Source: Candidatus Parcubacteria bacterium | GTDB taxonomy: Bacteria > Patescibacteriota > Minisyncoccia > Phycocordibacterales > UBA918 | Direction: 5' to 3' | NCBI GenBank assembly: GCA_046050355.1 | Contig: JBJOPW010000001.1 | Coordinates: 67,858 to 131,857 of the forward strand | DNA: 64,000 nt | Part shown: piece by piece, positions 1 through 64,000 of the stretch | How the letters are laid out: the number at the start of each line of letters is the position of its first letter | Numbering within the stretch: the stretch's first letter is position 1 | The notes under the pieces: model-generated | The model's database searches: none | Told to the model about the DNA's origin: nothing | The model's input: the letters and a program-made list of their open reading frames with translations, nothing else | Position numbers and translations under genes: made by a program

Positions 1-1118
1 CTCGGCAGGCGGAAACCGAACTCAACGAGCGTGTCCTTGCGACTACGGTCGCCCGCATACATACCGCCAATCTGGGGCAAGGTGACGTGTGACTCGTCTA
101 CAATGGTGAGGAAGTCTGGTGTGCCATCTTCCTTATGCGGGAAGTAGTCGAGGAGTGTATAGGGGGCCTCACCGGGCTTGCGACGGTCAAAGTGGCGCGA
201 GTAGTTTTCGATACCATTGCAGTACCCTACTTCGCGAATGAGTGCGAGGTCGTGCTCGGTGCGACGACGAAGACGCTCAGCTTCGAGAATTTTGCCGTCT
301 TTCTTGAACTGTTCGAGCTGGAGCTGCAGTTCGAGTTTGATATCTTCGTAGGCCACTTTGCGTTCATCATCGGGTGAGACGAAGTGTTTGGCCGGAAAGA
401 GGAAAAAAACCTCGGGCTCTTCAATAATGGCACGGGTAATACTATCAATCTTCGTGATACCAGAGACGGTGTTTCCATCAAAACCAAGGCGGTAGATGGC
501 CCGTTCGTTGGTTGGCATGATCTCGATAGTATTACCAACGGCACGAAACTGTCCTGGTGTCAGGTCGGCATTAGTACGCTCAAAATAGAGATCAATGAGC
601 GTACGGAGCATATCAGCGCGGGTGGTACTGTATCCCTTTCCTATCTTGAGGTGCTTCTTTTTATATTCTGCTGGCGAACCAAGACCATAGATACACGACA
701 CCGACGCCACAATGATCACATCGCTCCTCGTGAGAAGTGCTTGGGTTGAAGCGTGACGGAGGCGGTCGATTTCTTCGTTGATCTGTGCTTCTTTCTCGAT
801 ATAGGTATCACTCGTCGGCATGTAGGCCTCCGGTTGGTAGTAGTCGTAGTACGAGACGAAGTAGTGCACAGCATTATTTGGAAAAAAGTCCTTGTATTCT
901 TGTGCCAGCTGCGCCGCGAGGGTCTTGTTGTGCGCAATGACGAGGGTGGGCTTTTGAATCTGCGCAATCACATTCGCTCCCGTGAAGGTCTTACCCGAAC
1001 CAGTGACACCAAGGAGTGTCTGGTGCCGCAACCCACCACGAACACCCGCCACCAGCCGCTCTATGGCTTTTGGCTGGTCTCCGGCAGGAGTCTTTTCGGT
1101 TGAGAGTTCAAATTGCAT
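1..1118 (-). CDS. uvrB: Excinuclease ABC subunit B (UvrB), N-terminal ~372 aa; the C-terminus lies beyond the window start
   Basis: Own translation of the minus strand from the ATG at 1118-1116: MQFELSTEKTPAGDQPKAIERLV...LLGVTGSGKTFT (Walker A)...HNKTLAAQL...VSYYDYYQPEAY...IVDESHVTLPQIGGMY. Absent from the ORF track because it is open at the window edge. Confidence 0.95.
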   Translation of the reverse strand, partial: MQFELSTEKTPAGDQPKAIERLVAGVRGGLRHQTLLGVTGSGKTFTGANVIAQIQKPTLVIAHNKTLAAQLAQEYKDFFPNNAVHYFVSYYDYYQPEAYMPTSDTYIEKEAQINEEIDRLRHASTQALLTRSDVIIVASVSCIYGLGSPAEYKKKHLKIGKGYSTTRADMLRTLIDLYFERTNADLTPGQFRAVGNTIEIMPTNERAIYRLGFDGNTVSGITKIDSITRAIIEEPEVFFLFPAKHFVSPDDERKVAYEDIKLELQLQLEQFKKDGKILEAERLRRRTEHDLALIREVGYCNGIENYSRHFDRRKPGEAPYTLLDYFPHKEDGTPDFLTIVDESHVTLPQIGGMYAGDRSRKDTLVEFGFRLP

Positions 1119-1125
1119 GTATACG

Positions 1126-1131
1126 AGTATA
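1126..1131 (-). promoter_or_regulatory. -10-like TATACT box 7 nt upstream of the uvrB ATG (leaderless-type geometry)
   Basis: Minus strand reads ggTATACTcgtatacATG. No purine-rich SD lies between the box and the ATG. Confidence 0.3.
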
Positions 1132-1158
1132 CCGTGCTACAAACAATTTAAAAAGCAC

Positions 1159-1183
1159 AAAGACGAGGTCTTGCCTCGTCTTT
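1159..1183. repeat. Palindrome AAAGACGAGG-tcttg-CCTCGTCTTT, copy 1, between the divergent uvrB and transposase starts
   Basis: Perfect 10-bp arms read directly. The same unit recurs at 1705-1723, 1774-1798 and 28709-28734. Confidence 0.8.
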
Positions 1184-1196
1184 TCGAAAAGTGTTG

Positions 1197-1202
1197 TATA
1201 AT
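1197..1202 (+). promoter_or_regulatory. TATAAT -10 box 11 nt upstream of the transposase ATG
   Basis: gtgttgTATAATactgtgagtgtATG. No clear -35 box. Confidence 0.35.
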
Positions 1203-1213
1203 ACTGTGAGTGT

Positions 1214-1849
1214 ATGGCGATAAGAAAGTTTTCATTCGCACCTGACGAAATATTCCATTGCTATAACCGTGGGGTTGATAAACGAGCAGTTTTTGAAGAT
1301 AAGCAGGACTACGGGTATTTTTTAAAGTTGTTGCGATATTTTAATACATCGGCAGTGAGAGGTAATTTAAGGTCAGTAGAAAATAAAGAGCCTATAAATC
1401 CTCCAGTAACTATACTTGCCTACTGTCTTCTTCCAAACCATTATCATCTTTTAGTACGCTGTAATGATGTTGAGGGAGGTTTGTCAAAATACATGCAGCG
1501 TGTTGCAGGCGGATATACGATGTATTTTAATCAAAAGAATAGTCGATCGGGTTCTCTATTTCAGGGTAAGTTTAAGGCAAATCACGTTGATACCGATAGT
1601 TATTTACGGAACATCTTAGCGTATGTTGGGTTTAATTTTATTGTTCATGATATAAATGAAAAAAGTCTGTATCGAGCGAGCATCAATTATAAAGACGAGT
1701 TAGTACGAGGTCTTGCCTCGTCCTTTTCAGAAGAACAAATGCTCGAAGTTATTGAAATAATAAAAGAAATGAGAAAGACGAGGCAAGACCTCGTCTTTGA
1801 GCATGAGAAGGTGGCTGGTGTGAAGAGTGTGGAGGATATTTCTACTTAG
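1214..1849 (+). CDS. HUH/Y1 tyrosine transposase-like protein (IS200/RAYT family, Y1_Tnp-type)
   Basis: N-terminal FHCYNRGVDKRAVFEDKQDY..FLKLL, the HUH motif in LLPNHYHLLV, and a candidate catalytic Tyr in ILAYVGFNFIV (compare YxxxNP). The last ~50 codons run through two copies of the GACGAGG palindrome, so the true C-terminus is uncertain. Confidence 0.75.
   Translation: MAIRKFSFAPDEIFHCYNRGVDKRAVFEDKQDYGYFLKLLRYFNTSAVRGNLRSVENKEPINPPVTILAYCLLPNHYHLLVRCNDVEGGLSKYMQRVAGGYTMYFNQKNSRSGSLFQGKFKANHVDTDSYLRNILAYVGFNFIVHDINEKSLYRASINYKDELVRGLASSFSEEQMLEVIEIIKEMRKTRQDLVFEHEKVAGVKSVEDIST
1705..1723. repeat. GACGAGG-family palindrome, copy 2 (acgaggtcttgcctcgtcc), inside the transposase ORF tail
   Basis: Same loop (tcttg) and orientation as copy 1. 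Its flank aaagacgag..ttagt..acgagg looks like copy 1 with a 10-nt insertion. Confidence 0.7.
1774..1798 (-). terminator. GACGAGG-family palindrome, copy 3 (loop inverted: caaga); probable intrinsic terminator of tgt
   Basis: On the minus strand it lies ~46 nt after the tgt stop and reads GACGAGGtcttgCCTCGTC followed by tttctcatttctttt. It overlaps the 3' tail of the plus-strand transposase ORF. Confidence 0.5.
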
Positions 1850-3098
1850 CTAATAACTGCTCACGTAAATTCTTGGTGAAATTGACGATGAAGTGGAGGT
1901 TGTGGATGGAGGCGAGGTGTGGGCCGAGTATTTCTCCAGCGCGGAAGAGGTGGGCGACATAGGCCTTCGTATACTTCCCGGCTACATAGCCGGTTGAAAG
2001 TGGATCAAGGAGTGAATGATCGTCTTTATACTGCGCATTACGAAGACTGATCTTTTTGGTCTCGGGGTAGGTGAAGGTACCACAGGGGGTAGTGATCATA
2101 TTACCAGTCATCACATAGATGGTGCCAGTGCGCCCAATACGGGTCGGGGCGACACAGTCAAAGGTATCACAACCCTGGAGCACGCCCTGGACGATGTCTT
2201 CTGGCTCGCCAATACCGAGGAGATGGCGGGGTTTATCGATTGGGAGGATTTCGTTGACGACCCGGAGCGAATCACCAAGATCGTTTTTACTAAAGCTCCC
2301 ACCAATACCAAAACCATCAAAGTCCATATCGCTGAGGATACGCGCACTTTCTTGGCGCAAGTCCATAAAGCGTCCACCTTGCACTACACCGTAGAGACCT
2401 TGTTTCTTGAGCGCTTCGTAGTTTTGCTTGTGGGCCATGATACTGCGCTTCGCCCAACGATGAGTACGATCAGACGCTTCCTTTTGGTACTCGTAGTCCG
2501 CGGTGGGACTGGTACACTCATCAAAGGCGATGATAATATCAGCGCCAATGGCGTGCTGGATATCGATACTGCGTTCGGCGGTGAAGCGATGCATCGAACC
2601 GTCGAGATGTGACGTGAAGGTTACTCCTTCTTCATCGATGATACAGAGCTTGCCGTGGTCTTCAGCGAACTTTTGACTATAGACATTAAGACCCTTCTTG
2701 ACTGGGAGTTCGGTTTCGTTTTCGTCTACTTCCCCTTTGGCGAACTTCGTCACCCCTTTGCCAAAAGCGGCGCCAAGACTAAAGACCTGAAACCCGCCGG
2801 AGTCGGTCATCGTCGGTGTCGGCCACTTGGCAAATTCATTGAGGCCACCACCAGCTTTGATTACCTCATGTCCAGGCTGGAGAAAGAGGTGGTAGGTGTT
2901 CGCGAGCGTTACTTCGTTACCGACGTACTGCGTGAGATCTTCGGGCATGAGACTCTTCACACTGGCTTTGGTTCCGACCACTACAAAGGCTGGTGTATGA
3001 ATATCACCATGCGGCGTATGAATAATGCCAGCGCGGGCGAGATTGCCCTTACCTACTGCCTCGGTCTCAAACCAGACCGGTCTCGTGTTGTCAGCCAT
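1842..3098 (-). CDS. tgt: tRNA-guanine transglycosylase (queuine tRNA-ribosyltransferase) homologue lacking the three zinc-site cysteines
   Basis: ARAGIIHTPHGDIHTPAFVVVGT, MTDSGGFQVFSL, IIIAFDECTS, RHLLGIGEPEDI, FDCVAPTRIGRTG, RAGEILGPHLASIHNLHF. Start moved to the ATG at 3098 (MADNTRPVWFE); the ORF-track N-terminal 31 aa look spurious. Confidence 0.9.
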   Translation of the reverse strand: MADNTRPVWFETEAVGKGNLARAGIIHTPHGDIHTPAFVVVGTKASVKSLMPEDLTQYVGNEVTLANTYHLFLQPGHEVIKAGGGLNEFAKWPTPTMTDSGGFQVFSLGAAFGKGVTKFAKGEVDENETELPVKKGLNVYSQKFAEDHGKLCIIDEEGVTFTSHLDGSMHRFTAERSIDIQHAIGADIIIAFDECTSPTADYEYQKEASDRTHRWAKRSIMAHKQNYEALKKQGLYGVVQGGRFMDLRQESARILSDMDFDGFGIGGSFSKNDLGDSLRVVNEILPIDKPRHLLGIGEPEDIVQGVLQGCDTFDCVAPTRIGRTGTIYVMTGNMITTPCGTFTYPETKKISLRNAQYKDDHSLLDPLSTGYVAGKYTKAYVAHLFRAGEILGPHLASIHNLHFIVNFTKNLREQLLAK

Positions 3099-3107
3099 AA
3101 TTGGTCT

Positions 3108-3136
3108 ACTATAGCGGGAGAATCTCACTGTGGCAA
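3108..3136 (-). promoter_or_regulatory. Sigma70-like promoter TTGCCA-N17-TATAGT, 9 nt upstream of the tgt ATG
   Basis: Minus strand: TTGCCAcagtgagattctcccgcTATAGTagaccaattATG. No SD. Confidence 0.5.
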
Positions 3137-3203
3137 ACACACAAGTGACTACAAATCTGTATACGTAAAGTTGGCTCAAGCTCAAGCGCAATCAAAATGT
3201 CAC

Positions 3204-3282
3204 CAGACGAGGAACACGAACGATGAAGTGCGAGGTGTATTAAATATACATTGGTTGCTTTCGAGTGAAGTGCAACAAAGTC
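3204..3282 (-). repeat. 3'-flank element copy L1 (CTTTGTTG box, covarying hairpin TGTAT-ttaaa-ATACA, CTC, CCTCG)
   Basis: The box ends 23 nt after the TAG stop of the FKBP gene. Hairpin at 3236-3250. Aligns with the copies at 24472-24549, 32029-32105 and 58563-58635. Confidence 0.65.
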
Positions 3283-3303
3283 TGGGGGTATTTTGGACGT
3301 GCA

Positions 3304-3849
3304 CTATTCAGCTTTAGGAGCGATTTCGAGGAGGTCGATGGCAAACACGAGGTTCGCTCCACCAGGAATTGGACCATAACCTTGGTCACCATAGCCTTTA
3401 TCAGCTGGTATGACTAAAATACGTTTTCCTCCAACTTTCATCCCCACAATTCCCTCTTCCCAACCTTTGATGACCTTGCCTTCACCAACAGTAAAGGTGA
3501 ACGGCGTACCGCGTTTGTTCGAATTATCAAATTCTTGGCCATTTTGTAAGGTCCCAATGTAGTGTACAGAAACAGTATCACCAACCTTTACCTCGGCACC
3601 CGTTCCATAAATCACGTCATCAATGATGAGTTTCGCAAGATTGCCCGTGCTATCAGCGGCATTTACGATTGCTTCACGGAGATTACCAGCCTGATCACCT
3701 TCGTCTTTTACAAACACACTACCAACCTCTGCAGTTTGTGAAGAGTTTGAAATGGCTAATGAGGTGTCGTTTTTGGTAACGAGATACAGTGCCGCGGCCA
3801 TAGCCGTTACACTGAGAGCAATTCCAGCAATTTCTACTTTTGAAAACAT
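3304..3849 (-). CDS. FKBP-type peptidyl-prolyl cis-trans isomerase with N-terminal membrane anchor
   Basis: GDTVSVHYIGTLQNGQEFDNS...FTVGEGKVIKGWEEGIVGMKVGGKRILVIPADKGYG...LVFAIDLLEI. Confidence 0.9.
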   Translation of the reverse strand: MFSKVEIAGIALSVTAMAAALYLVTKNDTSLAISNSSQTAEVGSVFVKDEGDQAGNLREAIVNAADSTGNLAKLIIDDVIYGTGAEVKVGDTVSVHYIGTLQNGQEFDNSNKRGTPFTFTVGEGKVIKGWEEGIVGMKVGGKRILVIPADKGYGDQGYGPIPGGANLVFAIDLLEIAPKAE

Positions 3850-3907
3850 ACCACGGCAAATTAAGGTTAAGTACCATAATCATACGGCCAAACCTCAAAA
3901 TTGCAAT

Positions 3908-4978
3908 CTAATTAATTAGAATTTCTATATTTTTAGCCATTATTTGTTCTTGCAGAGCTTCATCACTCCGTGACGCTAAAGCAGCCAAAAAACTCTTTTC
4001 GTCTACTTCGGCCATCCGGCAAGGAGTGGCTTTGGCACATTGTGTATGAGGGTATAAACGCCATAATAATGCGCTGTTTGACACCTCTAAGCCAAGCACT
4101 AAACCAGTTTTAACATCCGGACTGAAATATTGATCAAAGATAAAATTACCTAATGAGTAGAAGATGGGCACGCCTTCGATATGGCCGATATCTTGTACAA
4201 CATGCGGATGATGTCCAATCACTGCGTCAACGCCATGCTTCACAAACCACGTCGCCAGGTCTTCTTGCTCGAGGTTGTGAGTGAGTTCATATTCTTCACC
4301 CCAATGAATATACACAAACTGAAAATCAGACTCCAAACTAGCTTTCTCGAGTAATGTGGTCATAACCGCACGATCGGGTGACTCAAACAATGTATGCACA
4401 CCAAGTATTGCCACTTTCGAGTCACCAAGAGAAAGAAAGGTGAGACTCGAAGAACTCACCGTCACAGCGTCACCAAACGCTACGATATTTGCTTCCAAAA
4501 GTGCTCGCTTAGCATTGATATAACCATCCATCCCGTAATCACGACTATGATTATTAGCCAGTGAGCTATGGGTTACCTGTAGTGCTTCAAGTAGTTTTAT
4601 ATGTTCTGGCTTAGTCGAAAAACGCATCTGACCACTTGGCGTCTTGATGTGTGGTGAAGCGATAGCACTCTCAAAATTGGTAACTACCGCACTACTGCTA
4701 GCAAATAATTTGAAAAAATCATACGGTTTCACAAGATTAGCATCAAGCAACTGTTCGACATGACGACCAAGCATGCTATCACCCGTAAAATAAACAGGTG
4801 GTATCGCAATTGTGCTGTCGATTTGCGCGGTTGTAGTGGTTGCACGTATTTGTTGTTCGATTACTTTGTTAGTCAGTGTGTACTCAAGTGTTGCTGTAGA
4901 CAATAACAGTAGTACTACACAAAAAAGAGTGACCCCGAGAACACTACTGAGTACGGTTGGTTTGCTTAGAGATATCAT
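3908..4978 (-). CDS. CapA/PGA_cap-family metallophosphatase-like protein (poly-gamma-glutamate synthesis CapA-like), membrane anchored
   Basis: YFTGDSMLGRHV, NFESAI, LANNHSRDYG, YIHWGEEY, VIGHHPHVVQ, YSLGNFIFDQ. Confidence 0.75.
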   Translation of the reverse strand: MISLSKPTVLSSVLGVTLFCVVLLLLSTATLEYTLTNKVIEQQIRATTTTAQIDSTIAIPPVYFTGDSMLGRHVEQLLDANLVKPYDFFKLFASSSAVVTNFESAIASPHIKTPSGQMRFSTKPEHIKLLEALQVTHSSLANNHSRDYGMDGYINAKRALLEANIVAFGDAVTVSSSSLTFLSLGDSKVAILGVHTLFESPDRAVMTTLLEKASLESDFQFVYIHWGEEYELTHNLEQEDLATWFVKHGVDAVIGHHPHVVQDIGHIEGVPIFYSLGNFIFDQYFSPDVKTGLVLGLEVSNSALLWRLYPHTQCAKATPCRMAEVDEKSFLAALASRSDEALQEQIMAKNIEILIN

Positions 4979-5375
4979 GAAATACGCCAGCCTGCTCTAC
5001 ATACATGAGATAGGTCAGACCAAGCAAAACTATACTTAACGCTAGTGTTAACGACACGATAGTCTGGGCACGTTCAACTTTTTTTCGCTTCACTTCAATT
5101 TTCTCAACATCATCATTAGTAAGAGACACCTTAACGCCAAGTAAAGAGCTGATGTCTGCTGGTGTTAATCGTTCATCAGAATGAAACACCCGATGCAGCG
5201 AATCAACGTGTGTGTGTTTATTAGTTTTATTCTCTTTGAGTACCATAAGGGCTGTATCTACGTCGTTATTATCCCACCGTGCGCTAATAAGAATTGAACG
5301 GATCTCCTCGTCTGGCGCAGTTGCAGGTATCCCGTTGGCTTTTAGAATGGTTTCTACTTGTTGTCGTTCAATCAT
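4944..5375 (-). CDS. Hypothetical protein with C-terminal TM helix
   Basis: ORF-track protein. Start moved to the ATG at 5375 (MIERQQVETIL), 1 nt after the upstream stop. It overlaps the next gene by 35 nt. I recognise no family. Confidence 0.45.
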   Translation of the reverse strand: MIERQQVETILKANGIPATAPDEEIRSILISARWDNNDVDTALMVLKENKTNKHTHVDSLHRVFHSDERLTPADISSLLGVKVSLTNDDVEKIEVKRKKVERAQTIVSLTLALSIVLLGLTYLMYVEQAGVFHDISKQTNRTQ

Positions 5376-5376
5376 A

Positions 5377-6426
5377 CTAACGTTTTTTCTTAGACGGTAG
5401 CCCATCATCGGCTATGTACTGCGCATACAATTCTAGCAGGACCAGGAAAAGACTAATCATCACTGGTCCGATAATAAATCCAACCGGTCCAAATAATGAA
5501 ATGCCGCCAAGTACCGCCAGAAGTACTACAAATGGGTGAAGATTATTGCCCCGACTCATCAAATACGGACTAACAAAATTATCGATAACAACTATTGATA
5601 TTACCGCCCAAATTGCTAGGCCAAATGCACTCGATAGTTGACCAACATAGAGAAGGTAGAGCACCCCTGGGACCATAATAGCCACGGTGCCAAGACCAGG
5701 TAAAAGCGCTCCAAGCGCACCGATGGTACCCCACATAATTGGTCGCGGGATACCAAAGAAAGCAAAACCAACACCAGCAATCACACCTTGGAGTATCGCT
5801 ACAAGCACCGTACCTGTGGCTACTGAACGAATTGATCGAGCAATCTGTTCCATAATAATCTTATCTTCAGTATCCTTTAGTGGACTAACCGATACCAACC
5901 AGGCCACCAAACGCTCGCCGTCTTTAAACAAGTAAAATGATCCAAGCATGGCGATTAAGAATGTCACTACCACTGAAACTGTTCCGGCGAAAATTGTACC
6001 CAAGTTGCCGGCAAACCAAGAAGCACTTTGCCGGATCTGTTCGGAGAGATTAATATCAAAACCGGGTATGTAGTGCTGTAGTGAAGTTTCGATACCCGTT
6101 AGCATCGTATCAACCGGTAGCTGGCCCGTGCTTTCAACAGAACGGTAAAATGAGACAAATTCATTAACCAGTAGGGTTGATATAAATGATACTGGCACCA
6201 CCACCGCACTAAATACTATCAGCGTCGCTATACAAGCCGCCAAAGAACGGCGCTGTCGAGTAATATACCGTAGAATAAAGCGGTACATGGGGTAGCAAAT
6301 AATAACCGTAATTGCCGCCAAGGCTAAAGCGGTCAAAAATGGCAGTAACATAAAAACCGCTGCCAACCCGACGAGTGCTAGTGAGCTGAAGAAAAACGTA
6401 TACTCAATTATTCTGTTATGCACCAT
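5377..6426 (-). CDS. AI-2E family (PerM/YhhT-like) transporter
   Basis: Multi-TM protein with FYLFKDGERL, ALLPGLGT and PFVVLLAVLGGISLFGPVGFIIGP, typical of this family. Confidence 0.8.
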   Translation of the reverse strand: MVHNRIIEYTFFFSSLALVGLAAVFMLLPFLTALALAAITVIICYPMYRFILRYITRQRRSLAACIATLIVFSAVVVPVSFISTLLVNEFVSFYRSVESTGQLPVDTMLTGIETSLQHYIPGFDINLSEQIRQSASWFAGNLGTIFAGTVSVVVTFLIAMLGSFYLFKDGERLVAWLVSVSPLKDTEDKIIMEQIARSIRSVATGTVLVAILQGVIAGVGFAFFGIPRPIMWGTIGALGALLPGLGTVAIMVPGVLYLLYVGQLSSAFGLAIWAVISIVVIDNFVSPYLMSRGNNLHPFVVLLAVLGGISLFGPVGFIIGPVMISLFLVLLELYAQYIADDGLPSKKKR

Positions 6427-6493
6427 ATTGTAGTCTAACTATAGCAAAGATTTATACTGGGATTATCATATTTTAAAGCAATCCGTGTATAAG

Positions 6494-7051
6494 CTATTGT
6501 GTTTCGAGCAACTCGCGGGCTAATGACCGAATAGAATCACTTGATTGTGGTTGCCGTTCATGTCGCCACAATTCTCCTGCTCTTGTATAGAGAACCGTTT
6601 CCGGCATAGCATAACCATCAATCTCATGATAAAACTCATCAGTTGAATCAATCACCACTGTCAGGTTTGGTAATGGTGGCAAGGTAGCGAGAAACGCCTG
6701 AGCTTGGGCGGTTGACTCCCGGCGGTTGAGGGCGATAAAGGTAATGGGTTTATCTTTAAATTCGCCCGCCACTTCATTAAGGGCAATGAGTTCATCACGC
6801 GAAAGTGGGCTCCAACTAGCCCAGGTATTAACATAAATTACTCCTTCACCCACTGTCTCATTAAACTGGACAGCGACTCCATTCATATCAGTAAAACGGT
6901 TACCATTTTGTGTGTCGAGGAGGACTCGTCCAGCATCACTTTCGACTTGTCGGTGTCGGGTTACGATTTGGTACGTAAACCAAACAAGCACCAGTATTAT
7001 AACCAGTAAAACGATCAGAACTACGCTGTTTGATTGCTTTAGTCGAAACAT
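6494..7051 (-). CDS. TlpA/ResA-like thioredoxin-fold protein, membrane anchored, with the CxxC site replaced by SxxS
   Basis: VIYVNTWASWSPLSRDELIALNEV aligns to the usual WAxWCxPC motif with both Cys replaced by Ser. Start set to the ATG at 7051, abutting the upstream stop. Confidence 0.6.
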   Translation of the reverse strand: MFRLKQSNSVVLIVLLVIILVLVWFTYQIVTRHRQVESDAGRVLLDTQNGNRFTDMNGVAVQFNETVGEGVIYVNTWASWSPLSRDELIALNEVAGEFKDKPITFIALNRRESTAQAQAFLATLPPLPNLTVVIDSTDEFYHEIDGYAMPETVLYTRAGELWRHERQPQSSDSIRSLARELLETQ

Positions 7052-7052
7052 A

Positions 7053-7526
7053 CTACCCTTTACTGTACAGTTCAAATGATTCAGGTGTTTCATTAGCAGC
7101 TGCTTCAATTAAGTTTAGTTCAACTGACTTTCCCATAAATGTGGCTTTCATAACTGCTTCATTTGAAGCCGTCGCTGTGACCAGAAAGCGCTGTGGGGTA
7201 ACCACCTGAGCACAAGTCTCGCTTGTATTAGTCACCGCGAAGGCAAAGTTTATTTGTTCTGGATACGATTCTGCTACAGTTGCTGTGTATGTGAGCAAAT
7301 CACATGGGGTTGGCATTGGTATCTCACCGACAATGGTATGTACACCATTTCGATAAAAGTGCTTGGCATCTATACGAGTAATACCGTATGGATCAGCTGC
7401 TACGGGAGTCGGAACAGTAGGAGCCTCTACAATTGTGGCCTTTTTGACCAAGTACGTATACGTGAACATTCCGAGGACGATAACACCAAGGAGAATCAAT
7501 ATGAGTACTATTTCTCGTTGTCGCAT
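7053..7526 (-). CDS. Hypothetical membrane-anchored protein
   Basis: N-terminal TM (IVLILILLGVIVLGMF). No recognised motif. Confidence 0.45.
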   Translation of the reverse strand: MRQREIVLILILLGVIVLGMFTYTYLVKKATIVEAPTVPTPVAADPYGITRIDAKHFYRNGVHTIVGEIPMPTPCDLLTYTATVAESYPEQINFAFAVTNTSETCAQVVTPQRFLVTATASNEAVMKATFMGKSVELNLIEAAANETPESFELYSKG

Positions 7527-7565
7527 ATGCTAAGATTAGTGAGTAACCTCGCTACTAGTATACAC

Positions 7566-9206
7566 CTACTGGGTGAGACTGTCTGTACCCGCATAAATTA
7601 TAATCGCTTTTTCATGAGCATCAGTCTGTGCTGATAGCAGACCGGTACCTAAGGTATTTCTCAGTTGGAGCGCTAATTGTTCTTCACCGGGCGGGTATAC
7701 GACAATCGATTTTTGCTCGCTGCGACTTTCATCAATGGTAATTGCTTCAATCGCATAACCAGCCTCTTCAAGTGAGAATTTGGCTTTTGCAGCCGCACCA
7801 GCTTGACCACTAATATTTATGATGCGTATGGGTACAAGCTGTTCAGTTTTTGTTTCAGGTTTAATTTTTGTTTGCCGAAGTTTCTCATACGCAATATCTT
7901 CAGATGACAGCGTCAAACCTTCGCCGGCATTATCAACCGATACTTGATAGTGGGTAGCGTCCTTGACGATACCAAGTACTGCCAAGTAAATACCCACAAA
8001 AACTCCACAAACAACAAGTAAGCCCAGCAAAACAAAGCGGTAATCAAATACGTATCGCCAAAGCGCAGATATTTTTTGTTGTAGGCCATGACTTTGGTGC
8101 CACGAGTCAAGGATTTCTTTTGCTGATGCCCGCATCGGAGCACCAACATTCGCGTACCGTTTAACAACCATGGTCCGATCAGGTGTCTGAGCTTGTCGCG
8201 CGTGATGAGGAATGTACGGCGCTTCGTGAACATTAACACCTGATAGAGCGAGCATTCGATCTATGTATCGTCGAATAAGCCAAAGTATAATTTTTATACT
8301 GACATAAAGAATCAACAAGGTAATCAAAATTGTTGTGTACGGAATCACCCAAAAGTAGGTAGTGCTCGTTACGAATTTCTTACCTTCTTCACCATACCCA
8401 AGTGTGGCCACCGCTCGGTATCGGCCGATATCATAAACTGCCGTATCACTTGACCAGGTGAAGGTAAATTTACGAATACTGTTGGGGAGTACATTGCCAA
8501 AGTGAGTTTGGTGATTAATTGGTATAAAACCACGTTCCTTCCCCCACATATTAAATATCTTGATATCACCCTGCGGTTGTACATGGACATTTCCATCATT
8601 CTCAAAACGCATAAAGAGGGTCGCTTCAGGCGTTTGTACAATGGCTTTACTTGCCATAAATTCGCGAATATCACCAGATTCTACAACATCACCAGAAACA
8701 CGAACAAAAAAGAGCGAGGTTACAAATTGAGCAGTTTGTACTTGCGACAGTGTTTCGCCATCGTGAGGAGGTTTGGTACCAACCAGGATGGCAGCATAGT
8801 GTCCGCCCGGAGCTGCCTGCTCGGGAATACGGACCGAAATAGGGATCTCAGCCGTTGCTTGTGGTGGTATGATGACCGGGTCAGCGGGAACAGTTATCCA
8901 CTCTGCCAATGTCTGCCCCTGTGTTTCTTCAGCAAAAATGGGAATAAGATCACCACGACCGTCTTCGCCAAGGGGCGCGAAATTTACTGGCTGCGGATAA
9001 ACTGTTAATGGATAATCATTTACATTGACCACCCGTAGCTGGCTTGTCCAACTCTGACTGGGATTCGCTTGCATCTCGAATAATGTCGGAGACACTGACA
9101 GCGTTTGCGACTCTTCTAGACCCTGTGCCGCTACAATGAGAGGACAGATAAACAACGCCAGCAAAAAGGCATATCGGTGCTTAATTTTTTTTAAGATTGA
9201 TGTCAT
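7566..9206 (-). CDS. Membrane protein: signal peptide, two beta-sandwich ectodomains (DUF916/DUF3324-like), two TM helices and a C-terminal LytR_C-like domain
   Basis: The N-terminal part is paralogous to the 9181-10167 and 25683-26630 products. The C-terminus IRIINISGQAGAAAKAKFSLEEAGYAIEAITIDES...VVYPPGEE resembles LytR_C. Start set to the ATG at 9206 (MTSILKKIKHRYAFLLALF). Confidence 0.6.
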   Translation of the reverse strand: MTSILKKIKHRYAFLLALFICPLIVAAQGLEESQTLSVSPTLFEMQANPSQSWTSQLRVVNVNDYPLTVYPQPVNFAPLGEDGRGDLIPIFAEETQGQTLAEWITVPADPVIIPPQATAEIPISVRIPEQAAPGGHYAAILVGTKPPHDGETLSQVQTAQFVTSLFFVRVSGDVVESGDIREFMASKAIVQTPEATLFMRFENDGNVHVQPQGDIKIFNMWGKERGFIPINHQTHFGNVLPNSIRKFTFTWSSDTAVYDIGRYRAVATLGYGEEGKKFVTSTTYFWVIPYTTILITLLILYVSIKIILWLIRRYIDRMLALSGVNVHEAPYIPHHARQAQTPDRTMVVKRYANVGAPMRASAKEILDSWHQSHGLQQKISALWRYVFDYRFVLLGLLVVCGVFVGIYLAVLGIVKDATHYQVSVDNAGEGLTLSSEDIAYEKLRQTKIKPETKTEQLVPIRIINISGQAGAAAKAKFSLEEAGYAIEAITIDESRSEQKSIVVYPPGEEQLALQLRNTLGTGLLSAQTDAHEKAIIIYAGTDSLTQ

Positions 9207-10167
9207 GGTCTTTAAGATCAGTATGCACACCATCACGAACATAAACGGGTAACGACTCATTATCTCCAGGTTCATGGTGGTGCCGGTTCTTATAAATGTA
9301 CAGAAGTGTCAGGAGTATACTCCCTCCCATAACCATAGCGAAGATAATCAGAATGGTTTGTAGTGGTACTACAGTAAAAAAAGTTGTGTCATAAAGGTTT
9401 GCTCGCTGTAATGTGCCGTATTCAACATCCAAAAAGGCTTTATGGCGTCCGTACATACCACTACGAGGTACTTCACCTCTAAACGGCGCCCGTTCGCCAG
9501 CAGCCAGTACTTTACCTTCATTATTTACTGCAATACTAGCTACCTCTCTTCCCCGCACGTCGTACACAATAATCTCGCCCTGTGGTTTGATCGGCAGGTC
9601 GCCGATGTTTTCTAGTTCGTAACTGACCGGAATAGTCTCGCCACTCGTTACATAGCGATCAATTATAAAATTATTAAGCCGCATATATTCGCTGCGCACA
9701 TCAGCCATCGAAATCCGCATGGTTACCCCAGGAGCCCGACCGCTCATAACCGCCGCTTCTGCTTCGTCTCGTTTATCACCATTACCAAAGCCGACAAAAG
9801 CGTAGTAATCACCTTGGACGGCATTTGGGTTTATTGTTAAGGTCACCGGGATTTTGACTGATTCGCCGGGTTGCAATTCCACTCGAGCTCGTGATACGGC
9901 AATCCAACTAGTCACATTGGTCGTTTGGTCCGTCATCACGGGTGATTCAAATGTCTTGATTGAACCATCTTCACCAAGGGTAATCGGATGAACGGACGGG
10001 AAAATTTTTACTGGCACGGTACCGGTATTGGTAATCTTAATCGTGTCTTCCAGAATATCCCGTGGCTTAACTTTGTGTTCGATAACTGGTGGCGTGACTG
10101 TATATGACTGAGCTGAAGCAATCAGAGGTGTTGTCAGTAAGCAAAATGTAAGAAAAATGTAACGCAT
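9181..10167 (-). CDS. Two-beta-sandwich surface protein with C-terminal TM anchor (DUF916/DUF3324-like, WxL-locus-type architecture)
   Basis: Signal peptide MRYIFLTFCLLTTPLIASA; ITNTGTVPVKIFPSV, VELQPGESVKIPVTLTI, YELENIGDLPIKPQGEIIVYD; C-terminal TM ILIIFAMVMGGSILLTLLYIY. Confidence 0.55.
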   Translation of the reverse strand: MRYIFLTFCLLTTPLIASAQSYTVTPPVIEHKVKPRDILEDTIKITNTGTVPVKIFPSVHPITLGEDGSIKTFESPVMTDQTTNVTSWIAVSRARVELQPGESVKIPVTLTINPNAVQGDYYAFVGFGNGDKRDEAEAAVMSGRAPGVTMRISMADVRSEYMRLNNFIIDRYVTSGETIPVSYELENIGDLPIKPQGEIIVYDVRGREVASIAVNNEGKVLAAGERAPFRGEVPRSGMYGRHKAFLDVEYGTLQRANLYDTTFFTVVPLQTILIIFAMVMGGSILLTLLYIYKNRHHHEPGDNESLPVYVRDGVHTDLKDHDINLKKN

Positions 10168-10173
10168 AAGATT

Positions 10174-13100
10174 TTAGTAAACAGGAACGGCTATATAGAC
10201 AATTTCGGTGGTATAACTAGCGGCTGGTTGCATCCCAGTCACCTTTACTCTATATACAATATCATGGCTGTCATTGGCTGGTAATGGACTATACATAACT
10301 TCAGCCACATCAGTATGGAGACCAGCATAACTATCAAGCGGAGCAAATCGCGTAGAACCACCCGTGAGCGTTGCATCTGTTGTATGGTAGCCGACACAAC
10401 CAGATGCGGTAGTGATACAACCAACCGCCCAAGCAGCCGGCACAGCATTAGTTCCGGTGACGGACGGGATTGGTGTCCCATAGCCATTTTGTAACTGCTG
10501 GCGCGCAAAAGACAGCACTCGGTAGCCATCAGTAGCATTAGTGGTGACCGCCAACCGGTGAGCTGCCACCGCATCAGTGTCAATTGGTATTGAACCGAAG
10601 GTTACCGTTGCCGGGGTAGTGGCTACCGTCGTAACTACACCAGCAGTCGTCGTACCACTTGGAAGTCCACTAATACTCAGTGTCAATTTTGGTGTCTCTG
10701 CAACAAGACTTGGGTATGATTCCCCGCTTGCTGGCGCAACCGGTGCGTCTTCAAAGACTTCGTAGAGTCTGAAGTAGTACACTGCCCCCGCCCGAGCAGC
10801 TGCATGACGGAGGTAAAAGGCAAATTCAGTCGACGCACCGGCTAGATGGGTGTACCCAGTCGTATAGGTTGGCGACTCGTTGTGTGTACCACAACCACTG
10901 CCTGTACCACCCGTACAGCTGTTAGCATCAGTCAGCACTTTAGTGGTAATAGTGGCATTATCAGTACCACCACCGTCGACATAACACCACGTTGAGGTGG
11001 CCGTACAAGCTGCTTGCGTCACGACATCTTTTGGCGACGTAAATGTTGGCGACTCGTCGTATTGGAGTTTAAATTTTATGTCTTGGCCCACCACATTTTT
11101 TCGTTGACCAACCGTAACGCGTAAAGTAAATTCATTTCCATTTTGTACCTCAATTGGTGAAATAATTTCACCAGAAAGTGGACTAAGGGGGGTTTCGCTT
11201 TCAGCATCATCATAAAAGCGCCAACGTTTTGTTTGTGGTGAATAGCCGGCTGTGCGGATTTGCGGGTAGTTAAAATAACCGTCTAATGGTGTACCGTCAC
11301 TCCGTACCATACGGAAACAGTAGGTATTACGTGAGATTGCACCATTGTGTTGAATAAACCAATCGTATTCTACGTCTTCACCCGGATCAACAATATAAGG
11401 GTTAGCTGGTGCCGGATTTTCTTCAACTAAACTACCAGCTCGATCAGCTACCGAAATTAACAAATCGCCTCCGGTTGGCGGGTTGGTACTTAAATTTGTA
11501 CCGTTTGTTGTCCCTGTGGCAGCGTACCCTCGCCAGATACCACTACCAGCCGCAGTGTCAAGATCACTCCAGGTACCAACGGTCGAACAGGAAGTAGCAC
11601 GCAATCCATACTGCAACTTAAAATCATACAGACCAGCCGGTAGGTTTGCGTTGGCTACCCGTAACGTCATGCGTAGTCGCACCAGGTCACCATCTCCGAG
11701 TGGTTCGTCGGCAATTGTAATGGGGTTGTTTTCACCCAAATCTGAGACACCAACCGGCCATGGGTCGGTGGGCTTCAGGGCATTATTATTAACATAGAAC
11801 CGATAGTAATTTTGACGAACAGCGAGTCCAGAAACTGGCCATTCCACAATTTCGGTACGATACGTCATTTCCCCTGAGGCTTCACTGCGCCACAGTTCAT
11901 AGGTGGACGTGCTCGTAATACGAGCACCGGCCATTGGTAAGGGAAAGGTCGTATTAGCCCCCACGACGCGGGTATTAGCAAATATTGATGCATTGTTTGT
12001 CGCTTCAATTGGTGAGAAGATTGAGATTGATAACGCTACTGGCTCAGTACCGGCGTTGGTCGTTCCATTTGTTCGTTGTACCTCCATAGCACCGGCACTG
12101 GTCTGCAGGTTTTCAATAATCCAAGCCACTGAAGTATGTCCGCTCGGTGCAGTAGCAGCGCCCTCAAGTCGGTATGATACGGCGCCAATACTCGACAGCC
12201 AAACTTCGTGGCCAAAGTTGTTGACGTTGCCTTGAGCGGTCATGCGTTTTTGTGTGTGTATAAACGAACGCGCTAAACTATTGAGCGTTGTTGGTATTGA
12301 TTCTGTTTCTACGGTTCCAACTGCAGTATACGTATGTTCACTTCGTTGCACCTGCCAATTAATGCCGGTAAATTCAACCACGGCATAGCTCACATTGATA
12401 ATAGCCCCACCGGCTCCACGATTAAAAACGGGTGCCGTACTGGTGGGACTCCAACTTGATGTTACTTGCCCGGCATAATACACGTTACGCGCAACATCAC
12501 GGTTCTCAATACCAGTTATAAAGACCACCACATCAGTATTATCGGTAATGGTACCAAGGGCAGTGCCGGTGGCTATCAAGGCGGCACTCGCCATATTGAC
12601 ACTCCCCACCCCTCTTACCTTCATTTCATTGTCGGTGCCAGCATCCCCAATAAACTCAACGATTTCCCAGTTCACCCGTGTATTTCCGGTGGCAGCTGGT
12701 GGCCGAGAAATGGTAAAATTGCTCGGTAAGTTAGCCGCCGAAATGTACGCGGTGATATCATCGGCATTTTGCGCTCCTCCACCAGCTGTCGTGCGTCCCG
12801 GCCCAGTGTTGTGGGTGTCAGTGAGACGGACAAAGGCAGTCGTTGTGCTCGCTGGAGCAGTATAGTCAACACCAGCGGTTAGCGTTTGTGACGTACCGGC
12901 GATGGTAGCAGTGCCACGCTGCACTTTAAAATCACGCTTGGGAGCAGTGGTTAGTTCTGCATAGTTACTATAGGTTAAGGGTTCTCCATTATTGGTGAGT
13001 CTAAAGCAATACGTAGTATTATAAGCAGTAATATTGGTAGAGGTAATACTAAATTCATACTCAGCAAATTCAGTTGTACTCATGACCAGAGCAGAGGTAG

Positions 13101-16100
13101 TACTCGTGGTATCACGTTGGCCGGCATTTGCGACAATAAAGGTTGGATTTGGGTCGGTAACACCCCCGTTTGCAACCGCAATATTGGTAGTGTTGTTACC
13201 GTTGGTGAGATTAGTGCTATCAAACATATTCCAGTCATCAGCACTATCGCCAACCGGTGTCCACACACTCACCGCACTACAGGTAGTCACGCGCGGTCCA
13301 AATTCAAGGCGATAGGCGGTTGCAACAGAAGCAGCCGCACCTTCGTTTGAAAGTGCCAGGCGTAGTCGGATTGGTGTATTGGCAGGGTGTTCTGTCAGGA
13401 GGACATTTTCTGACCCACCTGTAGCTGAAGTTGCTGTAGTTTCAGACCCATTGTCGTTACGCCAATGGTAACCATTTTGGGTAATCACTGGTCCTGAAAG
13501 CGTGGTGGTACCGTTAATTGCTATCGGTGTAGATGGTGATACCGATCCAGCCGAGACACCGATATCATTAGCGGGTGAAGAAATTTCTATTTGCACGGTG
13601 TCACCATTGCTAGCCGCAGCGGTAACATCAAACACCACATAAAGACAAACGGTCTGTGTGGTTGTTACGGTCACCGAGCCACTAAACGTTGATGTACCAT
13701 TTTGACTAGTAAAGCCATCAGTATCGGTGCTACCAAATTGCGTTTCTGATCCACCATACGATTCACTGGCACAATCGTACGGAGCGGTGGTGTCTAAATC
13801 ATATCTAAGCACTATGGTATCTAAGTGATTCTGTGCATCAACAGTGCCATTCTCAGCTATCATAATATTGGTAATATTTCGACTACTGGTGTTTTCACGA
13901 AAGACAAACTGGCCGCCGACATGTTGATTTGTAGATGGCACCAAGAGCGATGCTGTCTGACTACCTAAAGCGGTCACACTGACATCAGCGGCAATGGTGA
14001 CACTTGGGAATTGTGAATATACGGGTAAGGGGGTGCCAGCATTAGTAACACGAAAACAGTACGTTGTTCCCTCACTCGCTGAGGTTGATGCAACAATGGC
14101 ATATTCTAATTCAACAAAATTAGTGTTCGTTAGCGTTAAAGAGCCAGTTTGTGAAGAGACTTCGCGCAAGCCACCATTGGGGGTTAAAAATGTCGTGTTT
14201 TCGTCGGCCACACCACCAGTACCCACTGCAATATTAGTAGTATCTCCCCCTTCGGTAATATTTGCAGATAACGACATATTCCAGGCATCATCGGCTGCCC
14301 CGACATCAGTCCAACTCGTGGTGTCATTACAGGTCGGGGCTGCTACCCCATACTCCAAACGAAATGTTGATGCGGCGCTAGATAGTGAGCCTTCGTTTGA
14401 TACCTGCACGCGCAGGCGACGAGGGTTATTCGGCAACAGTGCAGCGATTGGTGTATCAGCTACTCCGCCGGTCGCAGATGAGGCGGTAGTTTCTGTACCG
14501 TTATCGTTACGCCAGTGGTAGTGCGTTTGGGTAAGTTCATCATTTTGAATCAGTGATGATGAAGCCATACGCACTGGAGATTCAGGCATTACCAGCACAC
14601 CACCAGTGACAATCACGTCATCATTAGGAGCTTCAACTGAAACTGACAACGTATCACCATCAAGGGCAGCTTCTAGTACATCGAGCACGACGTAGAAGCA
14701 CATGGCCTGTGTCGTGGTGATAGACTGTAAGCCAGAAAAACTCGAAACCCCATTAGCGCCAGAAAATCCATTAGTGTCTGTAAGTCCATACTGAGATTCA
14801 GTGCCACTATATGATTCACTGACACAGTCATAGGGGGCCGAAGTATCAAGGTCATAAAACAATTTCACATTGCTCACCGCAGTACTACCATTAATACTGC
14901 CACGCTCGTTAACGACTACAGCGGTCACATTCCGACTACTTTGGGTTTCTCGAATTGCAAACTTGCCGCCGACATAGACATTATTGGTACCGGCGGTGAT
15001 AACACTGGTCGCTGTACCGGTTGCATACAATTTTGTAATCGGTGCGATATCAGCAAGCGTATCACCAAAATAATCATCTGGTGCTGGGTCAGTCCAACTC
15101 ACATAGATGCGCTCATCACTCATGAGATTGATATCAAGACCACGATGGTCGCCAGCAGTCACACCCGAGACGGTTCGCTCAGGACTCCAGGTTGACATAG
15201 CAGAAGTTGAAGTCGCCCAGTAGATACCTCCGGTCGTGGCTGTCGCCGGTGTCGACCGTAGTACATAGGCAACATAAACAGTACTGGTATTGATATCTAA
15301 TCCAATCGCAACCGTATTAAGACCACGTGTTGTATTCGTAAATACTGCAGTTGTTCCAGTCCATGAACCGGATGAGAACTTAGCCGTACGAACATCATGA
15401 TCAAGTGTAGTATACGTGTCATGATCAGCACCATAGGCAAGATACACATCACCGGAGTTTGGGTCAACAACAGCCGCCATACTGGTATCGTACGTAGCAC
15501 TCTCAACGGCTGCCCCATCAATAGTAGTCCAACTGGCTGACCAAGCTGATCCATTCCATACACGTGACTGAATCACGTTTAAACTAATGTCACGGTTTAT
15601 AAGGAGTACATTGCCATTAATAAGTGGCAACAATATATTCCAATCATTATCAAGATCCATAAAACGCGCACCACCCGGCTCACTCCAGCCAGTAGTGGCG
15701 GTGCACCCCGTGTCAGTATCGCAACTCACCACAAAAGAATCAGCGGCATCTGAGATACCGATAAAAACTTCGTTACCAGCATTTTTTGTGACCGTGAGGT
15801 TGTTAGTACCCGATACGTAGGTGCCGGCCTGACTTGAGTTGGTACTCGCGTTCACTGGAGCAGTACCGAGGAGGAGAGTGTCGGTACTGGTATCAAGCGC
15901 ATTATAAAATACATGGTCGGGGTTTGAGGCCGTTTCCATTGTTGCTATATGAATCGTGCTCCCAAAGTCGCCGGGTGTCCACTGGTCATACCACACCGCA
16001 ATACTCGAACAGTCAGTTTGGGCATCTACAATCACTGGTGTATTCCAGACCGTACCACCGTTTGTAGTCTTACTATACACACAACTACCAGAGAGATCTC

Positions 16101-16335
16101 GGTAAAACTTGTACCCCACCTGATCAGAAGTGAACACCGTTTGGGAGCCACCGAAGAAAAATGAGTTGGCATCGGTACTCACCGTAGCATCAATGGTATT
16201 TTGGGCAGCTTCGGCCATAGTCGGCCAGGCCATATACTCCAAAAACGTGAAGTTGAGAAAAAACATCACAGCTAACATGATGCCAGCAATCAGTCGACGC
16301 CATCCATACCAAAAAAACGCTGGAAACCTCCGCAT
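10174..16335 (-). CDS. Giant secreted surface protein (2,053 aa): N-terminal anchor, WNGSAW-type repeats, repeated YxWRxDxG beta-sandwich modules, WxL-like C-terminal module
   Basis: Uninterrupted 6.2-kb ORF starting at an ATG. YHWRNDNG(T/S)ETTA occurs twice; also RWRFYDDAESE and YCFR(V/L)TN. C-terminus ...SYTTEIVYIAVPVY. Confidence 0.85.
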   Translation of the reverse strand: MRRFPAFFWYGWRRLIAGIMLAVMFFLNFTFLEYMAWPTMAEAAQNTIDATVSTDANSFFFGGSQTVFTSDQVGYKFYRDLSGSCVYSKTTNGGTVWNTPVIVDAQTDCSSIAVWYDQWTPGDFGSTIHIATMETASNPDHVFYNALDTSTDTLLLGTAPVNASTNSSQAGTYVSGTNNLTVTKNAGNEVFIGISDAADSFVVSCDTDTGCTATTGWSEPGGARFMDLDNDWNILLPLINGNVLLINRDISLNVIQSRVWNGSAWSASWTTIDGAAVESATYDTSMAAVVDPNSGDVYLAYGADHDTYTTLDHDVRTAKFSSGSWTGTTAVFTNTTRGLNTVAIGLDINTSTVYVAYVLRSTPATATTGGIYWATSTSAMSTWSPERTVSGVTAGDHRGLDINLMSDERIYVSWTDPAPDDYFGDTLADIAPITKLYATGTATSVITAGTNNVYVGGKFAIRETQSSRNVTAVVVNERGSINGSTAVSNVKLFYDLDTSAPYDCVSESYSGTESQYGLTDTNGFSGANGVSSFSGLQSITTTQAMCFYVVLDVLEAALDGDTLSVSVEAPNDDVIVTGGVLVMPESPVRMASSSLIQNDELTQTHYHWRNDNGTETTASSATGGVADTPIAALLPNNPRRLRVQVSNEGSLSSAASTFRLEYGVAAPTCNDTTSWTDVGAADDAWNMSLSANITEGGDTTNIAVGTGGVADENTTFLTPNGGLREVSSQTGSLTLTNTNFVELEYAIVASTSASEGTTYCFRVTNAGTPLPVYSQFPSVTIAADVSVTALGSQTASLLVPSTNQHVGGQFVFRENTSSRNITNIMIAENGTVDAQNHLDTIVLRYDLDTTAPYDCASESYGGSETQFGSTDTDGFTSQNGTSTFSGSVTVTTTQTVCLYVVFDVTAAASNGDTVQIEISSPANDIGVSAGSVSPSTPIAINGTTTLSGPVITQNGYHWRNDNGSETTATSATGGSENVLLTEHPANTPIRLRLALSNEGAAASVATAYRLEFGPRVTTCSAVSVWTPVGDSADDWNMFDSTNLTNGNNTTNIAVANGGVTDPNPTFIVANAGQRDTTSTTSALVMSTTEFAEYEFSITSTNITAYNTTYCFRLTNNGEPLTYSNYAELTTAPKRDFKVQRGTATIAGTSQTLTAGVDYTAPASTTTAFVRLTDTHNTGPGRTTAGGGAQNADDITAYISAANLPSNFTISRPPAATGNTRVNWEIVEFIGDAGTDNEMKVRGVGSVNMASAALIATGTALGTITDNTDVVVFITGIENRDVARNVYYAGQVTSSWSPTSTAPVFNRGAGGAIINVSYAVVEFTGINWQVQRSEHTYTAVGTVETESIPTTLNSLARSFIHTQKRMTAQGNVNNFGHEVWLSSIGAVSYRLEGAATAPSGHTSVAWIIENLQTSAGAMEVQRTNGTTNAGTEPVALSISIFSPIEATNNASIFANTRVVGANTTFPLPMAGARITSTSTYELWRSEASGEMTYRTEIVEWPVSGLAVRQNYYRFYVNNNALKPTDPWPVGVSDLGENNPITIADEPLGDGDLVRLRMTLRVANANLPAGLYDFKLQYGLRATSCSTVGTWSDLDTAAGSGIWRGYAATGTTNGTNLSTNPPTGGDLLISVADRAGSLVEENPAPANPYIVDPGEDVEYDWFIQHNGAISRNTYCFRMVRSDGTPLDGYFNYPQIRTAGYSPQTKRWRFYDDAESETPLSPLSGEIISPIEVQNGNEFTLRVTVGQRKNVVGQDIKFKLQYDESPTFTSPKDVVTQAACTATSTWCYVDGGGTDNATITTKVLTDANSCTGGTGSGCGTHNESPTYTTGYTHLAGASTEFAFYLRHAAARAGAVYYFRLYEVFEDAPVAPASGESYPSLVAETPKLTLSISGLPSGTTTAGVVTTVATTPATVTFGSIPIDTDAVAAHRLAVTTNATDGYRVLSFARQQLQNGYGTPIPSVTGTNAVPAAWAVGCITTASGCVGYHTTDATLTGGSTRFAPLDSYAGLHTDVAEVMYSPLPANDSHDIVYRVKVTGMQPAASYTTEIVYIAVPVY
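12990..15090 (-). repeat. Tandem in-frame duplication (~1.05 kb, ~350 aa per unit) inside the 2,053-aa gene
   Basis: The anchor sequence encoding YHWRNDNG sits at 14497-14520 and 13447-13470 (1,050 nt apart). The flanking protein segments align, for example LFYDLDTSAPYDCVSESYSG with LRYDLDTTAPYDCASESYGG. Confidence 0.75.
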
Positions 16336-16389
16336 AAGTTAATTTTGTCACGTTAAGTGAGAGTTTTCTATGTTTTTGCTGTAGAGAAC

Positions 16390-17916
16390 CTACTCGACCA
16401 CAGGTATGTCTATAGGGGAAGCATCAGGTGTAAATGGAGTTACTACGAGGTCTGGAATGGCCGCCACAGGTTCTGATACAACTTCAGTTACCACGGTTGT
16501 TTCAGTGAGGTCAAGGGTGAGGCTCGTAGTGGTTGCAATCACCTCGGTACTAGTCGCGAGGTTGAGCTCTAAATCTGGTGGTGTACTCGAGGCATTACCG
16601 TCAGGATTTGCTGCTGCTTCAAGGCCATCTTCTTCGGTTGGTGACTTAGTTGATAGCAACGCTCGAGTCTCGCCAGTAGTATCTGGACTCGGAATCTCAT
16701 CTGGCAGTGGCGCCGGTTCAGCTTCAAAAGAGGTAATTTCACCGGTGACAAGATCGTATCCGCGAGTTTCGATGTCACCATTCTCCATCGCCGCATCGTA
16801 GACAAGGACCATACGTGGATTTGAAATAGTGCCACCGTTATCATCACGAATGGTCATGAAGGCTTTTGAGTTCAGGTCATATACCTCGATAGTTTTTTCG
16901 TTGTACTGGACTCGGTGCCATACCACCAAATTATTCCGTATTACCGGTGCGAGATTATGCTCACTTGTGTTCGTCAGCTGCGTAGCTGTCTCGCCGTCAT
17001 ATAGCATAATCTGCCAAGCATCATTATCCCAGTATTGCCAAACAATGATATTGTCGGCACGGAACGGCTCCATGTTGTTGGTGCTCGTATCGGTGAGCTG
17101 ACGCTCTTCACCTGAAGCCATATCATAGACAACAATTTGATAGCGCTCATCAACTAGACGGTGCCAAACGAGACTGTCGGAAGCTGGGTCATAGTATGGG
17201 GAGGCATCGTCAACCGTGTTGTAGGTAATCTGTTGGAGGCCGTCATTATTCTTGAGATAAATTTCAAGGTCACCATCACTATCGGGGAGCGAGAACAGGC
17301 CTTGTTCGTCAGCAGCTGGAACTGTCGTTGTCGCGAGTTGGCAGTAGAAAGAACCGTCCTCAACCGCGAGACAGTTGTCTTTACTGAACTGAATCATTTG
17401 GTCACTCTCCACGGTCAACGTTGGCGTGGTTGGATCAGTGCTGGTAGCGGTTGTCGTGCCAGTTTGTTCGGTCGATGTCGCAACAGGCAGGTTAGTTGTA
17501 TCGGTAGGTGGTTCTACTTCCCCGCTTGCAGGAACATCAAGAACACCGGCATCAGGCGGTACTGGTGTAGGATCTTCCTCTGTTGCTATTGGTGTATCAG
17601 GTGGTGGAGATACATCAGGCGATGGCTCGTCGGCCGGTGCTGTTGCTTCACCAGACACTACTTCTGCTGGCGATTCGGCTCGGGTAGAAAACTCTTGCTG
17701 GATAGTCGCCACCGCTTCATCGGTTATCGTAACAGGTAGATTTGGCGCCGGTTCAGGCGGCGACTCGTTTGCATACGCTCGCTCGACAGTTTGGAGTAAG
17801 AATGAACAAACCAGCACCACCACAAAGAGCCGTACTAGTGCACGTTCAAAGACAAATCGATACAACAGGGGTGTACCTGGTGGCGACGATGATCTATTGG
17901 CTGGTAATTGTTTCAT
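16390..17916 (-). CDS. Secreted protein with Pro/Thr/Glu-rich linker and repeated beta-strand (propeller-like) units
   Basis: N-terminal TM/signal. Repeats include LVWHRLVDERYQIVVYD, IIVWQYWDNDAWQIMLYD and LVVWHRVQYNEKTIEVYD. Confidence 0.5.
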   Translation of the reverse strand: MKQLPANRSSSPPGTPLLYRFVFERALVRLFVVVLVCSFLLQTVERAYANESPPEPAPNLPVTITDEAVATIQQEFSTRAESPAEVVSGEATAPADEPSPDVSPPPDTPIATEEDPTPVPPDAGVLDVPASGEVEPPTDTTNLPVATSTEQTGTTTATSTDPTTPTLTVESDQMIQFSKDNCLAVEDGSFYCQLATTTVPAADEQGLFSLPDSDGDLEIYLKNNDGLQQITYNTVDDASPYYDPASDSLVWHRLVDERYQIVVYDMASGEERQLTDTSTNNMEPFRADNIIVWQYWDNDAWQIMLYDGETATQLTNTSEHNLAPVIRNNLVVWHRVQYNEKTIEVYDLNSKAFMTIRDDNGGTISNPRMVLVYDAAMENGDIETRGYDLVTGEITSFEAEPAPLPDEIPSPDTTGETRALLSTKSPTEEDGLEAAANPDGNASSTPPDLELNLATSTEVIATTTSLTLDLTETTVVTEVVSEPVAAIPDLVVTPFTPDASPIDIPVVE

Positions 17917-18037
17917 TCAAAAGGGACTTTCAAAGCTGAAAGCTCTACGTTGTCCCATCCAACATATAATACCAGTCCTTTGTCAATGATGTTTTTTGCT
18001 TATCAACAGCTAAAAAATAATCTAAATACTGCGCCGA

Positions 18038-18793
18038 TCAAGACTTCGATCGAAAATAATTAGCGAGAAGGATTGAAAAGTCTTTGAAGGTCATAGCCCC
18101 ATCATTATTAAAATCGTAGCGGTTGTTCTGCTTTACCCATTCCGCCATAAATATACTGATATCGTCAAGTGAGACTTTTCCATCAGCATTCACATCGCTG
18201 ACAAGGAGAACCACTGCTCCGGCTTCAAGTGTCCCATCCGTACTTTCGGCAATTTTAAGTCTTAACTGACTCTCTTCCCCGATTTTTGCGTTAATTTCGG
18301 TCCCCTTGCCATCACCTGCCAGTAGGTTGGCTTCGGTGGTTGAAAACACAATTTCCCCAGTAGCACGAGCTTTGGCTCTTATGGTGGCGATAAGGTGTTT
18401 ACCTACAAACCCTTTGCGGTATGTCCCACCTTCGAGTAAAACCGCTCCATTTTCAACTCGCGGCTCACTTGTCCAAAGCGTAATTACTGACTCACCGCGG
18501 TCAATACCAAGTACTTCAATTTTGTCTTCAGGATACGCAATGCTCAGTGAGACAGCATTGACCGGTGTGTTTGCAACTGCATAGACAGCGATAAAGAATG
18601 TCTCATCTGGAGCACTTTGTGATTGTTTGGTTTCAAGTATAATTGATGATTTTGAAGAACCAACTACTGAAGCGAAACTTGCTACGACCATGAGAGCGAA
18701 CAACCACGAAAACAGGTAGCGTACCGTTGTGGTTGATGTGCGGCTTCGCCGAGCGTGTATATAGGCTACAACTAGCTGCCATAGTTTGATCAT
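18038..18793 (-). CDS. Cohesin-like domain plus C-terminal dockerin (adaptor-scaffoldin-like), N-terminal anchor
   Basis: Cohesin-like FFIAVYAVANTPVNAVSLSIAYPEDKIEVLGID...LLAGDGKGTEI. Dockerin duplicated Ca-loop DVNADGKVSLDDISIF...DFNNDGAMTFKDFSILL. ATGA start/stop overlap with the upstream gene. Confidence 0.65.
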   Translation of the reverse strand: MIKLWQLVVAYIHARRSRTSTTTVRYLFSWLFALMVVASFASVVGSSKSSIILETKQSQSAPDETFFIAVYAVANTPVNAVSLSIAYPEDKIEVLGIDRGESVITLWTSEPRVENGAVLLEGGTYRKGFVGKHLIATIRAKARATGEIVFSTTEANLLAGDGKGTEINAKIGEESQLRLKIAESTDGTLEAGAVVLLVSDVNADGKVSLDDISIFMAEWVKQNNRYDFNNDGAMTFKDFSILLANYFRSKS

Positions 18794-19467
18794 AGTGATT
18801 GCAGTTCGCGTCTGGTTGTTTCAATTTGCTGCATGCGCACCGTCATATTGTTCTTGAGATCAGTGACGGACTTGAGCGTATTCATAATCTCTTCAGAGTC
18901 ACGACTCTTCCCTGCCAAAAGGGCTAAAATAATATCACCCTGCAACTCAACGAGTTGCGTGAAGTCCGCTGCCATAGTAAGTTCATCTTCAGCGATTCGT
19001 TGCCAAAGCGCTACACGATTTGTCTTCTCGTCTTCAGTTTCAAGAATGCGTGAGCGGAGCGTAATGTATTCATCATACACAGTCACTTCTCGTGCTAGTC
19101 GAGCTGCCATCACTGACTTTTTGTCGGCAAAATACCGACCACAGGCAAAAAACAGTCGGTCAAGCTCACTCAGTTCTGGCTTCGAAATTGAGGCAGATAA
19201 TTTGTCGAGTAGCACCTCAAAACGTTGACGTTCTGTTGGCTGACAGTCGACCACAATACGTTCGGTAATTTCATCAGCTTCATTGCGTTTGGTGAGGTCA
19301 GCTATCGTAGCCAAAACCAGTTCTTGTTCAGCTATATTTGCTTTAAGCGCTAGACTAGTTGAATCAAGTTTTTCACGAACAACTCTATTTGTGTAGATAG
19401 AAATTACCCACAAAAGGAGCCCGATACCAATAGCGAGTAGAGCTAGCTGGCGAGATGTTACATGCAT
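18790..19467 (-). CDS. Hypothetical membrane-anchored coiled-coil protein
   Basis: N-terminal TM LALLAIGIGLLLWVISIY followed by helical, charged sequence. No family recognised. Confidence 0.45.
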   Translation of the reverse strand: MHVTSRQLALLAIGIGLLLWVISIYTNRVVREKLDSTSLALKANIAEQELVLATIADLTKRNEADEITERIVVDCQPTERQRFEVLLDKLSASISKPELSELDRLFFACGRYFADKKSVMAARLAREVTVYDEYITLRSRILETEDEKTNRVALWQRIAEDELTMAADFTQLVELQGDIILALLAGKSRDSEEIMNTLKSVTDLKNNMTVRMQQIETTRRELQSL

Positions 19468-19477
19468 ACAGTAAGAA

Positions 19478-21193
19478 TTAGCGAGTTAAGGTGGTTACGT
19501 CTGATACTTCTTTTTGTACAATTTGCTCTGCTGATTTTAACACGGTTCTTATATCTGTAATAAGGGCACCTTCGGTCGCTGTCAATTTACCGGTTTTGCG
19601 GCTACGAACAATATCCGCTTCGTGTGCATGCAGCAGTTCTTCAATAACAATAAATTGGGCATGAAGCGCAGTACCAACTTCACTACTTTCACGGTTAAGG
19701 AGTACCCGGAAGCGGCGATACCGTGCCAAGAAGTAAAAACTGCCGAGGGTAGCCAGTACGAGCAGGGCAATCAGTGGAATAATGACCGAGAGCACATCAA
19801 TCAAGAATGAACCGATTCGTACGAGACCCATAGGTTGTACAACAAATTGGACGGGGTCAGAAATACCACTTTGCGCACCAAACTCATCATGTGCAGCAGC
19901 CGTGAGGGCATAGACGCCTTCAGTGAGAGCGCTGTTCGGGATAAAACGAAACGTACCTGTTTCGTCACTCTTTACCTCGTAGATAGCTGGCTCTTGTCCA
20001 GTCTTCGTGAGGGTTACGGCGACTGTAGCATTTGGTCTTGTGGTACCAAGGAATACTGGGATGACACCGGTACTGATCTCGGTTGGCACATCGCTAAAGC
20101 GTGGTGCTTCAAATGATTCAATCTCGAACGTAAAGGTTGAGACCGTGCTGTTGCCGGCGGCATCAACCACTTCTACCACCATTGTTTGGCGACCGGGAGT
20201 CAATTTCTCGAGTTTTATTTCATTTTTACCTTCTTCATTTTTGTACTCAACTGGTGCAGCGCCATTGAGTTGTACCCTAAAGACTTTAATTGGTGAGCCA
20301 TTGGTATCAGTAGTTGATGCTACGACAATTTGTGTCGGATTCGCCAGATTGCTATCGGGTTTGAGGCTCAACACCACATTTTGGGGAGCGTTAGTATCAA
20401 CCCCGAGACGATAGTGCGCTACCTTGCCCCACCCCTCGGCATTTTTGAATTGGATATGGAAATACGATACCCCTTCATCGAGATCAGCAAGGGTAATCTC
20501 TTTGATAGGACTATCATAGACTTTGGTTGGTATGGCAGTCGGAGATTCATCAAGTGCGGTTCGTACAGCGACTACATCTCCCGGTAGTGTCCAGCGGAGA
20601 ATAGCGGTCTTGTCTTTTGACCAGCCGGCTGGGTCGCCATGGGTATCGGAGGTTATCTTTGGAGCCGCTGGTGTATTGGCTGGTGGTACGTATTCAACAA
20701 TGGTTTCGGGGGCTGGGGTCTCAGTGGCAGCAGAGATGGTATACGCACCACTCCCCATACTCGAGAGCACATTGGTCCCGCGACCATCAGCCGCTAGAAC
20801 AGAGCCACTACCAAAGGTGACACGCGCTGCTCCAGATCCCAGGGTGCGGAAGGTGATGTTCATCACTGTTCCTGACCCACCAGTGTAGCCGGTCGGCGTA
20901 CCACCGCTAAAGTTAATCGTACCAGCACTATTAGAGTAGGTTGGTTCGGTGGTCCAGAGATTAAAGATTGAACTACTGCGGGAAACCGACACTACCTGAA
21001 GCGCTTTATTATCAAAATTAATCGTGCCATCAGCGGCATTAATGGCAGCTCCTTTAGTATCAACCGCCACGCGCACAGTAAAGGTACTGCCGCTGCCATA
21101 GACACCAGTAGCTGGTGACATATTGAGAGTGGCCGCTAGAGCGAATGAACTAGAACCAAAGAGCGCAAGTAGTATAAGGAGACGACTAAACAT
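19478..21193 (-). CDS. Cohesin-like surface protein with Ig-like domains, C-terminal TM and a ~100-aa cytoplasmic helical tail (paralogue of 56211-57755)
   Basis: ATLNMSPATGVYGSGSTFTVRVAVDT...LWTTEPTYSNSAGTINFSGG...VLAADGRGTNV. Start set to the ATG at 21193 (MFSRLLILLALFGSSSFALA), right after the upstream stop. Confidence 0.65.
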   Translation of the reverse strand: MFSRLLILLALFGSSSFALAATLNMSPATGVYGSGSTFTVRVAVDTKGAAINAADGTINFDNKALQVVSVSRSSSIFNLWTTEPTYSNSAGTINFSGGTPTGYTGGSGTVMNITFRTLGSGAARVTFGSGSVLAADGRGTNVLSSMGSGAYTISAATETPAPETIVEYVPPANTPAAPKITSDTHGDPAGWSKDKTAILRWTLPGDVVAVRTALDESPTAIPTKVYDSPIKEITLADLDEGVSYFHIQFKNAEGWGKVAHYRLGVDTNAPQNVVLSLKPDSNLANPTQIVVASTTDTNGSPIKVFRVQLNGAAPVEYKNEEGKNEIKLEKLTPGRQTMVVEVVDAAGNSTVSTFTFEIESFEAPRFSDVPTEISTGVIPVFLGTTRPNATVAVTLTKTGQEPAIYEVKSDETGTFRFIPNSALTEGVYALTAAAHDEFGAQSGISDPVQFVVQPMGLVRIGSFLIDVLSVIIPLIALLVLATLGSFYFLARYRRFRVLLNRESSEVGTALHAQFIVIEELLHAHEADIVRSRKTGKLTATEGALITDIRTVLKSAEQIVQKEVSDVTTLTR

Positions 21194-21194
21194 A

Positions 21195-22223
21195 TTAGTT
21201 AATTTCAGTGACCTCAGCCTCGGCACTCACCGCGGAAGCCTGCTTTTGGCGGCGGCGTCGACGCCAATACCAGACTCCAGCGAAACTGAAGAGGACAAGC
21301 GCTACTCCAGTGGCTGCAGCCACTGCCAGCGTTATTGGTGAAAAGCGACTGATATGAGCGTTTTGTGGGGCCAAAGTAGCAATGTATTCATTCCCCGCTT
21401 TATCAACGGCGCGCACGCGGATAGTACTCTTGAGTGACTGATCAGTGAGCACATATGGACTGCGTCCTTCCGTCCACACTGTTGTGGCCGCACCAAAGGT
21501 AAAGAGTCTCGTGTCCTCAACCGGTTCTTCGATTACTTCATAGTGACTCATGCCACTTTGTTTGTCGGTAGTGTTAAAGACAATATAGTACTTCTTTTCA
21601 AAAGCATAGTCGTCTTTCTCGAGGGTAATAGAAAATTCTTCGGGCGGGATATCATCATCTGCAACAACATCTCGCCACTCATCGATAATAGTAGACCCAA
21701 CAACTTGATTGAGCGTCAATTCTGCCCCGAGTGTTTGGAGCGCTGCTTCAGTCCCAAAACCATCATTCAAAAAGGCGCGTGTTTCTGGATTAAATGTCAC
21801 CGTTCCAAAGGGAGCGACCTCCCCACCACCAACGGTGAGACCGGGAGCACGAAATACAATCTGGAGTAGTGTATTAGTGAGTCTCGGATCACCATCAACA
21901 CGCCCACAATAGCCATTTGGAATACCGCCAGCAAATGAGATGGTGCGTGCATTTTTGTCAATCACTGGCTGTTCCACCCAAATTGGAAATATTGACTGGC
22001 CAATTGAAATATCAACCGGATTTATAGCCTCGTTGTAACTAATCACCCCATCAATAGCATTAATACATTCATCTTCAGCTTCGTTCGTATCTAGTCGCAC
22101 TGAGAGTGTCACTGAATCACCACGATTAAGTGTTGGTCGCGGCGGGTCAAGGTACAAGGTGGCTGCTGACACGGAATCAGCCACCAAAAACATACACAAA
22201 AAGAGAACGAGTCGGTAGACCAT
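21195..22223 (-). CDS. Cohesin-like surface protein with Ig-like domain and C-terminal TM anchor
   Basis: AATLYLDPPRPTLNRGDSVTLSVRLDT...IDGVISYNEAINPVDISIG...ISFAGGIPNGY. TM LAVAAATGVALVLFSFAGVWYW followed by RRRRRQ. Start set to the ATG at 22223 (MVYRLVLFLCMFLVADSVSA). Confidence 0.55.
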   Translation of the reverse strand: MVYRLVLFLCMFLVADSVSAATLYLDPPRPTLNRGDSVTLSVRLDTNEAEDECINAIDGVISYNEAINPVDISIGQSIFPIWVEQPVIDKNARTISFAGGIPNGYCGRVDGDPRLTNTLLQIVFRAPGLTVGGGEVAPFGTVTFNPETRAFLNDGFGTEAALQTLGAELTLNQVVGSTIIDEWRDVVADDDIPPEEFSITLEKDDYAFEKKYYIVFNTTDKQSGMSHYEVIEEPVEDTRLFTFGAATTVWTEGRSPYVLTDQSLKSTIRVRAVDKAGNEYIATLAPQNAHISRFSPITLAVAAATGVALVLFSFAGVWYWRRRRRQKQASAVSAEAEVTEIN

Positions 22224-22270
22224 ACTTGTAGTATACAGAATAGAATCATACAAAAACGGCTTTTTACACA

Positions 22271-22306
22271 AACAAAAACTCCCCGTGGTGGGGGAAGTTT
22301 TTGTTG
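22271..22306 (-). terminator. Intrinsic-terminator-like hairpin after the 402-aa surface-protein gene
   Basis: Minus strand: acaaaaacttcccc-caccac-ggggagtttttgt then ttgtgt. ~14-bp stem with one bulge and a U-rich 3' arm, 29 nt after the TAA stop. Confidence 0.5.
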
Positions 22307-22334
22307 TATTACTCCAAGCTTGGACCAATATTCT

Positions 22335-23489
22335 TTAGAACACTGGGGTTGCTACGTATGTCAGCGTAGCGTTGTAGTCGTTCCCCGCTTCCTGGAGCGG
22401 AGAAATTTCAACCTTGTAACCAACGCGGGTACGACCAATATTTGGTGTAACTCCGTCTGATGGTCCATTGTGTCGAAATACTTCAACCGGTGTGGTCGAG
22501 GCAGAAACAAAGCGCTGCCCGGTTCCTCCGGCATCAAATGGATCGGTGAGACCAGCGGTGAGTGAGGCGTCTTCTGTGGTTAGACCCCAGTGACCCCACG
22601 TATTCTCATTACTGATTGTCCCGGTTGGTGGATCCCACGCCACTGGCGTGTTAGTGTACGCACCATCAATAAATCCATCGATATCAGCACCCGTTGAAGA
22701 GAGCAACTGCTGATCAACTTCTACTGTTACCGCAAAGCCGTAACTCGCATTTGTTGACACAGACAATTGCTGAGCTGATGTCGTGGCTGAACCCTGTGTC
22801 AAAACTCCAAATGGAATTGAGGTAGCAGAGGTCGAGCCAGTAATTGCTTCTTGGTTAACGGTACCGGTAGCGACACCACTTACCGTAAAGGTAAAGCTCG
22901 TGTCAACAGCGGCTGTAACCACGACTGGTGAAATGATCGCTACTCGAGTAGACCCACTATCTACTGAACCAGCAGTGATGTCAATCTCGTATGAGCCGAC
23001 AGCAGGGTTGGTCAATTGAGCGTTACCAGTGGCACCAAAGGTGGCATTGGTTCCGATCTGAATAGTGGTAGTGCCATTAGCCGGTAATGAGGCACCATCG
23101 CCGGGACAGAACTGGAGCGTAATGGTGTTGGTAGTTGTTGAAAAACCAACTTCATCAGATCCTCCACATCCGTTCCCAACAGACAAATCTGTTCCATCAT
23201 CAGTGATATCTACATCGTCAAACGCGACTGCTCCAAGAGCGAAAGGCCCGTTAGAGAAATTGAGGACAATAGATTCACCGTTTGCTACGCCAGTAGGTGT
23301 AACAAAACTGATGGTGTGATTTGATGGCACACTCGGGGCTGAATCCGAGAGCGTATCACTTACTAATCTGACATTTGCGGCCTCCGCAAAGCGGAATGTT
23401 GGTAGACCCAATGACCATAACAAAATGGCAAGTCCAACAACAGAAGCCAGTGCTTGGAGTAGTCCGAACGTTGAATTCGTTCTACTCAT
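22335..23489 (-). CDS. Secreted surface protein (384 aa from the ATG at 23489) with WxL-like C-terminal module; candidate abundant surface subunit
   Basis: Signal MSRTNSTFGLLQALASVVGLAILLW. N-terminal motif SDTLSDSAPSVPSNHTISF. C-terminal half aligns with the 2,053-aa C-terminus (FG..L...L.V.TNA..G) and ends YNATLTYVATPVF. The ORF-track start at 23543 is a TTG. Confidence 0.7.
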   Translation of the reverse strand: MSRTNSTFGLLQALASVVGLAILLWSLGLPTFRFAEAANVRLVSDTLSDSAPSVPSNHTISFVTPTGVANGESIVLNFSNGPFALGAVAFDDVDITDDGTDLSVGNGCGGSDEVGFSTTTNTITLQFCPGDGASLPANGTTTIQIGTNATFGATGNAQLTNPAVGSYEIDITAGSVDSGSTRVAIISPVVVTAAVDTSFTFTVSGVATGTVNQEAITGSTSATSIPFGVLTQGSATTSAQQLSVSTNASYGFAVTVEVDQQLLSSTGADIDGFIDGAYTNTPVAWDPPTGTISNENTWGHWGLTTEDASLTAGLTDPFDAGGTGQRFVSASTTPVEVFRHNGPSDGVTPNIGRTRVGYKVEISPLQEAGNDYNATLTYVATPVF

Positions 23490-23500
23490 GACTCTACGTT

Positions 23501-23529
23501 GTATTAGCCAGGCGCTGCTGCGAGAGCAA
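23501..23529 (-). promoter_or_regulatory. Promoter-like TTGCTC-N17-TAATAC, 11 nt upstream of the ATG at 23489
   Basis: Minus strand: TTGCTCtcgcagcagcgcctggcTAATACaacgtagagtcATG. Confidence 0.35.
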
Positions 23530-23790
23530 AAGCAATGCAGCAACGTGACTCGCGACCGTCATCGTTCACAGTGTGGTCTCCACCCCACTTCTGTATAGAC
23601 GAGCGACAGGCATACTAATGCTGTAACAGTGGCTGTTCTGTCCTAGCATTCCATTGTGGTGGGAGCTAGCAGTATCATTAAATAGATACCTCCAAACATT
23701 AGTACTCATTCATTGTAGCTTGCGCGTGTCAGCAAAAGAGAAACTTATACACAAAAAACAATCTCAAGTTTACCAACTATACAGACGATG

Positions 23791-23819
23791 TTAGAAATTT
23801 TTATACAAAATGATATAGT
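23791..23819 (+). promoter_or_regulatory. Promoter TTAGAA-N17-TATAGT, 6 nt upstream of the HD-gene ATG (leaderless geometry)
   Basis: TTAGAAatttttatacaaaatgaTATAGTatatcaATG. No SD. Confidence 0.45.
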
Positions 23820-23825
23820 ATATCA

Positions 23826-24419
23826 ATGCCAGATTTGGATTCACTCCTTGAGTTTACACGCCTGATGTCAAAGCTTTCAACTACTGAGCGTTTTGTTAAC
23901 AAAATCGGTACTAATACGCGTGAGAATTTCTCAGAACACTGCACACAACTTGCTTTTACTGCTTGGTACCTGATTGAAAAACATAAAATGTCGCTGGCTA
24001 TAGAGAAAGTTCTACAATACGCTCTCATACACGACATTGTGGAAACGTATACCGGCGACTTTCCCACCCATTTACCTAACTGTGACCGACAGGAAAAAGA
24101 ACGCCGAGAACGTGAAGCCTTTGCATGTATCAAACAAGATTTTCCCGACGCTACAAGTTTATGGTTACAATACGCGCAATATGAACAAAAGATCGATGCC
24201 GAAAGTAAGTTCGTTTACGCACTCGATAAACTACTACCAGGACTTAACATTTATTTAGACTCAGGCAAAGCCTGGGCTGAGAGGGATCCGGAGAATAACA
24301 CTTGGAGTTTCGATGATCTATCAAAACGGGTAGCACACGATCAGTTAGTTTCTCAGCTATGGGAAGAAATTCGGACTCGAATCTATACAGAACATCCAGA
24401 GTTTTTCTCCCAGCCGTAA
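23826..24419 (+). CDS. HD-domain phosphohydrolase (YfbR-like 5'-deoxynucleotidase family)
   Basis: RENFSEHCTQLAFTAWYL...ALIHDIVETYTGDFP (H...HD...D metal-binding pattern). Confidence 0.75.
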   Translation: MPDLDSLLEFTRLMSKLSTTERFVNKIGTNTRENFSEHCTQLAFTAWYLIEKHKMSLAIEKVLQYALIHDIVETYTGDFPTHLPNCDRQEKERREREAFACIKQDFPDATSLWLQYAQYEQKIDAESKFVYALDKLLPGLNIYLDSGKAWAERDPENNTWSFDDLSKRVAHDQLVSQLWEEIRTRIYTEHPEFFSQP

Positions 24420-24471
24420 AAAAATGTAACATATACTGTCGTCAGTAAAGAGTTCGCCAAATGACCCTAGA

Positions 24472-24549
24472 TTCGAGGCGTGCGAGGAAATTGTTGTGAG
24501 CCGTACTGGCTGTACGGTGAACTGCAATTTACCGAAGCACAACAAAGAA
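24472..24549 (-). repeat. 3'-flank element copy L2 (hairpin CCGTAC-agcca-GTACGG)
   Basis: The box (+ strand caacaaag, 24540-24547) ends 23 nt after the TAG stop at 24571. Hairpin at 24501-24517. Confidence 0.65.
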
Positions 24550-24570
24550 GATAGGGTTAGTTGGTGGACT

Positions 24571-25677
24571 CTACCCGGTCCAGTTGAAGAGGAGGATTGA
24601 GAAGTCTTCAAGTCCAACCTTCCCATTACTATTGATATCCGCCGGCGGGTTTGAGTCACCGCCATTAGTACTCCACCAGAAAATGAGAATAGAAAAGTCG
24701 GTTAGATTAACCTTACCATCACGACTGAGGTCAGATGGCGAGCTGGGTGCGCCATCGACGCCTAAAAGCAGCTGCACGACACTACTATAACCACTTTGGG
24801 TCAGTAGTGGTGGTGTGCCAGTAATAGAGCGAACTTTGATTGGATAGGTGGCATTACGGAGACTCGCCGTATTGAGCGTATAGCTGTAACGACCACTAGT
24901 GTCACTGGTCGTTCGTTCGGTGCGAAGACTACTGTTCCCTACCTGGATTTCGATCGCAGCACTCGGGACTGCCTGTCCAGAAATCGTAACTGTTCCGCCA
25001 GGACTGACTTTAGTATTTGATAAGGCTAAGGTCGGCGGCAACAAAAGGCCACTGACATTTGTTACGGCGCCTTGAGTCACATCAAAGGTACTATTGAGCG
25101 TGATAGAGCGTACCCCCGTCGAGTCATTCGCCCACACACCCATGGTAGCGGTTCCTGGCGACGCTTTGGTCGAAAATTCAAAACGACCGGTACTATTAGC
25201 TCGTACGGAACCGACAGACTTGGTATCAAGAAGAAAATTAACTTGCTGATTTGGATACGCAATACCAGTAATACTGATTGACGAATCACCAAGATCGCGG
25301 GTACCACCGCCACCTCCTCCACCGCCAGATGATCCACCGCCGCCAGAACCAGCCGGTTCTATTTGACAGGTAGCCGAACAAAAATCACCACCGGTGTTAT
25401 TCGCATCGTCACACTCTTCTGCATAAGTAGTCTGCAAAATACCATCACCGCAGTATGGTCCATAGTCACAGACAGCATTGCATTGTCGCCCAGCAATGGT
25501 GGTACTGTAGAGACCAATTTCACCAGGCACATCGCACTGTTCCCCGACATCGATGAGTGCGTTCCCGCAGATACTCAAATCAATAGTGGTTGTTGCTGTT
25601 GAAATAGTGACAGCGAGTACTTCGTGTGGCATAACACCAAGCGAAGCGACGAAGAGGAGGAGAGCAGCAAGGCGCAT
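24571..25677 (-). CDS. Secreted protein: Cys-rich repeats (Myxococcus cysteine-rich-repeat-like), Gly linker, two Ig-like domains, C-terminal dockerin
   Basis: CGNALIDVGEQCD...YCGDGILQTTYAEECDDANNTGGDFCSATCQIE; GSGGGGSSGGGGGGGG. Dockerin DLSRDGKVNLTDFSILIFWW...DINSNGKVGLEDFSILLFNW. Confidence 0.7.
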   Translation of the reverse strand: MRLAALLLFVASLGVMPHEVLAVTISTATTTIDLSICGNALIDVGEQCDVPGEIGLYSTTIAGRQCNAVCDYGPYCGDGILQTTYAEECDDANNTGGDFCSATCQIEPAGSGGGGSSGGGGGGGGTRDLGDSSISITGIAYPNQQVNFLLDTKSVGSVRANSTGRFEFSTKASPGTATMGVWANDSTGVRSITLNSTFDVTQGAVTNVSGLLLPPTLALSNTKVSPGGTVTISGQAVPSAAIEIQVGNSSLRTERTTSDTSGRYSYTLNTASLRNATYPIKVRSITGTPPLLTQSGYSSVVQLLLGVDGAPSSPSDLSRDGKVNLTDFSILIFWWSTNGGDSNPPADINSNGKVGLEDFSILLFNWTG

Positions 25678-25682
25678 AACAA

Positions 25683-26630
25683 CTACGTTAAACGAGAACG
25701 ACGGTTATGAATAAAGAATAAGATGACAATAAGTACTGCGAAGATTGGCAGCAGGATCGATAGCTTGTGTGCTATTGATAGTCCCATAAAGCCGTAACCA
25801 GCGACCTGTAGCGTGCCATATGGCAATATACTCAAGTTGAGTTCACCCTCTTGTTTGACATCCTCGCCATTTTTAATGGTATACCGCGCGATATAGCTAC
25901 CAGCCGGTAACCGGGTCGGGAGTGAGGCACTAATTTCTTCTATCGCGTAGGGAGCGATTTTTTTGAGACGACCCGTATGGTGGGTTTCCTCGAGTAATAC
26001 GGCGCCAGCGCGATCATAAATACGAAACTCAACATCTGACGGAGCAACATCAATGTTACCGGTGTTCTCAATCAACATCGAAAAATTAATCTTGCCAGGG
26101 AAATACAACCAACCAACTTTCTTTCCTTCATTGAGATCACTGACAGTAATCTTACGGACGCGGAAATCTTCGATGACTTTATCAATGACTGATAGATCGA
26201 CATCAACTTGAGCACCCAGAGAAATGCTTACGACACCCTCAGCGACCTGATCATCAGCTGGCAGCGTACGGATACGAATCTTGCCGGTATAGTCTGCAAA
26301 ATCTGCCTCAGCTGGAACCTTGATACGTACTGTCATGGGCACTTTTTGTTGTCCACGTGGCAAGGCGATACTTTGACCTTCAACAATCTCTATCCAATCC
26401 TGAATCTCTGGTGCGTCAATTGTAATTTCGGCTTTGAGATTGTCACTTGGGTTACCACGAACCAGGAGAATCTGCTGTTCGTAGGTTGAGTTGCGTGTCA
26501 GGCTGGTGTTCCGAACATACGGCGGGGTAATACCAAAACTAGCGTAACTTAAGGCTGGCCAAAAAGCCAAAGTTGCGAGCACACACAAAACAAAAGAACG
26601 AAGCAAAAACGTTGGCAAAATTACCTTCAT
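25683..26630 (-). CDS. Two-beta-sandwich surface protein with C-terminal TM anchor (DUF916/DUF3324-like), third paralogue
   Basis: Signal MKVILPTFLLRSFVLCVLATLAFWPALSYA; QQKVPMTVRIKVPAEADFADYTGKIRI; MLIENTGNIDVAPSDVEFRIYD; TM LSILLPIFAVLIVILFFI. Start set to the ATG at 26630. Confidence 0.55.
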   Translation of the reverse strand: MKVILPTFLLRSFVLCVLATLAFWPALSYASFGITPPYVRNTSLTRNSTYEQQILLVRGNPSDNLKAEITIDAPEIQDWIEIVEGQSIALPRGQQKVPMTVRIKVPAEADFADYTGKIRIRTLPADDQVAEGVVSISLGAQVDVDLSVIDKVIEDFRVRKITVSDLNEGKKVGWLYFPGKINFSMLIENTGNIDVAPSDVEFRIYDRAGAVLLEETHHTGRLKKIAPYAIEEISASLPTRLPAGSYIARYTIKNGEDVKQEGELNLSILPYGTLQVAGYGFMGLSIAHKLSILLPIFAVLIVILFFIHNRRSRLT

Positions 26631-26661
26631 GCGATACTCACTATTATCGAAAATATTAGCC

Positions 26662-26702
26662 AAAAAAGCAATAACCACTGTTCGGATAACAGTGGTTATT
26701 GC
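26662..26702 (-). terminator. Rho-independent terminator of the 625-aa surface-protein gene
   Basis: Perfect 15-bp stem gcaataaccactgtt/aacagtggttattgc (26668-26682/26688-26702) with a 5-nt loop. On the minus strand it is followed by TTTTTT and starts 20 nt after the TAA stop. Confidence 0.85.
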
Positions 26703-26722
26703 TTGTTGTATAGAGTGATGGT

Positions 26723-28600
26723 TTACCAACTTAATGGATTTGAGATTGCACCAGTGAAAGTGTTTTGTCCGGTGTATGATCCAGCGAGGGTGATCGTACC
26801 TGGTACCGCAATACCCCAGTAGGTTGTACCTGATGTTGGTGTCGAGGTCGCAGTTGGTTTTGGAATCTGAATCTGTAACGTTGCCGGTGACGTAGTTGGT
26901 TGAAGCGCTGCACCAGAGGCATAGGCAACCGCAGAAGTAGCATACCGCTGCTCACCTTGTGGAATTGTCGACGTGGCAGAAACTGGGCAAGGGTTAGTGG
27001 TACTAAAGGTCGTACACATAGACTCACCACCAAGGAGTTGATTAAGACCAGTGTTACCAAGGACTCGTAGTGATGACGATGAAGTCAAGTTTGGCATGTT
27101 TGTCCCCGGCTCAAGCTGATCGTACGCAATGGTACTCGTCAGGAGATCAATGGCCACGAGACTCAAGAGTTCTACCGGACTGGTGGTAGTCGCCATGGTA
27201 CCAGTGGCATTATCATCATCGACACCAGCTACACCAGCACTCCAAGCCTGCGTATCAAATGGTGTTCCAGAAACAGTTGGATCAGCAATGAACCAGAGTG
27301 GGAAGGAACATGAGTAACTGATCGTATCGTCAGTGTTGCCGGTACACGATGTTGTGGAAGCTGTACATGAAAGGTTCCAAACTGAAGCAGCTACTCCACT
27401 TGGATAACAGTTGTTTGCATTGTAAGCTCCAGCTGATCCATCACAAGTTGTTGTTCCAACCGCACTACGGAAGATAGAGACCACCGAACGCTGGATTTCA
27501 TCAGCCGCACCGCCACCAACCGCATCACAACTGTTAGCATCAGCCACCACAAAATCAAGCGTAAAACCTGTTGTTTGTGAACCCGGCACTGTAAGCACTA
27601 TATCAAGTCCACCATTAAGAGAAATGGTACCACCGGCCACTGTTGGTGCGACGTTGCTGACTTCAAAGGTAACGTTTGTACCTTGTGCACCACCTGATGC
27701 TTCGTGACCGTGCTCATCATAAAGATACGCAAATGCGTTGTAGTTAGTGTCCTGAAGAATAGTAGCCATTACTCGCGAGGTGGTGGCGTTAGCAAACGCA
27801 ATCGAGAGTGATGATGAAGCAACAGTATCACCGGCGCCACAACTGTTCGTACTGGTACTATATGAAGCCGAACCACAAACTACCAGGTAAAGTGCGTCAT
27901 CAGTATCTACAACGTCTGGGTCAGTAGAGGTTGATCTAAAGAGTAGTGTACCGCCTGGATTAACTGGACCATCATTACTAAACCCAGTGAAAACTGGTCG
28001 ACGATTCACATTAAATGGTGACGAGTTCGTCGCATTTGTACCCTGTGAGAAAGTGGTACTACAACGGGGGTTTACCGGATCATCGTCACACACCCAGGCG
28101 TACCAGTCGTTTGATTCAGCAAAGGGCGCAACTTCTACGGTCGTGGTGGCAGCACGGGCTTCAGTGCCACTTGGCGTGCCCGTAGAAACCGCCCAGCGTG
28201 TACCAGCACTACAGACAGGAGCCGCAGTACCTAAGGTGGTTGTCGACTGTTGAGCAGTTGGGGTGGCGTTTGTACTACACACAATGAGGAAGTATGGTGC
28301 ACCGTTGGCATCGCTTGCTGTTCCGACCCAAGCTACTTGATCACCTGAGTTCGTTGGCGAGGTTGAAGATGAGCTGATTAACTCACGACCCTCTTGTCCA
28401 GCCACCCAGGTTGGCGGCGTGTTAAGTACGGTCAACGTGGTCGTTGCAGTACTGGTCGCTTCGGCCTTTTCAAGCTCAGTTTTACCAATGTTAAGAATAA
28501 AGATGAAGGTAAAAATGAGCAACCCTGATAATGCTGATAATACGGTGATTTTCCCAGCGGTCTCTACATACCGTGGAAAGTTATTTTTGTTGTACAACAT
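26723..28600 (-). CDS. Secreted surface protein (625 aa), Thr/Ser-rich with Cys pairs; C-terminal module shared with the 7,456-aa protein
   Basis: N-terminal anchor ITVLSALSGLLIFTFIFIL. The C-terminus IAYDQLEPG...LGNTG...IPKPT...TYWGIAVPG...SYTGQNTFTGAISNPLSW parallels INYGSLAPQ...ANAGN...LSKPT...IFWGIEVPFG...GINVFTPVSP. Confidence 0.7.
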   Translation of the reverse strand: MLYNKNNFPRYVETAGKITVLSALSGLLIFTFIFILNIGKTELEKAEATSTATTTLTVLNTPPTWVAGQEGRELISSSSTSPTNSGDQVAWVGTASDANGAPYFLIVCSTNATPTAQQSTTTLGTAAPVCSAGTRWAVSTGTPSGTEARAATTTVEVAPFAESNDWYAWVCDDDPVNPRCSTTFSQGTNATNSSPFNVNRRPVFTGFSNDGPVNPGGTLLFRSTSTDPDVVDTDDALYLVVCGSASYSTSTNSCGAGDTVASSSLSIAFANATTSRVMATILQDTNYNAFAYLYDEHGHEASGGAQGTNVTFEVSNVAPTVAGGTISLNGGLDIVLTVPGSQTTGFTLDFVVADANSCDAVGGGAADEIQRSVVSIFRSAVGTTTCDGSAGAYNANNCYPSGVAASVWNLSCTASTTSCTGNTDDTISYSCSFPLWFIADPTVSGTPFDTQAWSAGVAGVDDDNATGTMATTTSPVELLSLVAIDLLTSTIAYDQLEPGTNMPNLTSSSSLRVLGNTGLNQLLGGESMCTTFSTTNPCPVSATSTIPQGEQRYATSAVAYASGAALQPTTSPATLQIQIPKPTATSTPTSGTTYWGIAVPGTITLAGSYTGQNTFTGAISNPLSW

Positions 28601-28708
28601 ACTAAATACCTATATATTGTATCGGATAAAGGCCTGAGTTATGCACTAGTTATGCACAGTAAGCAACCTCTGTGACAGCTGGTGAGTTTTAGTCACTGCG
28701 ATAATTTT

Positions 28709-28734
28709 TAAAAAAGACGAGGTCGGACCTCGTC
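28709..28734 (-). terminator. Intrinsic terminator (GACGAGG-family palindrome, copy 4) closing the tandem RNA array
   Basis: Minus strand: GACGAGGTC-c-GACCTCGTC followed by TTTTTTaaaaatt. The plus strand has no T-run after the hairpin, which sets the orientation. Confidence 0.7.
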
Positions 28735-28790
28735 CTTAGGGGCACCAAGAAACTAAAGTTCCTCAAATAAAGTGAGCGTCTGGTGGCCAA

Positions 28791-28935
28791 GAGACGTGGA
28801 CTGGGCCATTAGGGATAGTGAGAAATGGGGTGGGACCCATTTCTCAAGACTCATTGTGGATATTTGTGAGTGATAACGAAACAAATAGCCCAATGAGTGG
28901 ACAGCCTCTGTAAGAAGTCAGCTCACGGAAATTCG
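28791..28935 (-). ncRNA. Unclassified structured RNA motif, copy A (strand inferred from the downstream terminator)
   Basis: Helices: cgtggactg/cagctcacg, gagaaatggg/cccatttctc, actcattg/caatgagt, tatttgt/acaaata. No ORF. The helices covary with copy B. Confidence 0.55.
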
Positions 28936-28969
28936 TCAGGTAAGCATAAAGAGAGTGTGCGGTAGCTGT

Positions 28970-29111
28970 GAGACGTGGACTGGGCCATTAGGTGAGAAAA
29001 CGTGGGACGTTTTCGCAAGACTCATTGCGTAATTTTATGAGTGGTAACGAAATAAAATTGCCAATGAGTAGACAGTTTCTGTAAGAAATAGGCCCAGCTC
29101 ACGGAAATTCG
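28970..29111 (-). ncRNA. Unclassified structured RNA motif, copy B
   Basis: Helices: cgtggactgggcc/ggcccagctcacg, gagaaaacg/cgttttcgc, actcattg/caatgagt, aattttat/ataaaatt. Loops tggga and gagtgRtaacgaa are conserved with copy A. Confidence 0.55.
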
Positions 29112-29231
29112 CAATAGTCGGCGAAGAAGATTCAAGAAACATAGTGATTCGGCCTAGAAAAGACATTAGGAATAGTCTTCTCTAGGTAAGTTCGCAATAG
29201 TCGGCTTGCGCTTCGTTTGCTCACTTAATTT

Positions 29232-30440
29232 CTATTCATAGCGAATCGCATCCAGTGGATTTAGAGACGAAGCCCGACGGGCTGGGAAGATTCCAGTCAA
29301 GTACCCCACCGCCGCTGAGAAGAGAGCAATAAATACGAGGAAGCCAATCGGGAAAGAAAAGAGCTTCACTGCCTGCCCGCCAAATTGCCCCGCCACAATA
29401 TTCAAAAAGACATTGATGGTCACCCCTAAACCTACCCCCATCACGATGCCACTAATACCGCCAAGGAAGCCTACTACCACCGACTCTGACACGAAGAGGT
29501 ACTTCACATCATTTGGTGAGGCCCCAATCGTACGCATAATACCGATCTCTTTGGTACGCTCAAGGAGGGTCACCGTCATGGTATTGAACATACCAATGGC
29601 TGACACTACTAGCGCAATACCACCGAAGGTAGCAAGTACGATCTGAATTCCTTGAAAGATTTTGGAAGCTTGCTCCACGGTCTTTGAGAGTGCTGTCACC
29701 CGGTAGCCAGCGTCGATAAGTTTATTTTCTACAATCGGTAAATTCTCGTTGGTATCAACGCGTACTTGAATCCGTTCAAATTCTTCAATACCGACATAGT
29801 TGCGTAGTTCAGGCAACATCATCATCGCATTAAGGACACCTTCCTCTTTGGTAATGCCACGAACAGTGTATTCCTTATCAATAATGACTTCAGTGTTGTT
29901 GTTAGTCCCATCATTAGCCGGAATCAAAATACGAAATGATACTTTTTCACCAACAAAGGTGGCTGGATCATCAACTCCAAACAGCTTTAGTACGGCTGGC
30001 GAAAGCATCACAGAATTCGTATCACCAGCGTCAGCATCGGTAAAGACAGTGCCTTCAGTGGCCGATACGCCGGCATACCGCAGATAAGGTGGCTCCACAC
30101 CTTGAATAAAGACGTTCCCGGTGAGACCTTTGTAGGTGACGAGAGCCGGAAAGCGAGCGAGCGGAGCGGCGTCGAGTACCTCAGGCATATTTTCAAAATC
30201 AGCCACGGTCTCGGTGGTCAATTTTAGGTTTTGCGCACCAGTAGCTGAGACACCGAGCGACAAAAGGGTCTCACCAAACACGATCTGTTCTAGAATGATT
30301 TGCTGCAAACCAAACCCAAGACCAACGAGAATCACCACGGCCCCTGTCCCCACACCCATACCCAAAATCGTGAGCCACGTACGAAGCGGGTTGGTTTTGA
30401 ACATACGCGTCGAAAGCTGCGCCAGATCCTGAACTCGCAT
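29232..30440 (-). CDS. ABC transporter permease, FtsX/MacB-type (4 TM plus large extracytoplasmic domain)
   Basis: FKTNPLRTWLTILGMGVGTGAVVILV at the N-terminus; C-terminal LERTKEIGIMRTIGASPNDV...FPARRASSLNPLDAIRYE. The ORF-track start at 30461 is a TTG inside the promoter-like box, so the ATG at 30440 is preferred. Confidence 0.85.
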   Translation of the reverse strand: MRVQDLAQLSTRMFKTNPLRTWLTILGMGVGTGAVVILVGLGFGLQQIILEQIVFGETLLSLGVSATGAQNLKLTTETVADFENMPEVLDAAPLARFPALVTYKGLTGNVFIQGVEPPYLRYAGVSATEGTVFTDADAGDTNSVMLSPAVLKLFGVDDPATFVGEKVSFRILIPANDGTNNNTEVIIDKEYTVRGITKEEGVLNAMMMLPELRNYVGIEEFERIQVRVDTNENLPIVENKLIDAGYRVTALSKTVEQASKIFQGIQIVLATFGGIALVVSAIGMFNTMTVTLLERTKEIGIMRTIGASPNDVKYLFVSESVVVGFLGGISGIVMGVGLGVTINVFLNIVAGQFGGQAVKLFSFPIGFLVFIALFSAAVGYLTGIFPARRASSLNPLDAIRYE

Positions 30441-30446
30441 AGTACT

Positions 30447-30460
30447 TACATTATGACACA
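30447..30460 (-). promoter_or_regulatory. Extended -10-like box TGTGTCATAATGTA, 9 nt (from CATAAT) upstream of the permease ATG
   Basis: An identical 14-mer recurs upstream of the ATPase ATG (31908-31921). Confidence 0.4.
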
Positions 30461-30504
30461 ACTACTTTTCGTAAACATTAGATAACCCCCATGTCAAAAT
30501 GAAT

Positions 30505-30572
30505 ATAAATATAGAATAGACAAAGTATTCAGTCACTTTTCAATTTTCCATCTTCACTATTCTATATTTATT
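30505..30572. repeat. 15-bp perfect inverted repeat (ataaatatagaatag / ctattctatatttat) with a 38-nt spacer, between the ABC ATPase stop and the permease promoter
   Basis: Arms at 30505-30519 and 30558-30572, read directly. Confidence 0.7.
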
Positions 30573-30577
30573 TGATG

Positions 30578-31900
30578 CTAACTTTTGTAACTAACATCTA
30601 CCCCTTGTGCAATCAACTTTTCAAAGTAACGAGTCATGTCATCAGCCTCCTTCTCAGACAAAGAGAGACCTTTGCTCCGGATCCCTTCCATTAATCGTGT
30701 ATTAAAGTCTTTCTCTTCGACGACACCAGTCACTCGGTCCGCCACTAGTTCAACGAGGTTAGCATCTTGCTCTTTACTAAGCTTCATACGGTATACCTCT
30801 TGGAGGTGATCACGGAGTCGCTCAGCGAGTTTATGTTGACTAAAGAAAACACCGGCATTGTCCTTCTTGGCACGAAAACGGCGAATATCATCTGATTGTT
30901 CAATCAATTTTTCACTCCGTTTGGCCATATCTTTGGCTACCGACTCTGGCACCTCCACTCCCCCGCGTTCTAATGGCAATACAAGTGCATTTATAAAGGC
31001 GTCGCGATCAATTTTGCCTTTAATGAAGAAACCAACCGCACGTTCAAGTCGTTGGATTTGGTCAAAGGTGTAGTCTTGTGTGAGGTAGTTTACAAGACTT
31101 TTTACCCGCAGAGTTTCTACCGAATCATACGGGAAGAGTCGTGCCAGCTGCTCGAGTTCAGTCACAATCGTCTCCCCTTCACGTACTGGCTTAATCTGTT
31201 TACGTTGCGGGTTGACCACTTCGCGCACAATAAAGCCATCTTTGAGATAGTACACCCGGTGCGCATACGAAAGATGCGCAGCGTTGTGTGACACCATAAT
31301 AATGGTACGACGGTCAAAGGTGTTAATTTCGTCAATTTTATCCATTACTTGCTGAGTCGAAATCGAGTCAAGGTTACCGGTTGGTTCGTCCGCCAGAAGA
31401 ATCTTTGGATCATTCACCATACTCCGAGCTACTGATACACGCTGTTGCTGTCCACCGGAGAGCATCGAGGGGATTTTGTGTGACACATGCCCTACCCCAA
31501 AACGATCGAGGAGCGATTGGGCTCGTCGATCACGGGTCTGTTTGTCGGCATTACAAAAAATCATTGGTAGAGCTACATTATCAAGCACCGACAGCGACCC
31601 AATGAGGTTAAACGACTGGAAGATAATACCCATCACGTAGCGCTGGAAGTACACACGTTCTGAAGGTGGATAGGAATAGATATCATCCCCTCGAATAAGG
31701 AGTGTTCCGTCTCCTGGTGGCAAAGAACCCTGAATTGAATACATGAGTGTCGACTTCCCTGACCCTGAGGCCCCGAAGAGAATGATGTACTCACCTTCAT
31801 AGATGTCCGTGTTCACATTTTGGAGCGCACGAAATTCGTTACTCTTGCCTTTATTATAAATAATCGACAAGTCACGACAAACAATCAGAGGCTTCGCCAT
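30578..31900 (-). CDS. ABC transporter ATP-binding protein (MacB/LolD/FtsE-like) with a ~210-aa C-terminal helical extension of unknown function
   Basis: [11 protein letters not shown] (Walker A), [15 protein letters not shown] (signature), [12 protein letters not shown] (Walker B), MVSHN (H-loop). Residues ~230-440 have no motif I recognise. Confidence 0.9.
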
Positions 31901-31907
31901 ACGTAGC

Positions 31908-31921
31908 TACATTATGACACA
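31908..31921 (-). promoter_or_regulatory. Extended -10-like box TGTGTCATAATGTA, 10 nt (from CATAAT) upstream of the ATPase ATG
   Basis: Minus strand: gcTGTGTCATAATGTAgctacgtATG. Same 14-mer as at 30447-30460. Confidence 0.4.
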
Positions 31922-32028
31922 GCATAACAATTGAAGACGTCTCTCATATCCCCATTACCAAATCAAAACAAATAAGATGTGTGATTTGTTTCAGCATGAG
32001 TCTGCTAGGATTTACAAACTTGATGCAG

Positions 32029-32105
32029 TTCGAGGCGGACGAGTAAAATTTTGTGAGGCGTATTAAATATACGTTTAATAAAATTTTATGAAGTCCAACA
32101 AAGAA
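32029..32105 (-). repeat. 3'-flank element copy L3 (hairpin CGTAT-ttaaa-ATACG, flanked by taaaatttt/aaaatttta)
   Basis: The box (+ strand caacaaag, 32096-32103) ends 21 nt after the relic TAG at 32125-32127. Hairpin at 32059-32073. Confidence 0.6.
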
Positions 32106-32124
32106 ATGCGCTAGTTTGGAGATT

Positions 32125-32154
32125 CTAGTTGGTAATGTTCTTAACCCAACCAAA
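32125..32154 (-). pseudogene. Relic or alternative gene 3' end encoding FGWVKNITN-stop, a duplicate of the last 9 codons of the Fn3 gene
   Basis: Minus strand TTT GGT TGG GTT AAG AAC ATT ACC AAC TAG versus the real end TTT GGT TGG GTT AAG AAT ATA ACT AAT TAA. All differences are synonymous third positions. The relic is in frame with the real stop. Confidence 0.5.
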
Positions 32155-32229
32155 AAGTAAAACAACAACCGTGAGGTTGTATGATTTTACTTTGTTCCAA
32201 CTTTCTATTCCTAATGAAAGTTCTGGAAC

Positions 32230-32288
32230 CTTTTGGTGGATTAAGATATAACTAATTTAATTAGTTATATTCTTAACCCAACCAAAAG
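32230..32288 (-). repeat. Long imperfect hairpin (~26 bp) whose 3-nt loop is the TAA stop codon of the Fn3 gene
   Basis: The left arm (32230-32256) is the inverted copy of the last ~10 codons (32260-32288). Pairing checked base by base: 2 bulges, 1 mismatch. Confidence 0.7.
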
Positions 32289-33732
32289 TAGACTCAAAGT
32301 TCTCAAGAATCAAATCAATAATATTCTTCTCTTGAATCGGTGTAAAGAGCACGAAGTTTTCAGACTGTATGGTATTTTCAGCTTCATCAGTACAGTTAAG
32401 CCAGAATTGGTAGACAGTCGCCGGCGCAAAATCAGTAATAACCTCAACGTGGTTGGTATTATATTCAAGTACTTCTTTTTCGAGCACAATCGGTTCAACT
32501 CCACCCGCCACTCCTTCACGATAGGTCATAATACATGAAGCCGGTTCATCAGTATTCCATTCAACGATTGTCTGTACCCGTGATTCTCCCCCCGGGAAAA
32601 TAGTAGATTCATTGGTCACATTTGAGATCAGCGGAGCCGAATTATCGCGTACCGTAATAAATTGAATCGGTTGACTACGAACGCGGTCTCCGCCAGAGTT
32701 TTCGGCAATCACAAACGCGACATAGCGAGTACCCAGAGTAAGATCAGAGAGACGCATCTGGTGTGTAGTGGCTAAAGTTGGTCGCCCTACAGAATTCTGG
32801 GTACCAAGGGTGAGATCTTGGTATTCAATGAGCGCTTTCGCCGGCACGGTTGTATCCCACGCTAGGGTGGCAGCATTTTCTTCTACCTTGACGATGCGTA
32901 AGTTACGAATGTCGGGTAACGAGGCTTTGGTTTTAAACGTGTACGTTCTACTTTCACCAGTAATTTGGTACGAATCGGTGGAACGAACTTGAAAACTGTA
33001 CTCAGTAAATGGCTCAAGACCAATGAGCTTAATCTCGTGGTCAGTGACCGCACCAGCGGTTGACGATTGTGAGAAATCAAAATTGGTACCATCAAAGCCG
33101 TTAGTTCGGGCAAAACGAACTTCTGAATTGGCTTCACGATCAGTCACCCAGGACACAGTTGCTGAAGTAGTTTCTGGTACTACCGTTGGTGGACCAACAA
33201 TGGTCAAATCTTCAGTAATACCCTGAATCGCTTTGACAGTTTCGTTAAGAATTTCCTGGAGCTGTTGTGGGCTTTGGATTTGCTGAATTTGTTCAACAAT
33301 CTCTTGCGGTGTATTAGTTTGTCCGGGTCCAACCCCACTACCTGAGCCACTGTCTGAAGATTTCTCGCTATCGACATCTATTTTGTAGTCAGCGGAGATA
33401 CCTTGGTTACCATCAGCATCAGCGGAAATCACTCGAAAATAGTACGTACGACCAGGGTCGAGGTTTTCGAGGGTCACCGAATGACTGGTACGATTTGCTA
33501 CTGGCACACGGACAACTCCCAGATCTGGATTGAGACTGTAATTTACTGCCGAATCCGCGCTTTCATTCGTCTTCCAAGTAATCGTTACCGTTGTTTCGGT
33601 GGATGAAGCAACTTTTACTTCGGTGATTTCTGGTGCTTTTGTATCACTGGTTTGCGCTATAAGCGGGTTACTCGGTAACGCAAAAACACCGAGGAAGAGG
33701 AGGAGTAGCGGAAATAAACGCAACATAATCAT
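32257..33732 (-). CDS. Secreted protein with four fibronectin-type-III-like repeats
   Basis: Signal MIMLRLFPLLLLFLGVFALP. Repeats of the type TxxTVTITWKTNESADSAVNY...LxPGxxYYFRVxSxDxxGN occur four times. Confidence 0.75.
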   Translation of the reverse strand: MIMLRLFPLLLLFLGVFALPSNPLIAQTSDTKAPEITEVKVASSTETTVTITWKTNESADSAVNYSLNPDLGVVRVPVANRTSHSVTLENLDPGRTYYFRVISADADGNQGISADYKIDVDSEKSSDSGSGSGVGPGQTNTPQEIVEQIQQIQSPQQLQEILNETVKAIQGITEDLTIVGPPTVVPETTSATVSWVTDREANSEVRFARTNGFDGTNFDFSQSSTAGAVTDHEIKLIGLEPFTEYSFQVRSTDSYQITGESRTYTFKTKASLPDIRNLRIVKVEENAATLAWDTTVPAKALIEYQDLTLGTQNSVGRPTLATTHQMRLSDLTLGTRYVAFVIAENSGGDRVRSQPIQFITVRDNSAPLISNVTNESTIFPGGESRVQTIVEWNTDEPASCIMTYREGVAGGVEPIVLEKEVLEYNTNHVEVITDFAPATVYQFWLNCTDEAENTIQSENFVLFTPIQEKNIIDLILENFESTFGWVKNITN

Positions 33733-33750
33733 AGGTAGTATACCATCACG

Positions 33751-36700
33751 TTATGGTGAGACTGGCGTAAAGACGTTGATACCAGAGTGAGGCGCACTGT
33801 TCACCCCAAACGGTACCTCAATTCCCCAGAAGATGTCCGTGGTTACTGGTGGCGTTGGTACGGTCGGTTTACTGAGATTAACATCAAGTGCTACTGGAGT
33901 TGAACTTGAGAGGAGTGAGCAGACGGCACAGCCACTGTAGGTGAACGTACTCGTAGCAAATTTTTGTTTATTGGCTGGAATCACTGATGAGGCGCCATCA
34001 CTGAGATCAGTTCCCTCTACTTCGATATCAAATGGTACGTTACCAGCATTTGCAATAGTCGTTGTTGCATTATAAGAACCGGTATCAGCTTGAGGGGCCA
34101 AAGAACCGTAGTTAATACCAGAATTTATACTCAGTGATCTTACCGTAAGTAGTTCAACGGCCAAGCTATCAGCAAAATCATATCCGCCACTATTATCAAT
34201 CACTTCAGTGAAGGCGAACCACTCAGCTGCGCCATCATCTGAAGGAGTTGCAAAGAATTGTATATCAGCATAACAAATTAAGTTACAGTTGTTGCCTGTG
34301 CACTGCAGATTACATTGATTACTGGTATCAACACGGTAACAATTGTTGTCATCAGGTGTACATGATGAGGTACCGGACGCGGTTTTGTAGAAGGTAGTCG
34401 TAGCCATTTTAATATCACTCGCACCGTTAAAGTCGGTAATGGTTGTCGTGGCGTAAATGCGGGTGGTTGTTCCTGGTAGCAATGCAATGTCAAACCCGTC
34501 ATTGAGGTTGACTGTGCCAATCACCGGATCAAATTGGAGACCAAGTTCAGCCACTTTAGCGTAGTAGTCGATTGGAGTTGAACCGTTTACCACGCGGAAA
34601 CAGTAGTTATCAGAAGCATTGTTAGTCGGAGTAATCACATACTCAAGTTCGGTGTAACGATCTTGATTAACTGATAAACCACTAGTCATAGTAGACGGAC
34701 TTTCAACAACCGCACCAGCACTAAACTGACCATTACTGGTAGTAAGCAAGTCGGTAGTCGCTTCACCGTCGGTAACGTTGCTGGATACCTGCATACAAAC
34801 GGGTGACGATCCGCACGATGCCTGATTTGGTACGGCTGCAAAGCTACCACTACTGACCGCTTCACAACTCGGAGCACCACCCTTGGCGGCATACTGGAGC
34901 CGGTAGGTCTGTCCTGTCACATCGAGACCAGAATTCTCTATGCCGATACGTAGACGACGAGTGACATTTGGCAAGCCACTACCTAAAGTATTCTCCGCAG
35001 CGACCCACGATGCACCACCGGCAGTTTGTTTGGCACCAAAGGAAATACCGGGATTAATCGGACCTCGTCCGCTCACCTGGTAGCTATCCCAGGCGCCATT
35101 TTGTACCCAGAAGGTAAAGCCCATACCACCACTGGTATACGAACTATCGGTAGCGGTAGTCGACGCTACAATCGAGCCAGCAGCATTATAGAGGTACACA
35201 TCAATACGATTGCTGGTTTGCCAATCAATTTCGACCAGATACCAACCAGTAGCAAAGGTGACCGTGGTAGACGCCAAGCGGGTACCGGAAACATCGTTAT
35301 CAGTTACATTCTTCGACAGTGAGAGGCGGTCTGTTCCAAACAGTTCAAGACACACTGCGTAGTTATTATTATTGGTGCCGGGAGTTTGTACACCAAATAG
35401 TGCACAACCTTCATCGGCTGATCCCGTTGTAGTATCGACGTATTGGCGATATCGAATAACTTGACCCTGCGCTGTTAGACTGCCGGTACGGAAGATACCA
35501 TCAGTGGTTCGACCTGACTTATTTAAGGCTTCAAGCGCATAGCTACCACCAAAGACTGGCGCGGTATCGGTCTGGAATAATGTCGTATCGCCACTGTACT
35601 CAGTAATATTGTTATCTTCAAAGTCGTCACTAAAGCTGAAAGTGGCAGCCGCTGAACTTGAACTGGTTGAACTTGCATTTCCAAAGTACGCAAAGACATC
35701 AGTATATGCATTTGCCGCTAGACTCGGCACCTCTACCCACACCACGGCTTCAGTACTCGCCGTGTAACGATCAAGCCAGAAATCAAGTGGCGTCACCCCG
35801 TCAATACGGGTAAAGCGAAGATCATCAAAGTCAGATTGCATCGCACTATCGTACGGTACGACAATCTTAACCGTGGTGGTCGAGAAAGTGGTAGCGGTAA
35901 TGTTTTCGATGCGGACTCGCTGCCGATTACTCCATGACAAGTTATACCACTCACTATTTGGCGCTCCTTCTCCCCCATCATCAGCACGCCAACGGTAGCT
36001 GGTCTGTGAAGTCAAAAGACAACCACTATCGTCAAAGCGTATTGAACCACATGCGTCAACACCGTCACTGTCAAACGCTTCTCCACCGATGTTGCCGTAG
36101 CTACCACTAAAGCGCCACGCATTACTGGTACTACCGACCAGTGCTGTATTGGTACCATTCCAACTATTTCCAGCATTAAAGCCAACGGCGGTAAATATCT
36201 TTGACGCATTGGCATTAAGCGCTGTGTCAGCCAATGTGATGAGGGTACCACCGTTAAGCGCTAGATTGTAGTAACCGTTACTCAAATTGGTGATAGTAGG
36301 CGTATTGATGAAATTAAGACCGGTGCTATTGAGGGCGTTAAAGCGATAGTACTGGGCATTAAAGGTACCACCAGTGACAATAAACGCGTGGGTGCCGGTA
36401 CTGATGTTACCAATGGTAGTCGAGGCACTTAGTCCACCAATGATACTAAGAGTACCGCTCTGGACAGTGGTAGTTGCATTTTCATTGATCCGAACGGTTA
36501 CTGCTCGCTCAGTGCCAGTAAGTGCAGTACCATCAAAATCGGTAGCGTACGACCAGTATTCACTCGTGGTGGCAACGGTGAAGTCTCCATAAATATTGAG
36601 GGCTCCGTCAACTACGCCATGGTCTTGTGAGTAGAGTGAGGCCCCCGCACCGGTAGTGGTGGTAGCCACCGAACTATTCCACAGGCGTAGATCAGCGACA

Positions 36701-39700
36701 TTGATTGACAAGGTGGCATAATCGTCACCACCAGTGGTTTTAGTATTGATAGTGTATGGCGCACTGTTGGTGAGACTGATAATGGTATTAGTCCAGGTCG
36801 TTGCACCACCACCAACAAGATTAGTGAACACACCACCAATACTAAGCGAAGTACCAGCTTCTTTGGTAAATGCTGATGCGGTGGTGAGGGTAAGGTTATT
36901 TGTTGTCGTGGCATTACCTTGCCAGGTCCATCCACCGGAAGCACTGGCAAACTGGACATTGTAGAACGGACTGGTACTTGCATTGATGGTCTTGCCACTG
37001 GCTGTCGCATTGAAGAGGACGGTTCCAGAAGCATGACTGAAGGTACCGCCAGTCACGAGGAATGAGCCACCAACAGAGAGTGTATTTGTCGCTGCCACGA
37101 GGGATCCAGATGCTATGACTACATCATCACGGAAGGTCGCTGAGGCATCAGTGATATTGATGGTACCAACATCAGTCTTGCGGAGCGCAAAGAGATCAGA
37201 ACCACGGGTGGTGATTGAGGCGGCACTGGCACTCGTCATATAGAGGTCAGCAGTGTTATGAGTGACAGTACCACTCGCATTAGTGAATGAACCACCGACA
37301 GCGAGGGCGCCACTTGGCAGCGTGACAGTACCAGTGTTACTGATAATAAAGCTACCGGTAGTCGTAGCATTGGTATCAGTCATACTCCAGGCACCGCCAG
37401 CACCCGTGAAGTACAAGGCTGGCACCATCGCGTCATCAAAGCGGACAATATTACCAGTTGAAGAACTGACAAAGGCAATACCGGTACCTGGCATCGAGAA
37501 GCTACCACCCGTCGCATTAAACGAAGCACCAATAGTGGTCGTACCACTACCAAAGGTTACCGTACCAGCGCTTTGAGTGTAAGAACGAGTAGTAGTCAGC
37601 GCACTATCGGCTACTGTCCAAGAACCACTACCAGTGATATAGAGGTTGTAGAATGCCCCACTATTGACGTCAATCGTACGACCAGCACCCGTAGTGGTGA
37701 GTGTGGTTGTTGATTGACCAGCGGTAAAGACAGCTCCAGCACCAAAGATGATACTGCCAGCAATACTGTGTGTCTCATTGCCCTGTGCGCGCCAAGTGGC
37801 ATTCGCAAGAGCCTCAAGCGTGCCGTCTTGCGCACCGCCACCACCGCCACCACTAAGGGTGACATTACCATTTGGTTCAAAGGTCTTACTTGTCCAGATA
37901 AGGAGCTTCTGGTCAGCTGGCAAGCTGAGCGTATCGCTGCCAGCATCAACCGCCGTGAAGAGAATATCACCATCATCACTACTATCCCAAACCGCCATGT
38001 CGGCAATTGAAAGTGGGCTAGTGTTTTCGTGGCGGACAATCACCCGATTTTCGTACAAGTGCATGTCACTAATCGATGAGATTGGATCAGCACTGACGGT
38101 TACTGCCTTGCGGATGTTGTTGTCGATATACACCGTCAACGTATCAGCCGGACTAAAGGCTACGTTTGGAATACTATATGCTCCGGTAGTGGCATTACAT
38201 GGTGTTGAGTAGGTCGTAAGCCCTGCAACGCGGAGCACAATGTTGGCGGTGACGCCGTTACAAACTGGCGAGACCGTCACCCCTTCGTCACTGTAGACAT
38301 TACCCGATACCGTGATAAGCGCAGCTGAGTCATCCCAGACGATGTACCCAGGATCACCAGCCGGATCATTGTCATATACTTCCCCATCAATTGAGCCGGT
38401 GTGGTTCGTAAAGCGCCACGAACTAACCGCCGTTCCGGTCGCGGTCACGTTGGTAGCAGCACTCACACCAGTTGAAGTGGCGAAATGGTTGTTAGTTAAG
38501 TTCTTCGCCGGGTTGTTATTAAGGACAGTACTACCAATGGTAACGCCTGTACCACCAGTAGCCCCAACTTCGATATCCACTCGTGAGAAATCGGTGACGA
38601 TTGGTGTGCCGGTAAAGATGATACCACTGGTGCTAGCGTTGCGCACCGTTGCATAGTTCCAGTTAGCAGTGCCACTACCACCAATTATCACACCATAAGT
38701 GCCCGCGCCTTGATTGGTGATTGAGGTGGATGCTCCAGCAGCCCCAATTACCGAGAGACTACCACCAGTGAGATTATAGGCTGCACCTGAAGCAAAGGCT
38801 ACGGTCACGACACGTTCACTACCACTAAGAGCGGTGCCATCAAAGTCAGTGGCGTAACTCCAGTAATCAGACGCGCTTGTTTCGGCAAACGTGCCGTAGA
38901 CGTGGAGAAGACCATTGGTGTTGTTGTGATCTTGTGAGTAGATACCACCGAGCGCATTGTAGGTAGTAGCGCTACTATTCCAGAGACGGATACGAGTATC
39001 ACTGGCCACTCCGAGTGTACTGTATGTATCGGCAGTAGTTTTTTGGTTCACTGCTATGCTGCTACCACCATAGAAGTAGAGCGTGCCCGGGAAATCAGTG
39101 GCTGCGCCACCCAGTTGATTATCAAAGGTACCCGCGAGTGCCAGTGTCGTACCCGTCGCGACTCTAAAGAGTGCGTGGTTCTGGAGAGTAAAGCTCACGG
39201 TAGAGGTCGCTGATTCAGATACGGTAAATGAACCAGTGCCATTAATACGGGTGCGAGCGAGCGGTGAAGTACCCATCGCAATGGTATGAGTTCCACTACC
39301 AGTGAAAGCAGCTATGCCACCGTTTGCTAGTACCGTCCCGTTATTATCGATACTACCGGCAATAGTGGTGGTCGCCGTATCACTGAGACTCAAGGTCGAA
39401 GCTGAAGCTACAAACACGTCGCCACTTACCGTAAGTACTGGGTCTGACTGATTGGTGGTGAAGGTTGAAGAAGCAGTACCGTTACCGATAGTGAGATTAC
39501 GGTTAACGAGGATACCAACACCACTGGTCGTGAAGGTAGAACTACCAACGCTGGCTCCGACAGCTAAGTCGTAGTAGGTCGTACCGAGCACAGTTGCGTT
39601 CGCACCACTATAGGTAACGAGCCCAGTGCCTGGTCGATACGTTCCAGACACCGAGAAGACGGTACCGCTACCCGTGAGATTAATTGGCGAAGAGCCAACA

Positions 39701-42700
39701 TCGTACACATGAGCAGCACTAATGGTGAGGCGGCCGCTGACTGTCGTAGTAGCGGCACTAGCTGGTGTAGTAGTACCAGCTACTGACCCATTACCCAAGA
39801 CTAGGTTTGCAAAGGTCCATGGCGTGGTACCACCAAGGGTATTAGTGCGGGAAATGGTTGTCGTACCTGAGCCAAGGGACAATGTGCCGTTCCCGGTAAG
39901 TTGTCCGTTAAGGAGTGAGATATTATTGGTGCCCGTGACGGTACCAGCGCTGATGGTCATATCTCCAGTGAGACTGAGTGGTGCGCCAATATTCCATGCC
40001 CCACCCACTCCGGTAAAGGAAAGGTTATGGAAGTTTTGGGTGGTGGCCGCAGTAATACTCTTACCAGTAGTGGTGGCGGTAAAGACAAAGGTCGAAGATG
40101 CCGCGGTAATAGTGGCATTCTGACCAACTACCAGTCGACCAGCCAAGCTATGCGTATCAGTACCAGCGGCGATGAATTGTGACGAGGTCGCCAGTGTAAG
40201 ACTTCCCTCAAAGGCGCTACTTGAGGCATTACCGGCGAGCGTGACTGGTCCGCCTGGAGTAAAGGTCGTGCTCGCCCAGACAAAGAGGCCATTATTCGAG
40301 AGGACAGTGAGTGACGTCGACGGTGTCGTGGTGGCACTAAAACGCATATCGGTATCTGAAGCAGTATCAAAGAGCGTCAGGTCAGCAATTGAGAGCGGCA
40401 CTGCCCCTTCATGACGAGTAATGAGTTGGTAGGCATACACATCAAGATTCGTGATGTCACTGGTTGGAGTTTTGGTGACTGCCGCACCCGAAACACCTCC
40501 GTTAGTATTGAGGTACACGGTAATCTTTGGGTCGCCAATAAACGCAACATTACTAAAGCTGTAGGCACCAGTAGTGACATTACACGAGGTTTGCGCAGTG
40601 TAACTACCACTATTAACGACGACCCGCACGTTTGGCGTTACTCCATCACACACCGGTGCACCAAGCGAGGCTCCGCCATCACTCGTGAGCACTCGTCCAG
40701 ACACCGTAATGAGATACGAACTATCATCAAAGCGAATGGCGCCAGGATTTGCATCCCCGCTATCAAAGGCCTCGCCGTACAGGTTGCCGCTTCCCTCCTT
40801 GAACCAAACAAAACTAGTTGAAGTGCCGGTAAAGGTAACGTTTGCTCCGGTACCAGCAGTCGTGGTCGCAAAGGCGACGCGGAGTAGTTGTTTGGCTGGA
40901 TTGGTACTTACGGTCGTACCATCAATCCGCAGACCCGAGGTTCCTGGAGTAACATCAATATAACCATCGTCAAATTGTGACAGCGTCGTTGAACTTAAGA
41001 GACCAAAGCCGGCTGATCCGGTACTCGCCACACTAAAGTAGCGAGCCGTCACAATACTGTTCGTGGCATTAAGCGAGAACGAACCGGTGAGTGCCGCAAT
41101 GGTTGTCGATGCCGAACTAGTACCCGTAAAGTTGAGTGAGGCCGCCGTGAAGCCAACACTCGAACCGCTCGCCACCCGCACATCTACCTGGCGTGGACTA
41201 CCGAGTACCGTACCGTCAAAGTCAGTGGCGTAGGCCCAATGTTCGGTGCCGGTACTACGGATGTAATTACCGTAAATGTTGAGATCGCCATCAACTGCGG
41301 CATGATCTTGTGAGTAGATTGAGCCAGTATCACTCGTGATGTAGGTGGTGGCTGATGAATTCCACATTGCAATATCTGCATCATTGGCTACTTGGAGCGT
41401 ACCGTAAACGTCACCACCAAAGGACTTAGTATGCATACTGTGATCGGTACCGATGAAACGAAGGAGTGAGCCCGTCCAGGTGGTCGACGTACCAGACATA
41501 GTTTGTGAGAACGTACCTGATGCGGTCAGTGACAAACCGCTCTGTAATGTAAATTGAGTGGCATTAGTCAAATTGATGGCAACCGTAGCAGTAGCGCTTT
41601 CGGTGACAGTAAAGTCGCCACCAGCACCATTAAATTCGAGGGTGGCAAAGGTTGATGATCCAACCGCTATCGTTTCACTGCCGGCGGTTGAATTAAAGCG
41701 GACAGTACCGTTGTTAGCACTAAACGCACCATTGTTATCAAATGATCCGCCCACACTGAGGATGCCACTCGGGAAAGTTGCACTCGCTCCAGCGTCGGCA
41801 ATGTAGTTACCAAGAATTGTTGTGTTGGTATCAGTAAAGACACGAGCGAACCTGGCTTCTGCAGTACTGGTACTATAGAACGAAGTTGACGTACTCTGGT
41901 TATTGAACTCAGTACCAAGCCAACCTGCATCACGTACCACCGAAGCTAGACGGAACTCGTCGATACGTCCATCATGATATTGACTCGCGCCGAGACTACC
42001 AAGTGAGAAGCCGGTTAAGGTCACGTTTGGATCACTCGCGGTACTACTCGTGATAAAGGCACCGTCAAAGTAGATACTCATATTGCCACCACCAGCGCCA
42101 GGAGACACCAACCCGATATGAGTCCATTTGTTTCGGTACGAAGCATATGAACTCGACACGCGACCGGGTACACCAGCAGCACCAAAGTCCCAGTAGAGTA
42201 TGGCATCACTCCACGGTCCATGGGTTGCCACCCGCTGCCCACCACTTTCAGTAAAGCCAAAGAGATTGGCAGCTTTTGTTTCGGCCGTTGTCACATTGTT
42301 CCAAGCAGTAACGGTGATCGTATTTGACGCATTCACCCAGGCAAACGCTGCATTGGTAAGATAATCATTGACGCCATCAAAATCGATCGCATTCCCAAGC
42401 ACACCGGCCACGACGTCAGTAGCATCCATCGCACCTACCTGACTCAAACGCCTATCAAACCGCGTACTATCAACAGTGATACCCGCTGGGTCAGAGTCCA
42501 AGTGGTACACCGCCTGGTAGCCGTTGGTCCAAACATTTTGAGCACCAAAGGCAGACGTCGAGGCGTAAGCGGTAGCACCACTATTACCGTAGTATACGTA
42601 GAAGTCGGCACTGGTTGAGGTCGCGAGACTTGGCGCTCTGAAGTACACCTCACCTCGCTTCGTACTGGTACTGACAGACACCACTTCAAGTGGTACTTCG

Positions 42701-45700
42701 GTGACTCCATCACTCGCCGTAATGCGGATATCAGCCCCACCGGTAGTAATTCCAGTGAAGAAATCATCGCCAAGATCGGCCAGATTGAGGTACACTGGGA
42801 AGTTTGTCATACTACCCATCACCTTCGATCCTTGAATAGTAATCTTCTTGCGTGCTGACCAACTATCGTTGTACCAGCCAGAAGCAGCGCCACGGACGCG
42901 TAGATTATTAAACGATGAACCATTCGTCGAAAGCGTATCGGCATCCTGAACCAGGAGTATGACTTCCCCGTTATTATGGGCAAAGGCACCTGAACCAGTG
43001 GTGACAAAATCACCACCAACCGCAAGCGTTGTCGTTGGCATAGTTACGGTACCGGCCGTGATACGCATATCGCGGGTCGTCGTCGCTGCTCCCGTGAAGG
43101 TCCAGCCACCAGCACCGGTAAACACTAAATCGTAAAAGTTATTGAGGAATGGTGTACCGCTGGTCGTAATTGACCGACCAGCCACACTACTCGTCATGCG
43201 TACCTCACCGTTGTTGTGCGCAAATTGCCCACCAGTGTTGAGGAATGAACCACCAATGGTCGTCGTACCAGTTGGCAAGGTGACGGTACCAGTGGCGATA
43301 GTCAAGGTACCGTTAAGCGCCAATGTACTCGTACTAAATGACCAATTACCACCAACACCGGTGAACGAAAGATTATTAAAGGCTGACGTACCACGTGCAA
43401 TGACTCCCGTTGAGGTACCAATAAATGAGACCGTACCAGACTGTGGTACAAAGGCATTGTTATTTGTCCAATGGCGCAGCACGTTGATATTAAAACCAGA
43501 ACCAGACGCATTGAGGGTATCGTCATTACCGATGGTGAGAGACTCACTACCAACGTTGCCTGACAAAGTAATCGTCTTAGCGGTACCATCAATAACGACA
43601 TTACCAATATTGGTACTGAGATTTGCAGCTTTTGCGTCACCCCAGAGACTACTACCAGTACCATCAAAGGTCGTTGTGCCGAGTCCACTAAACGTACCGT
43701 TGGCACCGAGACTGAGGTTGCCACCTATGTTCAGTGTCGTTGTCCCGCGAGCCAGAGTACCGTAGTTTACGGTGAGATTGCCATAGGTAATGAGTGGTTT
43801 CGTCAGGGTAAAGGTTGCATTGCCACTACTTTCACCAAAGGTAACATTATAGAACGCTAGTGAACTTGAGGCGTTTTGTGGTGTCTGGGTTGAAGTGGTG
43901 GCCGTGAAGATAATGGTTGATTGTCCCACCGTAAAGGTACTCTGATTATCCCAAACATTACTAATACGGAAGGTACTGGTGGCTGGGGCAAAGGTACCAT
44001 TATTTTGGAAATTGATAACACTGGTATCAGCTCCTGGTGCGTAGGTGGCACCAGAGAGTACTCGCAATCTGGCATCGCTACAGGTTGATTCAGCACAAAG
44101 GCTAATGGTACTACCGCCACTAGCGCTATAGAAAATATCTTCGTTGGCAGCATTGGCGTAGAGGGCCAAATTGGCATTCGTTACCGTCGTACCATCATTA
44201 GAACCAATAGTGAGATGACGTTTACTCAGTTGCATACCGGTAATGTCACCAGAGCCATCATATACAGTCACCGCTACCGCTTCGTCAGTACCACTCGCAT
44301 TTTGGATAAACACAGTAATCACATCACCTGCCACGGCAGATACGTTTGGAATCGACCAGGTACCCGCCGAAGCGACGGTCGACCACGTCACCACTACCTT
44401 ACCATTACCGCCACTTGATCCGTTGGTAATTGAGGTTACCGCTGCCGCACCTACCCCCACGCCAGCACTATAGTCTGGATCAGCGGTATTAGCAGCCTGT
44501 GTACCAGAGCCACTAATCGTCGAGGTAGCCGAAACTCCGGTGAGCGCAGTGTACGAGGAACCACCGCCGCCGCCAGCGCCAGGGTTGTGCGTATAAAAAT
44601 CACTGGCGTTTGCTCCACCACCGCCACCATAGTAGCCTGCACCACCACCACCGCCACCGGCCAAGATAGCAGTAGTCGAACCAGAACCGCCTGTGCCGCC
44701 ACCACCAATACCACCAGCGCCACCAGCCCCCACACCACCAGCGGTACCAGCACCAAGCCCTCCTTGGTAGGCTGCACCAACGGTCGCATTACTACCACCA
44801 ATGGCCCCGCCCGCTACTTGTGTTCCTCCGCCACCACCACCTGATGCAGCCGTAGTAGAGCCTGTTTCCCCAGTGAGACCACCGCCCGCCCCACCATTAC
44901 CAAGCACCAACCCATCAGTAGCTTGTGGTCGCAAAGCAAAGGTAAAGTAACGTCCTACATCAGCACCAAGCGTTGCTTGCGTCATTGTTGGTGCACCGAG
45001 TGAACCGGCACTTGAAATTGGATTATCTCGATAACACAAGAACACTGAGTTATCAGTACCATTTGCGTTCGCTGCATAAAAATTCGCATCCGCAGCATTA
45101 GGGGTATTACACGAACCACCACCTGGACCCCAAGTATTATTGTCCATTGACCCACCCACATGGACGACCATAGCGTCAGGCACCGTGCTCGAAAGATTAC
45201 TACCAGTGAAGACTGTGTTTGCGACCGTTACCGCGGTATTAGTCCCAAGCACATCATAAGGGTTGCCAGTAATAGCCGCTCCTCGGAACGCCCAGATACG
45301 CCCCGTGTATGATTCGGTAGCAGGACCCGCAAAGGTAGGGTTGGCTGGTGCCGCACCCGTACGGCGGTAATACCATACCGATACTCGTCCTTCACCAGCT
45401 GAACCAGCCTGGGTTGAAAACTCAGTCCAACCAGTACAGTTTGTAGTACAGGTGTGAGCTGTATCAGTGCGTGAATGCAGGACGGCGATGTAGAGATCAT
45501 TAACCGCTGTAGACGCAGGAATTGTTGGCGTACAAGCAGCTCCGTTAACGCCACAAGCGGTTCCTGCTCCAACATATTTAATGTTTGTTACTCCACCACC
45601 ACCGCCACCACCACCACCAGCGACGAGAAGTGGGGTTGAAGTACGAAATACTCCTGAGTAGCCGCCACCGCCACCGCCACCGGTAGAAGTCGCTGCCGTG

Positions 45701-48700
45701 CCACCAGCACCTCCACCACCCACCCGTACTGTCAGATTTTCGGCCGGAATGGTTGTAACGTTACCCTGTACAAACCCGCCACCACCACCGGCACCAGCCC
45801 CACCACCATTTGTTGAATAACTGGCACCACTACCACCACCAGCACCCCACGATTTGACCGTAACACTAGTAACCCCACTCGGAACAGTGAACGTACTGGT
45901 ACCAGCCGCAGTGTACACCACCTGTTGTGTCGAGGTGCCAGCCGCTACTTGCGCTGTCTTCCCTGATTGCAGTACACCATTAACAGCCACAGCCACAGTA
46001 CCTGAAGCGAGCGCGGTGAGTTGATCATAATCAAAGATACTACCAGAGATGGTAAGTCCTTCTGACCATTCCACCGACCAATCTTGCACCGATGGACAAT
46101 TACCGCTATCACAGAGGAGTTCGGCGTCGAGCTTAAGTACGTTGTAGATGTTTTTATCAAGTCCTGAAATATTGATTGGCGAATTAGTAAAACCAGCTGC
46201 ATTACCAGACAAGGCCGAATCTGGGACCAAGGCAAAAGTACCTGGCGTCGTTTCGTAATAAACACGATACAGCACGTTACTCAGGCCGGGAGTGGTATCA
46301 GTAAATCGAACCCGCTCCCACCGAGGACTGGCACCATCAGCAAAATTGATAGCCGTCGAACGGATTGACGCCGATGTGAAATTTGGATAAATCTGTGCAG
46401 CGATGGTCAAAGAACCGTCAAATGGTTGCGCCGCAATTGATGGGCTACTACTAAAGTTCTCTCGGGCTGTCCACACTGATCCATTCCACCGACTCGTATC
46501 ATACCGATCTGGGTTTGATCCATCATCAAAAGCCAGTGCATGGACAGTACCATCACCACCCCGCACAGTCTGGAAGCGCCAACTATTATTAATAACATCG
46601 AGACTAAATTCACCTGACGTTGTCCCGGTACCAAACGAATAGGTTTGGTAGCGGGCTGCAACCGTATCAGAATAAGCAATCACTACATCTCCATCCGTCC
46701 CTTGTGTCGTCTGGAAATCACAGTCAGCAGGCAAGCCGCGGTTATCATTACCGGTAATAGTTAATTCGGTGAAAGTTCCAAAGGCACTGCCCGTCCACGG
46801 TACGATACCAATATCAGTATCAGCATCCATATAGCAGAGCATCATGCGATCGGTTCCCTCATCGCGCTTGAGGCTACCCCAGGTCATAACGTTACCAAGC
46901 GCTACGGTATTAGTCGCCGACCACGTCGAGCCATTCCAGGTCTTCCACGGCATATTAACCGTACCGTTTGGTAAAGCCAAAACCGCCTGGTCTCCCGATT
47001 CTTCATACTCAATCACCATCCCTTCGTTTGTGTTCGCACTCACATCACCGAAGCGATTGCTATTACCCCAACTTGAGCCATTCCAAACGAGTGCTTCATA
47101 ATCAGGGGTGCCGGTATTGGTATGACGGAATACCGCAATAATTTCGTTTGAGACGGGATCACTCGCCATCTGTACCCACTCGCAGTCATTTGTGTTAGCC
47201 AAGACAAGACTTGAGGTTGCACTCCAGGATGAACCATCCCAGGTTGCATACACGGCATCATTTCCAAGACAGGCCACTGCCATAAGCTTTCCTGAAACTG
47301 TTTCATATGCAATGTCATAGCGGCGCTTCGTCGATTCGGTAGCTGAATTCACAATTTCAAATATATTGCCCCACGATTCGGTGATCGCGTCATATATCTG
47401 AATATTGATATCGAGGTCGGTTCCAAGAGTACCAAGCGCATACTCAGGCCGTGTGGTCGCTGCCTTGAGTCTGGTCCAGCGGATTTGCGCACTGACTGTA
47501 TCAGCAGAAATTGGAGCACTCCAGGCGGAACCATTCCAGGTTCGATACTGCGGGGCTTGCGCTGTCCCCTCTGCATAGGCGACCATCACGCCGTTAATCA
47601 CTGACGAGACTTGGGCGCCACCGAGGGTAGTTTCGATATCAACAGTATCATTGGTGCTAAATTGCTCTCCTGTAGTCTGGTACCAAACGGACACATTGGT
47701 CGCAGTATCAACTGTAAAGCTAAATGGGGTCGAATAATTCGACCAACTATTACTACCACCCGGGTCACGTGCCCGAGTACGCCACCAATAAGTCACGCTG
47801 TTGGTAAGTGGTGCCTGTGTCTGGTATCTGATGGTATTACCCGAATTAAATGGCGACGTATCAGCTGGGGTTGTAACATTCGAAAATCCTGCGTCAACAC
47901 CAGACATAAATGTGGTTGGTGCGGCAAAGTCTTGCGTGGTTGAAATTTGAATTTCATACTGCAAATCATCAGCTTGCGGATCAATCGTCGTAAACGTAAA
48001 GGCTGGAGTAACCGTTGCGGTCTTAGCATTATCAAAGAGTGTCAGGTGGGTTGGTGGTTCAATTTTCAAACTCCACGTCACGGTCATGTCTAAGAGTCGC
48101 GGTAACGTCGCATTACCCGAAAAGACTGAGGTGATACGGAGCACATTGTAGGTTGTTGTATCAAGTGCGGCGATCGAAATTGGTGACGATGCAAAACCAG
48201 CACTGTTGCCAGGCAGATCAGTGTCGGGCACTAACGCAAAATTATTGCTTGATACTTCATACTCAACATAGTGCCTGATAGTACCTGAAGTTACATTCTG
48301 ATTGAAGCTAATACTGCCCCAGGCATTGCCAATAGCTCGGTTATCATAGTCAATTTCGGTGGTTGTGGTGGTAGCAGCAGTGAAGCTTGTATTGATACCA
48401 ACATCGTTAGTTGAAACATTCGCTAGTGCATCATTGAGACTATTAGTATTAAACTGATCACCAGTAGTCTGGAACCACGTCGTAAGTGTCGTCGCACTAT
48501 TAACCGTAAAGCTTCGTGGCTCAGACCAGCTTCCATATGTATTGGAGCCAAAGTCATCTTTTGCCCGGACACGCCACCAATAGGTAACCCCATTAGTTAA
48601 ACCGGTATTAGGTACAAATTGAATCGTCTGGCCGGAAGAATACTGACTACGTTCAGATGGTGATGCAATATTAGTGAACTGAGAAAAGTCAGCGTTTGAT

Positions 48701-51700
48701 TCGCGGGTAATAGTTGGTGAAGAAAAATCAGCATCATTATCAATGACAACCTCATACGAGACAAGATCACCAAGCTCATCAATCGCGGCAAATTCAAAAG
48801 TTGGTGTCGTCGAAGCGAGTTGCCGATTATCAAACGGTGCGGTCAACGTCGGTTGTAGCGGTGCCGCATTAGTGATCAATCGTGGGTAGGTACTGTAGGT
48901 GTTGAGAATGGCTCCATCTGCATACACAAGACGGAAACAGTAACTTGTATTGGCTGTGGCTCCATTGTTTTGTAACGTAAAATCCCATTCTGTTTTTTGA
49001 CCAACCAAGAGCCCATTCCGATTGAGAATGGTTGGATTATTTTCTTCGTATGTCTCACTAAAATTACTATCAGAAAGTAACGTGCTTGGCAGGACTCGAC
49101 CGTCACCAATCAACTCTTCTGCTTGTACAGTATAAAATCCCGTTGCATTTGTCTGGTTGTTATATTCGGTCTTTAACCAGCTCGCTGAGCGCGCTACTGA
49201 GGCAATTCTAAACTCGTCGATCCGGCCTCGGTGATACGTACCACCAGCCGTTGATACAGAACCAAGCGCAAAACCGGTCAACGCTACGTTTGGATTATCT
49301 GACGTGGCCGCCGTTGCGATGGGCGCACCGTCTAAGTAAATACCCATGAAAGTGCCGCCAGTACCGTGTGATACGAGCCCAACGTGTGTCCACTTATTAC
49401 GATAACTCGTGTAGTTTGTTGTGAGTCGTCCCGGGGCACTACAACAGGTACCAAAGTCCCAGTATAGTACCGCATCTCCCCATGGTGCATGGGCAGCAAA
49501 CCGCTCTGCTCCAGCAGCAGTAAAGCTGAAGAGGTTTGAGTTCTGTGTTTCAGCAGTACTCACATTATTCCAGGCGGTGACGGTCACGGTCGCTGTGTTC
49601 CAGCTCCAACCAGTATTGGTTAAATAGTCGTTAACGCCATCAAAATTCAAACCATTGCCAATTTTTGAACTAGTACTGTTCGTGGCCACCATGCCTGACG
49701 ACGTTAGATTGCGTCCATTACTGGTACTATCAATCATGGCACTGGTCGGATTGGTGCCTAAGTGATACACCGCTTGGTAGCCATTATTCCAGACGTTATT
49801 TCGACCATATGTTGCTGTGGCCGCATACCCACTTGCGCCACTATTGCCATAGTAGATATAAAATCCAGTGTCGGTGGTGGTTGAGAGACTTGGTGCTTTA
49901 AAGTGAAGTTCACCAGTGTCAGCACTAGTATCAATTGCTACAAGCTCATACGGCACTTCGGTGATACCGTCACTCGTGGTAATACGAATATCGTCACCAT
50001 CACTCTGCACAGTATCAAAGAAGACGGCTGGCAAATCATCGAGATTTACATACACAGGAAAGTCAGTCACTGCTGATGATGTACCAACGAGCGCATTATC
50101 AACTTCAATCTTAATTCGACGTCCCCAAGCCGCTCCATACCAATCGCTACCAACAATCGAGTTGGCATAGCCACGCCAGAGAGCTGTTGTACTACCGACC
50201 GCACCGACATCAGACCACCCGGTAGCGATACTACAAGAAGAACCAGGAGCATACTGAAGTTTAAAAGCAGAAGTACTGGTTGCCAGTGGTACATTTGCAC
50301 CCTGAAGTGATAGCCGTAGTCGCAGGACATCATTAAGACTCACCGCTTCAGCTGAAGACAAAGCGACATTTTCGTTGACGTCAGTACCGCCGACTGGCCA
50401 GGCATCAGTTGGTGTGAAAAAGCTACCATTCGCATACCAGCGAAAGTTACTTTGCACTAATTTTGGTTTACGTAGCCAGGCGACTGACCAATCATCAAGA
50501 CTCGCACTTTGTGAGCCGAATGTAGTTAACGTAGCTTCAAGACAAATCTGACTATAAGTCGAAGTCGAAAGACTGGTGAGGTTGAGAGGCATCGCACTCT
50601 GATCAAATCCCGTACTATTACCCGGAAGTGCTCCATCAGGGATATAGGTATCACAGGTAGTGGTATTAGTATATTTGAGTTTCACCGTCACATCAGTACC
50701 AAAAGGTTCCGTTGAACCAAACGACAAATCACCCCAGGTATTTTGATTGGGGACAGACGTAAAGACGATTGGCTGGGTCGTCACGATACCCTGTGTGAAG
50801 GTGTAGCGTTTGGCGGCCATCTCGAATGTTTCGTAAGGGGCGCCAATAATTGAGGAGGGATTCGGAACTATAGATTGTTTGGTAGACCAATTGGTTCCAT
50901 TCCAATATGTCGACTCAATTTCATCACCCGCCACCGCATCATCATGACTAATTGCGACAATGGTGCCATCCCCAGCACGTTCTGTTTGTACCCAAAATAC
51001 ACCAGCCCCAGAGCCGACACCAGACACTGTTTGTTGGGCATCCCAGGTTGATGTCGCAAAGGTACGGTAGCGTAGGTTTGTGGTATCAGAGTATGTACCG
51101 AGAATATAACCTGACCGACCGGCAGTAGTTTCGTATTCACAATCAACCGGTCGACCAGCTTGTGAGTTACCGGTAATAGTAAAGTCGGTAAAAGTACCAG
51201 TCCAGACACTACCATCCCAGCGTATGGCACCAACCCGCGCTGAGTCATTGATGAAACAAAGCGTCATGAGATCAGAGTTAGGATCGGCAGCCAGTGAACC
51301 AAATTCAAAATCGTTGAAGAGTGCCTGCGTACCATTACTACTCCAACCCAAACTAGGACCGAGCCAGGTCACATAGGCAAAGTTGTTGTTAGTACCATTA
51401 GTCACGGCTATCACCGCTTGGTCGCCAGAAGACTCATACTTCACGCCAATACCGGCTCGCAGTTCTTGACCAGCCTGTACTGAACCAAGGACCCGACTAC
51501 TTATCCAACCAGTACCATCCCACACCAGCGCTTCGTAGTTGTTCCCTACCGCCGCGCCACTATCGCGCACGACGAGAATCATTTCATCTGAAGTTGGATC
51601 AGACGCAATTTCGACATGGTTACAGACATTGACGAGGCTAGTGGTGATACTACTGGTGGCTGACCACGTACTCCCATTCCAGGTGCGGTATACCGGATCT

Positions 51701-54700
51701 TTAGTGTTACTACAAGACACCACCATCGCGTCACCGGAGACACTTTCATAGCCCACGGCAATACCCTTGCGCGTGACATTCGAAACAGTGCTCGTAATCA
51801 GTGTCTGATTACCCCACGAACTGCTCGTGGCATTGTACACCTGCGCATACGTCGCATTAGATTGGTCCATCGTCACGAGAATGTATTCATCCCGCTTTAC
51901 TCCAGCAGCTGTACGGACCCAGTTAATAGTACCGCCGACCGCAATCGCCGACTGCTCAATCCCCCAGCTCGTACCATTCCAGAGGCGATACCGTGGGGTG
52001 GTGTTGGTACCATCACCATAAGCCAACATAATCTCAGAACTCACCGTTGAGTTTACAGTGACATTATTATTCACATCATTGGCCGTCGCGCCAAAGAGCG
52101 TATTCGTTTGGAATTGTCCACTGGTAGTTTGGTACCAGTTTGCAACGGTATCTCCTGCATTAACAGTAAAGCTTTGTGTTGTTGAATAATCACCAAAGCC
52201 ACCTGAACCAGTAACGTCTTTCGCGCGGACCCGCCAATAGTATGTCGTTAGGTCTGTGAGTGTGTCACCTGGTTGTAACTGATAGCGGATTTTATTGCCT
52301 TCGGTAAATGGCGCAGTGTCACCACCACTCACGGTGTTTACAAATCCTGCATCGGCACTAGAAACTCGCACGGTAGCAGTCGCAAAGGTTGAGGAGGTAG
52401 AAATTGAGAACTCGTATTCAATATCAGAAGCTCCGTCCGGGTCACTCGCGGTAAATTCAAAATACGGTGACGTTGAAGCAAACCGGGCATTATCAAATGG
52501 AGTTTGTAATGTTGGTGCTGCCGGGCGGAAATCAAGCGCAGCTTTTTTCCATAGCATGAGGGTAGCTGGAGTAGTAGAGCTTACCTGACCAGCCGTTGCT
52601 TCTTGCTGACTTTGCACTGACACGATCTGTCCCGCGCCAACCCCCTCAAGCAAGAAGACGAGATTGCCTGACGCATCAGTGTGTCCGTTTTGGTTACGAA
52701 TGTAGTTTGATTTGGTTTGGGCACCCGTTGTCGTCGCCCCATTAACTGTTACGGTAATACGATTGTTCGTACGAGCAGTAGCACCAGTCACGGCCACGTT
52801 GTACATGAGGAAATAGTCACCACTTTGACCAACCGTAATCTGATGACTGTTAGTGGTTGATGAATAGGTATAGGTACCGGTATCGTGTGCCAATGGTACA
52901 TTGAAGCGTGTTGAGGAAGCGTTTGTGTTATTGAAGTTCATTCCCGTCGTACCGTTGAAGTAGTTACCAGTGACGGCAATCACACCCGCAGTTGGTAACT
53001 TTTCAATCACAATCGAACCAGCAAAGCCTGGTGTCACAACGACGTTCCCGCCACCGGCTTCTTGTTGTGCTGTTACGGTGAGCACACTATTTGTACTACT
53101 GGCAACCACCACCCCGGACCAATGAATACTCGAGTCGCCATCACTTTCGGTAGCTGCCGTTTCCATGTACCCCTGCATAAATTGCGCACCTGGCACGGCC
53201 ATACCATTGATAAGTACTCGTCCAGTGACGTTTGTCTGCACTGTATGGTTTACTCCCGTAAGTGGAATATTGACATGGACCATGTAGGTACCAGTAGCGG
53301 ACAACGTAATATTTTGTGGCGATACAGTGTTTGAGTGTACAAAGCCGGTGTCTTGTCGAGTCTCAATCCAATCCAATGCGTTGGCCGTGGCAGTGTTGAG
53401 ACTGGTGGTTGCCGTCGATCGAGTGGTTGTGGCCGCAAAGACAATATCGCTACTTGTCATGTACTCAACATACAGTGACGCCAACCCAGATACATTAACG
53501 GTGTCGCCGGCATCAATAGTATTTAAGTTTTCGACAAACACTTCAATGTAGTCATTCGCATTGACATCAGTAAGGAGAAACGCGACGTTTGATGATGACT
53601 CTGATTGTGCACCGGCATTTTCGATATAGCCACTACGCCCAAGACCTTCTTGTACCGCCACGCCGTTTTTACGTACCTCAATACCCGAACGAGTGCGACT
53701 CGTGTTGGCATCGGTTCGTTGTACTGGCAAGTTTACTGCGACAAAGTAATCACCACTTTGACGGAGGGTTACTCGCTGTGAGTTTGATGAAGTTGAGTGA
53801 GTATAGTAGTAGTTATCAATTGAACTCGTCGACCACTGCATCGGACTAGGTACACTGTTGAGGTTCGTTCCAGCAACGGTCCGCGTACCCTTAAACCACC
53901 CGATGTTGTTAAGCGCATCAGACGCAATCTGCCACTGCCTCAGCTCTGAGAAGCTGTCCATAGTGAGTGGCCCAAGGAGATACATATAAGGACTAACATC
54001 AGGCGCATCAAAGGTATACGAGAAGGTACGTTCGTCGCCGACATTCATTGTCACGTTTGACCAGGTTATAAGACTATACTGTGGTAGTGCCGTAATCGTC
54101 GCCCCCTCGAGACCCTCGATGATAAAGCCACGTGGTACTCGCTCGGTGATATCACCGGTGTAGGTACGGTTGGCTTTGACCTTAAGCTCTACCTTATATG
54201 GTGCGGGTGGGTAGATACGGGTAGGTGCCGTACGAGTGATATCAAATGGGATATAGTCACGCACTTCAAAGGAGTCAGTAATCTTGTGTACGACTTCCCC
54301 GCTTACGTTTAGATGTTGTAGCTGAATAGTGTACTTACCCCATTCGCCCGTATCTTTAAAGGTAGCCAGGTAGTCTGGCACATCAGTAACGTTGTTCGCG
54401 TTACACGAACCAGATTGCGACACTGGCACTTCGAAGATTGCTCCCTTTGGATCGATAATCTTCATCTCTAAGTTCGCATCACAAATCGTGTCGCCACTAT
54501 CAGTCAAGGCAGCGAGATTGAGCACTACTTCCTCGTTCGGGAAGTACATGCTCTTCTTGGTGTTTACAGCCAAAAGCCCCCAGTAGAATTCAAAAGTGTC
54601 GGTGAACTTTTCACCATTTTCAAGTACCTCAACGGTCACTTCGTACTTTCCTGGTGCGAGCGTATACGGCAGTTCTTCAACTTGCATTGACCAGGTGAGG

Positions 54701-56121
54701 TCATCGTAGTATTTGATATCAAACAGGGCTGGAATCTCAGTCCCGTCGGGATTCTTGATACTCACCCGATCCACGGCAAAGGTATTCTCAGCAAAGATAG
54801 AACGGAAGATGCGATTGAAGAAACCTTGCTGTGGATCGTACGACAAGGTAAACATCGGTGACTTACCAAGAACTTGGTCCAAGTCAGCATTCACAAGTTC
54901 ATTGAGACTTGGTGCCTTCAGATCTCGTTCGTAGCCAATGGCATCGGTTGGCTTTTCAAAGTCTGATGATTCGTAAAAGCGTCCTGAGGTCACATCAAGC
55001 CATACACCATCAACAAAGACAGCTTCGGTCTCAGCTTCAATGCCTTCGTAGGCGACTTTGACCCGAAGGTTTGAGAGGTCATTACTGTATGGCGAAACAG
55101 CGAGGGCCACGAGGAAGTGGTCACCATTAAGGCTATTTGAAATCTCACCACCAACGTCAATCACGGTACCAGGGAGATACGTCGCACCCGCATCAAGTGA
55201 GTATGACACGACGAAACGCTGGATAGCACTACCAGGTTTCGCTTTGGCCGCTAGTGAGAGTCGTAGTTGTACCGTATCTAGTACCGTGCCGTTGGTGAAC
55301 TCAGGCAACGCAAAATTATCAAAGGTCAGCGACCGAGTTTTACAGCCAGCTTCGACGAGACAAGGTTCCAGGCCAAAGAGGTCAGTGGTGGTAGTACCAA
55401 CTGCAGCAGGTGATTCAGGAGTACTCGTCGTAGCCCCATCGCTAATAGTCTCAGAGGCGTCACTTGGTGAGTCACTTGCTTCCGTTGGCGTTGCTGTCGT
55501 TACCTCAGGTATCTCTGGAGTAGATGCTTCGTTTGGCGCAGAAGCTGGTTCTATGTCAGGCGCAGTTGTATCTGGTGCTACTTCCTCAACCACCGGCACC
55601 GCATCGGTGACCGGAGTCGTTTCATCAAATTGTGCGAGTGGATAGGCTACCGCCCGCATGGATGTCTCAAGCGGCGTATCACTCGGCACTGGTTCGGTTG
55701 GTGGTGTTGATTCAGTTGATGGCTCGGTAGCTGGAGTTTCAGCTGGTGGAGTATCAGTAGTAGCACCGTCTGAAGCAGCTCCATCATCTGGCGTACCGGT
55801 TGGCGGATTTTCAGTTGGCACAGCAGGAGATGGCGTTTGTGATTGTGTTGGTTCTACGTACTTGAAGTGTGCAGAATTGGCATTGGTGAAGTTTTGTAAG
55901 ATACCATCACCATCAACATCTTGAATCAAAACCTCATTCGGATTATCAAAGCCATCTGCCACTACACCTCCTGGTACAACCAGCAATTCTTCGGTCGTAT
56001 AGACCGTTCGGTCAATGTACGAGTACGCCAAAAAGCCACTGATACAGACAAATACCAGCAGAACCCGCAGAGTAAGGCGGTTTAGCTTAGGAATTACATG
56101 CGACACAACTCTAACGCCCAA
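33751..56121 (-). CDS. Giant secreted surface protein (7,456 aa): N-terminal anchor, PT-rich linker, Fn3-like modules, two 7-repeat WNGSxW arrays, three DUF2341+LamG/ConA-like modules, Gly-rich blocks, beta-helix-like repeats, WxL-like C-terminal module
   Basis: Uninterrupted 22.4-kb ORF. The track start is a TTG at 56121, with an alternative GTG at 56106. The stop lies 18 nt before the next gene start, so the two are probably co-transcribed. Confidence 0.85.
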   Translation of the reverse strand: MGVRVVSHVIPKLNRLTLRVLLVFVCISGFLAYSYIDRTVYTTEELLVVPGGVVADGFDNPNEVLIQDVDGDGILQNFTNANSAHFKYVEPTQSQTPSPAVPTENPPTGTPDDGAASDGATTDTPPAETPATEPSTESTPPTEPVPSDTPLETSMRAVAYPLAQFDETTPVTDAVPVVEEVAPDTTAPDIEPASAPNEASTPEIPEVTTATPTEASDSPSDASETISDGATTSTPESPAAVGTTTTDLFGLEPCLVEAGCKTRSLTFDNFALPEFTNGTVLDTVQLRLSLAAKAKPGSAIQRFVVSYSLDAGATYLPGTVIDVGGEISNSLNGDHFLVALAVSPYSNDLSNLRVKVAYEGIEAETEAVFVDGVWLDVTSGRFYESSDFEKPTDAIGYERDLKAPSLNELVNADLDQVLGKSPMFTLSYDPQQGFFNRIFRSIFAENTFAVDRVSIKNPDGTEIPALFDIKYYDDLTWSMQVEELPYTLAPGKYEVTVEVLENGEKFTDTFEFYWGLLAVNTKKSMYFPNEEVVLNLAALTDSGDTICDANLEMKIIDPKGAIFEVPVSQSGSCNANNVTDVPDYLATFKDTGEWGKYTIQLQHLNVSGEVVHKITDSFEVRDYIPFDITRTAPTRIYPPAPYKVELKVKANRTYTGDITERVPRGFIIEGLEGATITALPQYSLITWSNVTMNVGDERTFSYTFDAPDVSPYMYLLGPLTMDSFSELRQWQIASDALNNIGWFKGTRTVAGTNLNSVPSPMQWSTSSIDNYYYTHSTSSNSQRVTLRQSGDYFVAVNLPVQRTDANTSRTRSGIEVRKNGVAVQEGLGRSGYIENAGAQSESSSNVAFLLTDVNANDYIEVFVENLNTIDAGDTVNVSGLASLYVEYMTSSDIVFAATTTRSTATTSLNTATANALDWIETRQDTGFVHSNTVSPQNITLSATGTYMVHVNIPLTGVNHTVQTNVTGRVLINGMAVPGAQFMQGYMETAATESDGDSSIHWSGVVVASSTNSVLTVTAQQEAGGGNVVVTPGFAGSIVIEKLPTAGVIAVTGNYFNGTTGMNFNNTNASSTRFNVPLAHDTGTYTYSSTTNSHQITVGQSGDYFLMYNVAVTGATARTNNRITVTVNGATTTGAQTKSNYIRNQNGHTDASGNLVFLLEGVGAGQIVSVQSQQEATAGQVSSTTPATLMLWKKAALDFRPAAPTLQTPFDNARFASTSPYFEFTASDPDGASDIEYEFSISTSSTFATATVRVSSADAGFVNTVSGGDTAPFTEGNKIRYQLQPGDTLTDLTTYYWRVRAKDVTGSGGFGDYSTTQSFTVNAGDTVANWYQTTSGQFQTNTLFGATANDVNNNVTVNSTVSSEIMLAYGDGTNTTPRYRLWNGTSWGIEQSAIAVGGTINWVRTAAGVKRDEYILVTMDQSNATYAQVYNATSSSWGNQTLITSTVSNVTRKGIAVGYESVSGDAMVVSCSNTKDPVYRTWNGSTWSATSSITTSLVNVCNHVEIASDPTSDEMILVVRDSGAAVGNNYEALVWDGTGWISSRVLGSVQAGQELRAGIGVKYESSGDQAVIAVTNGTNNNFAYVTWLGPSLGWSSNGTQALFNDFEFGSLAADPNSDLMTLCFINDSARVGAIRWDGSVWTGTFTDFTITGNSQAGRPVDCEYETTAGRSGYILGTYSDTTNLRYRTFATSTWDAQQTVSGVGSGAGVFWVQTERAGDGTIVAISHDDAVAGDEIESTYWNGTNWSTKQSIVPNPSSIIGAPYETFEMAAKRYTFTQGIVTTQPIVFTSVPNQNTWGDLSFGSTEPFGTDVTVKLKYTNTTTCDTYIPDGALPGNSTGFDQSAMPLNLTSLSTSTYSQICLEATLTTFGSQSASLDDWSVAWLRKPKLVQSNFRWYANGSFFTPTDAWPVGGTDVNENVALSSAEAVSLNDVLRLRLSLQGANVPLATSTSAFKLQYAPGSSCSIATGWSDVGAVGSTTALWRGYANSIVGSDWYGAAWGRRIKIEVDNALVGTSSAVTDFPVYVNLDDLPAVFFDTVQSDGDDIRITTSDGITEVPYELVAIDTSADTGELHFKAPSLSTTTDTGFYIYYGNSGASGYAATATYGRNNVWNNGYQAVYHLGTNPTSAMIDSTSNGRNLTSSGMVATNSTSSKIGNGLNFDGVNDYLTNTGWSWNTATVTVTAWNNVSTAETQNSNLFSFTAAGAERFAAHAPWGDAVLYWDFGTCCSAPGRLTTNYTSYRNKWTHVGLVSHGTGGTFMGIYLDGAPIATAATSDNPNVALTGFALGSVSTAGGTYHRGRIDEFRIASVARSASWLKTEYNNQTNATGFYTVQAEELIGDGRVLPSTLLSDSNFSETYEENNPTILNRNGLLVGQKTEWDFTLQNNGATANTSYCFRLVYADGAILNTYSTYPRLITNAAPLQPTLTAPFDNRQLASTTPTFEFAAIDELGDLVSYEVVIDNDADFSSPTITRESNADFSQFTNIASPSERSQYSSGQTIQFVPNTGLTNGVTYWWRVRAKDDFGSNTYGSWSEPRSFTVNSATTLTTWFQTTGDQFNTNSLNDALANVSTNDVGINTSFTAATTTTTEIDYDNRAIGNAWGSISFNQNVTSGTIRHYVEYEVSSNNFALVPDTDLPGNSAGFASSPISIAALDTTTYNVLRITSVFSGNATLPRLLDMTVTWSLKIEPPTHLTLFDNAKTATVTPAFTFTTIDPQADDLQYEIQISTTQDFAAPTTFMSGVDAGFSNVTTPADTSPFNSGNTIRYQTQAPLTNSVTYWWRTRARDPGGSNSWSNYSTPFSFTVDTATNVSVWYQTTGEQFSTNDTVDIETTLGGAQVSSVINGVMVAYAEGTAQAPQYRTWNGSAWSAPISADTVSAQIRWTRLKAATTRPEYALGTLGTDLDINIQIYDAITESWGNIFEIVNSATESTKRRYDIAYETVSGKLMAVACLGNDAVYATWDGSSWSATSSLVLANTNDCEWVQMASDPVSNEIIAVFRHTNTGTPDYEALVWNGSSWGNSNRFGDVSANTNEGMVIEYEESGDQAVLALPNGTVNMPWKTWNGSTWSATNTVALGNVMTWGSLKRDEGTDRMMLCYMDADTDIGIVPWTGSAFGTFTELTITGNDNRGLPADCDFQTTQGTDGDVVIAYSDTVAARYQTYSFGTGTTSGEFSLDVINNSWRFQTVRGGDGTVHALAFDDGSNPDRYDTSRWNGSVWTARENFSSSPSIAAQPFDGSLTIAAQIYPNFTSASIRSTAINFADGASPRWERVRFTDTTPGLSNVLYRVYYETTPGTFALVPDSALSGNAAGFTNSPINISGLDKNIYNVLKLDAELLCDSGNCPSVQDWSVEWSEGLTISGSIFDYDQLTALASGTVAVAVNGVLQSGKTAQVAAGTSTQQVVYTAAGTSTFTVPSGVTSVTVKSWGAGGGSGASYSTNGGGAGAGGGGGFVQGNVTTIPAENLTVRVGGGGAGGTAATSTGGGGGGGYSGVFRTSTPLLVAGGGGGGGGGVTNIKYVGAGTACGVNGAACTPTIPASTAVNDLYIAVLHSRTDTAHTCTTNCTGWTEFSTQAGSAGEGRVSVWYYRRTGAAPANPTFAGPATESYTGRIWAFRGAAITGNPYDVLGTNTAVTVANTVFTGSNLSSTVPDAMVVHVGGSMDNNTWGPGGGSCNTPNAADANFYAANANGTDNSVFLCYRDNPISSAGSLGAPTMTQATLGADVGRYFTFALRPQATDGLVLGNGGAGGGLTGETGSTTAASGGGGGGTQVAGGAIGGSNATVGAAYQGGLGAGTAGGVGAGGAGGIGGGGTGGSGSTTAILAGGGGGGAGYYGGGGGANASDFYTHNPGAGGGGGSSYTALTGVSATSTISGSGTQAANTADPDYSAGVGVGAAAVTSITNGSSGGNGKVVVTWSTVASAGTWSIPNVSAVAGDVITVFIQNASGTDEAVAVTVYDGSGDITGMQLSKRHLTIGSNDGTTVTNANLALYANAANEDIFYSASGGSTISLCAESTCSDARLRVLSGATYAPGADTSVINFQNNGTFAPATSTFRISNVWDNQSTFTVGQSTIIFTATTSTQTPQNASSSLAFYNVTFGESSGNATFTLTKPLITYGNLTVNYGTLARGTTTLNIGGNLSLGANGTFSGLGTTTFDGTGSSLWGDAKAANLSTNIGNVVIDGTAKTITLSGNVGSESLTIGNDDTLNASGSGFNINVLRHWTNNNAFVPQSGTVSFIGTSTGVIARGTSAFNNLSFTGVGGNWSFSTSTLALNGTLTIATGTVTLPTGTTTIGGSFLNTGGQFAHNNGEVRMTSSVAGRSITTSGTPFLNNFYDLVFTGAGGWTFTGAATTTRDMRITAGTVTMPTTTLAVGGDFVTTGSGAFAHNNGEVILLVQDADTLSTNGSSFNNLRVRGAASGWYNDSWSARKKITIQGSKVMGSMTNFPVYLNLADLGDDFFTGITTGGADIRITASDGVTEVPLEVVSVSTSTKRGEVYFRAPSLATSTSADFYVYYGNSGATAYASTSAFGAQNVWTNGYQAVYHLDSDPAGITVDSTRFDRRLSQVGAMDATDVVAGVLGNAIDFDGVNDYLTNAAFAWVNASNTITVTAWNNVTTAETKAANLFGFTESGGQRVATHGPWSDAILYWDFGAAGVPGRVSSSYASYRNKWTHIGLVSPGAGGGNMSIYFDGAFITSSTASDPNVTLTGFSLGSLGASQYHDGRIDEFRLASVVRDAGWLGTEFNNQSTSTSFYSTSTAEARFARVFTDTNTTILGNYIADAGASATFPSGILSVGGSFDNNGAFSANNGTVRFNSTAGSETIAVGSSTFATLEFNGAGGDFTVTESATATVAINLTNATQFTLQSGLSLTASGTFSQTMSGTSTTWTGSLLRFIGTDHSMHTKSFGGDVYGTLQVANDADIAMWNSSATTYITSDTGSIYSQDHAAVDGDLNIYGNYIRSTGTEHWAYATDFDGTVLGSPRQVDVRVASGSSVGFTAASLNFTGTSSASTTIAALTGSFSLNATNSIVTARYFSVASTGSAGFGLLSSTTLSQFDDGYIDVTPGTSGLRIDGTTVSTNPAKQLLRVAFATTTAGTGANVTFTGTSTSFVWFKEGSGNLYGEAFDSGDANPGAIRFDDSSYLITVSGRVLTSDGGASLGAPVCDGVTPNVRVVVNSGSYTAQTSCNVTTGAYSFSNVAFIGDPKITVYLNTNGGVSGAAVTKTPTSDITNLDVYAYQLITRHEGAVPLSIADLTLFDTASDTDMRFSATTTPSTSLTVLSNNGLFVWASTTFTPGGPVTLAGNASSSAFEGSLTLATSSQFIAAGTDTHSLAGRLVVGQNATITAASSTFVFTATTTGKSITAATTQNFHNLSFTGVGGAWNIGAPLSLTGDMTISAGTVTGTNNISLLNGQLTGNGTLSLGSGTTTISRTNTLGGTTPWTFANLVLGNGSVAGTTTPASAATTTVSGRLTISAAHVYDVGSSPINLTGSGTVFSVSGTYRPGTGLVTYSGANATVLGTTYYDLAVGASVGSSTFTTSGVGILVNRNLTIGNGTASSTFTTNQSDPVLTVSGDVFVASASTLSLSDTATTTIAGSIDNNGTVLANGGIAAFTGSGTHTIAMGTSPLARTRINGTGSFTVSESATSTVSFTLQNHALFRVATGTTLALAGTFDNQLGGAATDFPGTLYFYGGSSIAVNQKTTADTYSTLGVASDTRIRLWNSSATTYNALGGIYSQDHNNTNGLLHVYGTFAETSASDYWSYATDFDGTALSGSERVVTVAFASGAAYNLTGGSLSVIGAAGASTSITNQGAGTYGVIIGGSGTANWNYATVRNASTSGIIFTGTPIVTDFSRVDIEVGATGGTGVTIGSTVLNNNPAKNLTNNHFATSTGVSAATNVTATGTAVSSWRFTNHTGSIDGEVYDNDPAGDPGYIVWDDSAALITVSGNVYSDEGVTVSPVCNGVTANIVLRVAGLTTYSTPCNATTGAYSIPNVAFSPADTLTVYIDNNIRKAVTVSADPISSISDMHLYENRVIVRHENTSPLSIADMAVWDSSDDGDILFTAVDAGSDTLSLPADQKLLIWTSKTFEPNGNVTLSGGGGGGAQDGTLEALANATWRAQGNETHSIAGSIIFGAGAVFTAGQSTTTLTTTGAGRTIDVNSGAFYNLYITGSGSWTVADSALTTTRSYTQSAGTVTFGSGTTTIGASFNATGGSFSMPGTGIAFVSSSTGNIVRFDDAMVPALYFTGAGGAWSMTDTNATTTGSFIISNTGTVTLPSGALAVGGSFTNASGTVTHNTADLYMTSASAASITTRGSDLFALRKTDVGTINITDASATFRDDVVIASGSLVAATNTLSVGGSFLVTGGTFSHASGTVLFNATASGKTINASTSPFYNVQFASASGGWTWQGNATTTNNLTLTTASAFTKEAGTSLSIGGVFTNLVGGGATTWTNTIISLTNSAPYTINTKTTGGDDYATLSINVADLRLWNSSVATTTTGAGASLYSQDHGVVDGALNIYGDFTVATTSEYWSYATDFDGTALTGTERAVTVRINENATTTVQSGTLSIIGGLSASTTIGNISTGTHAFIVTGGTFNAQYYRFNALNSTGLNFINTPTITNLSNGYYNLALNGGTLITLADTALNANASKIFTAVGFNAGNSWNGTNTALVGSTSNAWRFSGSYGNIGGEAFDSDGVDACGSIRFDDSGCLLTSQTSYRWRADDGGEGAPNSEWYNLSWSNRQRVRIENITATTFSTTTVKIVVPYDSAMQSDFDDLRFTRIDGVTPLDFWLDRYTASTEAVVWVEVPSLAANAYTDVFAYFGNASSTSSSSAAATFSFSDDFEDNNITEYSGDTTLFQTDTAPVFGGSYALEALNKSGRTTDGIFRTGSLTAQGQVIRYRQYVDTTTGSADEGCALFGVQTPGTNNNNYAVCLELFGTDRLSLSKNVTDNDVSGTRLASTTVTFATGWYLVEIDWQTSNRIDVYLYNAAGSIVASTTATDSSYTSGGMGFTFWVQNGAWDSYQVSGRGPINPGISFGAKQTAGGASWVAAENTLGSGLPNVTRRLRIGIENSGLDVTGQTYRLQYAAKGGAPSCEAVSSGSFAAVPNQASCGSSPVCMQVSSNVTDGEATTDLLTTSNGQFSAGAVVESPSTMTSGLSVNQDRYTELEYVITPTNNASDNYCFRVVNGSTPIDYYAKVAELGLQFDPVIGTVNLNDGFDIALLPGTTTRIYATTTITDFNGASDIKMATTTFYKTASGTSSCTPDDNNCYRVDTSNQCNLQCTGNNCNLICYADIQFFATPSDDGAAEWFAFTEVIDNSGGYDFADSLAVELLTVRSLSINSGINYGSLAPQADTGSYNATTTIANAGNVPFDIEVEGTDLSDGASSVIPANKQKFATSTFTYSGCAVCSLLSSSTPVALDVNLSKPTVPTPPVTTDIFWGIEVPFGVNSAPHSGINVFTPVSP
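35075..35940 (-). other. DUF2341-like + ConA-like module 3
   Basis: WSNRQRVRIENITATTFSTTTVKIVVPYDS...DLRFTRIDGVTPLDFWLD...VFAYFGN, then a lectin-like domain ending GFTFWVQNGAWDSYQVSG. Confidence 0.5.
36000..41870 (-). repeat. Tandem in-frame super-repeats (~2.3-2.4 kb each; 2.5 units) of beta-helix-like + YSQDH...YWSYATDFDGT + IRFDDS + Cys-pair domains
   Basis: The anchor encoding YSQDH sits at 41302-41316, 38926-38940 and 36619-36633 (spacing 2,376 and 2,307 nt). The flanking protein sequence aligns across the three units. Confidence 0.7.
41870..42860 (-). other. DUF2341-like + LamG/ConA-like module 2
   Basis: WSARKKITIQGSKVMGSMTNFPVYLNLADL...DIRITASDGVTEVPLEVV...FYVYYGN, then IDFDGVNDYLTN...RIDEFRLAS. 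Confidence 0.55.
44460..45850 (-). other. Two glycine-rich blocks (45590-45850 and 44460-44900) flanking a Cys-containing ~230-aa insert
   Basis: GGGSGASYSTNGGGAGAGGGGG...GGGGGGGGG, then ...GGAGGGLTGETGSTTAASGGGGGG...GGGGGGAGYYGGGGG. The DNA is GGN-codon rich. Confidence 0.6.
46440..47570 (-). other. WNGSxW repeat array 2 (7 units) within the giant ORF
   Basis: YRTWNGSAWSAP, ATWDGSSWSAT, ALVWNGSSWGNS, KTWNGSTWSAT, VPWTGSAFGTF, (degenerate unit), SRWNGSVWTAR. Confidence 0.5.
49130..50130 (-). other. DUF2341-like + LamG/ConA-like lectin module 1
   Basis: WGRRIKIEVDNALVGTSSAVTDFPVYVNLDDL...DIRITTSDGITEVPYELV...FYIYYGN, then LNFDGVNDYLTN...RIDEFRIAS. Confidence 0.55.
50870..52030 (-). other. 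WNGSxW repeat array 1 (7 units, propeller-like) within the giant ORF
   Basis: YRLWNGTSWG, YRTWNGSTWSAT, ALVWDGTGWISS, VTWLGPSLGWSS, IRWDGSVWTGT, YRTFATSTWDAQ, TYWNGTNWSTK. Confidence 0.5.
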
Positions 56122-56146
56122 AAGATAACTTTTGGGTTACCTATAG

Positions 56147-56181
56147 TATAACGCGCCAGTACTCGGTACTGGCGCGTTATA
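56147..56181 (-). promoter_or_regulatory. Perfect 16-bp GC-rich hairpin between the cohesin-like gene stop and the giant-gene start (terminator/attenuator/stability element candidate)
   Basis: tataacgcgccagtac-tcg-gtactggcgcgttata. No U-run follows on the minus strand, so it is not a canonical terminator. Confidence 0.45.
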
Positions 56182-56210
56182 CGAATTTTATTGTGGATTG
56201 TTTGTGCTCA

Positions 56211-57755
56211 TTAGCGCAAAATCGTCTTTACGTCATTGATTTCTTTTTCAATCAAGGTCTCAGATACTTCGAGCGCTTGGTTGAGACCCTCCACCGCTTC
56301 TTTTTCTTTCTTAGAGAGCCGTGGACGCTTCGTGATGAGGTTGATCTGATCGTAGATCTCATCACGCAAGGCGGAGAAGATTTTTTCCATTTGATCCTGA
56401 ATTTCGCGAGTTTCGCGACGGAGTTTGTCTTCGCGCAGTTTGTTCTGCTTCCGATCGTACCAAATGTAGATAAACTGCATCAAGATTGTTACCAGGAGGA
56501 GCGCAGTAAAGATATTCCTTCCGGTAAAGTAGTCCCAAATGGTGGTTTCTATCTCTACTTCGGCCGGTTTAATCCATCCAGCCGTAATCTGCACTGCTAC
56601 ACTTGATTCTTTACTGTTACCAGCCTTGTCGTAAGCCACTACCGTGACAGTGTAGGTACCGTCCTCGAGTTCCTTGAGGAGGTAACCGATTTTTGCTTCA
56701 TCCGGAGTGACTTTGATCGGTTCGTTGTCGGCAATGGTCATCTCATAGTAATCGATGCCAGATGTCGTATCGTTCGCAGCAAAGTTAAGCTGCGGGAACC
56801 CGGTTGGTGAATTTGAGACCCGAACATCAATGGTGAAGTTTTCTGGTTCGGTAGTATCAATCATGATTTTGCGATTGAGTACCGCACCCCAGCCCACCTG
56901 ATTCTTATATTTGATACTCAAGTACTGGATACCTTCAATCGCATTTTCCTTATTGAGCGCAAACTCTTTAATTGGAGGATTTGCGATCGCTGACTTAGTT
57001 AGCTCAGGCTGGTTCTCCGATGAAGTCGCAAGCATGACAGCGAGCTCATTGACATCAAATGGTATTTCCCATTCAAATAAGCCATCAGTAGTGGCGTACC
57101 AAACCTCTGGATCAAGGAAGGTTTTTGAACCAACCTCTGGCGCCCGTGGCGGATCGCCAAACACGATGGCCTCATCCCCTCCTTCTTCTTCATCTTCTGC
57201 CGCTGGGGTTGTTGGTTCAGGGGTTGGCGTAGGGGTTGGTGTTGGCGTAGTAGCCGCTGCAACTGTAAAGGAGCCATTAGTACTCTTACTGTAGACATCA
57301 GTACCACGACCATCAGCCGCCAGCACCGACGCATTGGAGACCGTGAGGGCGCCCGTCCCCGCCGCTACTGCTCGGAACGTGACACTGACAAGATTTGACT
57401 GGGCCGTAAATGGAGATGGGCTACCACCACCAAAAGTAATAGTTCCGGCACTATTTGAGTAGGTCGGTTCAGTAGTCCAGAGTGAGAACACTGATCCTGT
57501 CTTACTGACATTTACTACGGCGAGCACCGCAGGATCAAACTTAAGGGTAGCCTCAACCGCATTGACACTCTGACCACCGGGCGATACCCGCACCGACACC
57601 GTAAAAGTCTGCCCCGGTGTGTAGCTACCCGTACTCGGTGCAATCACCACATCAGCCGCGAAAGCCACTGTAGCAAACCAGACAAAAAGCCCAAACACCC
57701 CCACAAGGGTCAGGAGTTTGTATAACGTGGTGAGTATGTGTGTGCGTGAGAACAT
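56211..57755 (-). CDS. Cohesin-like surface protein with Ig-like domains, C-terminal TM and cytoplasmic coiled-coil tail (paralogue of 19478-21193)
   Basis: ADVVIAPSTGSYTPGQTFTVSVRVSPGG...LWTTEPTYSNSAGTITFGGG...VLAADGRGTDV; PT linker; TM IFTALLLVTILMQFIYIW; charged helical tail. Confidence 0.65.
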   Translation of the reverse strand: MFSRTHILTTLYKLLTLVGVFGLFVWFATVAFAADVVIAPSTGSYTPGQTFTVSVRVSPGGQSVNAVEATLKFDPAVLAVVNVSKTGSVFSLWTTEPTYSNSAGTITFGGGSPSPFTAQSNLVSVTFRAVAAGTGALTVSNASVLAADGRGTDVYSKSTNGSFTVAAATTPTPTPTPTPEPTTPAAEDEEEGGDEAIVFGDPPRAPEVGSKTFLDPEVWYATTDGLFEWEIPFDVNELAVMLATSSENQPELTKSAIANPPIKEFALNKENAIEGIQYLSIKYKNQVGWGAVLNRKIMIDTTEPENFTIDVRVSNSPTGFPQLNFAANDTTSGIDYYEMTIADNEPIKVTPDEAKIGYLLKELEDGTYTVTVVAYDKAGNSKESSVAVQITAGWIKPAEVEIETTIWDYFTGRNIFTALLLVTILMQFIYIWYDRKQNKLREDKLRRETREIQDQMEKIFSALRDEIYDQINLITKRPRLSKKEKEAVEGLNQALEVSETLIEKEINDVKTILR

Positions 57756-57780
57756 AAGAACTATCTGAATTACTACTAAA

Positions 57781-58242
57781 CTATTTTGGCCTGGTCTTAT
57801 CGGCAGTGATTTTGAGCTTGACTCGCTCTTTCTCCTCCGGCTTTAAGAGTGGCAGTATTAAAATGAGTACACCGTTTTTTATCTTTGCCTCGGCCTTTTC
57901 AATATCAACACTCTCAGGCAAGATTATCCGTCGATAAAAATCACCCCAGACACATTCTTCAGTAAAATACGAACCACGCGGTTTACTTTTAGGAAAGACA
58001 ATAAATTCCGGTCGAATGCGGCGACCTTCGATGAGGACGATATCGGCATCCCCTTCAATCGAGACGTGGACATCATTCATATCAGCACCAGCTGACTGCG
58101 CATAGATGACAATCGTCCGTTCCGTCTGATAGACATCAACATCAAGCTGCGCCACTTTGTCGACAGCAGTCTCTTCCTCACTAGACTGCAGAGTCTGGTC
58201 AGAACGAACACCTCTCCCTTTGAGACGTTGTAAAAATGACAT
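57781..58242 (-). CDS. Small heat-shock protein, Hsp20/alpha-crystallin family
   Basis: QLDVDVYQTERTIVIYAQSAGADMNDVHVSIEGD...RRIILPESVDIEKAEAKIKNGVLILILP. GAGGA SD 6 nt upstream of the ATG. Confidence 0.85.
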   Translation of the reverse strand: MSFLQRLKGRGVRSDQTLQSSEEETAVDKVAQLDVDVYQTERTIVIYAQSAGADMNDVHVSIEGDADIVLIEGRRIRPEFIVFPKSKPRGSYFTEECVWGDFYRRIILPESVDIEKAEAKIKNGVLILILPLLKPEEKERVKLKITADKTRPK

Positions 58243-58562
58243 ACCAATTCCTCTACATTATATATGTGTCAGCCTATCATGATGTAACGTTACCCACAGT
58301 AAGTTTTATATAGAAGATAGAAGATTGAATACGGAATATACAATATACGAGACAAAGACAGGCACTGCCTCTTTACACTATTCAATGTTATCAGTTCAAT
58401 CTTCCCTAGAATTTTAACTTAAAACTTTGAAAGAAAATTTTCTCAGACGAGGCGCACAAAGAAGAAAAGCGAAGGGGAGTTAAATAAGGAGCTTTTCTAA
58501 TGTAATAATGAATAAGTGAACAAATTATAAAGCTGGTGGCTCTAGAATAAAATCGTTTATGA

Positions 58563-58635
58563 CAAGGCGTCTGAACGCCAAAGAACGAGCCGTATTGCTA
58601 TACGGTGAGGATTTCGAGTGAAACACAACACAGTC
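58563..58635 (-). repeat. 3'-flank element copy L4 (hairpin CCGTAT-agca-ATACGG)
   Basis: The box (+ strand caacacag, 58626-58633) ends 23 nt after the TAG stop at 58657. Hairpin at 58590-58605. Confidence 0.65.
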
Positions 58636-58656
58636 AGAGGCGATTTTAGTCAGAGC

Positions 58657-60570
58657 CTAGCCGGTCCAGTTGAAGAGGAGAATCGAGAAGTCCGTCAAAT
58701 TCACCTTACCGTCCTGACTAATATCCGCGGGCGGATTGGAGTCGCCACCATCAGTACTCCACCAGAAAAGGAGAATAGAAAAGTCGGTGAGGTTCACCTT
58801 ACCATCACGATTGAGATCAGAATTATTACCCGCTGCTTGTGATGGCCCACCGACTCCATAGAGGGTGTACTGTGAGAAGTTTGATGTCAGTGTACCATCA
58901 ACTGCTCTCGCACGTACTTTGTAGGTGCCATTACTAAATCCACTGGTATCCACTGGTGTTGACCACGCCCCACTACTATTAGCGGTAACGGTGTATGACT
59001 TGCGTGACGCGGTGTTTTTGTCCTTTTCATTCTCAATGGTAACCTGAGCATTCGGGAAAGTATAGCCAGAAATCGTCAATGCTTGTCCGGGATTAACTGG
59101 ATTCGGTGAAACCAGAATCGAAGGCGGAATATTGATATTACTGAGAGCAGATTCACGAGCTCCGGCCACGGTAAAGGAAGTACTGAAGGTTGAAGACTTC
59201 GTCCCCGCTTGATCGGTGGCATAGATGCCAAAGGTGTATGCACCCCGAGCGATTTTGTCCACGGTGGCAGTATACGAACCATCATTGGTAGCGTTGGCAG
59301 TTACCGCTGCTTTGCCGTCAACGAGCACCGTTATCTTTGCTCGTGGCGAAGCATAACCAGTGATCACCACTTGTCCATCACCACTACGGTACGGACCCGG
59401 AGCTGATTCGAATCCCCCGCCCCCGCCCCCGCCACTAGCGCCGCCACTACCACCCCCACCGCCACCGCCACTGCCGCCACCAGAACTACCTGAAGTACTA
59501 CCACCACCGGTAGCCGGTCCACCACTATTACCACTACCGGAACCACTTCCAGTGCCCCCATTACCGGTACCAGTACCTGAGCCGCTACCATTACCATTTT
59601 CGGTTGAGCTACCGGTCGGCTGGTTGCTCACGAAGAAGCTAATAAGGTAGTCGTCGGGGTTAGTGTTACCTTCATCATCACGGCACCGCACGTAAAAATC
59701 TTGTTGAGAATTGGGTGTCACCGCCACCACCTGAGAATGGAAGAGGAGGCCTGAGTTAGAGAAGACAGCGGACATAGTGTTGTAATCAGCGCCTGGACTG
59801 CGCGCAAAACGACAAAACGCAAACTCATCAGTTTCGAGACTAATCTCTACATTTAAGGTCGTGCCACCAACGGTCGAGGTAGGCTGACCATTAAACCGAA
59901 ATGGGGGAATGGCTTCCGTCGTATCGACGGGGGCGACACCGACTTGATCAACAAGGGCAATCAAAAAACCAGCATTGCCAATCTCGCTAGCGGTATTATC
60001 AAAAATACGCATAGCTACTTCATGAGTACCAACCGTTGATCCATTAGTAATGCCAGGAATATCTGCCGGGGTGGTAGTAGTGCCGGTTGTGGTACTAAAA
60101 CTCGTACCGCCGGTTTGTGCGAGTGTCGTATGATTACCGATTTTTAACTCGAGCAAACTACCCGCTGCAATTCCTGTGGTTTGGTTGAGACGATACCGGA
60201 TGAGCCCCGGCGTACCCGGGACAATATCAACCTTATCATCACTTGCCGATACGACTGAACCAACCTCACGTCGCACACCGTTGACTCGTAACTCGACATT
60301 ACGGAGCTCGGAAAACTGGGCACTGCCCGCGACTGTAAAGTCTGTTGGTGGTGTAATCTCTAGATAGCCCTCAGGTGGTATACCCGTATCAACCAAACGA
60401 AAAGACAAGGTATGATTTGCAGCCCTTGTCGGCGCTGACTGCGAAATAGTGTCTTTGTACTCCTTCACATTACGAGCAAACGAAAATTGTGGCGATACAA
60501 ACAAAAAACCAATGAAGCCAAGCCACAAAGTCAAAGCAATGACCAGACGCAACGGTCTCGTGATATGCAT
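58657..60570 (-). CDS. Secreted protein: N-terminal domain related to the 402-aa protein, Gly-rich linker, two Ig-like domains, C-terminal dockerin
   Basis: KDTISQSAPTRAANHTLSF (compare SDTLSDSAPSVPSNHTISF); GSGSGTGTGNGGTGSGSGSGNSGG...GGGGGG. Dockerin DLNRDGKVNLTDFSILLFWW...DISQDGKVNLTDFSILLFNW. Start set to the ATG at 60570. Confidence 0.7.
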   Translation of the reverse strand: MHITRPLRLVIALTLWLGFIGFLFVSPQFSFARNVKEYKDTISQSAPTRAANHTLSFRLVDTGIPPEGYLEITPPTDFTVAGSAQFSELRNVELRVNGVRREVGSVVSASDDKVDIVPGTPGLIRYRLNQTTGIAAGSLLELKIGNHTTLAQTGGTSFSTTTGTTTTPADIPGITNGSTVGTHEVAMRIFDNTASEIGNAGFLIALVDQVGVAPVDTTEAIPPFRFNGQPTSTVGGTTLNVEISLETDEFAFCRFARSPGADYNTMSAVFSNSGLLFHSQVVAVTPNSQQDFYVRCRDDEGNTNPDDYLISFFVSNQPTGSSTENGNGSGSGTGTGNGGTGSGSGSGNSGGPATGGGSTSGSSGGGSGGGGGGGSGGASGGGGGGGFESAPGPYRSGDGQVVITGYASPRAKITVLVDGKAAVTANATNDGSYTATVDKIARGAYTFGIYATDQAGTKSSTFSTSFTVAGARESALSNINIPPSILVSPNPVNPGQALTISGYTFPNAQVTIENEKDKNTASRKSYTVTANSSGAWSTPVDTSGFSNGTYKVRARAVDGTLTSNFSQYTLYGVGGPSQAAGNNSDLNRDGKVNLTDFSILLFWWSTDGGDSNPPADISQDGKVNLTDFSILLFNWTG

Positions 60571-60636
60571 AGGTATATTGTACCTTGTGAGGATGAACAA
60601 AATGGGTGTTCTCCCACAGTTAAACAATGTTTGAAA

Positions 60637-62388
60637 CTACGTTTCAAGGAATCCTCCTGCTTGATGCGACCACAACCGAGCATACGTCCCACCAAACTGT
60701 AGCAGGCTATCGTGGGTCCCGTCTTCACTGATTTTACCTTCTTCGAGCACTATAATGCGATCCATCTCGCGGAGCGTGGAGAGGCGGTGAGCAATAGCGA
60801 TGACCGTCTTCCCTGCCATCAGTACATGGAGCGCCTTTTGAATTTCGACCTCACTTTCGCTATCAAGTGCTGAAGTCGCCTCGTCCAGCACGAGAATTGG
60901 CGCATCTTTGAGCATGGCGCGCGCAATCGCGATGCGCTGCTTTTGACCACCCGAGAGCTTTACACCACGCTCACCAACGAGGGTGTCGTAGCCCTGTGGT
61001 AGAGTCTCAATAAAGTCGTGGGCGTGCGCCTTTTTGGCCACCGCAATAACCTCTTCGTCGGTAACGTCTGGCTTCCCGTAGGCGATATTCTCACGAATAG
61101 TACGGTGGAATAAGGCCGGTTCTTGTGGCACTACCGCTATCGCGGCTCGTAGTGAATCTTGAGTCACGGCGGCGATATTTTGTCCATCAATTTCGATAGC
61201 ACCACTTTCGATATCGTATTGACGCAAGAGGAGCGACACAAAAGTACTCTTCCCAGCCCCTGATGGACCAACGAGACCAAGTCGCTGCCCGGCTGGGATA
61301 GTGAGCGAGAAGTCAGTAAACACTTCAGTACTTTCATGGTTAAACAACACTTGGTTAAAATCAATCTGTCCGTCTCTTACTTGCAGTGCTTTGGCGCCAA
61401 CCTGGTCAGTAACCGTATGTGGTTGGAGTATTTCTTTAAGACCTTCTTCGATGTTCCCATACTCACGAATAAAGCGATTGAGGGCCTGTCCGGTTGTAAT
61501 AAATAGATGTCCAACCCGTCCAAGGAGACCCAGAACGAGAACAAAAACACCAACGGATATCGCCTCTTCGCGCATCAGTATGTACAAGGTACTCAAAATG
61601 AGGGCTGTCATAAGAATGGCAAAAAGAGTATTCACCACCATGATGTTTTCGCCAAAAAATGATTGTTTAAGGTCACGCTTACTCCGCTCAGTAAAAAAAC
61701 CGGCCAAGCGCTGTAGTTCATTCTCGTATTGTGAAAAAAGACGAACTGCAGAAATGTTAGAGATGACATCCACCCCTTCACCACGCGACTTTGAGGCTGA
61801 TTCTGCGTAATGGACAACGTACGGACGTCGACGTTTTACCGCGAGGATATTAAATATAAAAACCGCAATAGTAATGAGTAACAGAATTACGCCAATACGG
61901 AAATCAACACTAAAAAACAAAACTAAGGTAACTATCAAACCAACGAACTCAGAGAAAAATGTCCAAACAATTTGAAACATTAATCCTGCACTACTATCCA
62001 TAGCATTTGAGACCTTGTTTGAAAGTGCCCCAGCAAAGCGGTCACTGAAATAGGTGTGGCTATGTTTGGCCAGATAGCCATACAAAATATTGTAGCCATC
62101 TTGGTGGAACTTTATAATCCAGTAAATGAGGGTGTAGCCACTAAGACGATAGAATATGAGATGAGCAGCATACAGAGCCAAAAATAATCCACCCCAAAAG
62201 ACCACCGTGTTGGCTTGGTCAACTTGGTTTTGAGCTTGCGAGAATCGCTCTACCAACTGTGCCGATACATAAAATATAAGAATATTCGCCAACTCAGCGG
62301 CCAGTACCAGTAACAAAGAAACTATTCCCAAGGTTTTGTAGCGGGAACTGATATACCATAAAAACTTTAATGGGGTGCGCGGAATCAT
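60637..62388 (-). CDS. ABC exporter, fused permease/ATPase (MsbA/type-I exporter-like)
   Basis: Six-TM N-terminal half; GPSGAGKST, LSGGQKQRIAIARAML, ILVLDEATSALD, IAHRLST. The track start is a GTG at 62394; the ATG at 62388 is preferred. Confidence 0.88.
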   Translation of the reverse strand: MIPRTPLKFLWYISSRYKTLGIVSLLLVLAAELANILIFYVSAQLVERFSQAQNQVDQANTVVFWGGLFLALYAAHLIFYRLSGYTLIYWIIKFHQDGYNILYGYLAKHSHTYFSDRFAGALSNKVSNAMDSSAGLMFQIVWTFFSEFVGLIVTLVLFFSVDFRIGVILLLITIAVFIFNILAVKRRRPYVVHYAESASKSRGEGVDVISNISAVRLFSQYENELQRLAGFFTERSKRDLKQSFFGENIMVVNTLFAILMTALILSTLYILMREEAISVGVFVLVLGLLGRVGHLFITTGQALNRFIREYGNIEEGLKEILQPHTVTDQVGAKALQVRDGQIDFNQVLFNHESTEVFTDFSLTIPAGQRLGLVGPSGAGKSTFVSLLLRQYDIESGAIEIDGQNIAAVTQDSLRAAIAVVPQEPALFHRTIRENIAYGKPDVTDEEVIAVAKKAHAHDFIETLPQGYDTLVGERGVKLSGGQKQRIAIARAMLKDAPILVLDEATSALDSESEVEIQKALHVLMAGKTVIAIAHRLSTLREMDRIIVLEEGKISEDGTHDSLLQFGGTYARLWSHQAGGFLET

Positions 62389-62426
62389 AGACACCCACTA
62401 TATCACAGGCTTATTTTGGCCCGAAA

Positions 62427-63419
62427 TCACGTAAACAACGAGACAATCACAAAGTAGACGAGGAGTGTCATCACATCACGAATCACGGTCGCTACCGGAC
62501 CACTCGTCAGGGCTGGGTCATATTTGAGCTTCGTGGCCAAAAACGGGATAACAAGCGCGACTACCATGGCGAGGGTAAGGGTGGCCAAAATAGCAGTAAA
62601 TAAGAGTGATACGAGCTCGGGCGCCCCAAACCACCATGAGGTAATTCCACCCACCAGGATACCGAGGATGGTAGCGAGGGTGCCAGAGACAATCACCTCA
62701 CGCATAAAGTACTTGCGAAACCGAGCAAAATGTCCTAATTCTGGATCAAGGGCAATGGCCCGGACAAAAATAATCTCCGTCTGTGAACCCACCGCATCAG
62801 CGAGATATACGACGAGTGGAATAAATGCCACAATGAGGACATGGGCCGCTAGCGCCTCTTCAAAGCCCTGGACAATTGAAGCTGCTAGCAGGCCACCAAG
62901 GAGACCAAGAATGAGCCATGGCAGACGCTTCCGGATGTGGAGCAGTGGTGTACCGGACAATAATGAGTTCTGTGGGTCTTCAAAATTAGTGGCCCCCGCA
63001 TGCGCCAGTGCATCATGGATCCGACCATAATGGAGAATATCGCGCACTTTGTCTGGTGTGACCACTCCGAGGAGCCGTCCAGTGGCCTGATCTACCACTG
63101 GTACTGCTTTGAGATTGTGATTGATAGCAGTGAGGGCTACCTGTTCGGCCGGAAGTGTCGCTGGTACAGATACCAATGTGGCCTTAGCGGCCGCAGCGGC
63201 AATGGTATGGTGTGAATGCGTAAAAACTTCTTTTATTGATACAACACCGGTAAGTTTTCGATTGGCATCTACCAAGTAAACATAGGCCACACTCGAGTAA
63301 GACGAGGCGTGTCTGGAGAGCAGGATCACAATCTCACCAATCGTAGCCTTGGGTGAAATTACTGGAACATTTTCCACCATGCAGTCGGTGGCGGTCTTAC
63401 CCTTAAAACGATCAGACAT
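62427..63419 (-). CDS. mgtE: MgtE-like divalent-cation channel (CBS pair + MgtE TM domain; lacks the usual N-terminal domain)
   Basis: CBS-like VPVISPKATIGEIV...GVVSIKEVF and AVPVVDQATGRLLGVVT. The TM part contains LAAHVLIVAFIPLVVYLADAVGSQTE. Confidence 0.7.
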   Translation of the reverse strand: MSDRFKGKTATDCMVENVPVISPKATIGEIVILLSRHASSYSSVAYVYLVDANRKLTGVVSIKEVFTHSHHTIAAAAAKATLVSVPATLPAEQVALTAINHNLKAVPVVDQATGRLLGVVTPDKVRDILHYGRIHDALAHAGATNFEDPQNSLLSGTPLLHIRKRLPWLILGLLGGLLAASIVQGFEEALAAHVLIVAFIPLVVYLADAVGSQTEIIFVRAIALDPELGHFARFRKYFMREVIVSGTLATILGILVGGITSWWFGAPELVSLLFTAILATLTLAMVVALVIPFLATKLKYDPALTSGPVATVIRDVMTLLVYFVIVSLFT

Positions 63420-63482
63420 AGCTAATCAGTATTATAGAGGGCGCTTTCTAAATAACCAACCCTCAGGCGTGTATTACCACCT

Positions 63483-63914
63483 CTATACAGACGGTATTGG
63501 TGTGGTGGTAGCGATTTGTAGTCGTCGCTCGCGGGCCCGGACATAGTCAAGGGCATAATTAAGCACAATGAGCACGAGGAGGATAAAAAGGATGGTGGTC
63601 AGTATAAAGGTTCCCGAATCCATTCCGGGTAACGGACTATTGTTGTTTAGGCCAACTTCTATCTCCCGCTCCGCTACGGCAAGTTCACGGGCATCGAGCT
63701 CACGGTCACGGGCAGTGAGAGCGGCTGTCATTTGGTTGAGCTCCGTTGGCGCCACCCCCACTGAGACACCAACCGCATTGGCTAGATACAGTTCGGTATT
63801 ATCGGCCAAACGAGCAGTCAATGGACTAAGGAGACCACCTTCAAAGACGAGCATAAGTGCTACCACCGCACTGGCAATACGCAATAGACTGTGGTACGTG
63901 GAATTGTATCCCAT
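63483..63914 (-). CDS. Hypothetical protein with two TM helices and a central coiled-coil
   Basis: ORF-track protein. Start set to the ATG at 63914 (MGYNSTYHS); the track start is a GTG directly after an in-frame TGA. Confidence 0.4.
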   Translation of the reverse strand: MGYNSTYHSLLRIASAVVALMLVFEGGLLSPLTARLADNTELYLANAVGVSVGVAPTELNQMTAALTARDRELDARELAVAEREIEVGLNNNSPLPGMDSGTFILTTILFILLVLIVLNYALDYVRARERRLQIATTTPIPSV

Positions 63915-64000
63915 ACACGTAGTATACACCTTAGGCAAACAGGATGAGAAGTCCAATAAAGAACAGTGCACTCACCGATAACATCACAAAGAAGATGAGG

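What the first reader, a model, noticed from the sequence alone, without database searches (positions are those of the whole stretch)
24472..24549. Four-copy ~80-nt element placed 21-23 nt after TAG stop codons, with a covarying hairpin
Copies: L1 3204-3282, L2 24472-24549, L3 32029-32105, L4 58563-58635. All are in the same orientation, on the minus strand, downstream of minus-strand gene ends.

Read on the minus strand they align as TAG-N23-CT(T/G)TGTTG-N3-TTC(A/G)-N12-16-hairpin-CTC-N~20-CCT(C/T)G.

The spacer between the TAG and the box is 23, 23 and 23 nt for L1, L2 and L4. It is 21 nt from the relic TAG for L3.

The hairpin stem changes compensatorily:
- TGTAT/ATACA (L1)
- CGTAT/ATACG (L3)
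- CCGTAT/ATACGG (L4)
- CCGTAC/GTACGG (L2)

No U-run follows the hairpin, so it is not a canonical intrinsic terminator. The upstream genes are unrelated (FKBP, two dockerin proteins, an Fn3-protein relic), so the element is not just a by-product of gene duplication. The distal CGAGG/GACGAG half-sites recall the GACGAGG palindrome next to the RAYT-like gene. That raises the possibility of a REP/BIME-like family, or of a 3'-UTR processing or stability signal.
Basis: seen in the sequence. Interest (0 to 1): 0.7.

Follow-up and report, generated by a model that had tools for sequence, protein, structure and literature searches.

The report
Mobile structured palindrome at gene ends
The four sites are copies of a roughly 120-base mobile palindromic repeat with a conserved, covarying hairpin core. 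The family is spread across Saccharibacteria-like bacteria and many sulfate-reducer relatives, lands exactly on stop codons, and is then kept by selection, but its function is not yet known.

Summary
There are exactly four copies, and the hairpin and the TAG-N23 spacing are as described. Each copy is a 121-128-nt imperfect palindrome: outer arms (P0) around a 68-71-nt core of three helices (P1-P3) with conserved asymmetric loops.

- **Distribution:** a pattern scan found more than 100 homologues in Patescibacteria and Desulfobacterota. No Rfam family matches.
- **Structure:** covariation is strong (93.7% paired versus 73.7% in shuffles).
- **Mobility:** other lineages show 4-bp target duplications, the same terminal repeats carry a different cargo, and close relatives have empty sites.
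- **Stop-codon spacing:** the element's end recreates a stop codon (TA+G/A, or TGA), so insertions exactly at stop codons survive. TAG is simply this genome's commonest stop.
- **Selection:** resident copies are constrained. One ortholog is 93.6% identical while neighbouring third codon positions are 43% identical. Another changed its helices compensatorily.
- **Strand:** It is usually antisense to the flanking genes.

A link to REP elements or the RAYT-like gene is not supported. The function is unresolved; a gene-end hairpin, terminator or insulator, or a mobile structured RNA, are the candidates.

The parts
3186..3306 (+). Copy L1, whole element (outer arms P0 plus core P1-P3). The core, TGTTG..CCTCG read on the minus strand, is 3208-3277. 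The strand given is the one that folds best.
   Evidence: (59.3 bits). Fold energy is -37.7 kcal/mol on + (z -3.5) against -26.7 on - (z -2.6). It occupies the FKBP-TGT gap, where close relatives have a canonical terminator instead.
24446..24573 (+). Copy L2 (the given finding), whole element.
   Evidence: 80.1 bits. Fold energy is -64.9 kcal/mol on + (z -10.8) against -40.6 on -. It is 93.6% identical to its ortholog in L035/L201, while codon position 3 of the adjacent gene is 43% identical. Synteny with L035 ends exactly at 24446.
32005..32127 (+). Copy L3, whole element. Core is 32031-32100. It is flanked by CTAG on both sides (32124-32127 and 32005-32008).
   Evidence: 75.5 bits. Fold energy is -42.8 kcal/mol on + (z -7.9) against -21.5 on -. 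The ortholog in L201 (4114-4258) keeps the loops and changed P1, P2, P3 and outer P0 on both sides.
58535..58659 (+). Copy L4, whole element. Core is 58563-58630.
   Evidence: 58.3 bits. Fold energy is -46.2 kcal/mol on + (z -6.5) against -37.7 on -.
3304..3306 (-). TAG stop of the FKBP gene, at the outer edge of L1.
24571..24573 (-). TAG stop of the dockerin/Big_7 protein gene, at the outer edge of L2.
58657..58659 (-). TAG stop of the second dockerin protein gene, at the outer edge of L4.
32125..32127 (-). Former stop codon of the Fn3 gene (the 'relic TAG'). The last ~33 nt of the gene are duplicated here. The present stop is at 32257.
   Evidence: In relative L204 the element follows the Fn3 stop directly.
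58426..58462 (-). Decayed half copy (..TTTGTGCGCCTCGTCTGAGAAAATTTT..), matching the 3' half of the element.
   Evidence: Weak hits (E = 2.4; E = 0.14-0.26). The sequence was read.
3108..3136 (-). Context: promoter-like site (TTGCCA-17-TATAGT) for TGT, just past L1. L1 therefore sits where the FKBP terminator would be.
   Evidence: The -10 region is conserved in L166.

Best explanation
What it is
The four sites are resident copies of a non-autonomous mobile element of the miniature inverted-repeat (MITE) kind that carries a structured core.

Anatomy, read on the window's minus strand
- a stop codon (TA + G/A)
- a 5' arm of about 20-25 nt containing an A-run
- cTT/cTG-TGTT
- P1 (GYGC)
- TTCR
- P2 (8-11 bp, free in sequence)
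- TTCAY
- CTCR
- P2'
- TC
- P1'
- GCCTYG
- a 3' arm containing a T-run

How it works
1. Shown for relatives, inferred for the window: a transposase supplied in trans recognises the terminal inverted repeats. It inserts the unit with a short target duplication. This is 4 bp in Desulfobacterota. In Patescibacteria the flanks fit TA or CTAG, but the dinucleotide cannot be told apart from an extension of the palindrome.
2. Inferred from anatomy and flanks: the outermost bases of the element restore a stop codon, so an insertion exactly between the last sense codon and the stop leaves the protein unchanged. Such insertions survive, which gives the fixed 23-nt spacing (26 nt to TGTTG) behind stop codons.
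3. Shown: after insertion the copies are not decaying junk. They are kept under selection for sequence in the loops and for pairing in the helices. The pairing that is preserved is on the strand complementary to the flanking genes (the window's + strand).
4. Inferred, with low confidence: the host-level role is a gene-end hairpin module, with an A-run, a long stem and a T-run like an oversized bidirectional terminator. It would replace or supplement ordinary terminators and be stronger against transcription entering the gene end in antisense.
For: Family and structure
About 108 have the full architecture: Saccharibacteria, Paceibacteria, Kaiserbacteria, and many Desulfobacterales, Syntrophales and Thermodesulfobacteriota. 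The same pattern found nothing in 2.9 million viral contigs.
- Covariation: 24 pairs, 93.7% paired against 73.7% in shuffles, score 0.600 against 0.216, and at most 0.12 when partners are slid.

Mobility
- In one Thermodesulfobacteriota genome, 17 aligned copies of about 190 nt have imperfect terminal inverted repeats. Six have perfect 4-bp duplications of the form NTAN.
- Desulfobacterales and Syntrophales copies carry duplications ACGC, AAAT, ATTT, AGAA, GCCTT and ACTT.
- The same 20-bp terminal repeat carries a different palindromic cargo in L110.
- 839 kb from 80 related Patescibacteria loci hold only 2 copies.
- The FKBP-TGT gap is empty, with a canonical terminator, in relatives including L166 (TGT 96.7% identical). 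It is filled in the window and in L151.
- Among relatives with a 93-96% identical ABC protein, L201 has 4 copies, 2 of them at junctions that are empty in the window. L204 has 1, L202/L203 have a decayed one, and L206 has none.

Stop-codon logic
- The upstream ORF ends exactly 26 nt before TGTTG in 20 loci, using TGA, TAA or TAG.
- In L005 and L055 the original stop codon follows the 3' duplication directly.
- In L204 the element abuts the Fn3 stop that is a relic in the window.

Selection on resident copies
- Window L2 and its ortholog are 117/125 identical. Codon position 3 of five neighbouring genes is 43-52% identical.
- Window L3 and its ortholog kept the loops and changed the helices on both sides.

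Strand
- The complement folds better in 104 of 110 copies, by a mean of 9.6 kcal/mol against 2.1 for shuffles.
- z-scores favour the + strand for all four window copies and for four relatives.

Terminator niche.
Against: - No autonomous partner (a transposase gene between matching terminal repeats) was found in about 1.8 Mb of fetched loci. Genes next to copies are housekeeping genes.
- In the window itself only L3 shows a clear duplication (CTAG). L1, L2 and L4 do not. A TA flank cannot be told apart from an extension of the palindrome.
- For an ordinary MITE the following are unusual: a core conserved across phyla, conserved non-palindromic loops, and deep purifying selection. They suggest that the core has a function of its own.
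- The terminator idea is weak. T-runs in the window copies are only 3-4 long and lie inside the outer stem.
- The simple terminator scan flags no full copy as a terminator; its only hit inside a copy is the inner P3 hairpin of L4 on the minus strand.
- Many relatives have a canonical terminator right after the element.
- The better-folding strand is the one not expected to be transcribed there, and this remains unexplained.
Confidence: 0.62

Rival explanations
1. The core is a functional structured RNA encoded on the strand opposite to the flanking genes (the window's + strand): a mobile small-RNA gene or a protein-binding RNA. The inverted-repeat arms serve both as its closing stem/terminator and as transposon ends. 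The position at stop codons is only a consequence of where insertions are tolerated.
For: - Pairing, G.U wobbles and purine-rich loops all point to the + strand as the folded strand. The loops are C[AG]AGGC / AACA[AC][AG]; GA(A) / YGAA; and YGAG / RUGAA, the last two looking like tandem G.A pairs.
- Loops are conserved from Patescibacteria to Desulfobacterota while helices covary.
- Resident copies are under purifying selection.
- In the long Desulfobacterales version, an extra terminal repeat plus an AT-rich spacer lies just upstream of the folded strand, with TTGATG and TAAT-like hexamers at promoter-like spacing (read).
- A T-run follows the outer stem.
Against: - No consistent promoter lies on the + strand in the window. 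The one promoter-like + strand hit falls inside L3 and its region scores at the chance level. None was recognised by eye in the short Patescibacteria version or in the Thermodesulfobacteriota version.
- Many copies are shielded on that side by a bidirectional canonical terminator.
- There is no Rfam match even with a 156-nt search space.
- There is no expression data.
- The strong bias to lie antisense to neighbours (42 against 9) is not expected for a free-standing gene.
Confidence: 0.22
2. The element acts in cis in the mRNA of the upstream gene, as a 3'-UTR processing, stability or termination signal. Possibilities include a pyrimidine-rich, weakly folded platform for Rho or another factor just behind the stop codon.
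For: - The element starts at the stop codon and is usually co-oriented with both neighbours.
- In relatives it lies between the stop codon and a canonical terminator, so it is transcribed in that direction.
- In the window, L1 takes the place of the FKBP terminator.
- The mRNA-sense strand is C-rich and G-poor (C 27%, G 20%).
Against: - The helices are preserved on the other strand. On the mRNA strand the wobble positions are A.C mismatches and the loops are pyrimidine-pyrimidine.
- Energies and z-scores are consistently worse on the mRNA strand.
- Copy L3 lies behind a terminator-like hairpin (32165-32180) and is no longer adjacent to a live stop codon, yet it is conserved in structure.
- 9 loci have the opposite orientation between co-directional genes, and 16 lie between convergent genes.
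Confidence: 0.15
3. It is a REP/BIME or REPIN-type element mobilised by the Y1 (RAYT-like) transposase encoded at 1214-1849.
For: - A Y1_Tnp gene is present in the window.
- The element is an extragenic palindrome that folds strand-specifically.
- CGAGG occurs both in the element and in the GACGAGG hairpins.
Against: - The Y1 gene is flanked by its own GACGAGG-N5-CCTCGTC hairpins, which are unrelated in sequence.
- The shared pentamer reads CAAGG in most of the family.
- The unit is about 120-190 nt with non-palindromic conserved loops.
- There is no GTAG.
- 4-bp target duplications and terminal inverted repeats are present. HUH Y1 enzymes produce neither; this last point is established knowledge of IS200/IS605 and RAYT.
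Confidence: 0.03

Closest known systems
Bacterial MITEs (Correia/CREE of Neisseria, RUP, ERIC, Nezha, Chunjie)
   Same: - Small size with no coding capacity.
- Terminal inverted repeats and short target duplications.
- Many copies in intergenic DNA close to gene ends.
- They fold into long hairpins.
- Presence/absence differs between relatives.
   Different: - The core is conserved across phyla, with conserved asymmetric loops and covarying helices.
- Resident copies are under deep purifying selection.
- Folding is strand-specific and antisense to the genes.
- Insertion is exactly at stop codons.
- Chunjie, from a Geobacter, has 21-bp terminal repeats and 9-bp direct repeats (PMC3184786), not 4 bp, so it is not the same element.
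- No parent insertion sequence was identified.
[quoted passage not shown]
   Same: A dispersed repeat that looks like a terminator and sits at gene ends. L1 occupies the place of a canonical terminator.
   Different: - It is much longer and has a structured interior.
- Its T-runs are weak in the window.
- Terminator activity was not tested.
- The phyla are unrelated.
REP/BIME and REPIN-RAYT systems
   Same: - Extragenic palindromes present in many copies.
- They persist for a long time.
- A Y1 gene is present in the window.
   Different: - No GTAG and no REP doublet symmetry.
- Target duplications are present.
- The window's Y1 gene has different flanking hairpins.
Rickettsia palindromic elements (from my own knowledge)
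   Same: Palindromic mobile repeats that are tolerated in contact with coding sequence.
   Different: Rickettsia elements insert in frame inside genes and are translated. This family ends the reading frame at its first bases.
Bidirectional intrinsic terminators
   Same: An A-run, then a stem, then a T-run, located directly behind genes.
   Different: - The stem encloses about 70-90 nt of conserved structure.
- The T-run lies inside a longer outer stem.
- The simple terminator scan did not call the full element at any copy; its one hit inside a copy is L4's inner hairpin.

Membership tests
MITE (non-autonomous inverted-repeat transposable element) | Short (under about 300 bp) with no coding capacity | tested here: met
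   Copies are 121-128 nt in the window and up to about 190 nt in Desulfobacterota. Indels between copies exclude a shared reading frame.
MITE (non-autonomous inverted-repeat transposable element) | Terminal inverted repeats | tested here: met
   - Outer arms pair in all lineages.
- Examples: CAGGCTGTTGAAAAAC against CAGCCCGTTGATAAAC; TGACGGCTTCGTAAAAAGTC against TGATGATCTCGTAAAAAGTC; window L4 GGCTCTGACTAAAATCG against GGCTCTAGAATAAAATCG.
MITE (non-autonomous inverted-repeat transposable element) | Target-site duplication | tested here: inconclusive
   - Clear in relatives: 6 of 17 copies with perfect 4-bp NTAN, plus ACGC, AAAT, ATTT, AGAA, GCCTT and ACTT.
- In the window only L3 shows one (CTAG/CTAG). 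L1, L2 and L4 show none.
- A TA flank cannot be separated from the palindrome.
MITE (non-autonomous inverted-repeat transposable element) | Multiple dispersed copies, with filled and empty sites between relatives | tested here: met
MITE (non-autonomous inverted-repeat transposable element) | An autonomous element with the same ends | tested here: not met
   - None was found in the fetched loci.
- Whole genomes could not be searched.
- The arm motif GGCT..AAAA and TA-centred targets recall the IS5 family. This is from memory only and was not tested.
REP/BIME / REPIN-RAYT | 20-40-nt imperfect palindrome with a conserved GTAG, or a symmetric doublet of these | tested here: not met
   The unit is about 120 nt with non-palindromic conserved loops and no GTAG.
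REP/BIME / REPIN-RAYT | The cognate RAYT gene is flanked by the same repeats | tested here: not met
   The Y1_Tnp gene at 1214-1849 is flanked by GACGAGG hairpins, not by this element.
REP/BIME / REPIN-RAYT | No target duplication (HUH single-strand mechanism) | tested here: not met
   4-bp duplications are present in relatives.
Intrinsic (Rho-independent) terminator | G+C-rich stem-loop followed at once by a U-run | tested here: inconclusive
   - An A-run and a T-run are conserved in the arms.
- The runs are 3-4 T long in the window and lie within the outer stem.
- The consensus scan does not call the full element at any copy. Its only hit inside a copy is L4's inner P3 hairpin with a weak T-rich tail; it also flags an ordinary hairpin at 32165-32180, outside L3.
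- L1 replaces a canonical terminator.
Intrinsic (Rho-independent) terminator | Transcripts end there | not testable with these tools
   This needs Term-seq or an in vitro transcription assay.
Integron attC site | R'' (RYYYAAC) at the gene-proximal end and a complementary R' (GTTRRRY) at the distal end; sites arranged in cassette arrays | tested here: not met
   - The GTT-containing box is at the wrong end in either orientation.
- TGTTG and CCTYG are not complementary (read).
- Copies lie 7-26 kb apart among housekeeping genes.
IS200/IS605-derived palindromic elements | Subterminal hairpins, no terminal inverted repeats, no target duplication | tested here: not met
   Terminal inverted repeats and duplications are present.
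Any Rfam 15 RNA family | Match to a curated covariance model | tested here: not met
   - No hit at gathering thresholds in the window.
- No hit at E <= 1 in four loci.
- No hit at E <= 10 on the element alone.
- Only chance-level hits on a Desulfobacterota copy.

The most novel reading that the evidence does not exclude
The conserved core is a new class of functional structured RNA, or single-stranded DNA structure, that rides on a transposon. It has three helices joined by purine-rich loops that look like tandem G.A pairs. It is encoded antisense at gene ends and kept by selection in ultra-small Saccharibacteria genomes. It is shared with Desulfobacterota, where it has multiplied in at least one Thermodesulfobacteriota genome, at roughly one repeat per few kb in the loci fetched. 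Its activity would then be something specific, such as a protein-binding platform, an antisense insulator or a catalytic RNA, rather than merely a hairpin.
Probability: 0.25. Interest if true: 0.8.

Novelty: new variant of a known kind. Interest (0 to 1): 0.6.

Why it matters
- **Annotation.** If this is right, a single undescribed element family accounts for a good share of the larger intergenic regions in this Saccharibacteria genome: 4 of the 9 gaps over 100 nt. It marks gene ends in many uncultured Patescibacteria and Desulfobacterota. It should be masked or annotated so that it is not mistaken for terminators, small RNAs or gene extensions.
- **Stop-codon rule.** An element whose first bases restore the stop codon can sit flush against a reading frame. 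That is a simple, testable way for mobile DNA to colonise extremely compact genomes.
- **Possible new RNA or DNA motif.** The core shows covariation, conserved asymmetric loops, purifying selection and a clear strand preference, yet has no Rfam match. It is a concrete candidate for a new functional motif.
- **An open puzzle.** The preserved strand is antisense to the genes. This can be checked directly with strand-specific transcriptomes.

Tried and rejected
1. **Promoter for the downstream gene.** Rejected. L2 lies between convergent genes. Distances to downstream starts vary between about 100 and 320 nt. Separate promoter-like sites lie beyond L1.
2. **TAG recoding or read-through signal (PYLIS/SECIS-like).** Rejected. 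The frames after TAG close after 13-65 codons and are inconsistent between copies (read). TAG is simply the commonest stop, and relatives use TAA or TGA.
3. **Integron attC, IS200/IS605 ends, REP/RAYT.** Rejected; see the membership tests.
4. **Chunjie MITE of Geobacter.** Rejected: different repeat lengths. The original paper is not held.
5. **Known self-cleaving ribozyme cores (hammerhead, hairpin) and K-turn or C/D-box motifs.** No convincing match by eye. The C/D-box hits in Rfam have E of about 9.
6. **Autonomous partner.**
   - Solo terminal repeats and adjacent ORFs were examined. One candidate ORF is low-complexity, and the neighbours are housekeeping genes.
   - Plasmid collection: no match. 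Viral contigs: none.
7. **Literature searches.** Searches for a described element in Saccharibacteria, Patescibacteria or Desulfobacterota found nothing relevant.
8. **Mutation bias as the cause of the strand asymmetry.** Rejected by inference.
9. **Second test of purifying selection in Desulfobacterota (L041 against L003).** Uninformative, because the whole neighbourhood is similarly conserved.
Full report
**1. The observation**

- TAG is followed by exactly 23 nt in L1, L2 and L4, and by 21 nt in L3.
- After that come CT(T/G)TGTTG, N3, TTC(A/G), a hairpin, CTC, exactly 19 nt, and CCT(C/T)G.
- A profile of the copies finds only these four in the window.
- With one copy left out, each is still recovered at E between 8e-12 and 9e-8. 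Nothing else reaches E = 0.1.
- Pairwise identity is about 58-69%.
- The upstream genes are unrelated: an FKBP, two dockerin/Ig proteins and an Fn3 protein.
- TAG itself is not remarkable, because 18 of 34 genes in the window end in TAG.

**2. The real extent**

Each copy is a 121-128-nt imperfect palindrome: 3186-3306, 24446-24573, 32005-32127 and 58535-58659.
- Outer arms (P0, with an A-run in one arm and a T-run in the other) enclose a core.
- The helices are separated by conserved, non-palindromic loops.
- For L2, homology with a related genome stops exactly at 24446, which fixes one boundary independently.

**3. A large family**

I scanned one genome per species with a pattern that fixed the boxes and only the 3' half of the hairpin.
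My own rough estimate of the chance expectation was about two dozen. The same pattern found nothing in 2.9 million viral contigs.
- About 108 hits show the whole architecture. The remaining 11 are chance matches: six are coding matches in Bacteroidales and five others lack the architecture.
- Carriers are Saccharibacteria, Paceibacteria, Kaiserbacteria and other Patescibacteria. They also include many Desulfobacterales, Syntrophales, Syntrophobacterales and Thermodesulfobacteriota.
- One hit (L035) is the ortholog of L2 in a Saccharibacteria assembly, which places the window in that group. The identical ABC protein is on record under a Parcubacteria label.
- No Rfam family matches, even when only the element is searched.

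**4. Structure**

On 106 distinct copies the consensus has 24 pairs, 19 of them with changes on both sides.
- 93.7% of cells are paired, against 73.7% in shuffles.
- The covariation score is 0.600 against 0.216, and at most 0.12 when partners are slid by 1-3 columns.
- The 5' half of P3, all of P1 and P2, and the arms were not constrained by the search pattern.
- A covariance model built from this alignment finds about 30 further copies in the fetched loci that the pattern had missed.

**5. It is mobile**
- In one Thermodesulfobacteriota assembly, 17 aligned copies share a unit of about 190 nt with imperfect terminal inverted repeats. Six are flanked by perfect 4-bp duplications: GTAT, CTAA, ATAA twice, TTAC and GTAG. 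Additional repeat matches lie every few kb.
- In Desulfobacterales and Syntrophales the unit starts TGACGGCTTCGTAAAAAGTCC and ends ..TCATCA. Its duplications have arbitrary sequence.
- In L110, a normal copy lies next to a second element with the same perfect 20-bp ends but a different palindromic interior. The ends are therefore a separable mobility module.
- 839 kb from 80 related Patescibacteria loci hold only two copies.
- In 35 of those loci the PGA_cap-FKBP-TGT order is kept. The FKBP-TGT gap is 6-134 nt in 30 of them (33 others lack the element; three have the genes in a different arrangement), and in the five read (among them L166, one of the two closest by FKBP identity) it holds an ordinary terminator hairpin. 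Only the window and L151 have the element there, each directly behind the FKBP stop.
- Among relatives whose ABC protein is 93-96% identical, L201 has four copies in 15.7 kb. Two are orthologous to L2 and L3, and two lie at junctions that are empty in the window. L204 has one, L202/L203 have a decayed one, and L206 has none.

**6. Why the spacing to stop codons is fixed**

Across the family, a co-oriented ORF ends 11-30 nt before TGTTG in 48 of 99 copies that have a called left neighbour. It ends at exactly 26 nt in 20 of them, with TGA, TAA and TAG all used.
- In Desulfobacterota the TGA is the first three bases of the terminal repeat.
- In Patescibacteria the stop is a TA followed by the element's first A or G.
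- In L005 and L055 the original stop codon is still visible directly after the 3' duplication. The element therefore went in precisely between the last sense codon and the stop.
- The window's 'relic TAG' at L3 is the former Fn3 stop. In L204 the element follows the live Fn3 stop. In the window and L201 a later insertion of about 135 nt duplicated the gene's last ~33 nt.
- My inference is that insertions flush with a stop codon do not alter the protein and are the ones that persist in such compact genomes.

**7. Resident copies are under selection**

Between the window and L201/L035, codon position 3 of five genes is only 43-52% identical, while positions 1 and 2 are 92-99% identical. Neutral sites are therefore saturated.
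- Even so, L2 and its ortholog are 117/125 identical.
- L3 and its ortholog share the loops and the inner arm. They differ in P1 (GGAC/GTCC against GCAC/GTGC), P3 (CGTAT/ATACG against CGTAC/GTACG), P2 and the outer arm, always on both sides. The DNA downstream of the element is unalignable.

**8. The unexpected part: which strand folds**
The mean difference is 9.6 kcal/mol, against 2.1 for composition-matched shuffles.
- The difference holds separately for the core and for the arms.
On the other strand these are G.U wobbles and G.A or A.A pairs.
- The consensus energy is -27.5 against -15.0 kcal/mol.
- For the four window copies, z-scores are -3.5, -10.8, -7.9 and -6.5 on the + strand, against -2.6, -5.0, -3.2 and -4.1 on the - strand. 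Four copies in relatives behave the same way.
- Yet the element is usually oriented so that this strand is antisense to both neighbours: 42 loci against 9 in the other orientation, with 16 between convergent genes and 2 between divergent genes. All the Saccharibacteria-lineage copies I fetched are oriented this way.
- Many Patescibacteria copies are followed, in the gene's direction, by a canonical bidirectional terminator. That makes antisense transcription through them unlikely. I have no satisfying explanation for this.

**9. Function**

Shown:
- L1 sits between the FKBP stop and a promoter-like site for TGT, exactly where relatives have a terminator.
- Four of the nine intergenic gaps over 100 nt in the window hold the element.
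- My own hairpin scan found only one canonical terminator hairpin in an intergenic position in the window; it missed the GACGAGG hairpins.

Inferred:
- An A-run, a long stem and a T-run resemble an oversized bidirectional terminator. G.U pairs make it stronger against transcription coming from the antisense side.
- This would also explain why the other orientation is rare between co-transcribed genes.
- Confidence is low. The T-runs are short, the full copies do not pass the simple terminator scan, and nothing was measured.

**10. Comparison with known systems**
- The element works like a MITE. It meets the tests for size, terminal repeats, copy number and insertion polymorphism. Target duplications are clear only in relatives, and no parent element was found.
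- It is not Chunjie, which has 21-bp repeats and 9-bp duplications (PMC3184786).
- It resembles terminator-like repeats such as SPRITE (PMC10969869) in position only.
- REP/BIME/REPIN membership fails on length, on GTAG, on the Y1 gene's own flanking hairpins and on the duplications.
- attC and IS200/IS605-type ends fail on their defining sequence features.
- What sets the family apart from described MITEs is the cross-phylum structured core, the selection on resident copies, the strand asymmetry and the stop-codon docking.

**11. Verdict**
- It is partly wrong: there is no REP/RAYT kinship, and the structure is not selected on the mRNA strand.
- I classify it as a new variant of a known kind. 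There is a real but unproven possibility that the core is a new functional RNA or DNA motif.

Noticed in passing
window 1152-1183, 1694-1725, 1767-1798, 28706-28737: Four hairpins of the form AAAGACGAGG-N5-CCTCGTCTTT, each with an A-run and a T-run. Three flank or overlap the Y1_Tnp (RAYT-like) gene at 1214-1849. They look like that gene's own REP-like or terminator-like repeats and are unrelated to the element studied.
   Followed up: partly
window 28840-28925 and 29011-29096 (in the 631-nt gap 28601-29231); also L202 about 9700-9900 and 11330-11700: Two ~86-nt direct repeats, 78% identical. The same sequence family occurs in relative L202 inside the Fn3-ABC and ABC-MacB gaps. There it appears to have disrupted copies of the studied element, so it is a second mobile repeat family.
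   Followed up: partly
window about 32125-32290: - The last ~33 nt of the Fn3 gene are duplicated.
- Between the two copies lies a ~135-nt insert. It holds a 28-bp palindrome centred on the present stop codon (32257), a second hairpin and a terminator-like hairpin (32165-32180).
- By eye from the alignment, the whole stretch is about 97% identical to L201, although synonymous sites of all neighbouring genes are saturated (43-52%). It is therefore a strongly conserved non-coding stretch of unknown role.
   Followed up: partly
window 23756-24445 compared with L035 3421-3948, L201, L202 and L204: Directly beside L2 the gene content differs between relatives. The window has an HD-domain gene on the + strand. 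L201/L035 have a 147-159-aa ORF, L202 a 61-aa ORF and L204 a 145-aa ORF. Homology breaks exactly at the element's end, so this is a variable slot next to the element.
   Followed up: partly
window 58426-58462: A decayed 3' half of a fifth copy, about 75 nt from L4.
   Followed up: partly
L110 1873-2066: A ~194-nt palindromic element with perfect 20-bp ends (TGACGGTTTCGTAAAAAGTC) identical to those of the studied family in Desulfobacterota, but with a different interior. It lies next to a normal copy at 1713-1867.
   Followed up: partly
window 30480-30560: In the ABC-MacB gap, which is empty of the element in the window but filled in L201, there is an AT-rich hairpin (AAATATAGAATAG..CTATTCTATATTT). 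It is followed by a TTGACA/TGTCATAAT promoter-like stretch that is shared with relatives.
   Followed up: no
window 33751-56121: A single minus-strand ORF of 7,456 codons. Orthologs in relatives run to 6,919-7,470 residues and carry DUF2341; one also carries a Laminin_G_3 hit.
   Followed up: no

What the first reader, a model, noticed from the sequence alone, without database searches (positions are those of the whole stretch)
28791..29111. Tandem pair of an unclassified ~145-nt structured RNA motif with compensatory base changes, ending in an intrinsic terminator
There are two adjacent copies: A at 28791-28935 and B at 28970-29111, a period of 179 nt. They keep their single-stranded blocks but change paired positions on both sides at once.
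- Helix P2: A has gagaaatggg/cccatttctc (28820-29/28836-45). B has gagaaaacg/cgttttcgc (28994-29002/29008-16). The loop (g)tggga is conserved.
- Helix P3b: A has tatttgt/acaaata (28861-67/28881-87). B has aattttat/ataaaatt (29031-38/29052-59). The 13-nt loop gagtgRtaacgaa is conserved.
- At least 5 base pairs are replaced compensatorily across these two helices.
- Helix P3a (actcattg/caatgagt) and a closing helix (cgtggactg(ggcc)/(ggcc)cagctcacg) are present in both copies.
- A partial third unit is suggested by ttcgcaatagtcggc at 29108-29122 and 29191-29205.

On the minus strand the array is followed by GACGAGGTC-c-GACCTCGTC plus T6 (28734 to 28709). About 105 nt further on is the ATG of the 625-aa surface-protein gene. 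That is the layout of a tandem riboswitch/attenuator or of a stand-alone sRNA. I do not recognise the motif as any RNA family I know.
Basis: seen in the sequence. Interest (0 to 1): 0.8.

Follow-up and report, generated by a model that had tools for sequence, protein, structure and literature searches.

The report
New structured repeat family in Paceibacteria
The two adjacent copies are real members of a previously unclassified, widespread ~100-nt three-hairpin element of Paceibacteria (candidate phyla radiation) that sits in many genomic contexts, often beside tRNA genes, and is not a riboswitch for the neighbouring surface-protein gene.

Summary
There are two adjacent structured copies with compensatory base changes, a third partial unit, and a hairpin plus U-tract on the minus strand. 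No Rfam 15 family matches.

The anatomy needs correcting. The conserved unit is a ~100-nt core, RGG-UGAG-P2-CGCAAGAC-P3-GUGKACWG-P4 (P4 loop UGUAA). The two cores sit inside H loops, and the third H unit is empty.

A covariance model of the core finds 168 copies in 129 loci from Paceibacteria genomes and environmental metagenomes:
- 96.4% of cells are paired, and all 30 pairs show changes on both sides.
- Copies occur singly, in head-to-tail arrays, nested inside each other's loops, and inside partial tRNA and 5S copies.
- 49 copies lie within 400 nt of a tRNA gene, 43 of them on the tRNA's strand. This points to the window's + strand, which is antisense to the flanking genes.

Close relatives with the same gene order have only 76-80 nt at this spacer. 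No gene family is consistently associated.

Best reading: a dispersed, structure-constrained, probably insertional non-coding element. A tRNA-linked small-RNA family is the main rival. The "terminator" is a copy of a palindrome that flanks a REP-type tyrosine-transposase-like gene at 1214-1849.

The parts
28816..28917 (+). Core copy A. It runs UAG-UGAG, then P2 (28819-28846, loop GUGGGA), AAGAC, P3 (28849-28898, apex GA-GUGAUAAC-GAA), GGACAG, then P4 (28905-28917, loop GUA/UGUAA).
   Evidence: Covariance-model hit 28813-28923, 111.5 bits, E 1.4e-24 (with filters off). Fold. Its nearest relatives are the L090 copy and the outer L017 copy.
28990..29088 (+). Core copy B. Same architecture as A, with a shorter P2 (loop UGGGA) and a different P3b sequence.
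   Evidence: Covariance-model hit 28987-29094, 104.9 bits, E 5.9e-23. It is 90% identical over 136 nt to the copy at the same locus in a Paceibacteria genome (L012).
28795..28945 (.). H hairpin unit 1, which encloses core A. The 5' arm is CGTGGACTGGGCC (28795-28807) and the loop is ATTAGGGATA. The 3' arm is truncated to CAGCTCACG (28919-28927). The tail is GAAATTCG...
   Evidence: (I3).
28974..29122 (.). H hairpin unit 2, which encloses core B. The arms are 28974-28986 and 29091-29103. The tail is GAAATTCGCAATAGTCGGC (29104-29122).
   Evidence: I4, 13-nt arms, 85% complementary..
29153..29205 (.). H hairpin unit 3, with no core. The arms are 29153-29164 and 29175-29186, the loop is ATTAGGAATA, and the tail is TAAGTTCGCAATAGTCGGC.
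   Evidence: (D3). The same unit carries a core in L017.
28707..28737 (-). Palindromic hairpin GACGAGGTC-G-GACCTCGTC followed by U6. On the minus strand it looks like an intrinsic terminator for the ABC-transporter operon. It is also a copy of the palindrome that flanks the transposase-like gene at 1214-1849.
   Evidence: -14.7 kcal/mol, z -3.7. (3 exact GACGAGG-N5-CCTCGTC palindromes in the window, 0.00 expected).
28637..28657 (.). Direct repeat AGTTATGCAC x2 with an 11-nt period, upstream of the 625-aa gene. It is conserved in several syntenic loci, including one that lacks the elements.
   Evidence: (D6).
1159..1849 (+). IS200-like / REP-associated tyrosine-transposase-like ORF (1214-1849) with flanking copies of the AAAGACGAGG...CCTCGTCTTT palindrome at 1159-1183, 1702-1724 and 1774-1798.
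   Evidence: In L102 a homologue is flanked by its own, different palindrome.

Best explanation
The pair is two old, related copies of a ~100-nt three-hairpin element. The element is a discrete, multi-copy, non-coding module of Paceibacteria (candidate phyla radiation) genomes. Its structure is selected on one defined strand, which is the window's + strand.

**How it most likely works (inferred)**
- It behaves as an insertional or dispersed element, not as a regulator of a particular gene.
- It turns up in the single-stranded loops of pre-existing hairpins. Examples are the H hairpins here, the T-loops of partial tRNA copies, and the loops of other copies of itself.
- It also occurs in head-to-tail arrays, and it is variably present at orthologous sites.
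- Where it abuts tRNA genes it must be co-transcribed with them, so it also exists as RNA that tRNA processing would release.

**In this window**
- The two cores lie in two of three tandem H-hairpin units.
- These units sit in a variable 'repeat dump' between the ABC-permease gene and the promoter of the 625-aa gene.
- The same spacer also holds a REP-like palindrome.
- The cores are antisense to both neighbouring genes and are dispensable for the operon.

**Shown:** the structure, the family, its distribution, the strand bias, the nesting, the arrays, and the presence/absence variation.

**Inferred:** mobility, and its mechanism. The mechanism could involve a single-stranded DNA or RNA intermediate, possibly using an IS200-type Y1 transposase such as the one encoded at 1214-1849.
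For: **Family and structure**
- The covariance model finds 120 hits in 89 sources and 48 more in 40 loci.
- All five chance pattern matches from non-Paceibacteria genomes are rejected.
- 96.4% of cells are paired, all 30 pairs change on both sides, and the covariation score is 0.609 against 0.153 shuffled and at most 0.103 when the partners are slid.
- An independent MAFFT/RNAalifold run on 11 sequences gives the same helices.
- Mutual information ranks the model pairs highest and shows no other pairing.
- The boundaries are sharp. Conservation falls to background 4 nt before UGAG and right after P4.

**Not tied to a gene**
- Orientation relative to flanking ORFs is mixed.
- No neighbouring protein family recurs in more than 4 loci.

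**Variable presence**
- The spacer is 76 nt in L002 and 80 nt in L005, against about 630 nt here. L003 has unrelated sequence there.

**Multi-copy, both strands, arrays, nesting**
- Several loci carry 3-4 copies, some on both strands.
- Head-to-tail arrays with a ~94-nt period occur in L029, L077 and L094.
- Cores lie inside the P2 and P3 loops of other cores in L017 and L021.
- A core lies between the T-stem and T-loop of a tRNA fragment in L044.
- Cores lie in H loops at two positions 5 nt apart.

**Recent spread**
- The helix sequences of P2 and P3 are nearly identical in the non-homologous loci L007 and L014.

**Strand**
- 43 of 49 tRNA-proximal copies share the tRNA's strand (p = 6e-8).
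- Some copies end 3-31 nt before a mature tRNA 5' end, which leaves no room for a separate promoter.
- G.U/U.G pairs number 61, against 28 A.C/C.A.

**A possible enzyme**
- A Y1/REP-type transposase-like gene with flanking palindromes lies in the same window.
Against: - No transposition event, excision footprint, target-site duplication or terminal inverted repeat was found.
- The only preference 5' of the element is RGG, and that may be part of the element itself.
- Copy number per genome looks low. There are 2 copies in this 64 kb and at least 3 in the two 8-kb stretches held from one 676-kb contig.
- Copies A and B each have a closer counterpart at the same locus in another genome than they are to each other. 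They have therefore been inherited vertically with structure preserved, which also fits a functional RNA.
- Loop and junction nucleotides are highly conserved across all copies. That is more typical of a functional RNA than of decaying repeats.
- The transposase-like gene is not adjacent to cores. It appears in only 2 of the other loci, and its link to the core is untested.
- No transcript data were available.
Confidence: 0.5

Rival explanations
1. It is a genuine multi-copy small-RNA gene family made from stable-RNA operons. The core is transcribed with tRNA or 5S genes, or from its own promoter. RNase P or 3' processing releases it, and it then acts in trans, for example by binding a protein through the conserved UGUAA, RUGGGA and GA/GAA loops. 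On this reading the window carries two related genes on the + strand.
For: - Copies share the strand of, and directly abut, tRNA genes.
- One copy lies downstream of a 5S gene.
- Loops and junctions are invariant, with covariation at all 30 pairs.
- Related copies at the same locus are conserved between genomes.
- G.U pairs outnumber A.C.
- The P3 apex, GA-(mini-hairpin)-GAA, looks like tandem sheared G.A pairs of the kind proteins bind. This is my inference from the alignment.
Against: - The element is absent from close relatives at the same site.
- Copies occur nested inside each other, and inside truncated tRNA and 5S copies.
- No promoter or terminator consistently brackets the unit. The simple scan finds nothing convincing on the + strand here.
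- Copies in the three spacers of this operon are all antisense to it.
Confidence: 0.28
2. It is a structure in the 3' untranslated region of the ABC-transporter operon mRNA. On this reading the functional strand is the minus strand. The hairpins, including H and the reverse complement of the cores, would protect the mRNA 3' end or insulate the operon from the next promoter, and transcription would end at the 28737-28709 terminator.
For: - The minus strand also folds strongly (z -4.7 and -5.7).
- H unit 3 folds better on the minus strand (12 contiguous pairs, -23.1 against -21.2 kcal/mol).
- The array lies between the permease gene's stop codon and a good minus-strand terminator.
- Minus-strand transcription through the array is therefore very likely.
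Against: - For the core family the strand evidence points the other way: 43 of 49 copies share the tRNA's strand, and G.U pairs number 61 against 28 A.C.
- Relatives manage without the array.
- This reading may hold for the H hairpins without explaining the core.
Confidence: 0.1
3. It is a tandem riboswitch or attenuator in the leader of the 625-aa surface-protein gene, read on the minus strand.
For: - The layout on the minus strand is structured units, then a hairpin with U6, then about 105 nt, then the ATG.
- Tandem aptamers are known, for example in glycine riboswitches (established knowledge).
Against: - The orthologous genes in L002 and L005 have 76-80-nt spacers and no element. L002 keeps the conserved direct-repeat promoter region.
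- The family has no conserved downstream gene.
- The strand evidence is opposite.
- The elements lie upstream of that gene's conserved promoter-region repeat, not in its leader.
Confidence: 0.03
4. It is a small catalytic or intron-like RNA, self-cleaving or self-splicing. Its activity would explain unit-length head-to-tail arrays and insertion into the loops of tRNA and 5S copies, and it would spread by reverse splicing or through an RNA intermediate.
For: - Arrays have units that abut directly.
- Insertion occurs exactly at the T-stem/T-loop junction.
- Junction nucleotides are conserved.
Against: - No match to any ribozyme or intron family in Rfam.
- Deleting the core never restores a tRNA that ARAGORN detects, across 33,476 trial deletions. 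The hosts are therefore fragments, not interrupted genes.
- No reverse transcriptase was found nearby.
Confidence: 0.05

Closest known systems
tRNA-linked repeats and RtT RNA of the E. coli tyrT operon (Rfam RF00391)
   Same: From memory of the literature: repeated units of ~178 bp follow a tRNA gene, each carries a copy of the tRNA's 3' end, and they are co-transcribed and processed into a small RNA. A subset of this family has the same features. These copies lie downstream of a tRNA on its strand, are sometimes in tandem, and end with a direct copy of the tRNA 3' end that starts at the T-loop.
   Different: - No sequence or structure match to RF00391.
- About 90% of copies, including both in the window, have no tRNA-derived flank, and there is no tRNA anywhere in the window.
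- This family also has an inverted copy of the tRNA end, nesting, and occurrence on either side of genes.
REP/BIME-type mosaic intergenic repeats with REP-associated tyrosine transposases (RAYT)
   Same: - Short structured repeats pile up in intergenic spacers and 3' ends, combined in mosaics.
- A Y1 transposase-like gene is flanked by its own palindromes.
- The finding's 'terminator' is one of these palindromes.
   Different: - The core is not a palindrome. It is three different hairpins with conserved loops and linkers.
- It is much less abundant than REPs are in proteobacteria.
- No link between the transposase-like protein and the core has been shown.
Small non-autonomous structured repeats: ERIC, pneumococcal BOX, Neisseria Correia elements, Rickettsia palindromic elements, and IS200/IS605-derived miniature elements
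   Same: - About 100-150 nt, non-coding, dispersed, and variably present between relatives.
- Some are modular or nested, and some are transcribed as part of neighbouring RNAs.
- Like IS200/IS605 derivatives, the core has hairpins near both ends, no terminal inverted repeats and no target duplication.
   Different: - No inverted termini or TA-type duplication, unlike Correia elements and other MITEs.
- No defined target tetranucleotide was found.
- Covariation is unusually strong and loop sequences are invariant.
- Chimeras with tRNA 3' ends have not, to my knowledge, been described for these families.
Tandem riboswitches, for example glycine
   Same: Two adjacent, similarly folded, covarying domains.
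   Different: - No conserved gene association, and not in a leader.
- The strand is opposite to the neighbouring genes.
- Absent from orthologous loci.

Membership tests
Any Rfam 15 family | Covariance-model score at or above the family's gathering threshold | tested here: not met
   - Zero hits in the whole window.
- In 28550-29300 the best hits are chance-level (18 bits or less, E >= 2.7).
- Eight related loci give only tRNAs.
- Fifteen further loci at E <= 1 give only tRNA, 5S and unrelated weak hits.
Riboswitch / cis-regulatory leader | Located in the 5' leader of, and co-oriented with, a conserved class of downstream genes | tested here: not met
   - Orientation classes are mixed.
- No neighbouring protein family recurs in more than 4 loci.
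- Orthologous loci L002 and L005 lack the element.
Riboswitch / cis-regulatory leader | Conserved aptamer-like fold supported by covariation | tested here: met
   (30 of 30 pairs change on both sides; 96.4% paired).
Intrinsic terminator (28737-28707, minus strand) | G+C-rich hairpin directly followed by a U tract | tested here: met
   an 11-pair stem, -14.7 kcal/mol, followed by U6. The simple scan missed it, presumably because the unpaired centre is shorter than the scan's 3-nt minimum loop. Function was not tested.
REP / RAYT system (applies to the 28713-28737 palindrome) | A short palindrome repeated in the genome that flanks a single IS200-like Y1 (REP-associated) transposase gene | tested here: met
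   - Pfam PF01797 scores 29.7 bits, above its cut-off of 23.
- NCBIfam REP_Tyr_transpos scores 41.7 bits, below its cut-off of 80.
- Palindromes lie at 1159-1183, 1702-1724, 1774-1798 and 28713-28737.
- The L102 homologue is flanked by a different palindrome.
REP / RAYT system (applies to the three-hairpin core) | The element is a REP-type palindrome or an inverted REP doublet | tested here: not met
   The core is three distinct hairpins with no overall dyad symmetry.
MITE (miniature inverted-repeat transposable element) | Terminal inverted repeats and a target-site duplication | tested here: not met
   - The ends RGGUGAG and P4 are not inverted repeats.
- Comparing filled and empty H units shows no duplication beyond 1-2 ambiguous bases.
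- Flank pairing is not general: mean -11.2 against -10.3 kcal/mol in controls.
IS200/IS605-derived non-autonomous element | Subterminal hairpins on one strand, no inverted termini or duplication, and insertion 3' of a fixed short target in single-stranded DNA | tested here: inconclusive
   - Hairpins lie near both ends and there are no inverted termini or duplications.
- There is a strand-specific excess of G.T-type wobble pairs.
- Insertion is into hairpin loops.
- The only upstream preference is RGG, which may belong to the element.
- Dependence on a transposase cannot be tested here.
tRNA-linked repeat / RtT-like RNA | Lies downstream of a tRNA gene on the same strand and carries a copy of the tRNA's 3' end | tested here: not met
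   - Not met for the window copies. There is no tRNA in 64 kb and no T-loop-like flank.
- Met for a minority of family members: 11 of 120 have a T-loop-like sequence after P4.
Group I intron in a tRNA gene | Interrupts an otherwise intact tRNA gene and matches the intron model | tested here: not met
   No Rfam intron hit. None of the 33,476 trial deletions restores a tRNA across the junction.

The most novel reading that the evidence does not exclude
The core could be a new class of structure-dependent mobile nucleic acid in candidate-phyla-radiation bacteria. It would be a ~100-nt non-coding element that invades the single-stranded loops of hairpins: tRNA T-loops, 5S, other repeats, and itself. 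It would build its own closing helix from the target, as in the inverted plus direct copies of the tRNA 3' end. It might move through a single-stranded DNA or RNA intermediate with a trans-acting Y1 transposase, or through its own catalytic activity.

An equally novel alternative is a new tRNA-operon-linked functional RNA whose invariant loops bind a conserved cellular factor.
Probability: 0.3. Interest if true: 0.85.

Novelty: new variant of a known kind. Interest (0 to 1): 0.65.

Why it matters
Paceibacteria and other candidate-phyla-radiation bacteria have tiny genomes and almost no characterised non-coding RNAs or repeat families.

This work defines, with a covariance model and at least 168 examples, a discrete structured element that current RNA annotation (Rfam 15) misses entirely. 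Its covariation is as strong as that of accepted RNA families.

If the element is mobile, it shows how a non-coding module can colonise hairpin loops and stable-RNA genes in streamlined genomes. That could account for part of their variable intergenic DNA. If it is a functional RNA, it is a lineage-specific, tRNA-linked RNA of unknown role.

In either case the model can be used directly to annotate metagenomes. The finding also warns against reading adjacent covarying domains next to a gene as a riboswitch.

Tried and rejected
**Searches that found nothing or too little**
1. That helix is not part of the conserved unit.
2. Two viral-contig scans found nothing. There is no evidence for a phage origin.
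3. The exact-protein lookup for the 409-aa ORF failed because the true start gives 402 aa. The 625-aa protein only returned an identical contig.
4. Six literature searches found no description of the motif. The only related paper concerns group I introns at position 35/36 of Patescibacteria tRNAs.

**Ideas tested and rejected**
5. An intron of intact tRNA genes: rejected.
6. A general closing helix P1 formed by the flanks: rejected.
7. A pseudoknot or tertiary covariation: none found. The only non-helix signal links the K position of GUGKAC to the P3a subtype.
8. A dedicated partner protein such as an integrase, reverse transcriptase or TnpB: none recurs within 3 kb.
9. More or degenerate copies in the window: none (filters off; the next best hit has E = 0.19).
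10. A small-peptide reading (SD-like AGGUGA, then AUG in P2): rejected, because many copies have no AUG there and the variation is pairwise compensatory.
11. A box C/D, H/ACA or K-turn guide RNA, and a GU...AG intron-like reading of the ends: considered from the sequence only. There is no pseudouridylation pocket, no 3-nt bulge and no consistent boundaries, so neither was pursued.
Full report
**1. The observation**

- Copies A (28791-28935) and B (28970-29111) share long exact blocks: the 23-mer GAGACGTGGACTGGGCCATTAGG, the 17-mer CAGCTCACGGAAATTCG and the loop GAGTGRTAACGAA. They differ inside helices.
- The 23-mer occurs exactly twice in the window, against 0.00 expected.
- Each copy folds far better than shuffled sequence on either strand (z -4.5 to -7.1).
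- By my count A and B differ by changes on both sides at about six base pairs.
- The 'third partial unit' is a complete hairpin with the same 3' tail but no insert (29153-29205).
- The minus-strand hairpin 28737-28713 followed by U6 is real (-14.7 kcal/mol, z -3.7).
- The flanking ORFs all lie on the minus strand. They are a MacB/FtsX-type permease (29232-30440), an ABC ATPase (30578-31900) and a 625-aa protein with no Pfam match (26723-28600).

**2. Known families**

Rfam 15 gives nothing for the motif.
- There are no gathering-score hits in the whole window.
- Only chance-level matches fall in 28550-29300.
- Eight related loci give only tRNAs.
- Fifteen further loci at E <= 1 give nothing for the motif.

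**3. Organism and synteny**

Homologues of the permease at 85-95% identity include proteins their sources name as Parcubacteria. Genome hits to the motif are titled Candidatus Paceibacteria or Paceibacterota.

The gene order is conserved in relatives: giant protein, fn3/phosphatase-like, ABC ATPase, permease, 62x-aa protein, ~316-aa protein, DUF4215 protein. The spacer between the permease and the 62x-aa gene is not conserved:
- 76 nt in L002 (permease 92% identical).
- 80 nt in L005.
- About 520 nt of unrelated sequence in L003.
- 558 nt in L021 and 836 nt in L017, both with related elements.
- About 630 nt in the window.

L002 keeps the direct repeat GTGCATAACT x2 that lies just upstream of the 62x-aa gene (window 28637-28657). 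L005 shows only a diverged ATAACT-type repeat. Everything between the stop codon and that repeat is therefore accessory. This alone argues against a conserved leader or riboswitch for the 625-aa gene.

**4. Redefining the unit**

BLAST of A and B against the fetched loci, followed by inspection, shows that the conserved unit is a ~100-nt core. It reads RGG-UGAG-[P2]-CGCAAGAC-[P3]-GUG(U/G)AC(A/U)G-[P4].
- The P2 loop is often RUGGGA.
- P3 is long, and its apex reads GA-(short hairpin)-GAA.
- P4 is a stem of 3 variable pairs, then a C-G pair, with loop UGUAA.

- H exists without any core in window unit 3, L017, L021 and L107.
- H has its own compensatory changes: 86.6% paired, and 9 of 12 pairs change on both sides in 11 sequences.

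In the window the cores sit inside H loops.
- Unit A matches the L090 unit (and the outer L017 copy), with the core after ...ATA.
- Unit B matches the L012 unit, with the core after ATTAG, 5 nt earlier.
- A and B are thus two old unit types, each with a counterpart at the same locus in other genomes. They are not a recent tandem duplication.

**5. The family**

*Collection scans*
- A loop-based pattern found 10 stretches in the genome collection, about what I estimate chance would give. The model confirms five of them, all from Paceibacteria or unnamed uncultured bacteria. It rejects the other five, from unrelated phyla.
I estimate about 3 by chance.
- Two scans of viral contigs found none.

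*Covariance model*
- Model R1 was built from 11 MAFFT-aligned sequences.
- It finds 120 hits in 89 of 91 sources. L002 and L005, the empty sites, have none.
- It finds 48 more hits in all 40 remaining metagenome loci.

*Covariation on the 120-hit alignment*

| Measure | Value |
|---|---|
| Cells that form a standard pair | 96.4% (68.2% shuffled) |
| Pairs with changes on both sides | 30 of 30 |
| Covariation score | 0.609 |
| Score after shuffling | 0.153 (0 of 500 shuffles reach the observed value) |
| Score with partners slid 1-3 columns | at most 0.103 |

That alignment is fitted to the model, but the independent RNAalifold run gave the same helices. Mutual information ranks the model pairs highest and shows no pseudoknot. 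Conservation ends sharply 3 nt before UGAG and right after P4. A closing helix formed by the flanks is not general.

**6. Context and strand**

- Orientation relative to flanking ORFs is mixed.
- No protein family recurs near the element.
- 49 of 168 copies lie within 400 nt of a tRNA gene, and 43 of those are on the tRNA's strand (binomial p = 6e-8). The tRNA identities are varied.
- Some copies end 3-31 nt before a mature tRNA 5' end (L065, L056, L024, L026), so they must be part of the tRNA precursor.
- One copy lies about 85 nt downstream of a 5S gene on the same strand.
- Wobble pairs favour the same strand: 61 G.U/U.G against 28 A.C/C.A.

That strand is the window's + strand, which is antisense to the operon. 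Copies in the operon's other two spacers in relatives are antisense too (L003, L014, L037, L017). The tRNA co-orientation could also come from an oriented insertion mechanism. Transcription of the window copies is therefore inferred, not shown.

**7. Signs of insertion and rearrangement**

- Several loci carry 3-4 copies, some on both strands.
- Head-to-tail arrays with a ~94-nt period occur in L029 (at least 4 units), L077 (3) and L094 (2).
- In L017 and L021 one core lies inside the P2 loop of another. In L017 a second lies inside the P3 loop.
- In L044 a core lies exactly between the T-stem and T-loop of a partial tRNA copy.
- About 10% of copies carry tRNA-derived flanks. There are two layouts:
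  - tRNA, terminator-like hairpin, inverted copy of the tRNA 3' end, P2, inverted T-arm, P3, P4, then a direct copy of the tRNA 3' end beginning at T54.
  - The mirror image, with a 5' partial tRNA copy (1-49 or 1-52) before the core and an intact tRNA after it.
- Removing the core never restores a detectable tRNA. The hosts are fragments lying next to intact genes.
- Partial 5S copies flank cores in L059 and L079.
- P2 and P3 helix sequences are nearly identical at the non-homologous loci L007 and L014. Because helix sequences are free to vary, this implies recent copying between sites.

I could not derive a mechanism that accounts for the inverted copies of the tRNA end. This remains unexplained.

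**8. The rest of the spacer**

The 'terminator' GACGAGGTC-G-GACCTCGTC is one of four copies of a palindrome AAAGACGAGG-N5-CCTCGTCTTT. The other three flank, or lie in the 3' end of, a 211-aa ORF at 1214-1849 (+).
- That ORF matches IS200-like Y1 transposases (Pfam, above the cut-off).
- It matches the REP-associated tyrosine-transposase model more weakly (41.7 bits, below the 80-bit cut-off).
- It has an HUH-type motif, NHYHLL.
- A homologue in L102 is flanked on both sides by a different palindrome. This is the classic REP/RAYT layout (established knowledge).

The spacer thus holds three repeat families: the palindrome, the H units and the cores. A fourth module, ACUUAG-hairpin-CUUAGUGAYUNGUGACC, accompanies cores in other loci.

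**9. Explanation**

*Best supported (about 0.5).* The pair are members of a dispersed, structure-constrained, non-coding element selected on one strand of single-stranded nucleic acid. It spreads or has spread by insertion, preferentially into hairpin loops and next to or into stable-RNA genes, and it is then inherited.
- Shown: its structure, breadth, variable presence, nesting, arrays and strand bias.
- Inferred: mobility and any role of a Y1 transposase.

*Main rival (about 0.28).* A functional small-RNA family tied to tRNA and 5S operons. The invariant loops and the vertical conservation of A-type and B-type copies fit this well. The two readings are not mutually exclusive.

*Lesser rivals.*
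- A minus-strand 3'-UTR structure (about 0.1). This may be true of H.
- A small ribozyme or intron-like RNA (about 0.05).

**10. Comparison and novelty**

The family works most like the small structured repeats of other bacteria (REP/BIME mosaics, ERIC, BOX, Correia, IS200/IS605-derived miniature elements). In its tRNA-linked subset it resembles the E. coli tyrT tRNA-linked repeats and RtT RNA. These comparisons are from my knowledge of the literature. It is not a member of any of them: it has no Rfam match, no palindromic symmetry, no inverted termini and no target duplication.

I found no description of the motif in the searchable literature.

I rate it a new variant of a known kind. There is a real chance (about 0.3) that it is something categorically new, either a loop-invading mobile element or a new functional RNA.

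**Caveats**
- There are no transcript data.
- Copy number per genome is unknown.
- E-values from the model are rough.
- The chance expectations for the collection scans are my own estimates.

Noticed in passing
window 1214-1849 (+), with palindromes at 1159-1183, 1702-1724, 1774-1798 and 28713-28737: A 211-aa IS200-like / REP-associated tyrosine-transposase-like ORF (HUH motif NHYHLL) is flanked by copies of the palindrome AAAGACGAGG-N5-CCTCGTCTTT. The finding's 'terminator' is a fourth copy. A homologue in L102 (9272-9784) is flanked by a different palindrome, TTTCCCACATGTC-N-GACATGTGGGAAA. This looks like a REP/RAYT system in a candidate-phyla-radiation bacterium.
   Followed up: partly
window 28637-28657: An 11-nt-period direct repeat, AGTTATGCAC x2, lies about 40-60 nt upstream of the ATG of the 625-aa gene. 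It is conserved in syntenic loci L002, L017 and L021, and in diverged form in L003 and L005. That includes spacers of only 76-80 nt, so it is probably the operator or promoter element of that gene.
   Followed up: partly
L042 4620-4810; L056 1-200 (minus); L029 4690-5105 (minus); L083, L094, L061, L026, L044: tRNA-adjacent copies carry both an inverted and a direct copy of the neighbouring tRNA's 3' end. The copies are up to 24 nt and perfect, and both break at the T-stem/T-loop boundary (G53/T54). They lie around the core and around a terminator-like hairpin. I found no mechanism that explains the inverted copy.
   Followed up: partly
L007 3150-3650, L015 1320-1820, L011 4100-4500, L097, L102 12100-12500: A further repeated module, ACUUAG-(hairpin)-CUUAGUGAYUNGUGACC(GAAUCCC), flanks cores on one or both sides in several unrelated loci. 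This suggests either a longer composite RNA or another repeat family.
   Followed up: no
L059 and L079 (flanks of the cores); L049 1532-1817: Cores lie next to truncated 5S rRNA copies on the opposite strand, with the 5S sequence running into the 5' end of the core. In L049 a core lies about 85 nt downstream of an intact 5S gene on the same strand.
   Followed up: no
window P4 loops at 28909-28913 and 29080-29084; window 1842-3191 (-): The invariant P4 loop with its closing pair, CUGUAAG, matches the tRNA-Tyr anticodon loop CUGUAAA (seen in L083) at 6 of 7 positions. It contains the UGU that tRNA-guanine transglycosylase recognises (my knowledge). A TGT gene lies in the window. This may be coincidence and was not tested.
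   Followed up: no
window 33751-56121 (-), 10174-16335 (-), 19478-21226, 56211-57755, 58657-60627, 24571-25677: There is a 7456-aa ORF and a 2053-aa ORF, together with several cohesin-, dockerin- and Ig-like-domain proteins. Almost all genes in the 64 kb are on the minus strand. No tRNA or other Rfam RNA lies anywhere in the window.
   Followed up: no
window 29154-29210 (+): The empty H unit plus its tail gives a weak match to the Rfam family cow-rumen-4 (18.3 bits against a gathering score of 48.5; E 3.5). This is probably chance, but the hairpin-plus-tail shape is similar.
   Followed up: no

What the first reader, a model, noticed from the sequence alone, without database searches (positions are those of the whole stretch)
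32125..32290. Triplicated gene-3'-end segment: stop codon in the loop of a ~26-bp hairpin, plus an in-frame 43-codon extension ending in the same nonapeptide
The last ~30 nt of the Fn3 gene occur three times:
- the real end (32257-32290);
- an inverted copy immediately after it (32230-32256), which makes a hairpin whose 3-nt loop is the TAA stop;
- a direct copy 132 nt downstream (32125-32159).

The downstream copy encodes the identical peptide FGWVKNITN-stop. It differs from the real end only at synonymous third positions (AAT>AAC, ATA>ATT, ACT>ACC, AAT>AAC, TAA>TAG).

It is in frame with the real stop, and the 43 intervening codons contain no stop: TAA-ISYILIHQKVPELSLGIESWNKVKSYNLTVVVLLFGWVKNITN-TAG.

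The relic TAG is followed by an L-type element at near-canonical spacing. That suggests the relic was the ancestral gene end and that ~132 nt (a multiple of 3) were inserted or duplicated. Alternatives are a foldback/MITE-like insertion with long target duplication, a recombination scar, or a readthrough-dependent alternative C-terminus.
Basis: seen in the sequence. Interest (0 to 1): 0.55.

Follow-up and report, generated by a model that had tools for sequence, protein, structure and literature searches.

The report
Structured insert displaces a gene's end
In an uncultured Paceibacteria (CPR) genome, a roughly 100-base folded non-coding module sits between the working last 11 codons of a surface-protein gene and an older, displaced copy of those codons; the same arrangement recurs in many related genomes and at a second gene, so it is a real insertion scar and not an alternative protein end.

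Summary
The last 33 nt of the Fn3 gene (32257-32289, minus strand) recur inverted (32230-32256; 27-bp hairpin with TAA as its loop) and direct (32125-32157, encoding FGWVKNITN-stop).

Orthologous loci show that the distal copy is the ancestral gene end, still joined to the ancestral downstream sequence. The 99 nt between the copies are an insert: the inverted copy plus two hairpins, H1 and H2. H1-H2 belongs to a covarying element family that is not in Rfam and lies beside genes of this Fn3/ABC-transporter cluster in both orientations.

Sixteen further loci, of at least six insert types, show the same arrangement, and one shows it at the end of the neighbouring giant gene. Spacings are 131-171 nt in all three frames, some have internal stops, and most relics have no start codon. 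Readthrough is therefore refuted, and the in-frame 43 codons here are coincidence.

Differences between working end and relic are almost all synonymous (34:2), and relics are either intact or absent.

Best reading: a MITE-like module is gained with a long target duplication or its own replacement gene end, and lost by repeat recombination, so relics are recent samples of working ends. How it inserts, and what the module does (probably a 3'-UTR/terminator), are inferred. Relic decoding is unlikely but not excluded.

The parts
32257..33732 (-). Fn3-domain protein gene (491 aa, N-terminal signal-peptide-like segment). Its last ~35 residues, SENFVLFTPIQEKNIIDLILENFxSTFGWVKNIxx, are nearly invariant.
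   Evidence: ORF list. Pfam fn3 and Pur_ac_phosph_N. 120 homologues at 70-100% identity share the C-terminus.
32257..32289 (-). Proximal, working copy of the last 11 codons (ACT TTT GGT TGG GTT AAG AAT ATA ACT AAT TAA). This is the 'class I' synonymous allele that travels with the insert. The stop codon is 32257-32259.
   Evidence: The allele classes switch exactly at -33 from the stop.
32230..32256 (-). Inverted copy (A') of the gene end. It pairs with 32260-32288 to form a 27-bp hairpin whose 3-nt loop is the TAA stop.
   Evidence: (I4). The pairing is kept by paired changes in L078 (ATA>ATT) and in L099/L124 (ACT>ACA).
32194..32229 (-). Hairpin H1 of the element: GTTCC-AG-AACTTTC-ATTAGGAATA-GAAAGTT-GGAAC.
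   Evidence: helix 1: 12 of 14 pairs have compensatory changes; 94.6% of cells are paired.
32154..32193 (-). Hairpin H2 of the element (AAAGT...ACTTT outer stem). Its apex ACAACC-TCAC-GGTTGT followed by a T-rich tail is terminator-like.
   Evidence: helices 2 and 3; terminator-like site at 32165-32180.
32125..32157 (-). Distal relic copy of the last 11 codons (CTT TTT GGT TGG GTT AAG AAC ATT ACC AAC TAG). It is the displaced ancestral gene end and carries the 'class II' allele.
   Evidence: There is no start codon in its frame.
32015..32118 (-). The 'L-type' element: one long interrupted hairpin that follows the ancestral stop. It is context, not part of the insert.
   Evidence: 36 pairs, 27 with compensatory changes across 11 loci.
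31901..31954 (-). Conserved promoter-like region of the ABC ATPase gene: TGGGGATA at 31947-31954, TGTCATAAT at 31911-31919, ATG at 31900.
   Evidence: Read directly. The same motifs at the same spacing occur in L003, L004, L007, L014, L092, L103, L105, L120, L122 and L123. The promoter function is inferred.
29150..29237 (+). Second copy of the H1-H2 element in the window, in the opposite orientation, abutting the stop of the FtsX/MacB-type permease gene. It has the same H1 loop, ATTAGGAATA.
   Evidence: 32.9 bits, E = 1e-4 with filters off.

Best explanation
The locus is a filled insertion site.

**Ancestral and present state.** Ancestrally the Fn3 gene ended at what is now the relic (32125-32157) and was followed by the L-type hairpin and the promoter of the ABC-transporter genes. 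A ~100-nt structured module now separates that old end from the rest of the gene, and a second copy of the last 11 codons upstream of the module keeps the invariant C-terminus intact. Here the module consists of an inverted copy of the gene end plus hairpins H1 and H2.

**The element family.** H1-H2 belongs to a small family of covarying, MITE- or REP-like intergenic elements in Paceibacteria. Copies sit against the start or stop codons of the giant-protein, Fn3, ABC ATPase and permease genes, in either orientation.

**Gain and loss.** Insertions behind a gene's 3' end come with a 24-43-nt direct duplication of the terminal codons.
- In the lineage of this window, the proximal copy, the inverted copy and H1-H2 behave as one conserved unit with its own synonymous allele. 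That unit is far more conserved than either flank.
- The unit is lost again by recombination between the two direct copies.
- Turnover is fast relative to point mutation, or relics are overwritten by working ends of relatives. Relics therefore still look like coding sequence, although nothing shows that they are translated.

**Function.** In the mRNA, the stop-codon hairpin, H1 and the terminator-like H2 most likely act as a 3'-UTR, terminator or stabiliser between the Fn3 gene and the separately promoted ABC genes.

**What is shown and what is inferred.**
- Shown: the anatomy, the insertion polarity, the recurrence, the covarying structure, and the absence of frame conservation.
- Inferred: the insertion chemistry (long staggered target duplication, microhomology-mediated template switch, or recombination bringing a replacement end), the gain/loss dynamics, and the function.
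For: **Polarity**
- Relic plus flank equals gene end plus flank in empty-site orthologues.

**Recurrence**
- 6 of about 55 species-representative loci carry a relic: L005, L008, L013, L046, L052, L055.
- So do 9 metagenome loci (L078, L085, L092, L099, L103, L105, L108, L109, L114) and L124.
- In L037 the giant gene's end TFYAIGD-stop is duplicated around an H1-H2 copy, and 6 of 6 differences are synonymous.

**Element family**
- 31 distinct copies: 95.3% of cells are paired and 19 of 23 pairs show compensatory changes. Controls with slid partners give 31-52% paired.
- Copies occur in both orientations, abutting ATG or stop codons.
- No Rfam family matches.

**Not translated**
- Spacings cover all three frames, some inserts have internal stops, and most relics have no in-frame start.

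**The unit has its own history**
- The insert is 82-99% identical between carriers whose Fn3 four-fold sites are saturated at 33-39% identity.
- The identity peak runs from -32 to about +100.
- The allele class changes exactly at -33.

**Gain and loss**
- Carriers and non-carriers are interspersed on the tree. The sister taxa L092 and L103 carry different insert types with different junctions.
- L007 and L003 have chimeric class I/class II ends, as expected after recombination between the repeats.
- Relic scores are bimodal: intact or absent.
- L046, L103 and L105 have identical repeats, which fits recent events.
- L124 has a relic with an I>S change, so relics are not strictly protected.

**Terminator-like H2**
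-. In L010 the H2 apex is replaced by a GC-rich terminator hairpin.

**Precedent**
- YPAL/RU-2 elements of Yersinia make target duplications of 3-26 bp next to dyad symmetries (PMC2229807).
Against: - Only two copies of the element occur in 64 kb, and both lie in this gene cluster. A genome-wide mobile family is therefore not shown, and a cluster-specific regulatory element remains possible.
- No transposase or integrase partner was found. The RAYT-like gene at 1214-1849 is flanked by different hairpins.
- Element copies at other sites have no detectable flanking duplications.
- The block similarities roughly follow the host tree. That fits vertical inheritance with strong constraint as well as it fits spread among relatives.
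- Under vertical inheritance, the purely third-position variation among relics (8 of 8 variable sites) needs either selection on the relic or repeated overwriting by working alleles. Neither has been demonstrated.
- In L108, L055 and L037, proximal and distal copies differ at half or more of their third positions (L108 5 of 10, L055 5 of 8, L037 6 of 8) yet encode the same lineage-specific peptide. Simple recency does not explain this easily.
- G.U versus A.C counts (14 versus 11) do not show which strand, or whether RNA at all, is the functional form.
Confidence: 0.55

Rival explanations
1. The arrangement is ancient, functional and vertically inherited. Proximal end, module and relic together form a conserved regulatory device. 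For example, it could be a translation-coupled RNA switch in which the inverted copy pairs either with the translated gene end or with the relic, setting termination or processing ahead of the ABC-transporter genes. Many lineages have lost it.
For: - Block similarities roughly track the host tree.
- Compensatory changes maintain H1 and the A/A' hairpin.
- No decayed relics are seen.
- The inverted copy can also pair with the relic: -19 kcal/mol versus -30 for the real end in this window, and -23.6 versus -26.0 in L103.
- The elements are confined to this operon-like cluster.
Against: - Most insert types (L052, L092, L108, L013, L037) have no inverted copy and no meaningful linker-relic pairing: -6 to -10 kcal/mol, hairpin z about 0.
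- An RNA or DNA recognition function does not predict strict period-3 variation in the relic.
- The relic's differences from the real end would break pairing with A' at every third base of its 3' half.
- About 90% of orthologues do without the device.
- L124 tolerates an I>S change in the relic.
Confidence: 0.15
2. The relic is decoded. The proximal copy plus the module is removed from, or bypassed in, part of the mRNA, by a small intron-like excision between the direct repeats or by long-range ribosome bypassing from the stop-codon hairpin. Both copies would then be under purifying selection for the same peptide.
For: - The synonymous-to-non-synonymous ratio between copies is 34:2 in codons 2-11, plus 6:0 in L037 and 5:0 in L055.
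- All 8 variable sites among relics of this lineage are third positions.
- Copies share lineage-specific endings (AG, GGGG, TFYAIGD) although they differ at half or more of their third positions.
- Independence from the reading frame is what splicing between repeats would predict.
- A stop codon inside a hairpin is reminiscent of the take-off site of T4 gene 60 (my own knowledge).
Against: - No known bacterial mechanism splices a 100-170-nt segment lacking group I or group II features, and no Rfam intron or ribozyme matches.
- The product would be identical to the unspliced product, so no benefit is evident.
- Junction positions differ between types: codon 1, codon 2 or codon 5.
- The L124 relic carries I>S and the L103/L013 relics carry F>I.
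- Most types lack the stop-codon hairpin.
- The synonymous pattern can arise from allele turnover instead.
Confidence: 0.07
3. Site-specific integration scar. An integrase-type element with an attachment site equal to the gene's last ~33 nt integrated and reconstituted the gene end, as islands do at tRNA genes. The ~100 nt are what is left between attL and attR.
For: - Direct repeats flank the insert, and the proximal copy carries a foreign synonymous allele that moves with the insert.
- The repeats are identical in L046, L103 and L105.
- The same site is used repeatedly.
Against: - No integrase or recombinase gene lies next to any carrier locus (gene tables; Pfam).
- The insert is a member of a family that also sits at non-duplicated sites.
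- The same phenomenon occurs at an unrelated sequence, the giant-gene end in L037.
- Junctions vary by several codons.
- In L108 the duplication runs about 10 nt past the stop.
Confidence: 0.05
4. Readthrough-dependent alternative C-terminus: suppression of TAA gives a 43-residue extension that ends in the same nonapeptide.
For: In this window, and in L005 and L105, the relic is in frame and the intervening codons are open.
Against: - Frames 0, 1 and 2 all occur among carriers, and L103 and L013 have internal stops.
- The intervening codons are conserved as paired RNA/DNA structure, not as protein.
- An open 33-codon insert is expected by chance about 9% of the time (my own estimate).
Confidence: 0.02

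Closest known systems
YPAL / RU-2 palindromic elements of Yersinia, and more broadly bacterial MITE-like small repeats (ERIC, Correia/NEMIS, RUP)
   Same: They are small (about 100-170 nt), non-coding and strongly folding. They are intergenic, often just behind genes. Filled and empty sites occur among relatives. YPAL insertions give variable, unusually long target duplications (3-26 bp) next to dyad symmetries (PMC2229807). Correia elements affect transcript ends (my own knowledge).
   Different: - Here the duplications are longer (24-43 nt) and cover the last codons plus the stop of a gene.
- In the lineage of this window the proximal copy carries its own synonymous allele.
- No terminal inverted repeats are common to all copies.
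- Copy number is low and, as far as seen, confined to one gene cluster.
- There is no sequence relation to any known family.
REP/BIME elements with RAYT transposases
   Same: They are structured palindromic units. Pairs in alternating orientation lie between the genes of an operon, as the (-)/(+) pairs do in L019, L055, L013 and L025. They are thought to stabilise or terminate transcripts. A RAYT-like gene is present in the window.
   Different: - The unit here has two hairpins and about 90 nt, not about 35 nt.
- There is no conserved GTAG-type head.
- High copy number is not seen.
- The window's RAYT-like gene is flanked by a different hairpin, ACGAGGTCTTGCCTCGT.
- REPs do not make target duplications.
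Integrative elements that reconstitute the 3' end of their target gene (tRNA, tmRNA and some protein genes)
   Same: The insertion lies inside the 3' end of a gene. The inserted DNA supplies a replacement end. The displaced original end remains as a direct repeat on the far side.
   Different: - The insert is about 100 nt with no integrase.
- The target is not one fixed sequence; a second gene is also affected.
- Junctions vary.
Intrinsic (Rho-independent) terminators that overlap the stop codon
   Same: In many orthologues the last codons and the stop are part of a stem directly behind the gene: L023, L039, L043, L050, L014. The H2 apex with its T-rich tail scores as terminator-like.
   Different: The 27-bp stop-codon hairpin here is AT-rich, has no U-tract, and is followed by two more hairpins.
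Translational bypassing (T4 gene 60; mitochondrial byp elements)
   Same: A stop codon lies in a hairpin at the end of a coding segment. Matching codons occur upstream and downstream of a structured gap. The inserted structured elements are mobile.
   Different: The peptide is already complete at the first stop. The gap is 99-138 nt. Most carriers lack the hairpin. There is no evidence of bypass.

Membership tests
MITE (miniature inverted-repeat transposable element) | Small, non-coding, and strongly folding | tested here: met
   The H1-H2 core is about 90 nt and the inserts are 98-138 nt. The region folds with z = -7.8. The covarying structure is shown.
MITE (miniature inverted-repeat transposable element) | Terminal inverted repeats shared by all copies | tested here: not met
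   No common terminal repeats were found. An ATGAGCGT / ACGCTCAT pair occurs only in a subset of copies. In this window the inverted pair A'/relic derives from the target gene, not from the element.
MITE (miniature inverted-repeat transposable element) | Short, fixed-length target-site duplication | tested here: not met
   Duplications are 24-43 nt and variable, and occur only at gene 3' ends. None is detectable at the other copies.
MITE (miniature inverted-repeat transposable element) | Many dispersed copies per genome and a related autonomous transposon | tested here: inconclusive
   Two copies occur in 64 kb, both in one gene cluster, and no whole genome was available. No partner transposase was seen in the ORFs scanned.
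MITE (miniature inverted-repeat transposable element) | Filled and empty sites among related genomes | tested here: met
   Carriers and non-carriers are interspersed on the Fn3 tree. The sister taxa L092 and L103 carry different inserts.
REP/BIME with RAYT | A ~35-nt imperfect palindrome, high copy number, and REPs flanking the RAYT gene | tested here: not met
   The RAYT-like gene at 1214-1849 scores 41.7 bits against a cut-off of 80. It is flanked by ACGAGGTCTTGCCTCGT hairpins at 1163, 1705 and 1778, not by H1 or H2. The covariance model finds no copy there.
Intrinsic terminator | G+C-rich stem followed by a U-tract | tested here: inconclusive
   The H2 apex at 32165-32180 passes the simple scan, with 6 pairs, 3 of them G-C, and a T-rich tail. 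The number of such sites in the region is not above shuffles, 4 versus 3.0. The stop-codon hairpin has no U-tract.
Programmed stop-codon readthrough extension | Downstream frame and open reading conserved among orthologues | tested here: not met
   Spacing modulo 3 takes the values 0, 1 and 2. L103 and L013 have internal stops.
Diversity-generating retroelement (VR/TR pair) | Repeat differences confined to adenines of one copy, and a reverse transcriptase nearby | tested here: not met
   The differences are T/C, A/T and A/G at third codon positions. No reverse transcriptase was found among the 24 window ORFs scanned; not every ORF was scanned.
Integrative element (attL/attR) | Adjacent integrase, and one fixed attachment core | tested here: not met
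   No recombinase appears in the neighbouring genes. Junctions vary, and a second, unrelated target is affected in L037.
Any Rfam family (release 15) | Match at the gathering score | tested here: not met
   The window gives no match at gathering thresholds. At E-values up to 10 only microRNA-type hairpin noise appears.
Translational bypass (gene 60 type) | Ribosomes resume at a matching codon after a structured gap | not testable with these tools
   Testing needs ribosome profiling or reporter assays. Sequence features are only partly reminiscent.

The most novel reading that the evidence does not exclude
Both copies of the gene end are kept by selection. Either the relic is decoded, by RNA-level removal or ribosomal bypass of the proximal copy plus module. 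Or the module is a self-contained portable cassette that brings its own replacement gene end and uses the displaced end as the homology arm for its next transfer. In both cases a ~100-nt non-coding element would have evolved a way to live inside the 3' end of essential, ultra-conserved coding sequence in CPR bacteria without harming it.
Probability: 0.12. Interest if true: 0.85.

Novelty: new variant of a known kind. Interest (0 to 1): 0.6.

Why it matters
**Two undescribed structured elements.** The work defines two covarying intergenic elements in Paceibacteria, neither of which is in Rfam.
- H1-H2 has 23 pairs, 19 of them with compensatory changes.
- The L-type hairpin has 36 pairs, 27 of them with compensatory changes.
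- Both are tied to a conserved cluster of giant surface protein, Fn3 protein and MacB-type ABC transporter, which probably mediates contact with host cells.

**An unusual insertion mode.** A small non-coding module repeatedly lands in the last 8-11 codons of a gene and leaves both a working and a displaced copy of those codons. The two copies differ almost only at synonymous sites.
- If turnover explains this, the locus is a compact natural marker of gain, loss and recombination rates in uncultured CPR populations.
- If the relic is under selection, an unknown decoding or transfer mechanism is involved.

**A practical point for annotators.** In-frame 'extensions' behind such genes are not alternative C-termini.

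Tried and rejected
- **Phage origin:** megablast of 31500-34000 against phage records found nothing. The window is a Paceibacteria/Parcubacteria chromosome segment.
- **tRNA, tmRNA or Rfam RNA in the window:** none.
- **Readthrough extension:** rejected on frames and internal stops.
- **Independent small ORF ending in the relic:** WIN, L005, L008, L099, L108, L046 and L013 have no in-frame start. The 74-aa TTG ORF at 31944-32168 is not conserved.
- **Tandem duplication of a [gene end + downstream] unit:** the sequence after the relic is unrelated to the sequence after the real stop.
- **Invertible switch between A' and the relic:** the minus-oriented copies behind Fn3 (L047, L003, L025, L011) are not flanked by those repeats, and the 72-nt segment is very short.
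- **RAYT/REP link:** the RAYT-like gene has different hairpins.
- **Integron attC or dif-like sites:** considered from memory only. The H1 ends do not fit the R'/R'' consensus. Not tested further.
- **DGR:** the differences are not adenine-specific.
- **Strand assignment from G.U versus A.C:** 14 versus 11, uninformative.
- **Decayed relics in empty-site loci:** none above the shuffle maximum except a borderline L012.
- **Scans of viral contigs for H1 and H2 motifs:** 35 pattern hits, none confirmed by the covariance model. The single H2-motif hit lies in GC-rich coding sequence.
- **Terminal-repeat idea (ATGAGCGT/ACGCTCAT):** present only in a subset of copies.
- **Metagenome two-copy pattern:** 34 of the 43 hits were unrelated repeats, that is CRISPR-like arrays and tandem repeats.
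Full report
**1. Context**

The window is a chromosome segment of an uncultured Candidatus Paceibacteria/Parcubacteria (CPR) bacterium. The exact protein is annotated from such MAGs, and the closest loci come from Paceibacteria and Kaiserbacteria MAGs.

Nearly all genes lie on the minus strand. The finding sits in an operon-like cluster:
- a 7456-aa giant ORF (33751-56121);
- a 491-aa Fn3-domain protein (32257-33732);
- an ABC ATPase (30578-31900);
- a MacB/FtsX-type permease (29232-30461).

No tRNA and no Rfam family is present.

**2.

- On the minus strand the gene ends ACT TTT GGT TGG GTT AAG AAT ATA ACT AAT TAA (32289-32257).
- An imperfect reverse complement, ATTAGTTATATCTTAATCCACCAAAAG (32256-32230), follows at once.
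- The two form a 27-bp hairpin whose 3-nt loop is the UAA stop: -28.6 kcal/mol, z = -8.3.
- 132 nt downstream lies CTT TTT GGT TGG GTT AAG AAC ATT ACC AAC TAG (32157-32125). It encodes the same FGWVKNITN-stop with five synonymous differences.
- A probe of the gene end hits only these two places in 64 kb, where 0.01 are expected.
- Two independent assemblies are identical over the region.

**3. The protein end is exceptional**

Among 120 homologues that are 70-100% identical overall, the last ~35 residues (SENFVLFTPIQEKNIIDLILENFxSTFGWVKNI) are practically invariant. Only the final 2-4 residues vary: TN, GG, GA, GK, GGGG and others. Any rearrangement that touches the last codons must therefore restore them to survive (inference).

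**4. Orthologous loci show an insertion, with the relic as the old end**

Seventy-two related loci were fetched from species-representative genomes.
- Most have a single gene end. It is followed either by the long L-type hairpin and then a conserved promoter-like region of the ABC gene (TGGGGATA, about 30 nt, TGNCATAAT, then ATG 7-11 nt later), or by that promoter region directly.
- In carriers, the relic and what follows it match the real end and flank of relatives without the insert. L008 relic matches the L009 end, and L013 relic matches the L014 end.
- So the distal copy is ancestral, and the DNA between the copies together with one copy is the novelty.

**5. What was inserted**

Between the copies every carrier has a linker and two hairpins.
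- H1 is GTTCC, a two-base AG bulge, a variable stem, a (C)TAGGAA-type loop, then GGAAC.
- H2 is a 5-bp A/U-rich outer stem, a 4-bp inner stem and a conserved apex.

An alignment of ten copies gave 14 of 23 pairs with compensatory changes. A covariance model built from it (R1) found 36 copies, 31 of them distinct, in the loci held. On these:
- 95.3% of cells are paired;
- 19 of 23 pairs have double changes;
- none of 500 shuffles reaches the observed pairing or covariation score;
- slid controls pair only 31-52%.

No Rfam family resembles it.

Where the copies sit:
- in the gene orientation, directly in front of the ATG of the ABC ATPase or the permease gene;
- in the opposite orientation, directly behind the stop codons of the Fn3, ATPase or permease genes;
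- sometimes as minus/plus pairs in one spacer (L019, L055, L013, L025).

The window holds two copies, with speed filters switched off as well: one inside the finding (32154-32229) and one behind the permease stop (29150-29237, opposite orientation). Both have the H1 loop ATTAGGAATA. G.U versus A.C counts (14:11) do not tell which strand matters.

**6. The arrangement recurs, also at a second gene**

A metagenome scan for two copies of TGGGTNAARAAYAT 115-145 nt apart returned nine more Fn3 loci. The other 34 hits were unrelated repeats. With the genome loci and L124 there are 16 further loci with the arrangement, of at least six insert types:

| Group | Loci | Spacing (nt) |
|---|---|---|
| Lineage of this window | L005, L008, L078, L099, L105, L124 | 131-133 |
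| | L103 | 138 |
| | L092 | 134 |
| | L108 | 131 |
| | L046, L085, L109, L114 | 143 |
| | L052 | 145 |
| | L013 | 165 |
| | L055 | 171 |

- The junction between H2 and the relic lies at codon 1, codon 2 or codon 5 of the 11-codon unit. In L108 the duplication runs about 10 nt past the stop.
- Copies of the element at other sites have no flanking duplication, with one exception.
- In L037 the end of the giant gene (ACG TTT TAC GCA ATT GGA GAT TAG, TFYAIGD-stop) is repeated behind an H1-H2 copy as ACG TTC TAT GCG ATT GGG GAC TGA. The peptide is the same and 6 of 6 differences are synonymous.
- The phenomenon therefore belongs to the element, not to one target sequence.

**7. Readthrough is refuted**

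- The spacing modulo 3 is 0, 1 or 2 in different lineages.
- L103 and L013 are in frame but contain stops.
- WIN, L005, L008, L099, L108, L046 and L013 have no ATG, GTG or TTG in the relic frame.
- The intervening sequence is conserved as paired structure, not as peptide.
- The overlapping 74-aa TTG ORF is not conserved.

**8. The stop-codon hairpin**

- A strong pairing of the gene end with the linker exists only in the lineage of this window (-22 to -29 kcal/mol, z -5.6 to -8.3), and more weakly in L103 and L046. It is absent in L052, L092, L108 and L013.
- Where present it is maintained by paired changes: ATA>ATT in L078, and ACT>ACA in L099 and L124, each matched in the inverted copy.
- In L103 the inverted copy complements that lineage's own GGT GGT ending.
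- Many orthologues without the insert also bury their last codons and stop in a stem of a terminator-like hairpin: L023, L039, L043, L050, L014. A structured RNA end at this stop is thus a general theme.
- The H2 apex in this window (ACAACC-TCAC-GGTTGT plus a T-rich tail) passes a simple terminator scan. In L010 the H2 apex is replaced by a GC-rich terminator hairpin.
- I infer a 3'-UTR, terminator or stabiliser role. This has not been shown.

**9. History of the unit**

- Four-fold degenerate sites of the Fn3 gene are saturated between carriers (33-39% identical), yet the 99-nt insert is 82-99% identical.
- Along the alignment, identity peaks from -32 to about +100 and falls on both sides.
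- The last 33 nt come in two synonymous allele classes, and the class changes exactly at -33.
  - All carriers of this lineage, plus L003, L007 and L010, have AAG AAT ATA ACT AAT.
  - The relics and the non-carriers L009, L006, L004 and L047 have AAR AAC ATC ACM AAC.
- On the protein tree, carriers and non-carriers are interspersed. The sisters L092 and L103 carry different insert types.
- L007 (AAT ATA ACT AAC TAG) and L003 (...AAT TAG) look like recombinants between a proximal and a distal copy. That is the expected product of deletion between the repeats.
- Block similarities nevertheless roughly follow the host tree. Spread is therefore mainly vertical or between close relatives.

**10. 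The unexplained core**

- Between working end and relic, codons 2-11 show 34 synonymous and 2 non-synonymous differences, and 36 of 50 nucleotide differences fall at third positions.
- L037 adds 6:0 and L055 adds 5:0.
- Among relics of this lineage, all 8 variable sites are third positions.
- Relic scores are bimodal, either intact or absent.
- A neutrally decaying scar would give roughly 57% non-synonymous differences (my own estimate). In-place neutral decay is therefore rejected.

The conventional explanations are these:
- The relics are young, because deletion between 33-nt repeats is faster than point decay.
- The proximal allele arrives with the module.
- Relics are overwritten by working ends of non-carrier relatives through recombination.

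L046, L103 and L105 have identical repeats, and L124 has an I>S relic. Both fit a scar that is sometimes new and sometimes starting to decay.

Less easily explained are L108, L055 and L037. Their copies differ at half or more of their third positions yet encode the same lineage-specific ending. Selection on the relic, through decoding or a transfer function, therefore cannot be excluded. I give it about 10%.

**11. Comparison with known systems**

- The closest analogues are bacterial MITE-like small repeats. YPAL/RU-2 of Yersinia is the nearest: it makes target duplications of 3-26 bp next to dyad symmetries (PMC2229807).
- The element is not a member of any described family. It has no shared terminal repeats, no short fixed duplication, no high copy number and no partner enzyme.
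- It resembles REP/BIME in its alternating pairs within an operon. However, the RAYT-like gene in the window (1214-1849) is flanked by a different hairpin.
- It works like tRNA-gene-targeting islands in that the gene end is reconstituted and the old end displaced, but there is no integrase and no fixed core.
- DGR, integron, readthrough and small-ORF explanations fail specific tests (see the membership table).

**12. Verdict**

- The finding is real and its main interpretation is right. Its most exotic alternative, readthrough, is wrong.
- What is new: a covarying element family in CPR bacteria, and a recurrent mode of insertion into the last codons of a gene that leaves a coding-like relic.
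- Confidence by claim:
  - high (about 0.9) for insertion scar with an ancestral relic, and for no readthrough;
  - moderate (about 0.55) for the gain/loss, MITE-like account as a whole;
  - low (about 0.35) for the terminator function.

Noticed in passing
It is one long interrupted hairpin of about 105 nt with invariant internal loops (TTCTTTGTTG and GCCTCGAA). Across 11 loci it has 36 predicted pairs, 27 of them with compensatory changes. It matches no Rfam family.
   Followed up: partly
window 29150-29237 (+ strand), with a partial H2-like piece just upstream (about 29100-29150): A second H1-H2 element copy abuts the permease stop codon. It is inverted relative to the copy in the finding, so the two copies bracket the ABC ATPase and permease genes. 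Both have the H1 loop ATTAGGAATA.
   Followed up: partly
window 1214-1849 (+), with hairpins at 1163-1179, 1705-1721, 1778-1794 and 28717-28733: A 211-aa Y1 (IS200-like) protein gives a sub-threshold match to REP-associated tyrosine transposases (RAYT). It is flanked and overlapped by copies of the hairpin ACGAGG-N5-CCTCGT: 4 sites where 0.08 are expected. This is a possible RAYT/REP system in a CPR genome, and it is unrelated to H1-H2.
   Followed up: partly
L037 2781-2942: The last 8 codons of the giant gene (TFYAIGD-stop) are duplicated around an H1-H2 copy. All six differences are synonymous, and the relic is followed by the presumed ancestral terminator hairpin. This is the same phenomenon as the finding, at another gene.
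   Followed up: yes
window 32257-32364 (C-terminal ~35 codons of the Fn3 gene) and 120 homologues: The C-terminal peptide SENFVLFTPIQEKNIIDLILENFxSTFGWVKNI is virtually invariant in proteins that are only 70% identical overall. It could be a sorting, anchoring or partner-binding signal, perhaps for the adjacent MacB-type transporter. Its function is unknown.
   Followed up: no
window 31901-31954 (- strand) and the equivalent position in at least 10 orthologous loci: A conserved promoter-like architecture lies ahead of the ABC ATPase gene: TGGGGATA, about 30 nt, TGNCATAAT, then the ATG only 7-11 nt further on. This suggests a leaderless or near-leaderless mRNA with no Shine-Dalgarno sequence.
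   Followed up: no
window 33751-56121 (-), 10174-16335 (-), 56211-57755, 19478-21226, 58657-60627, 24571-25677, 18038-18793: There is a 7456-aa ORF and a 2053-aa ORF. Several neighbouring proteins carry cohesin, dockerin and bacterial Ig domains, which suggests a cellulosome-like surface assembly in a CPR bacterium.
   Followed up: no
L023, L039, L043, L050, L014, L024, L040, L051 (about 45 nt after the Fn3 stop): In many orthologues without the insert, the last 2-4 codons and the stop codon are paired into the stem of a terminator-like hairpin. The downstream arm co-varies with the variable last codons.
   Followed up: partly
L075, L076, L080, L083, L084, L087, L088, L094, L101, L106, L107, L111, L113, L115, L116: Hits of the two-copy search pattern that all share the translated motif FI*TVWVKNI at 130-135-nt spacing. 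They look like arrays of a regularly spaced repeat (CRISPR-like) from unrelated metagenome contigs and are irrelevant to the finding.
   Followed up: no
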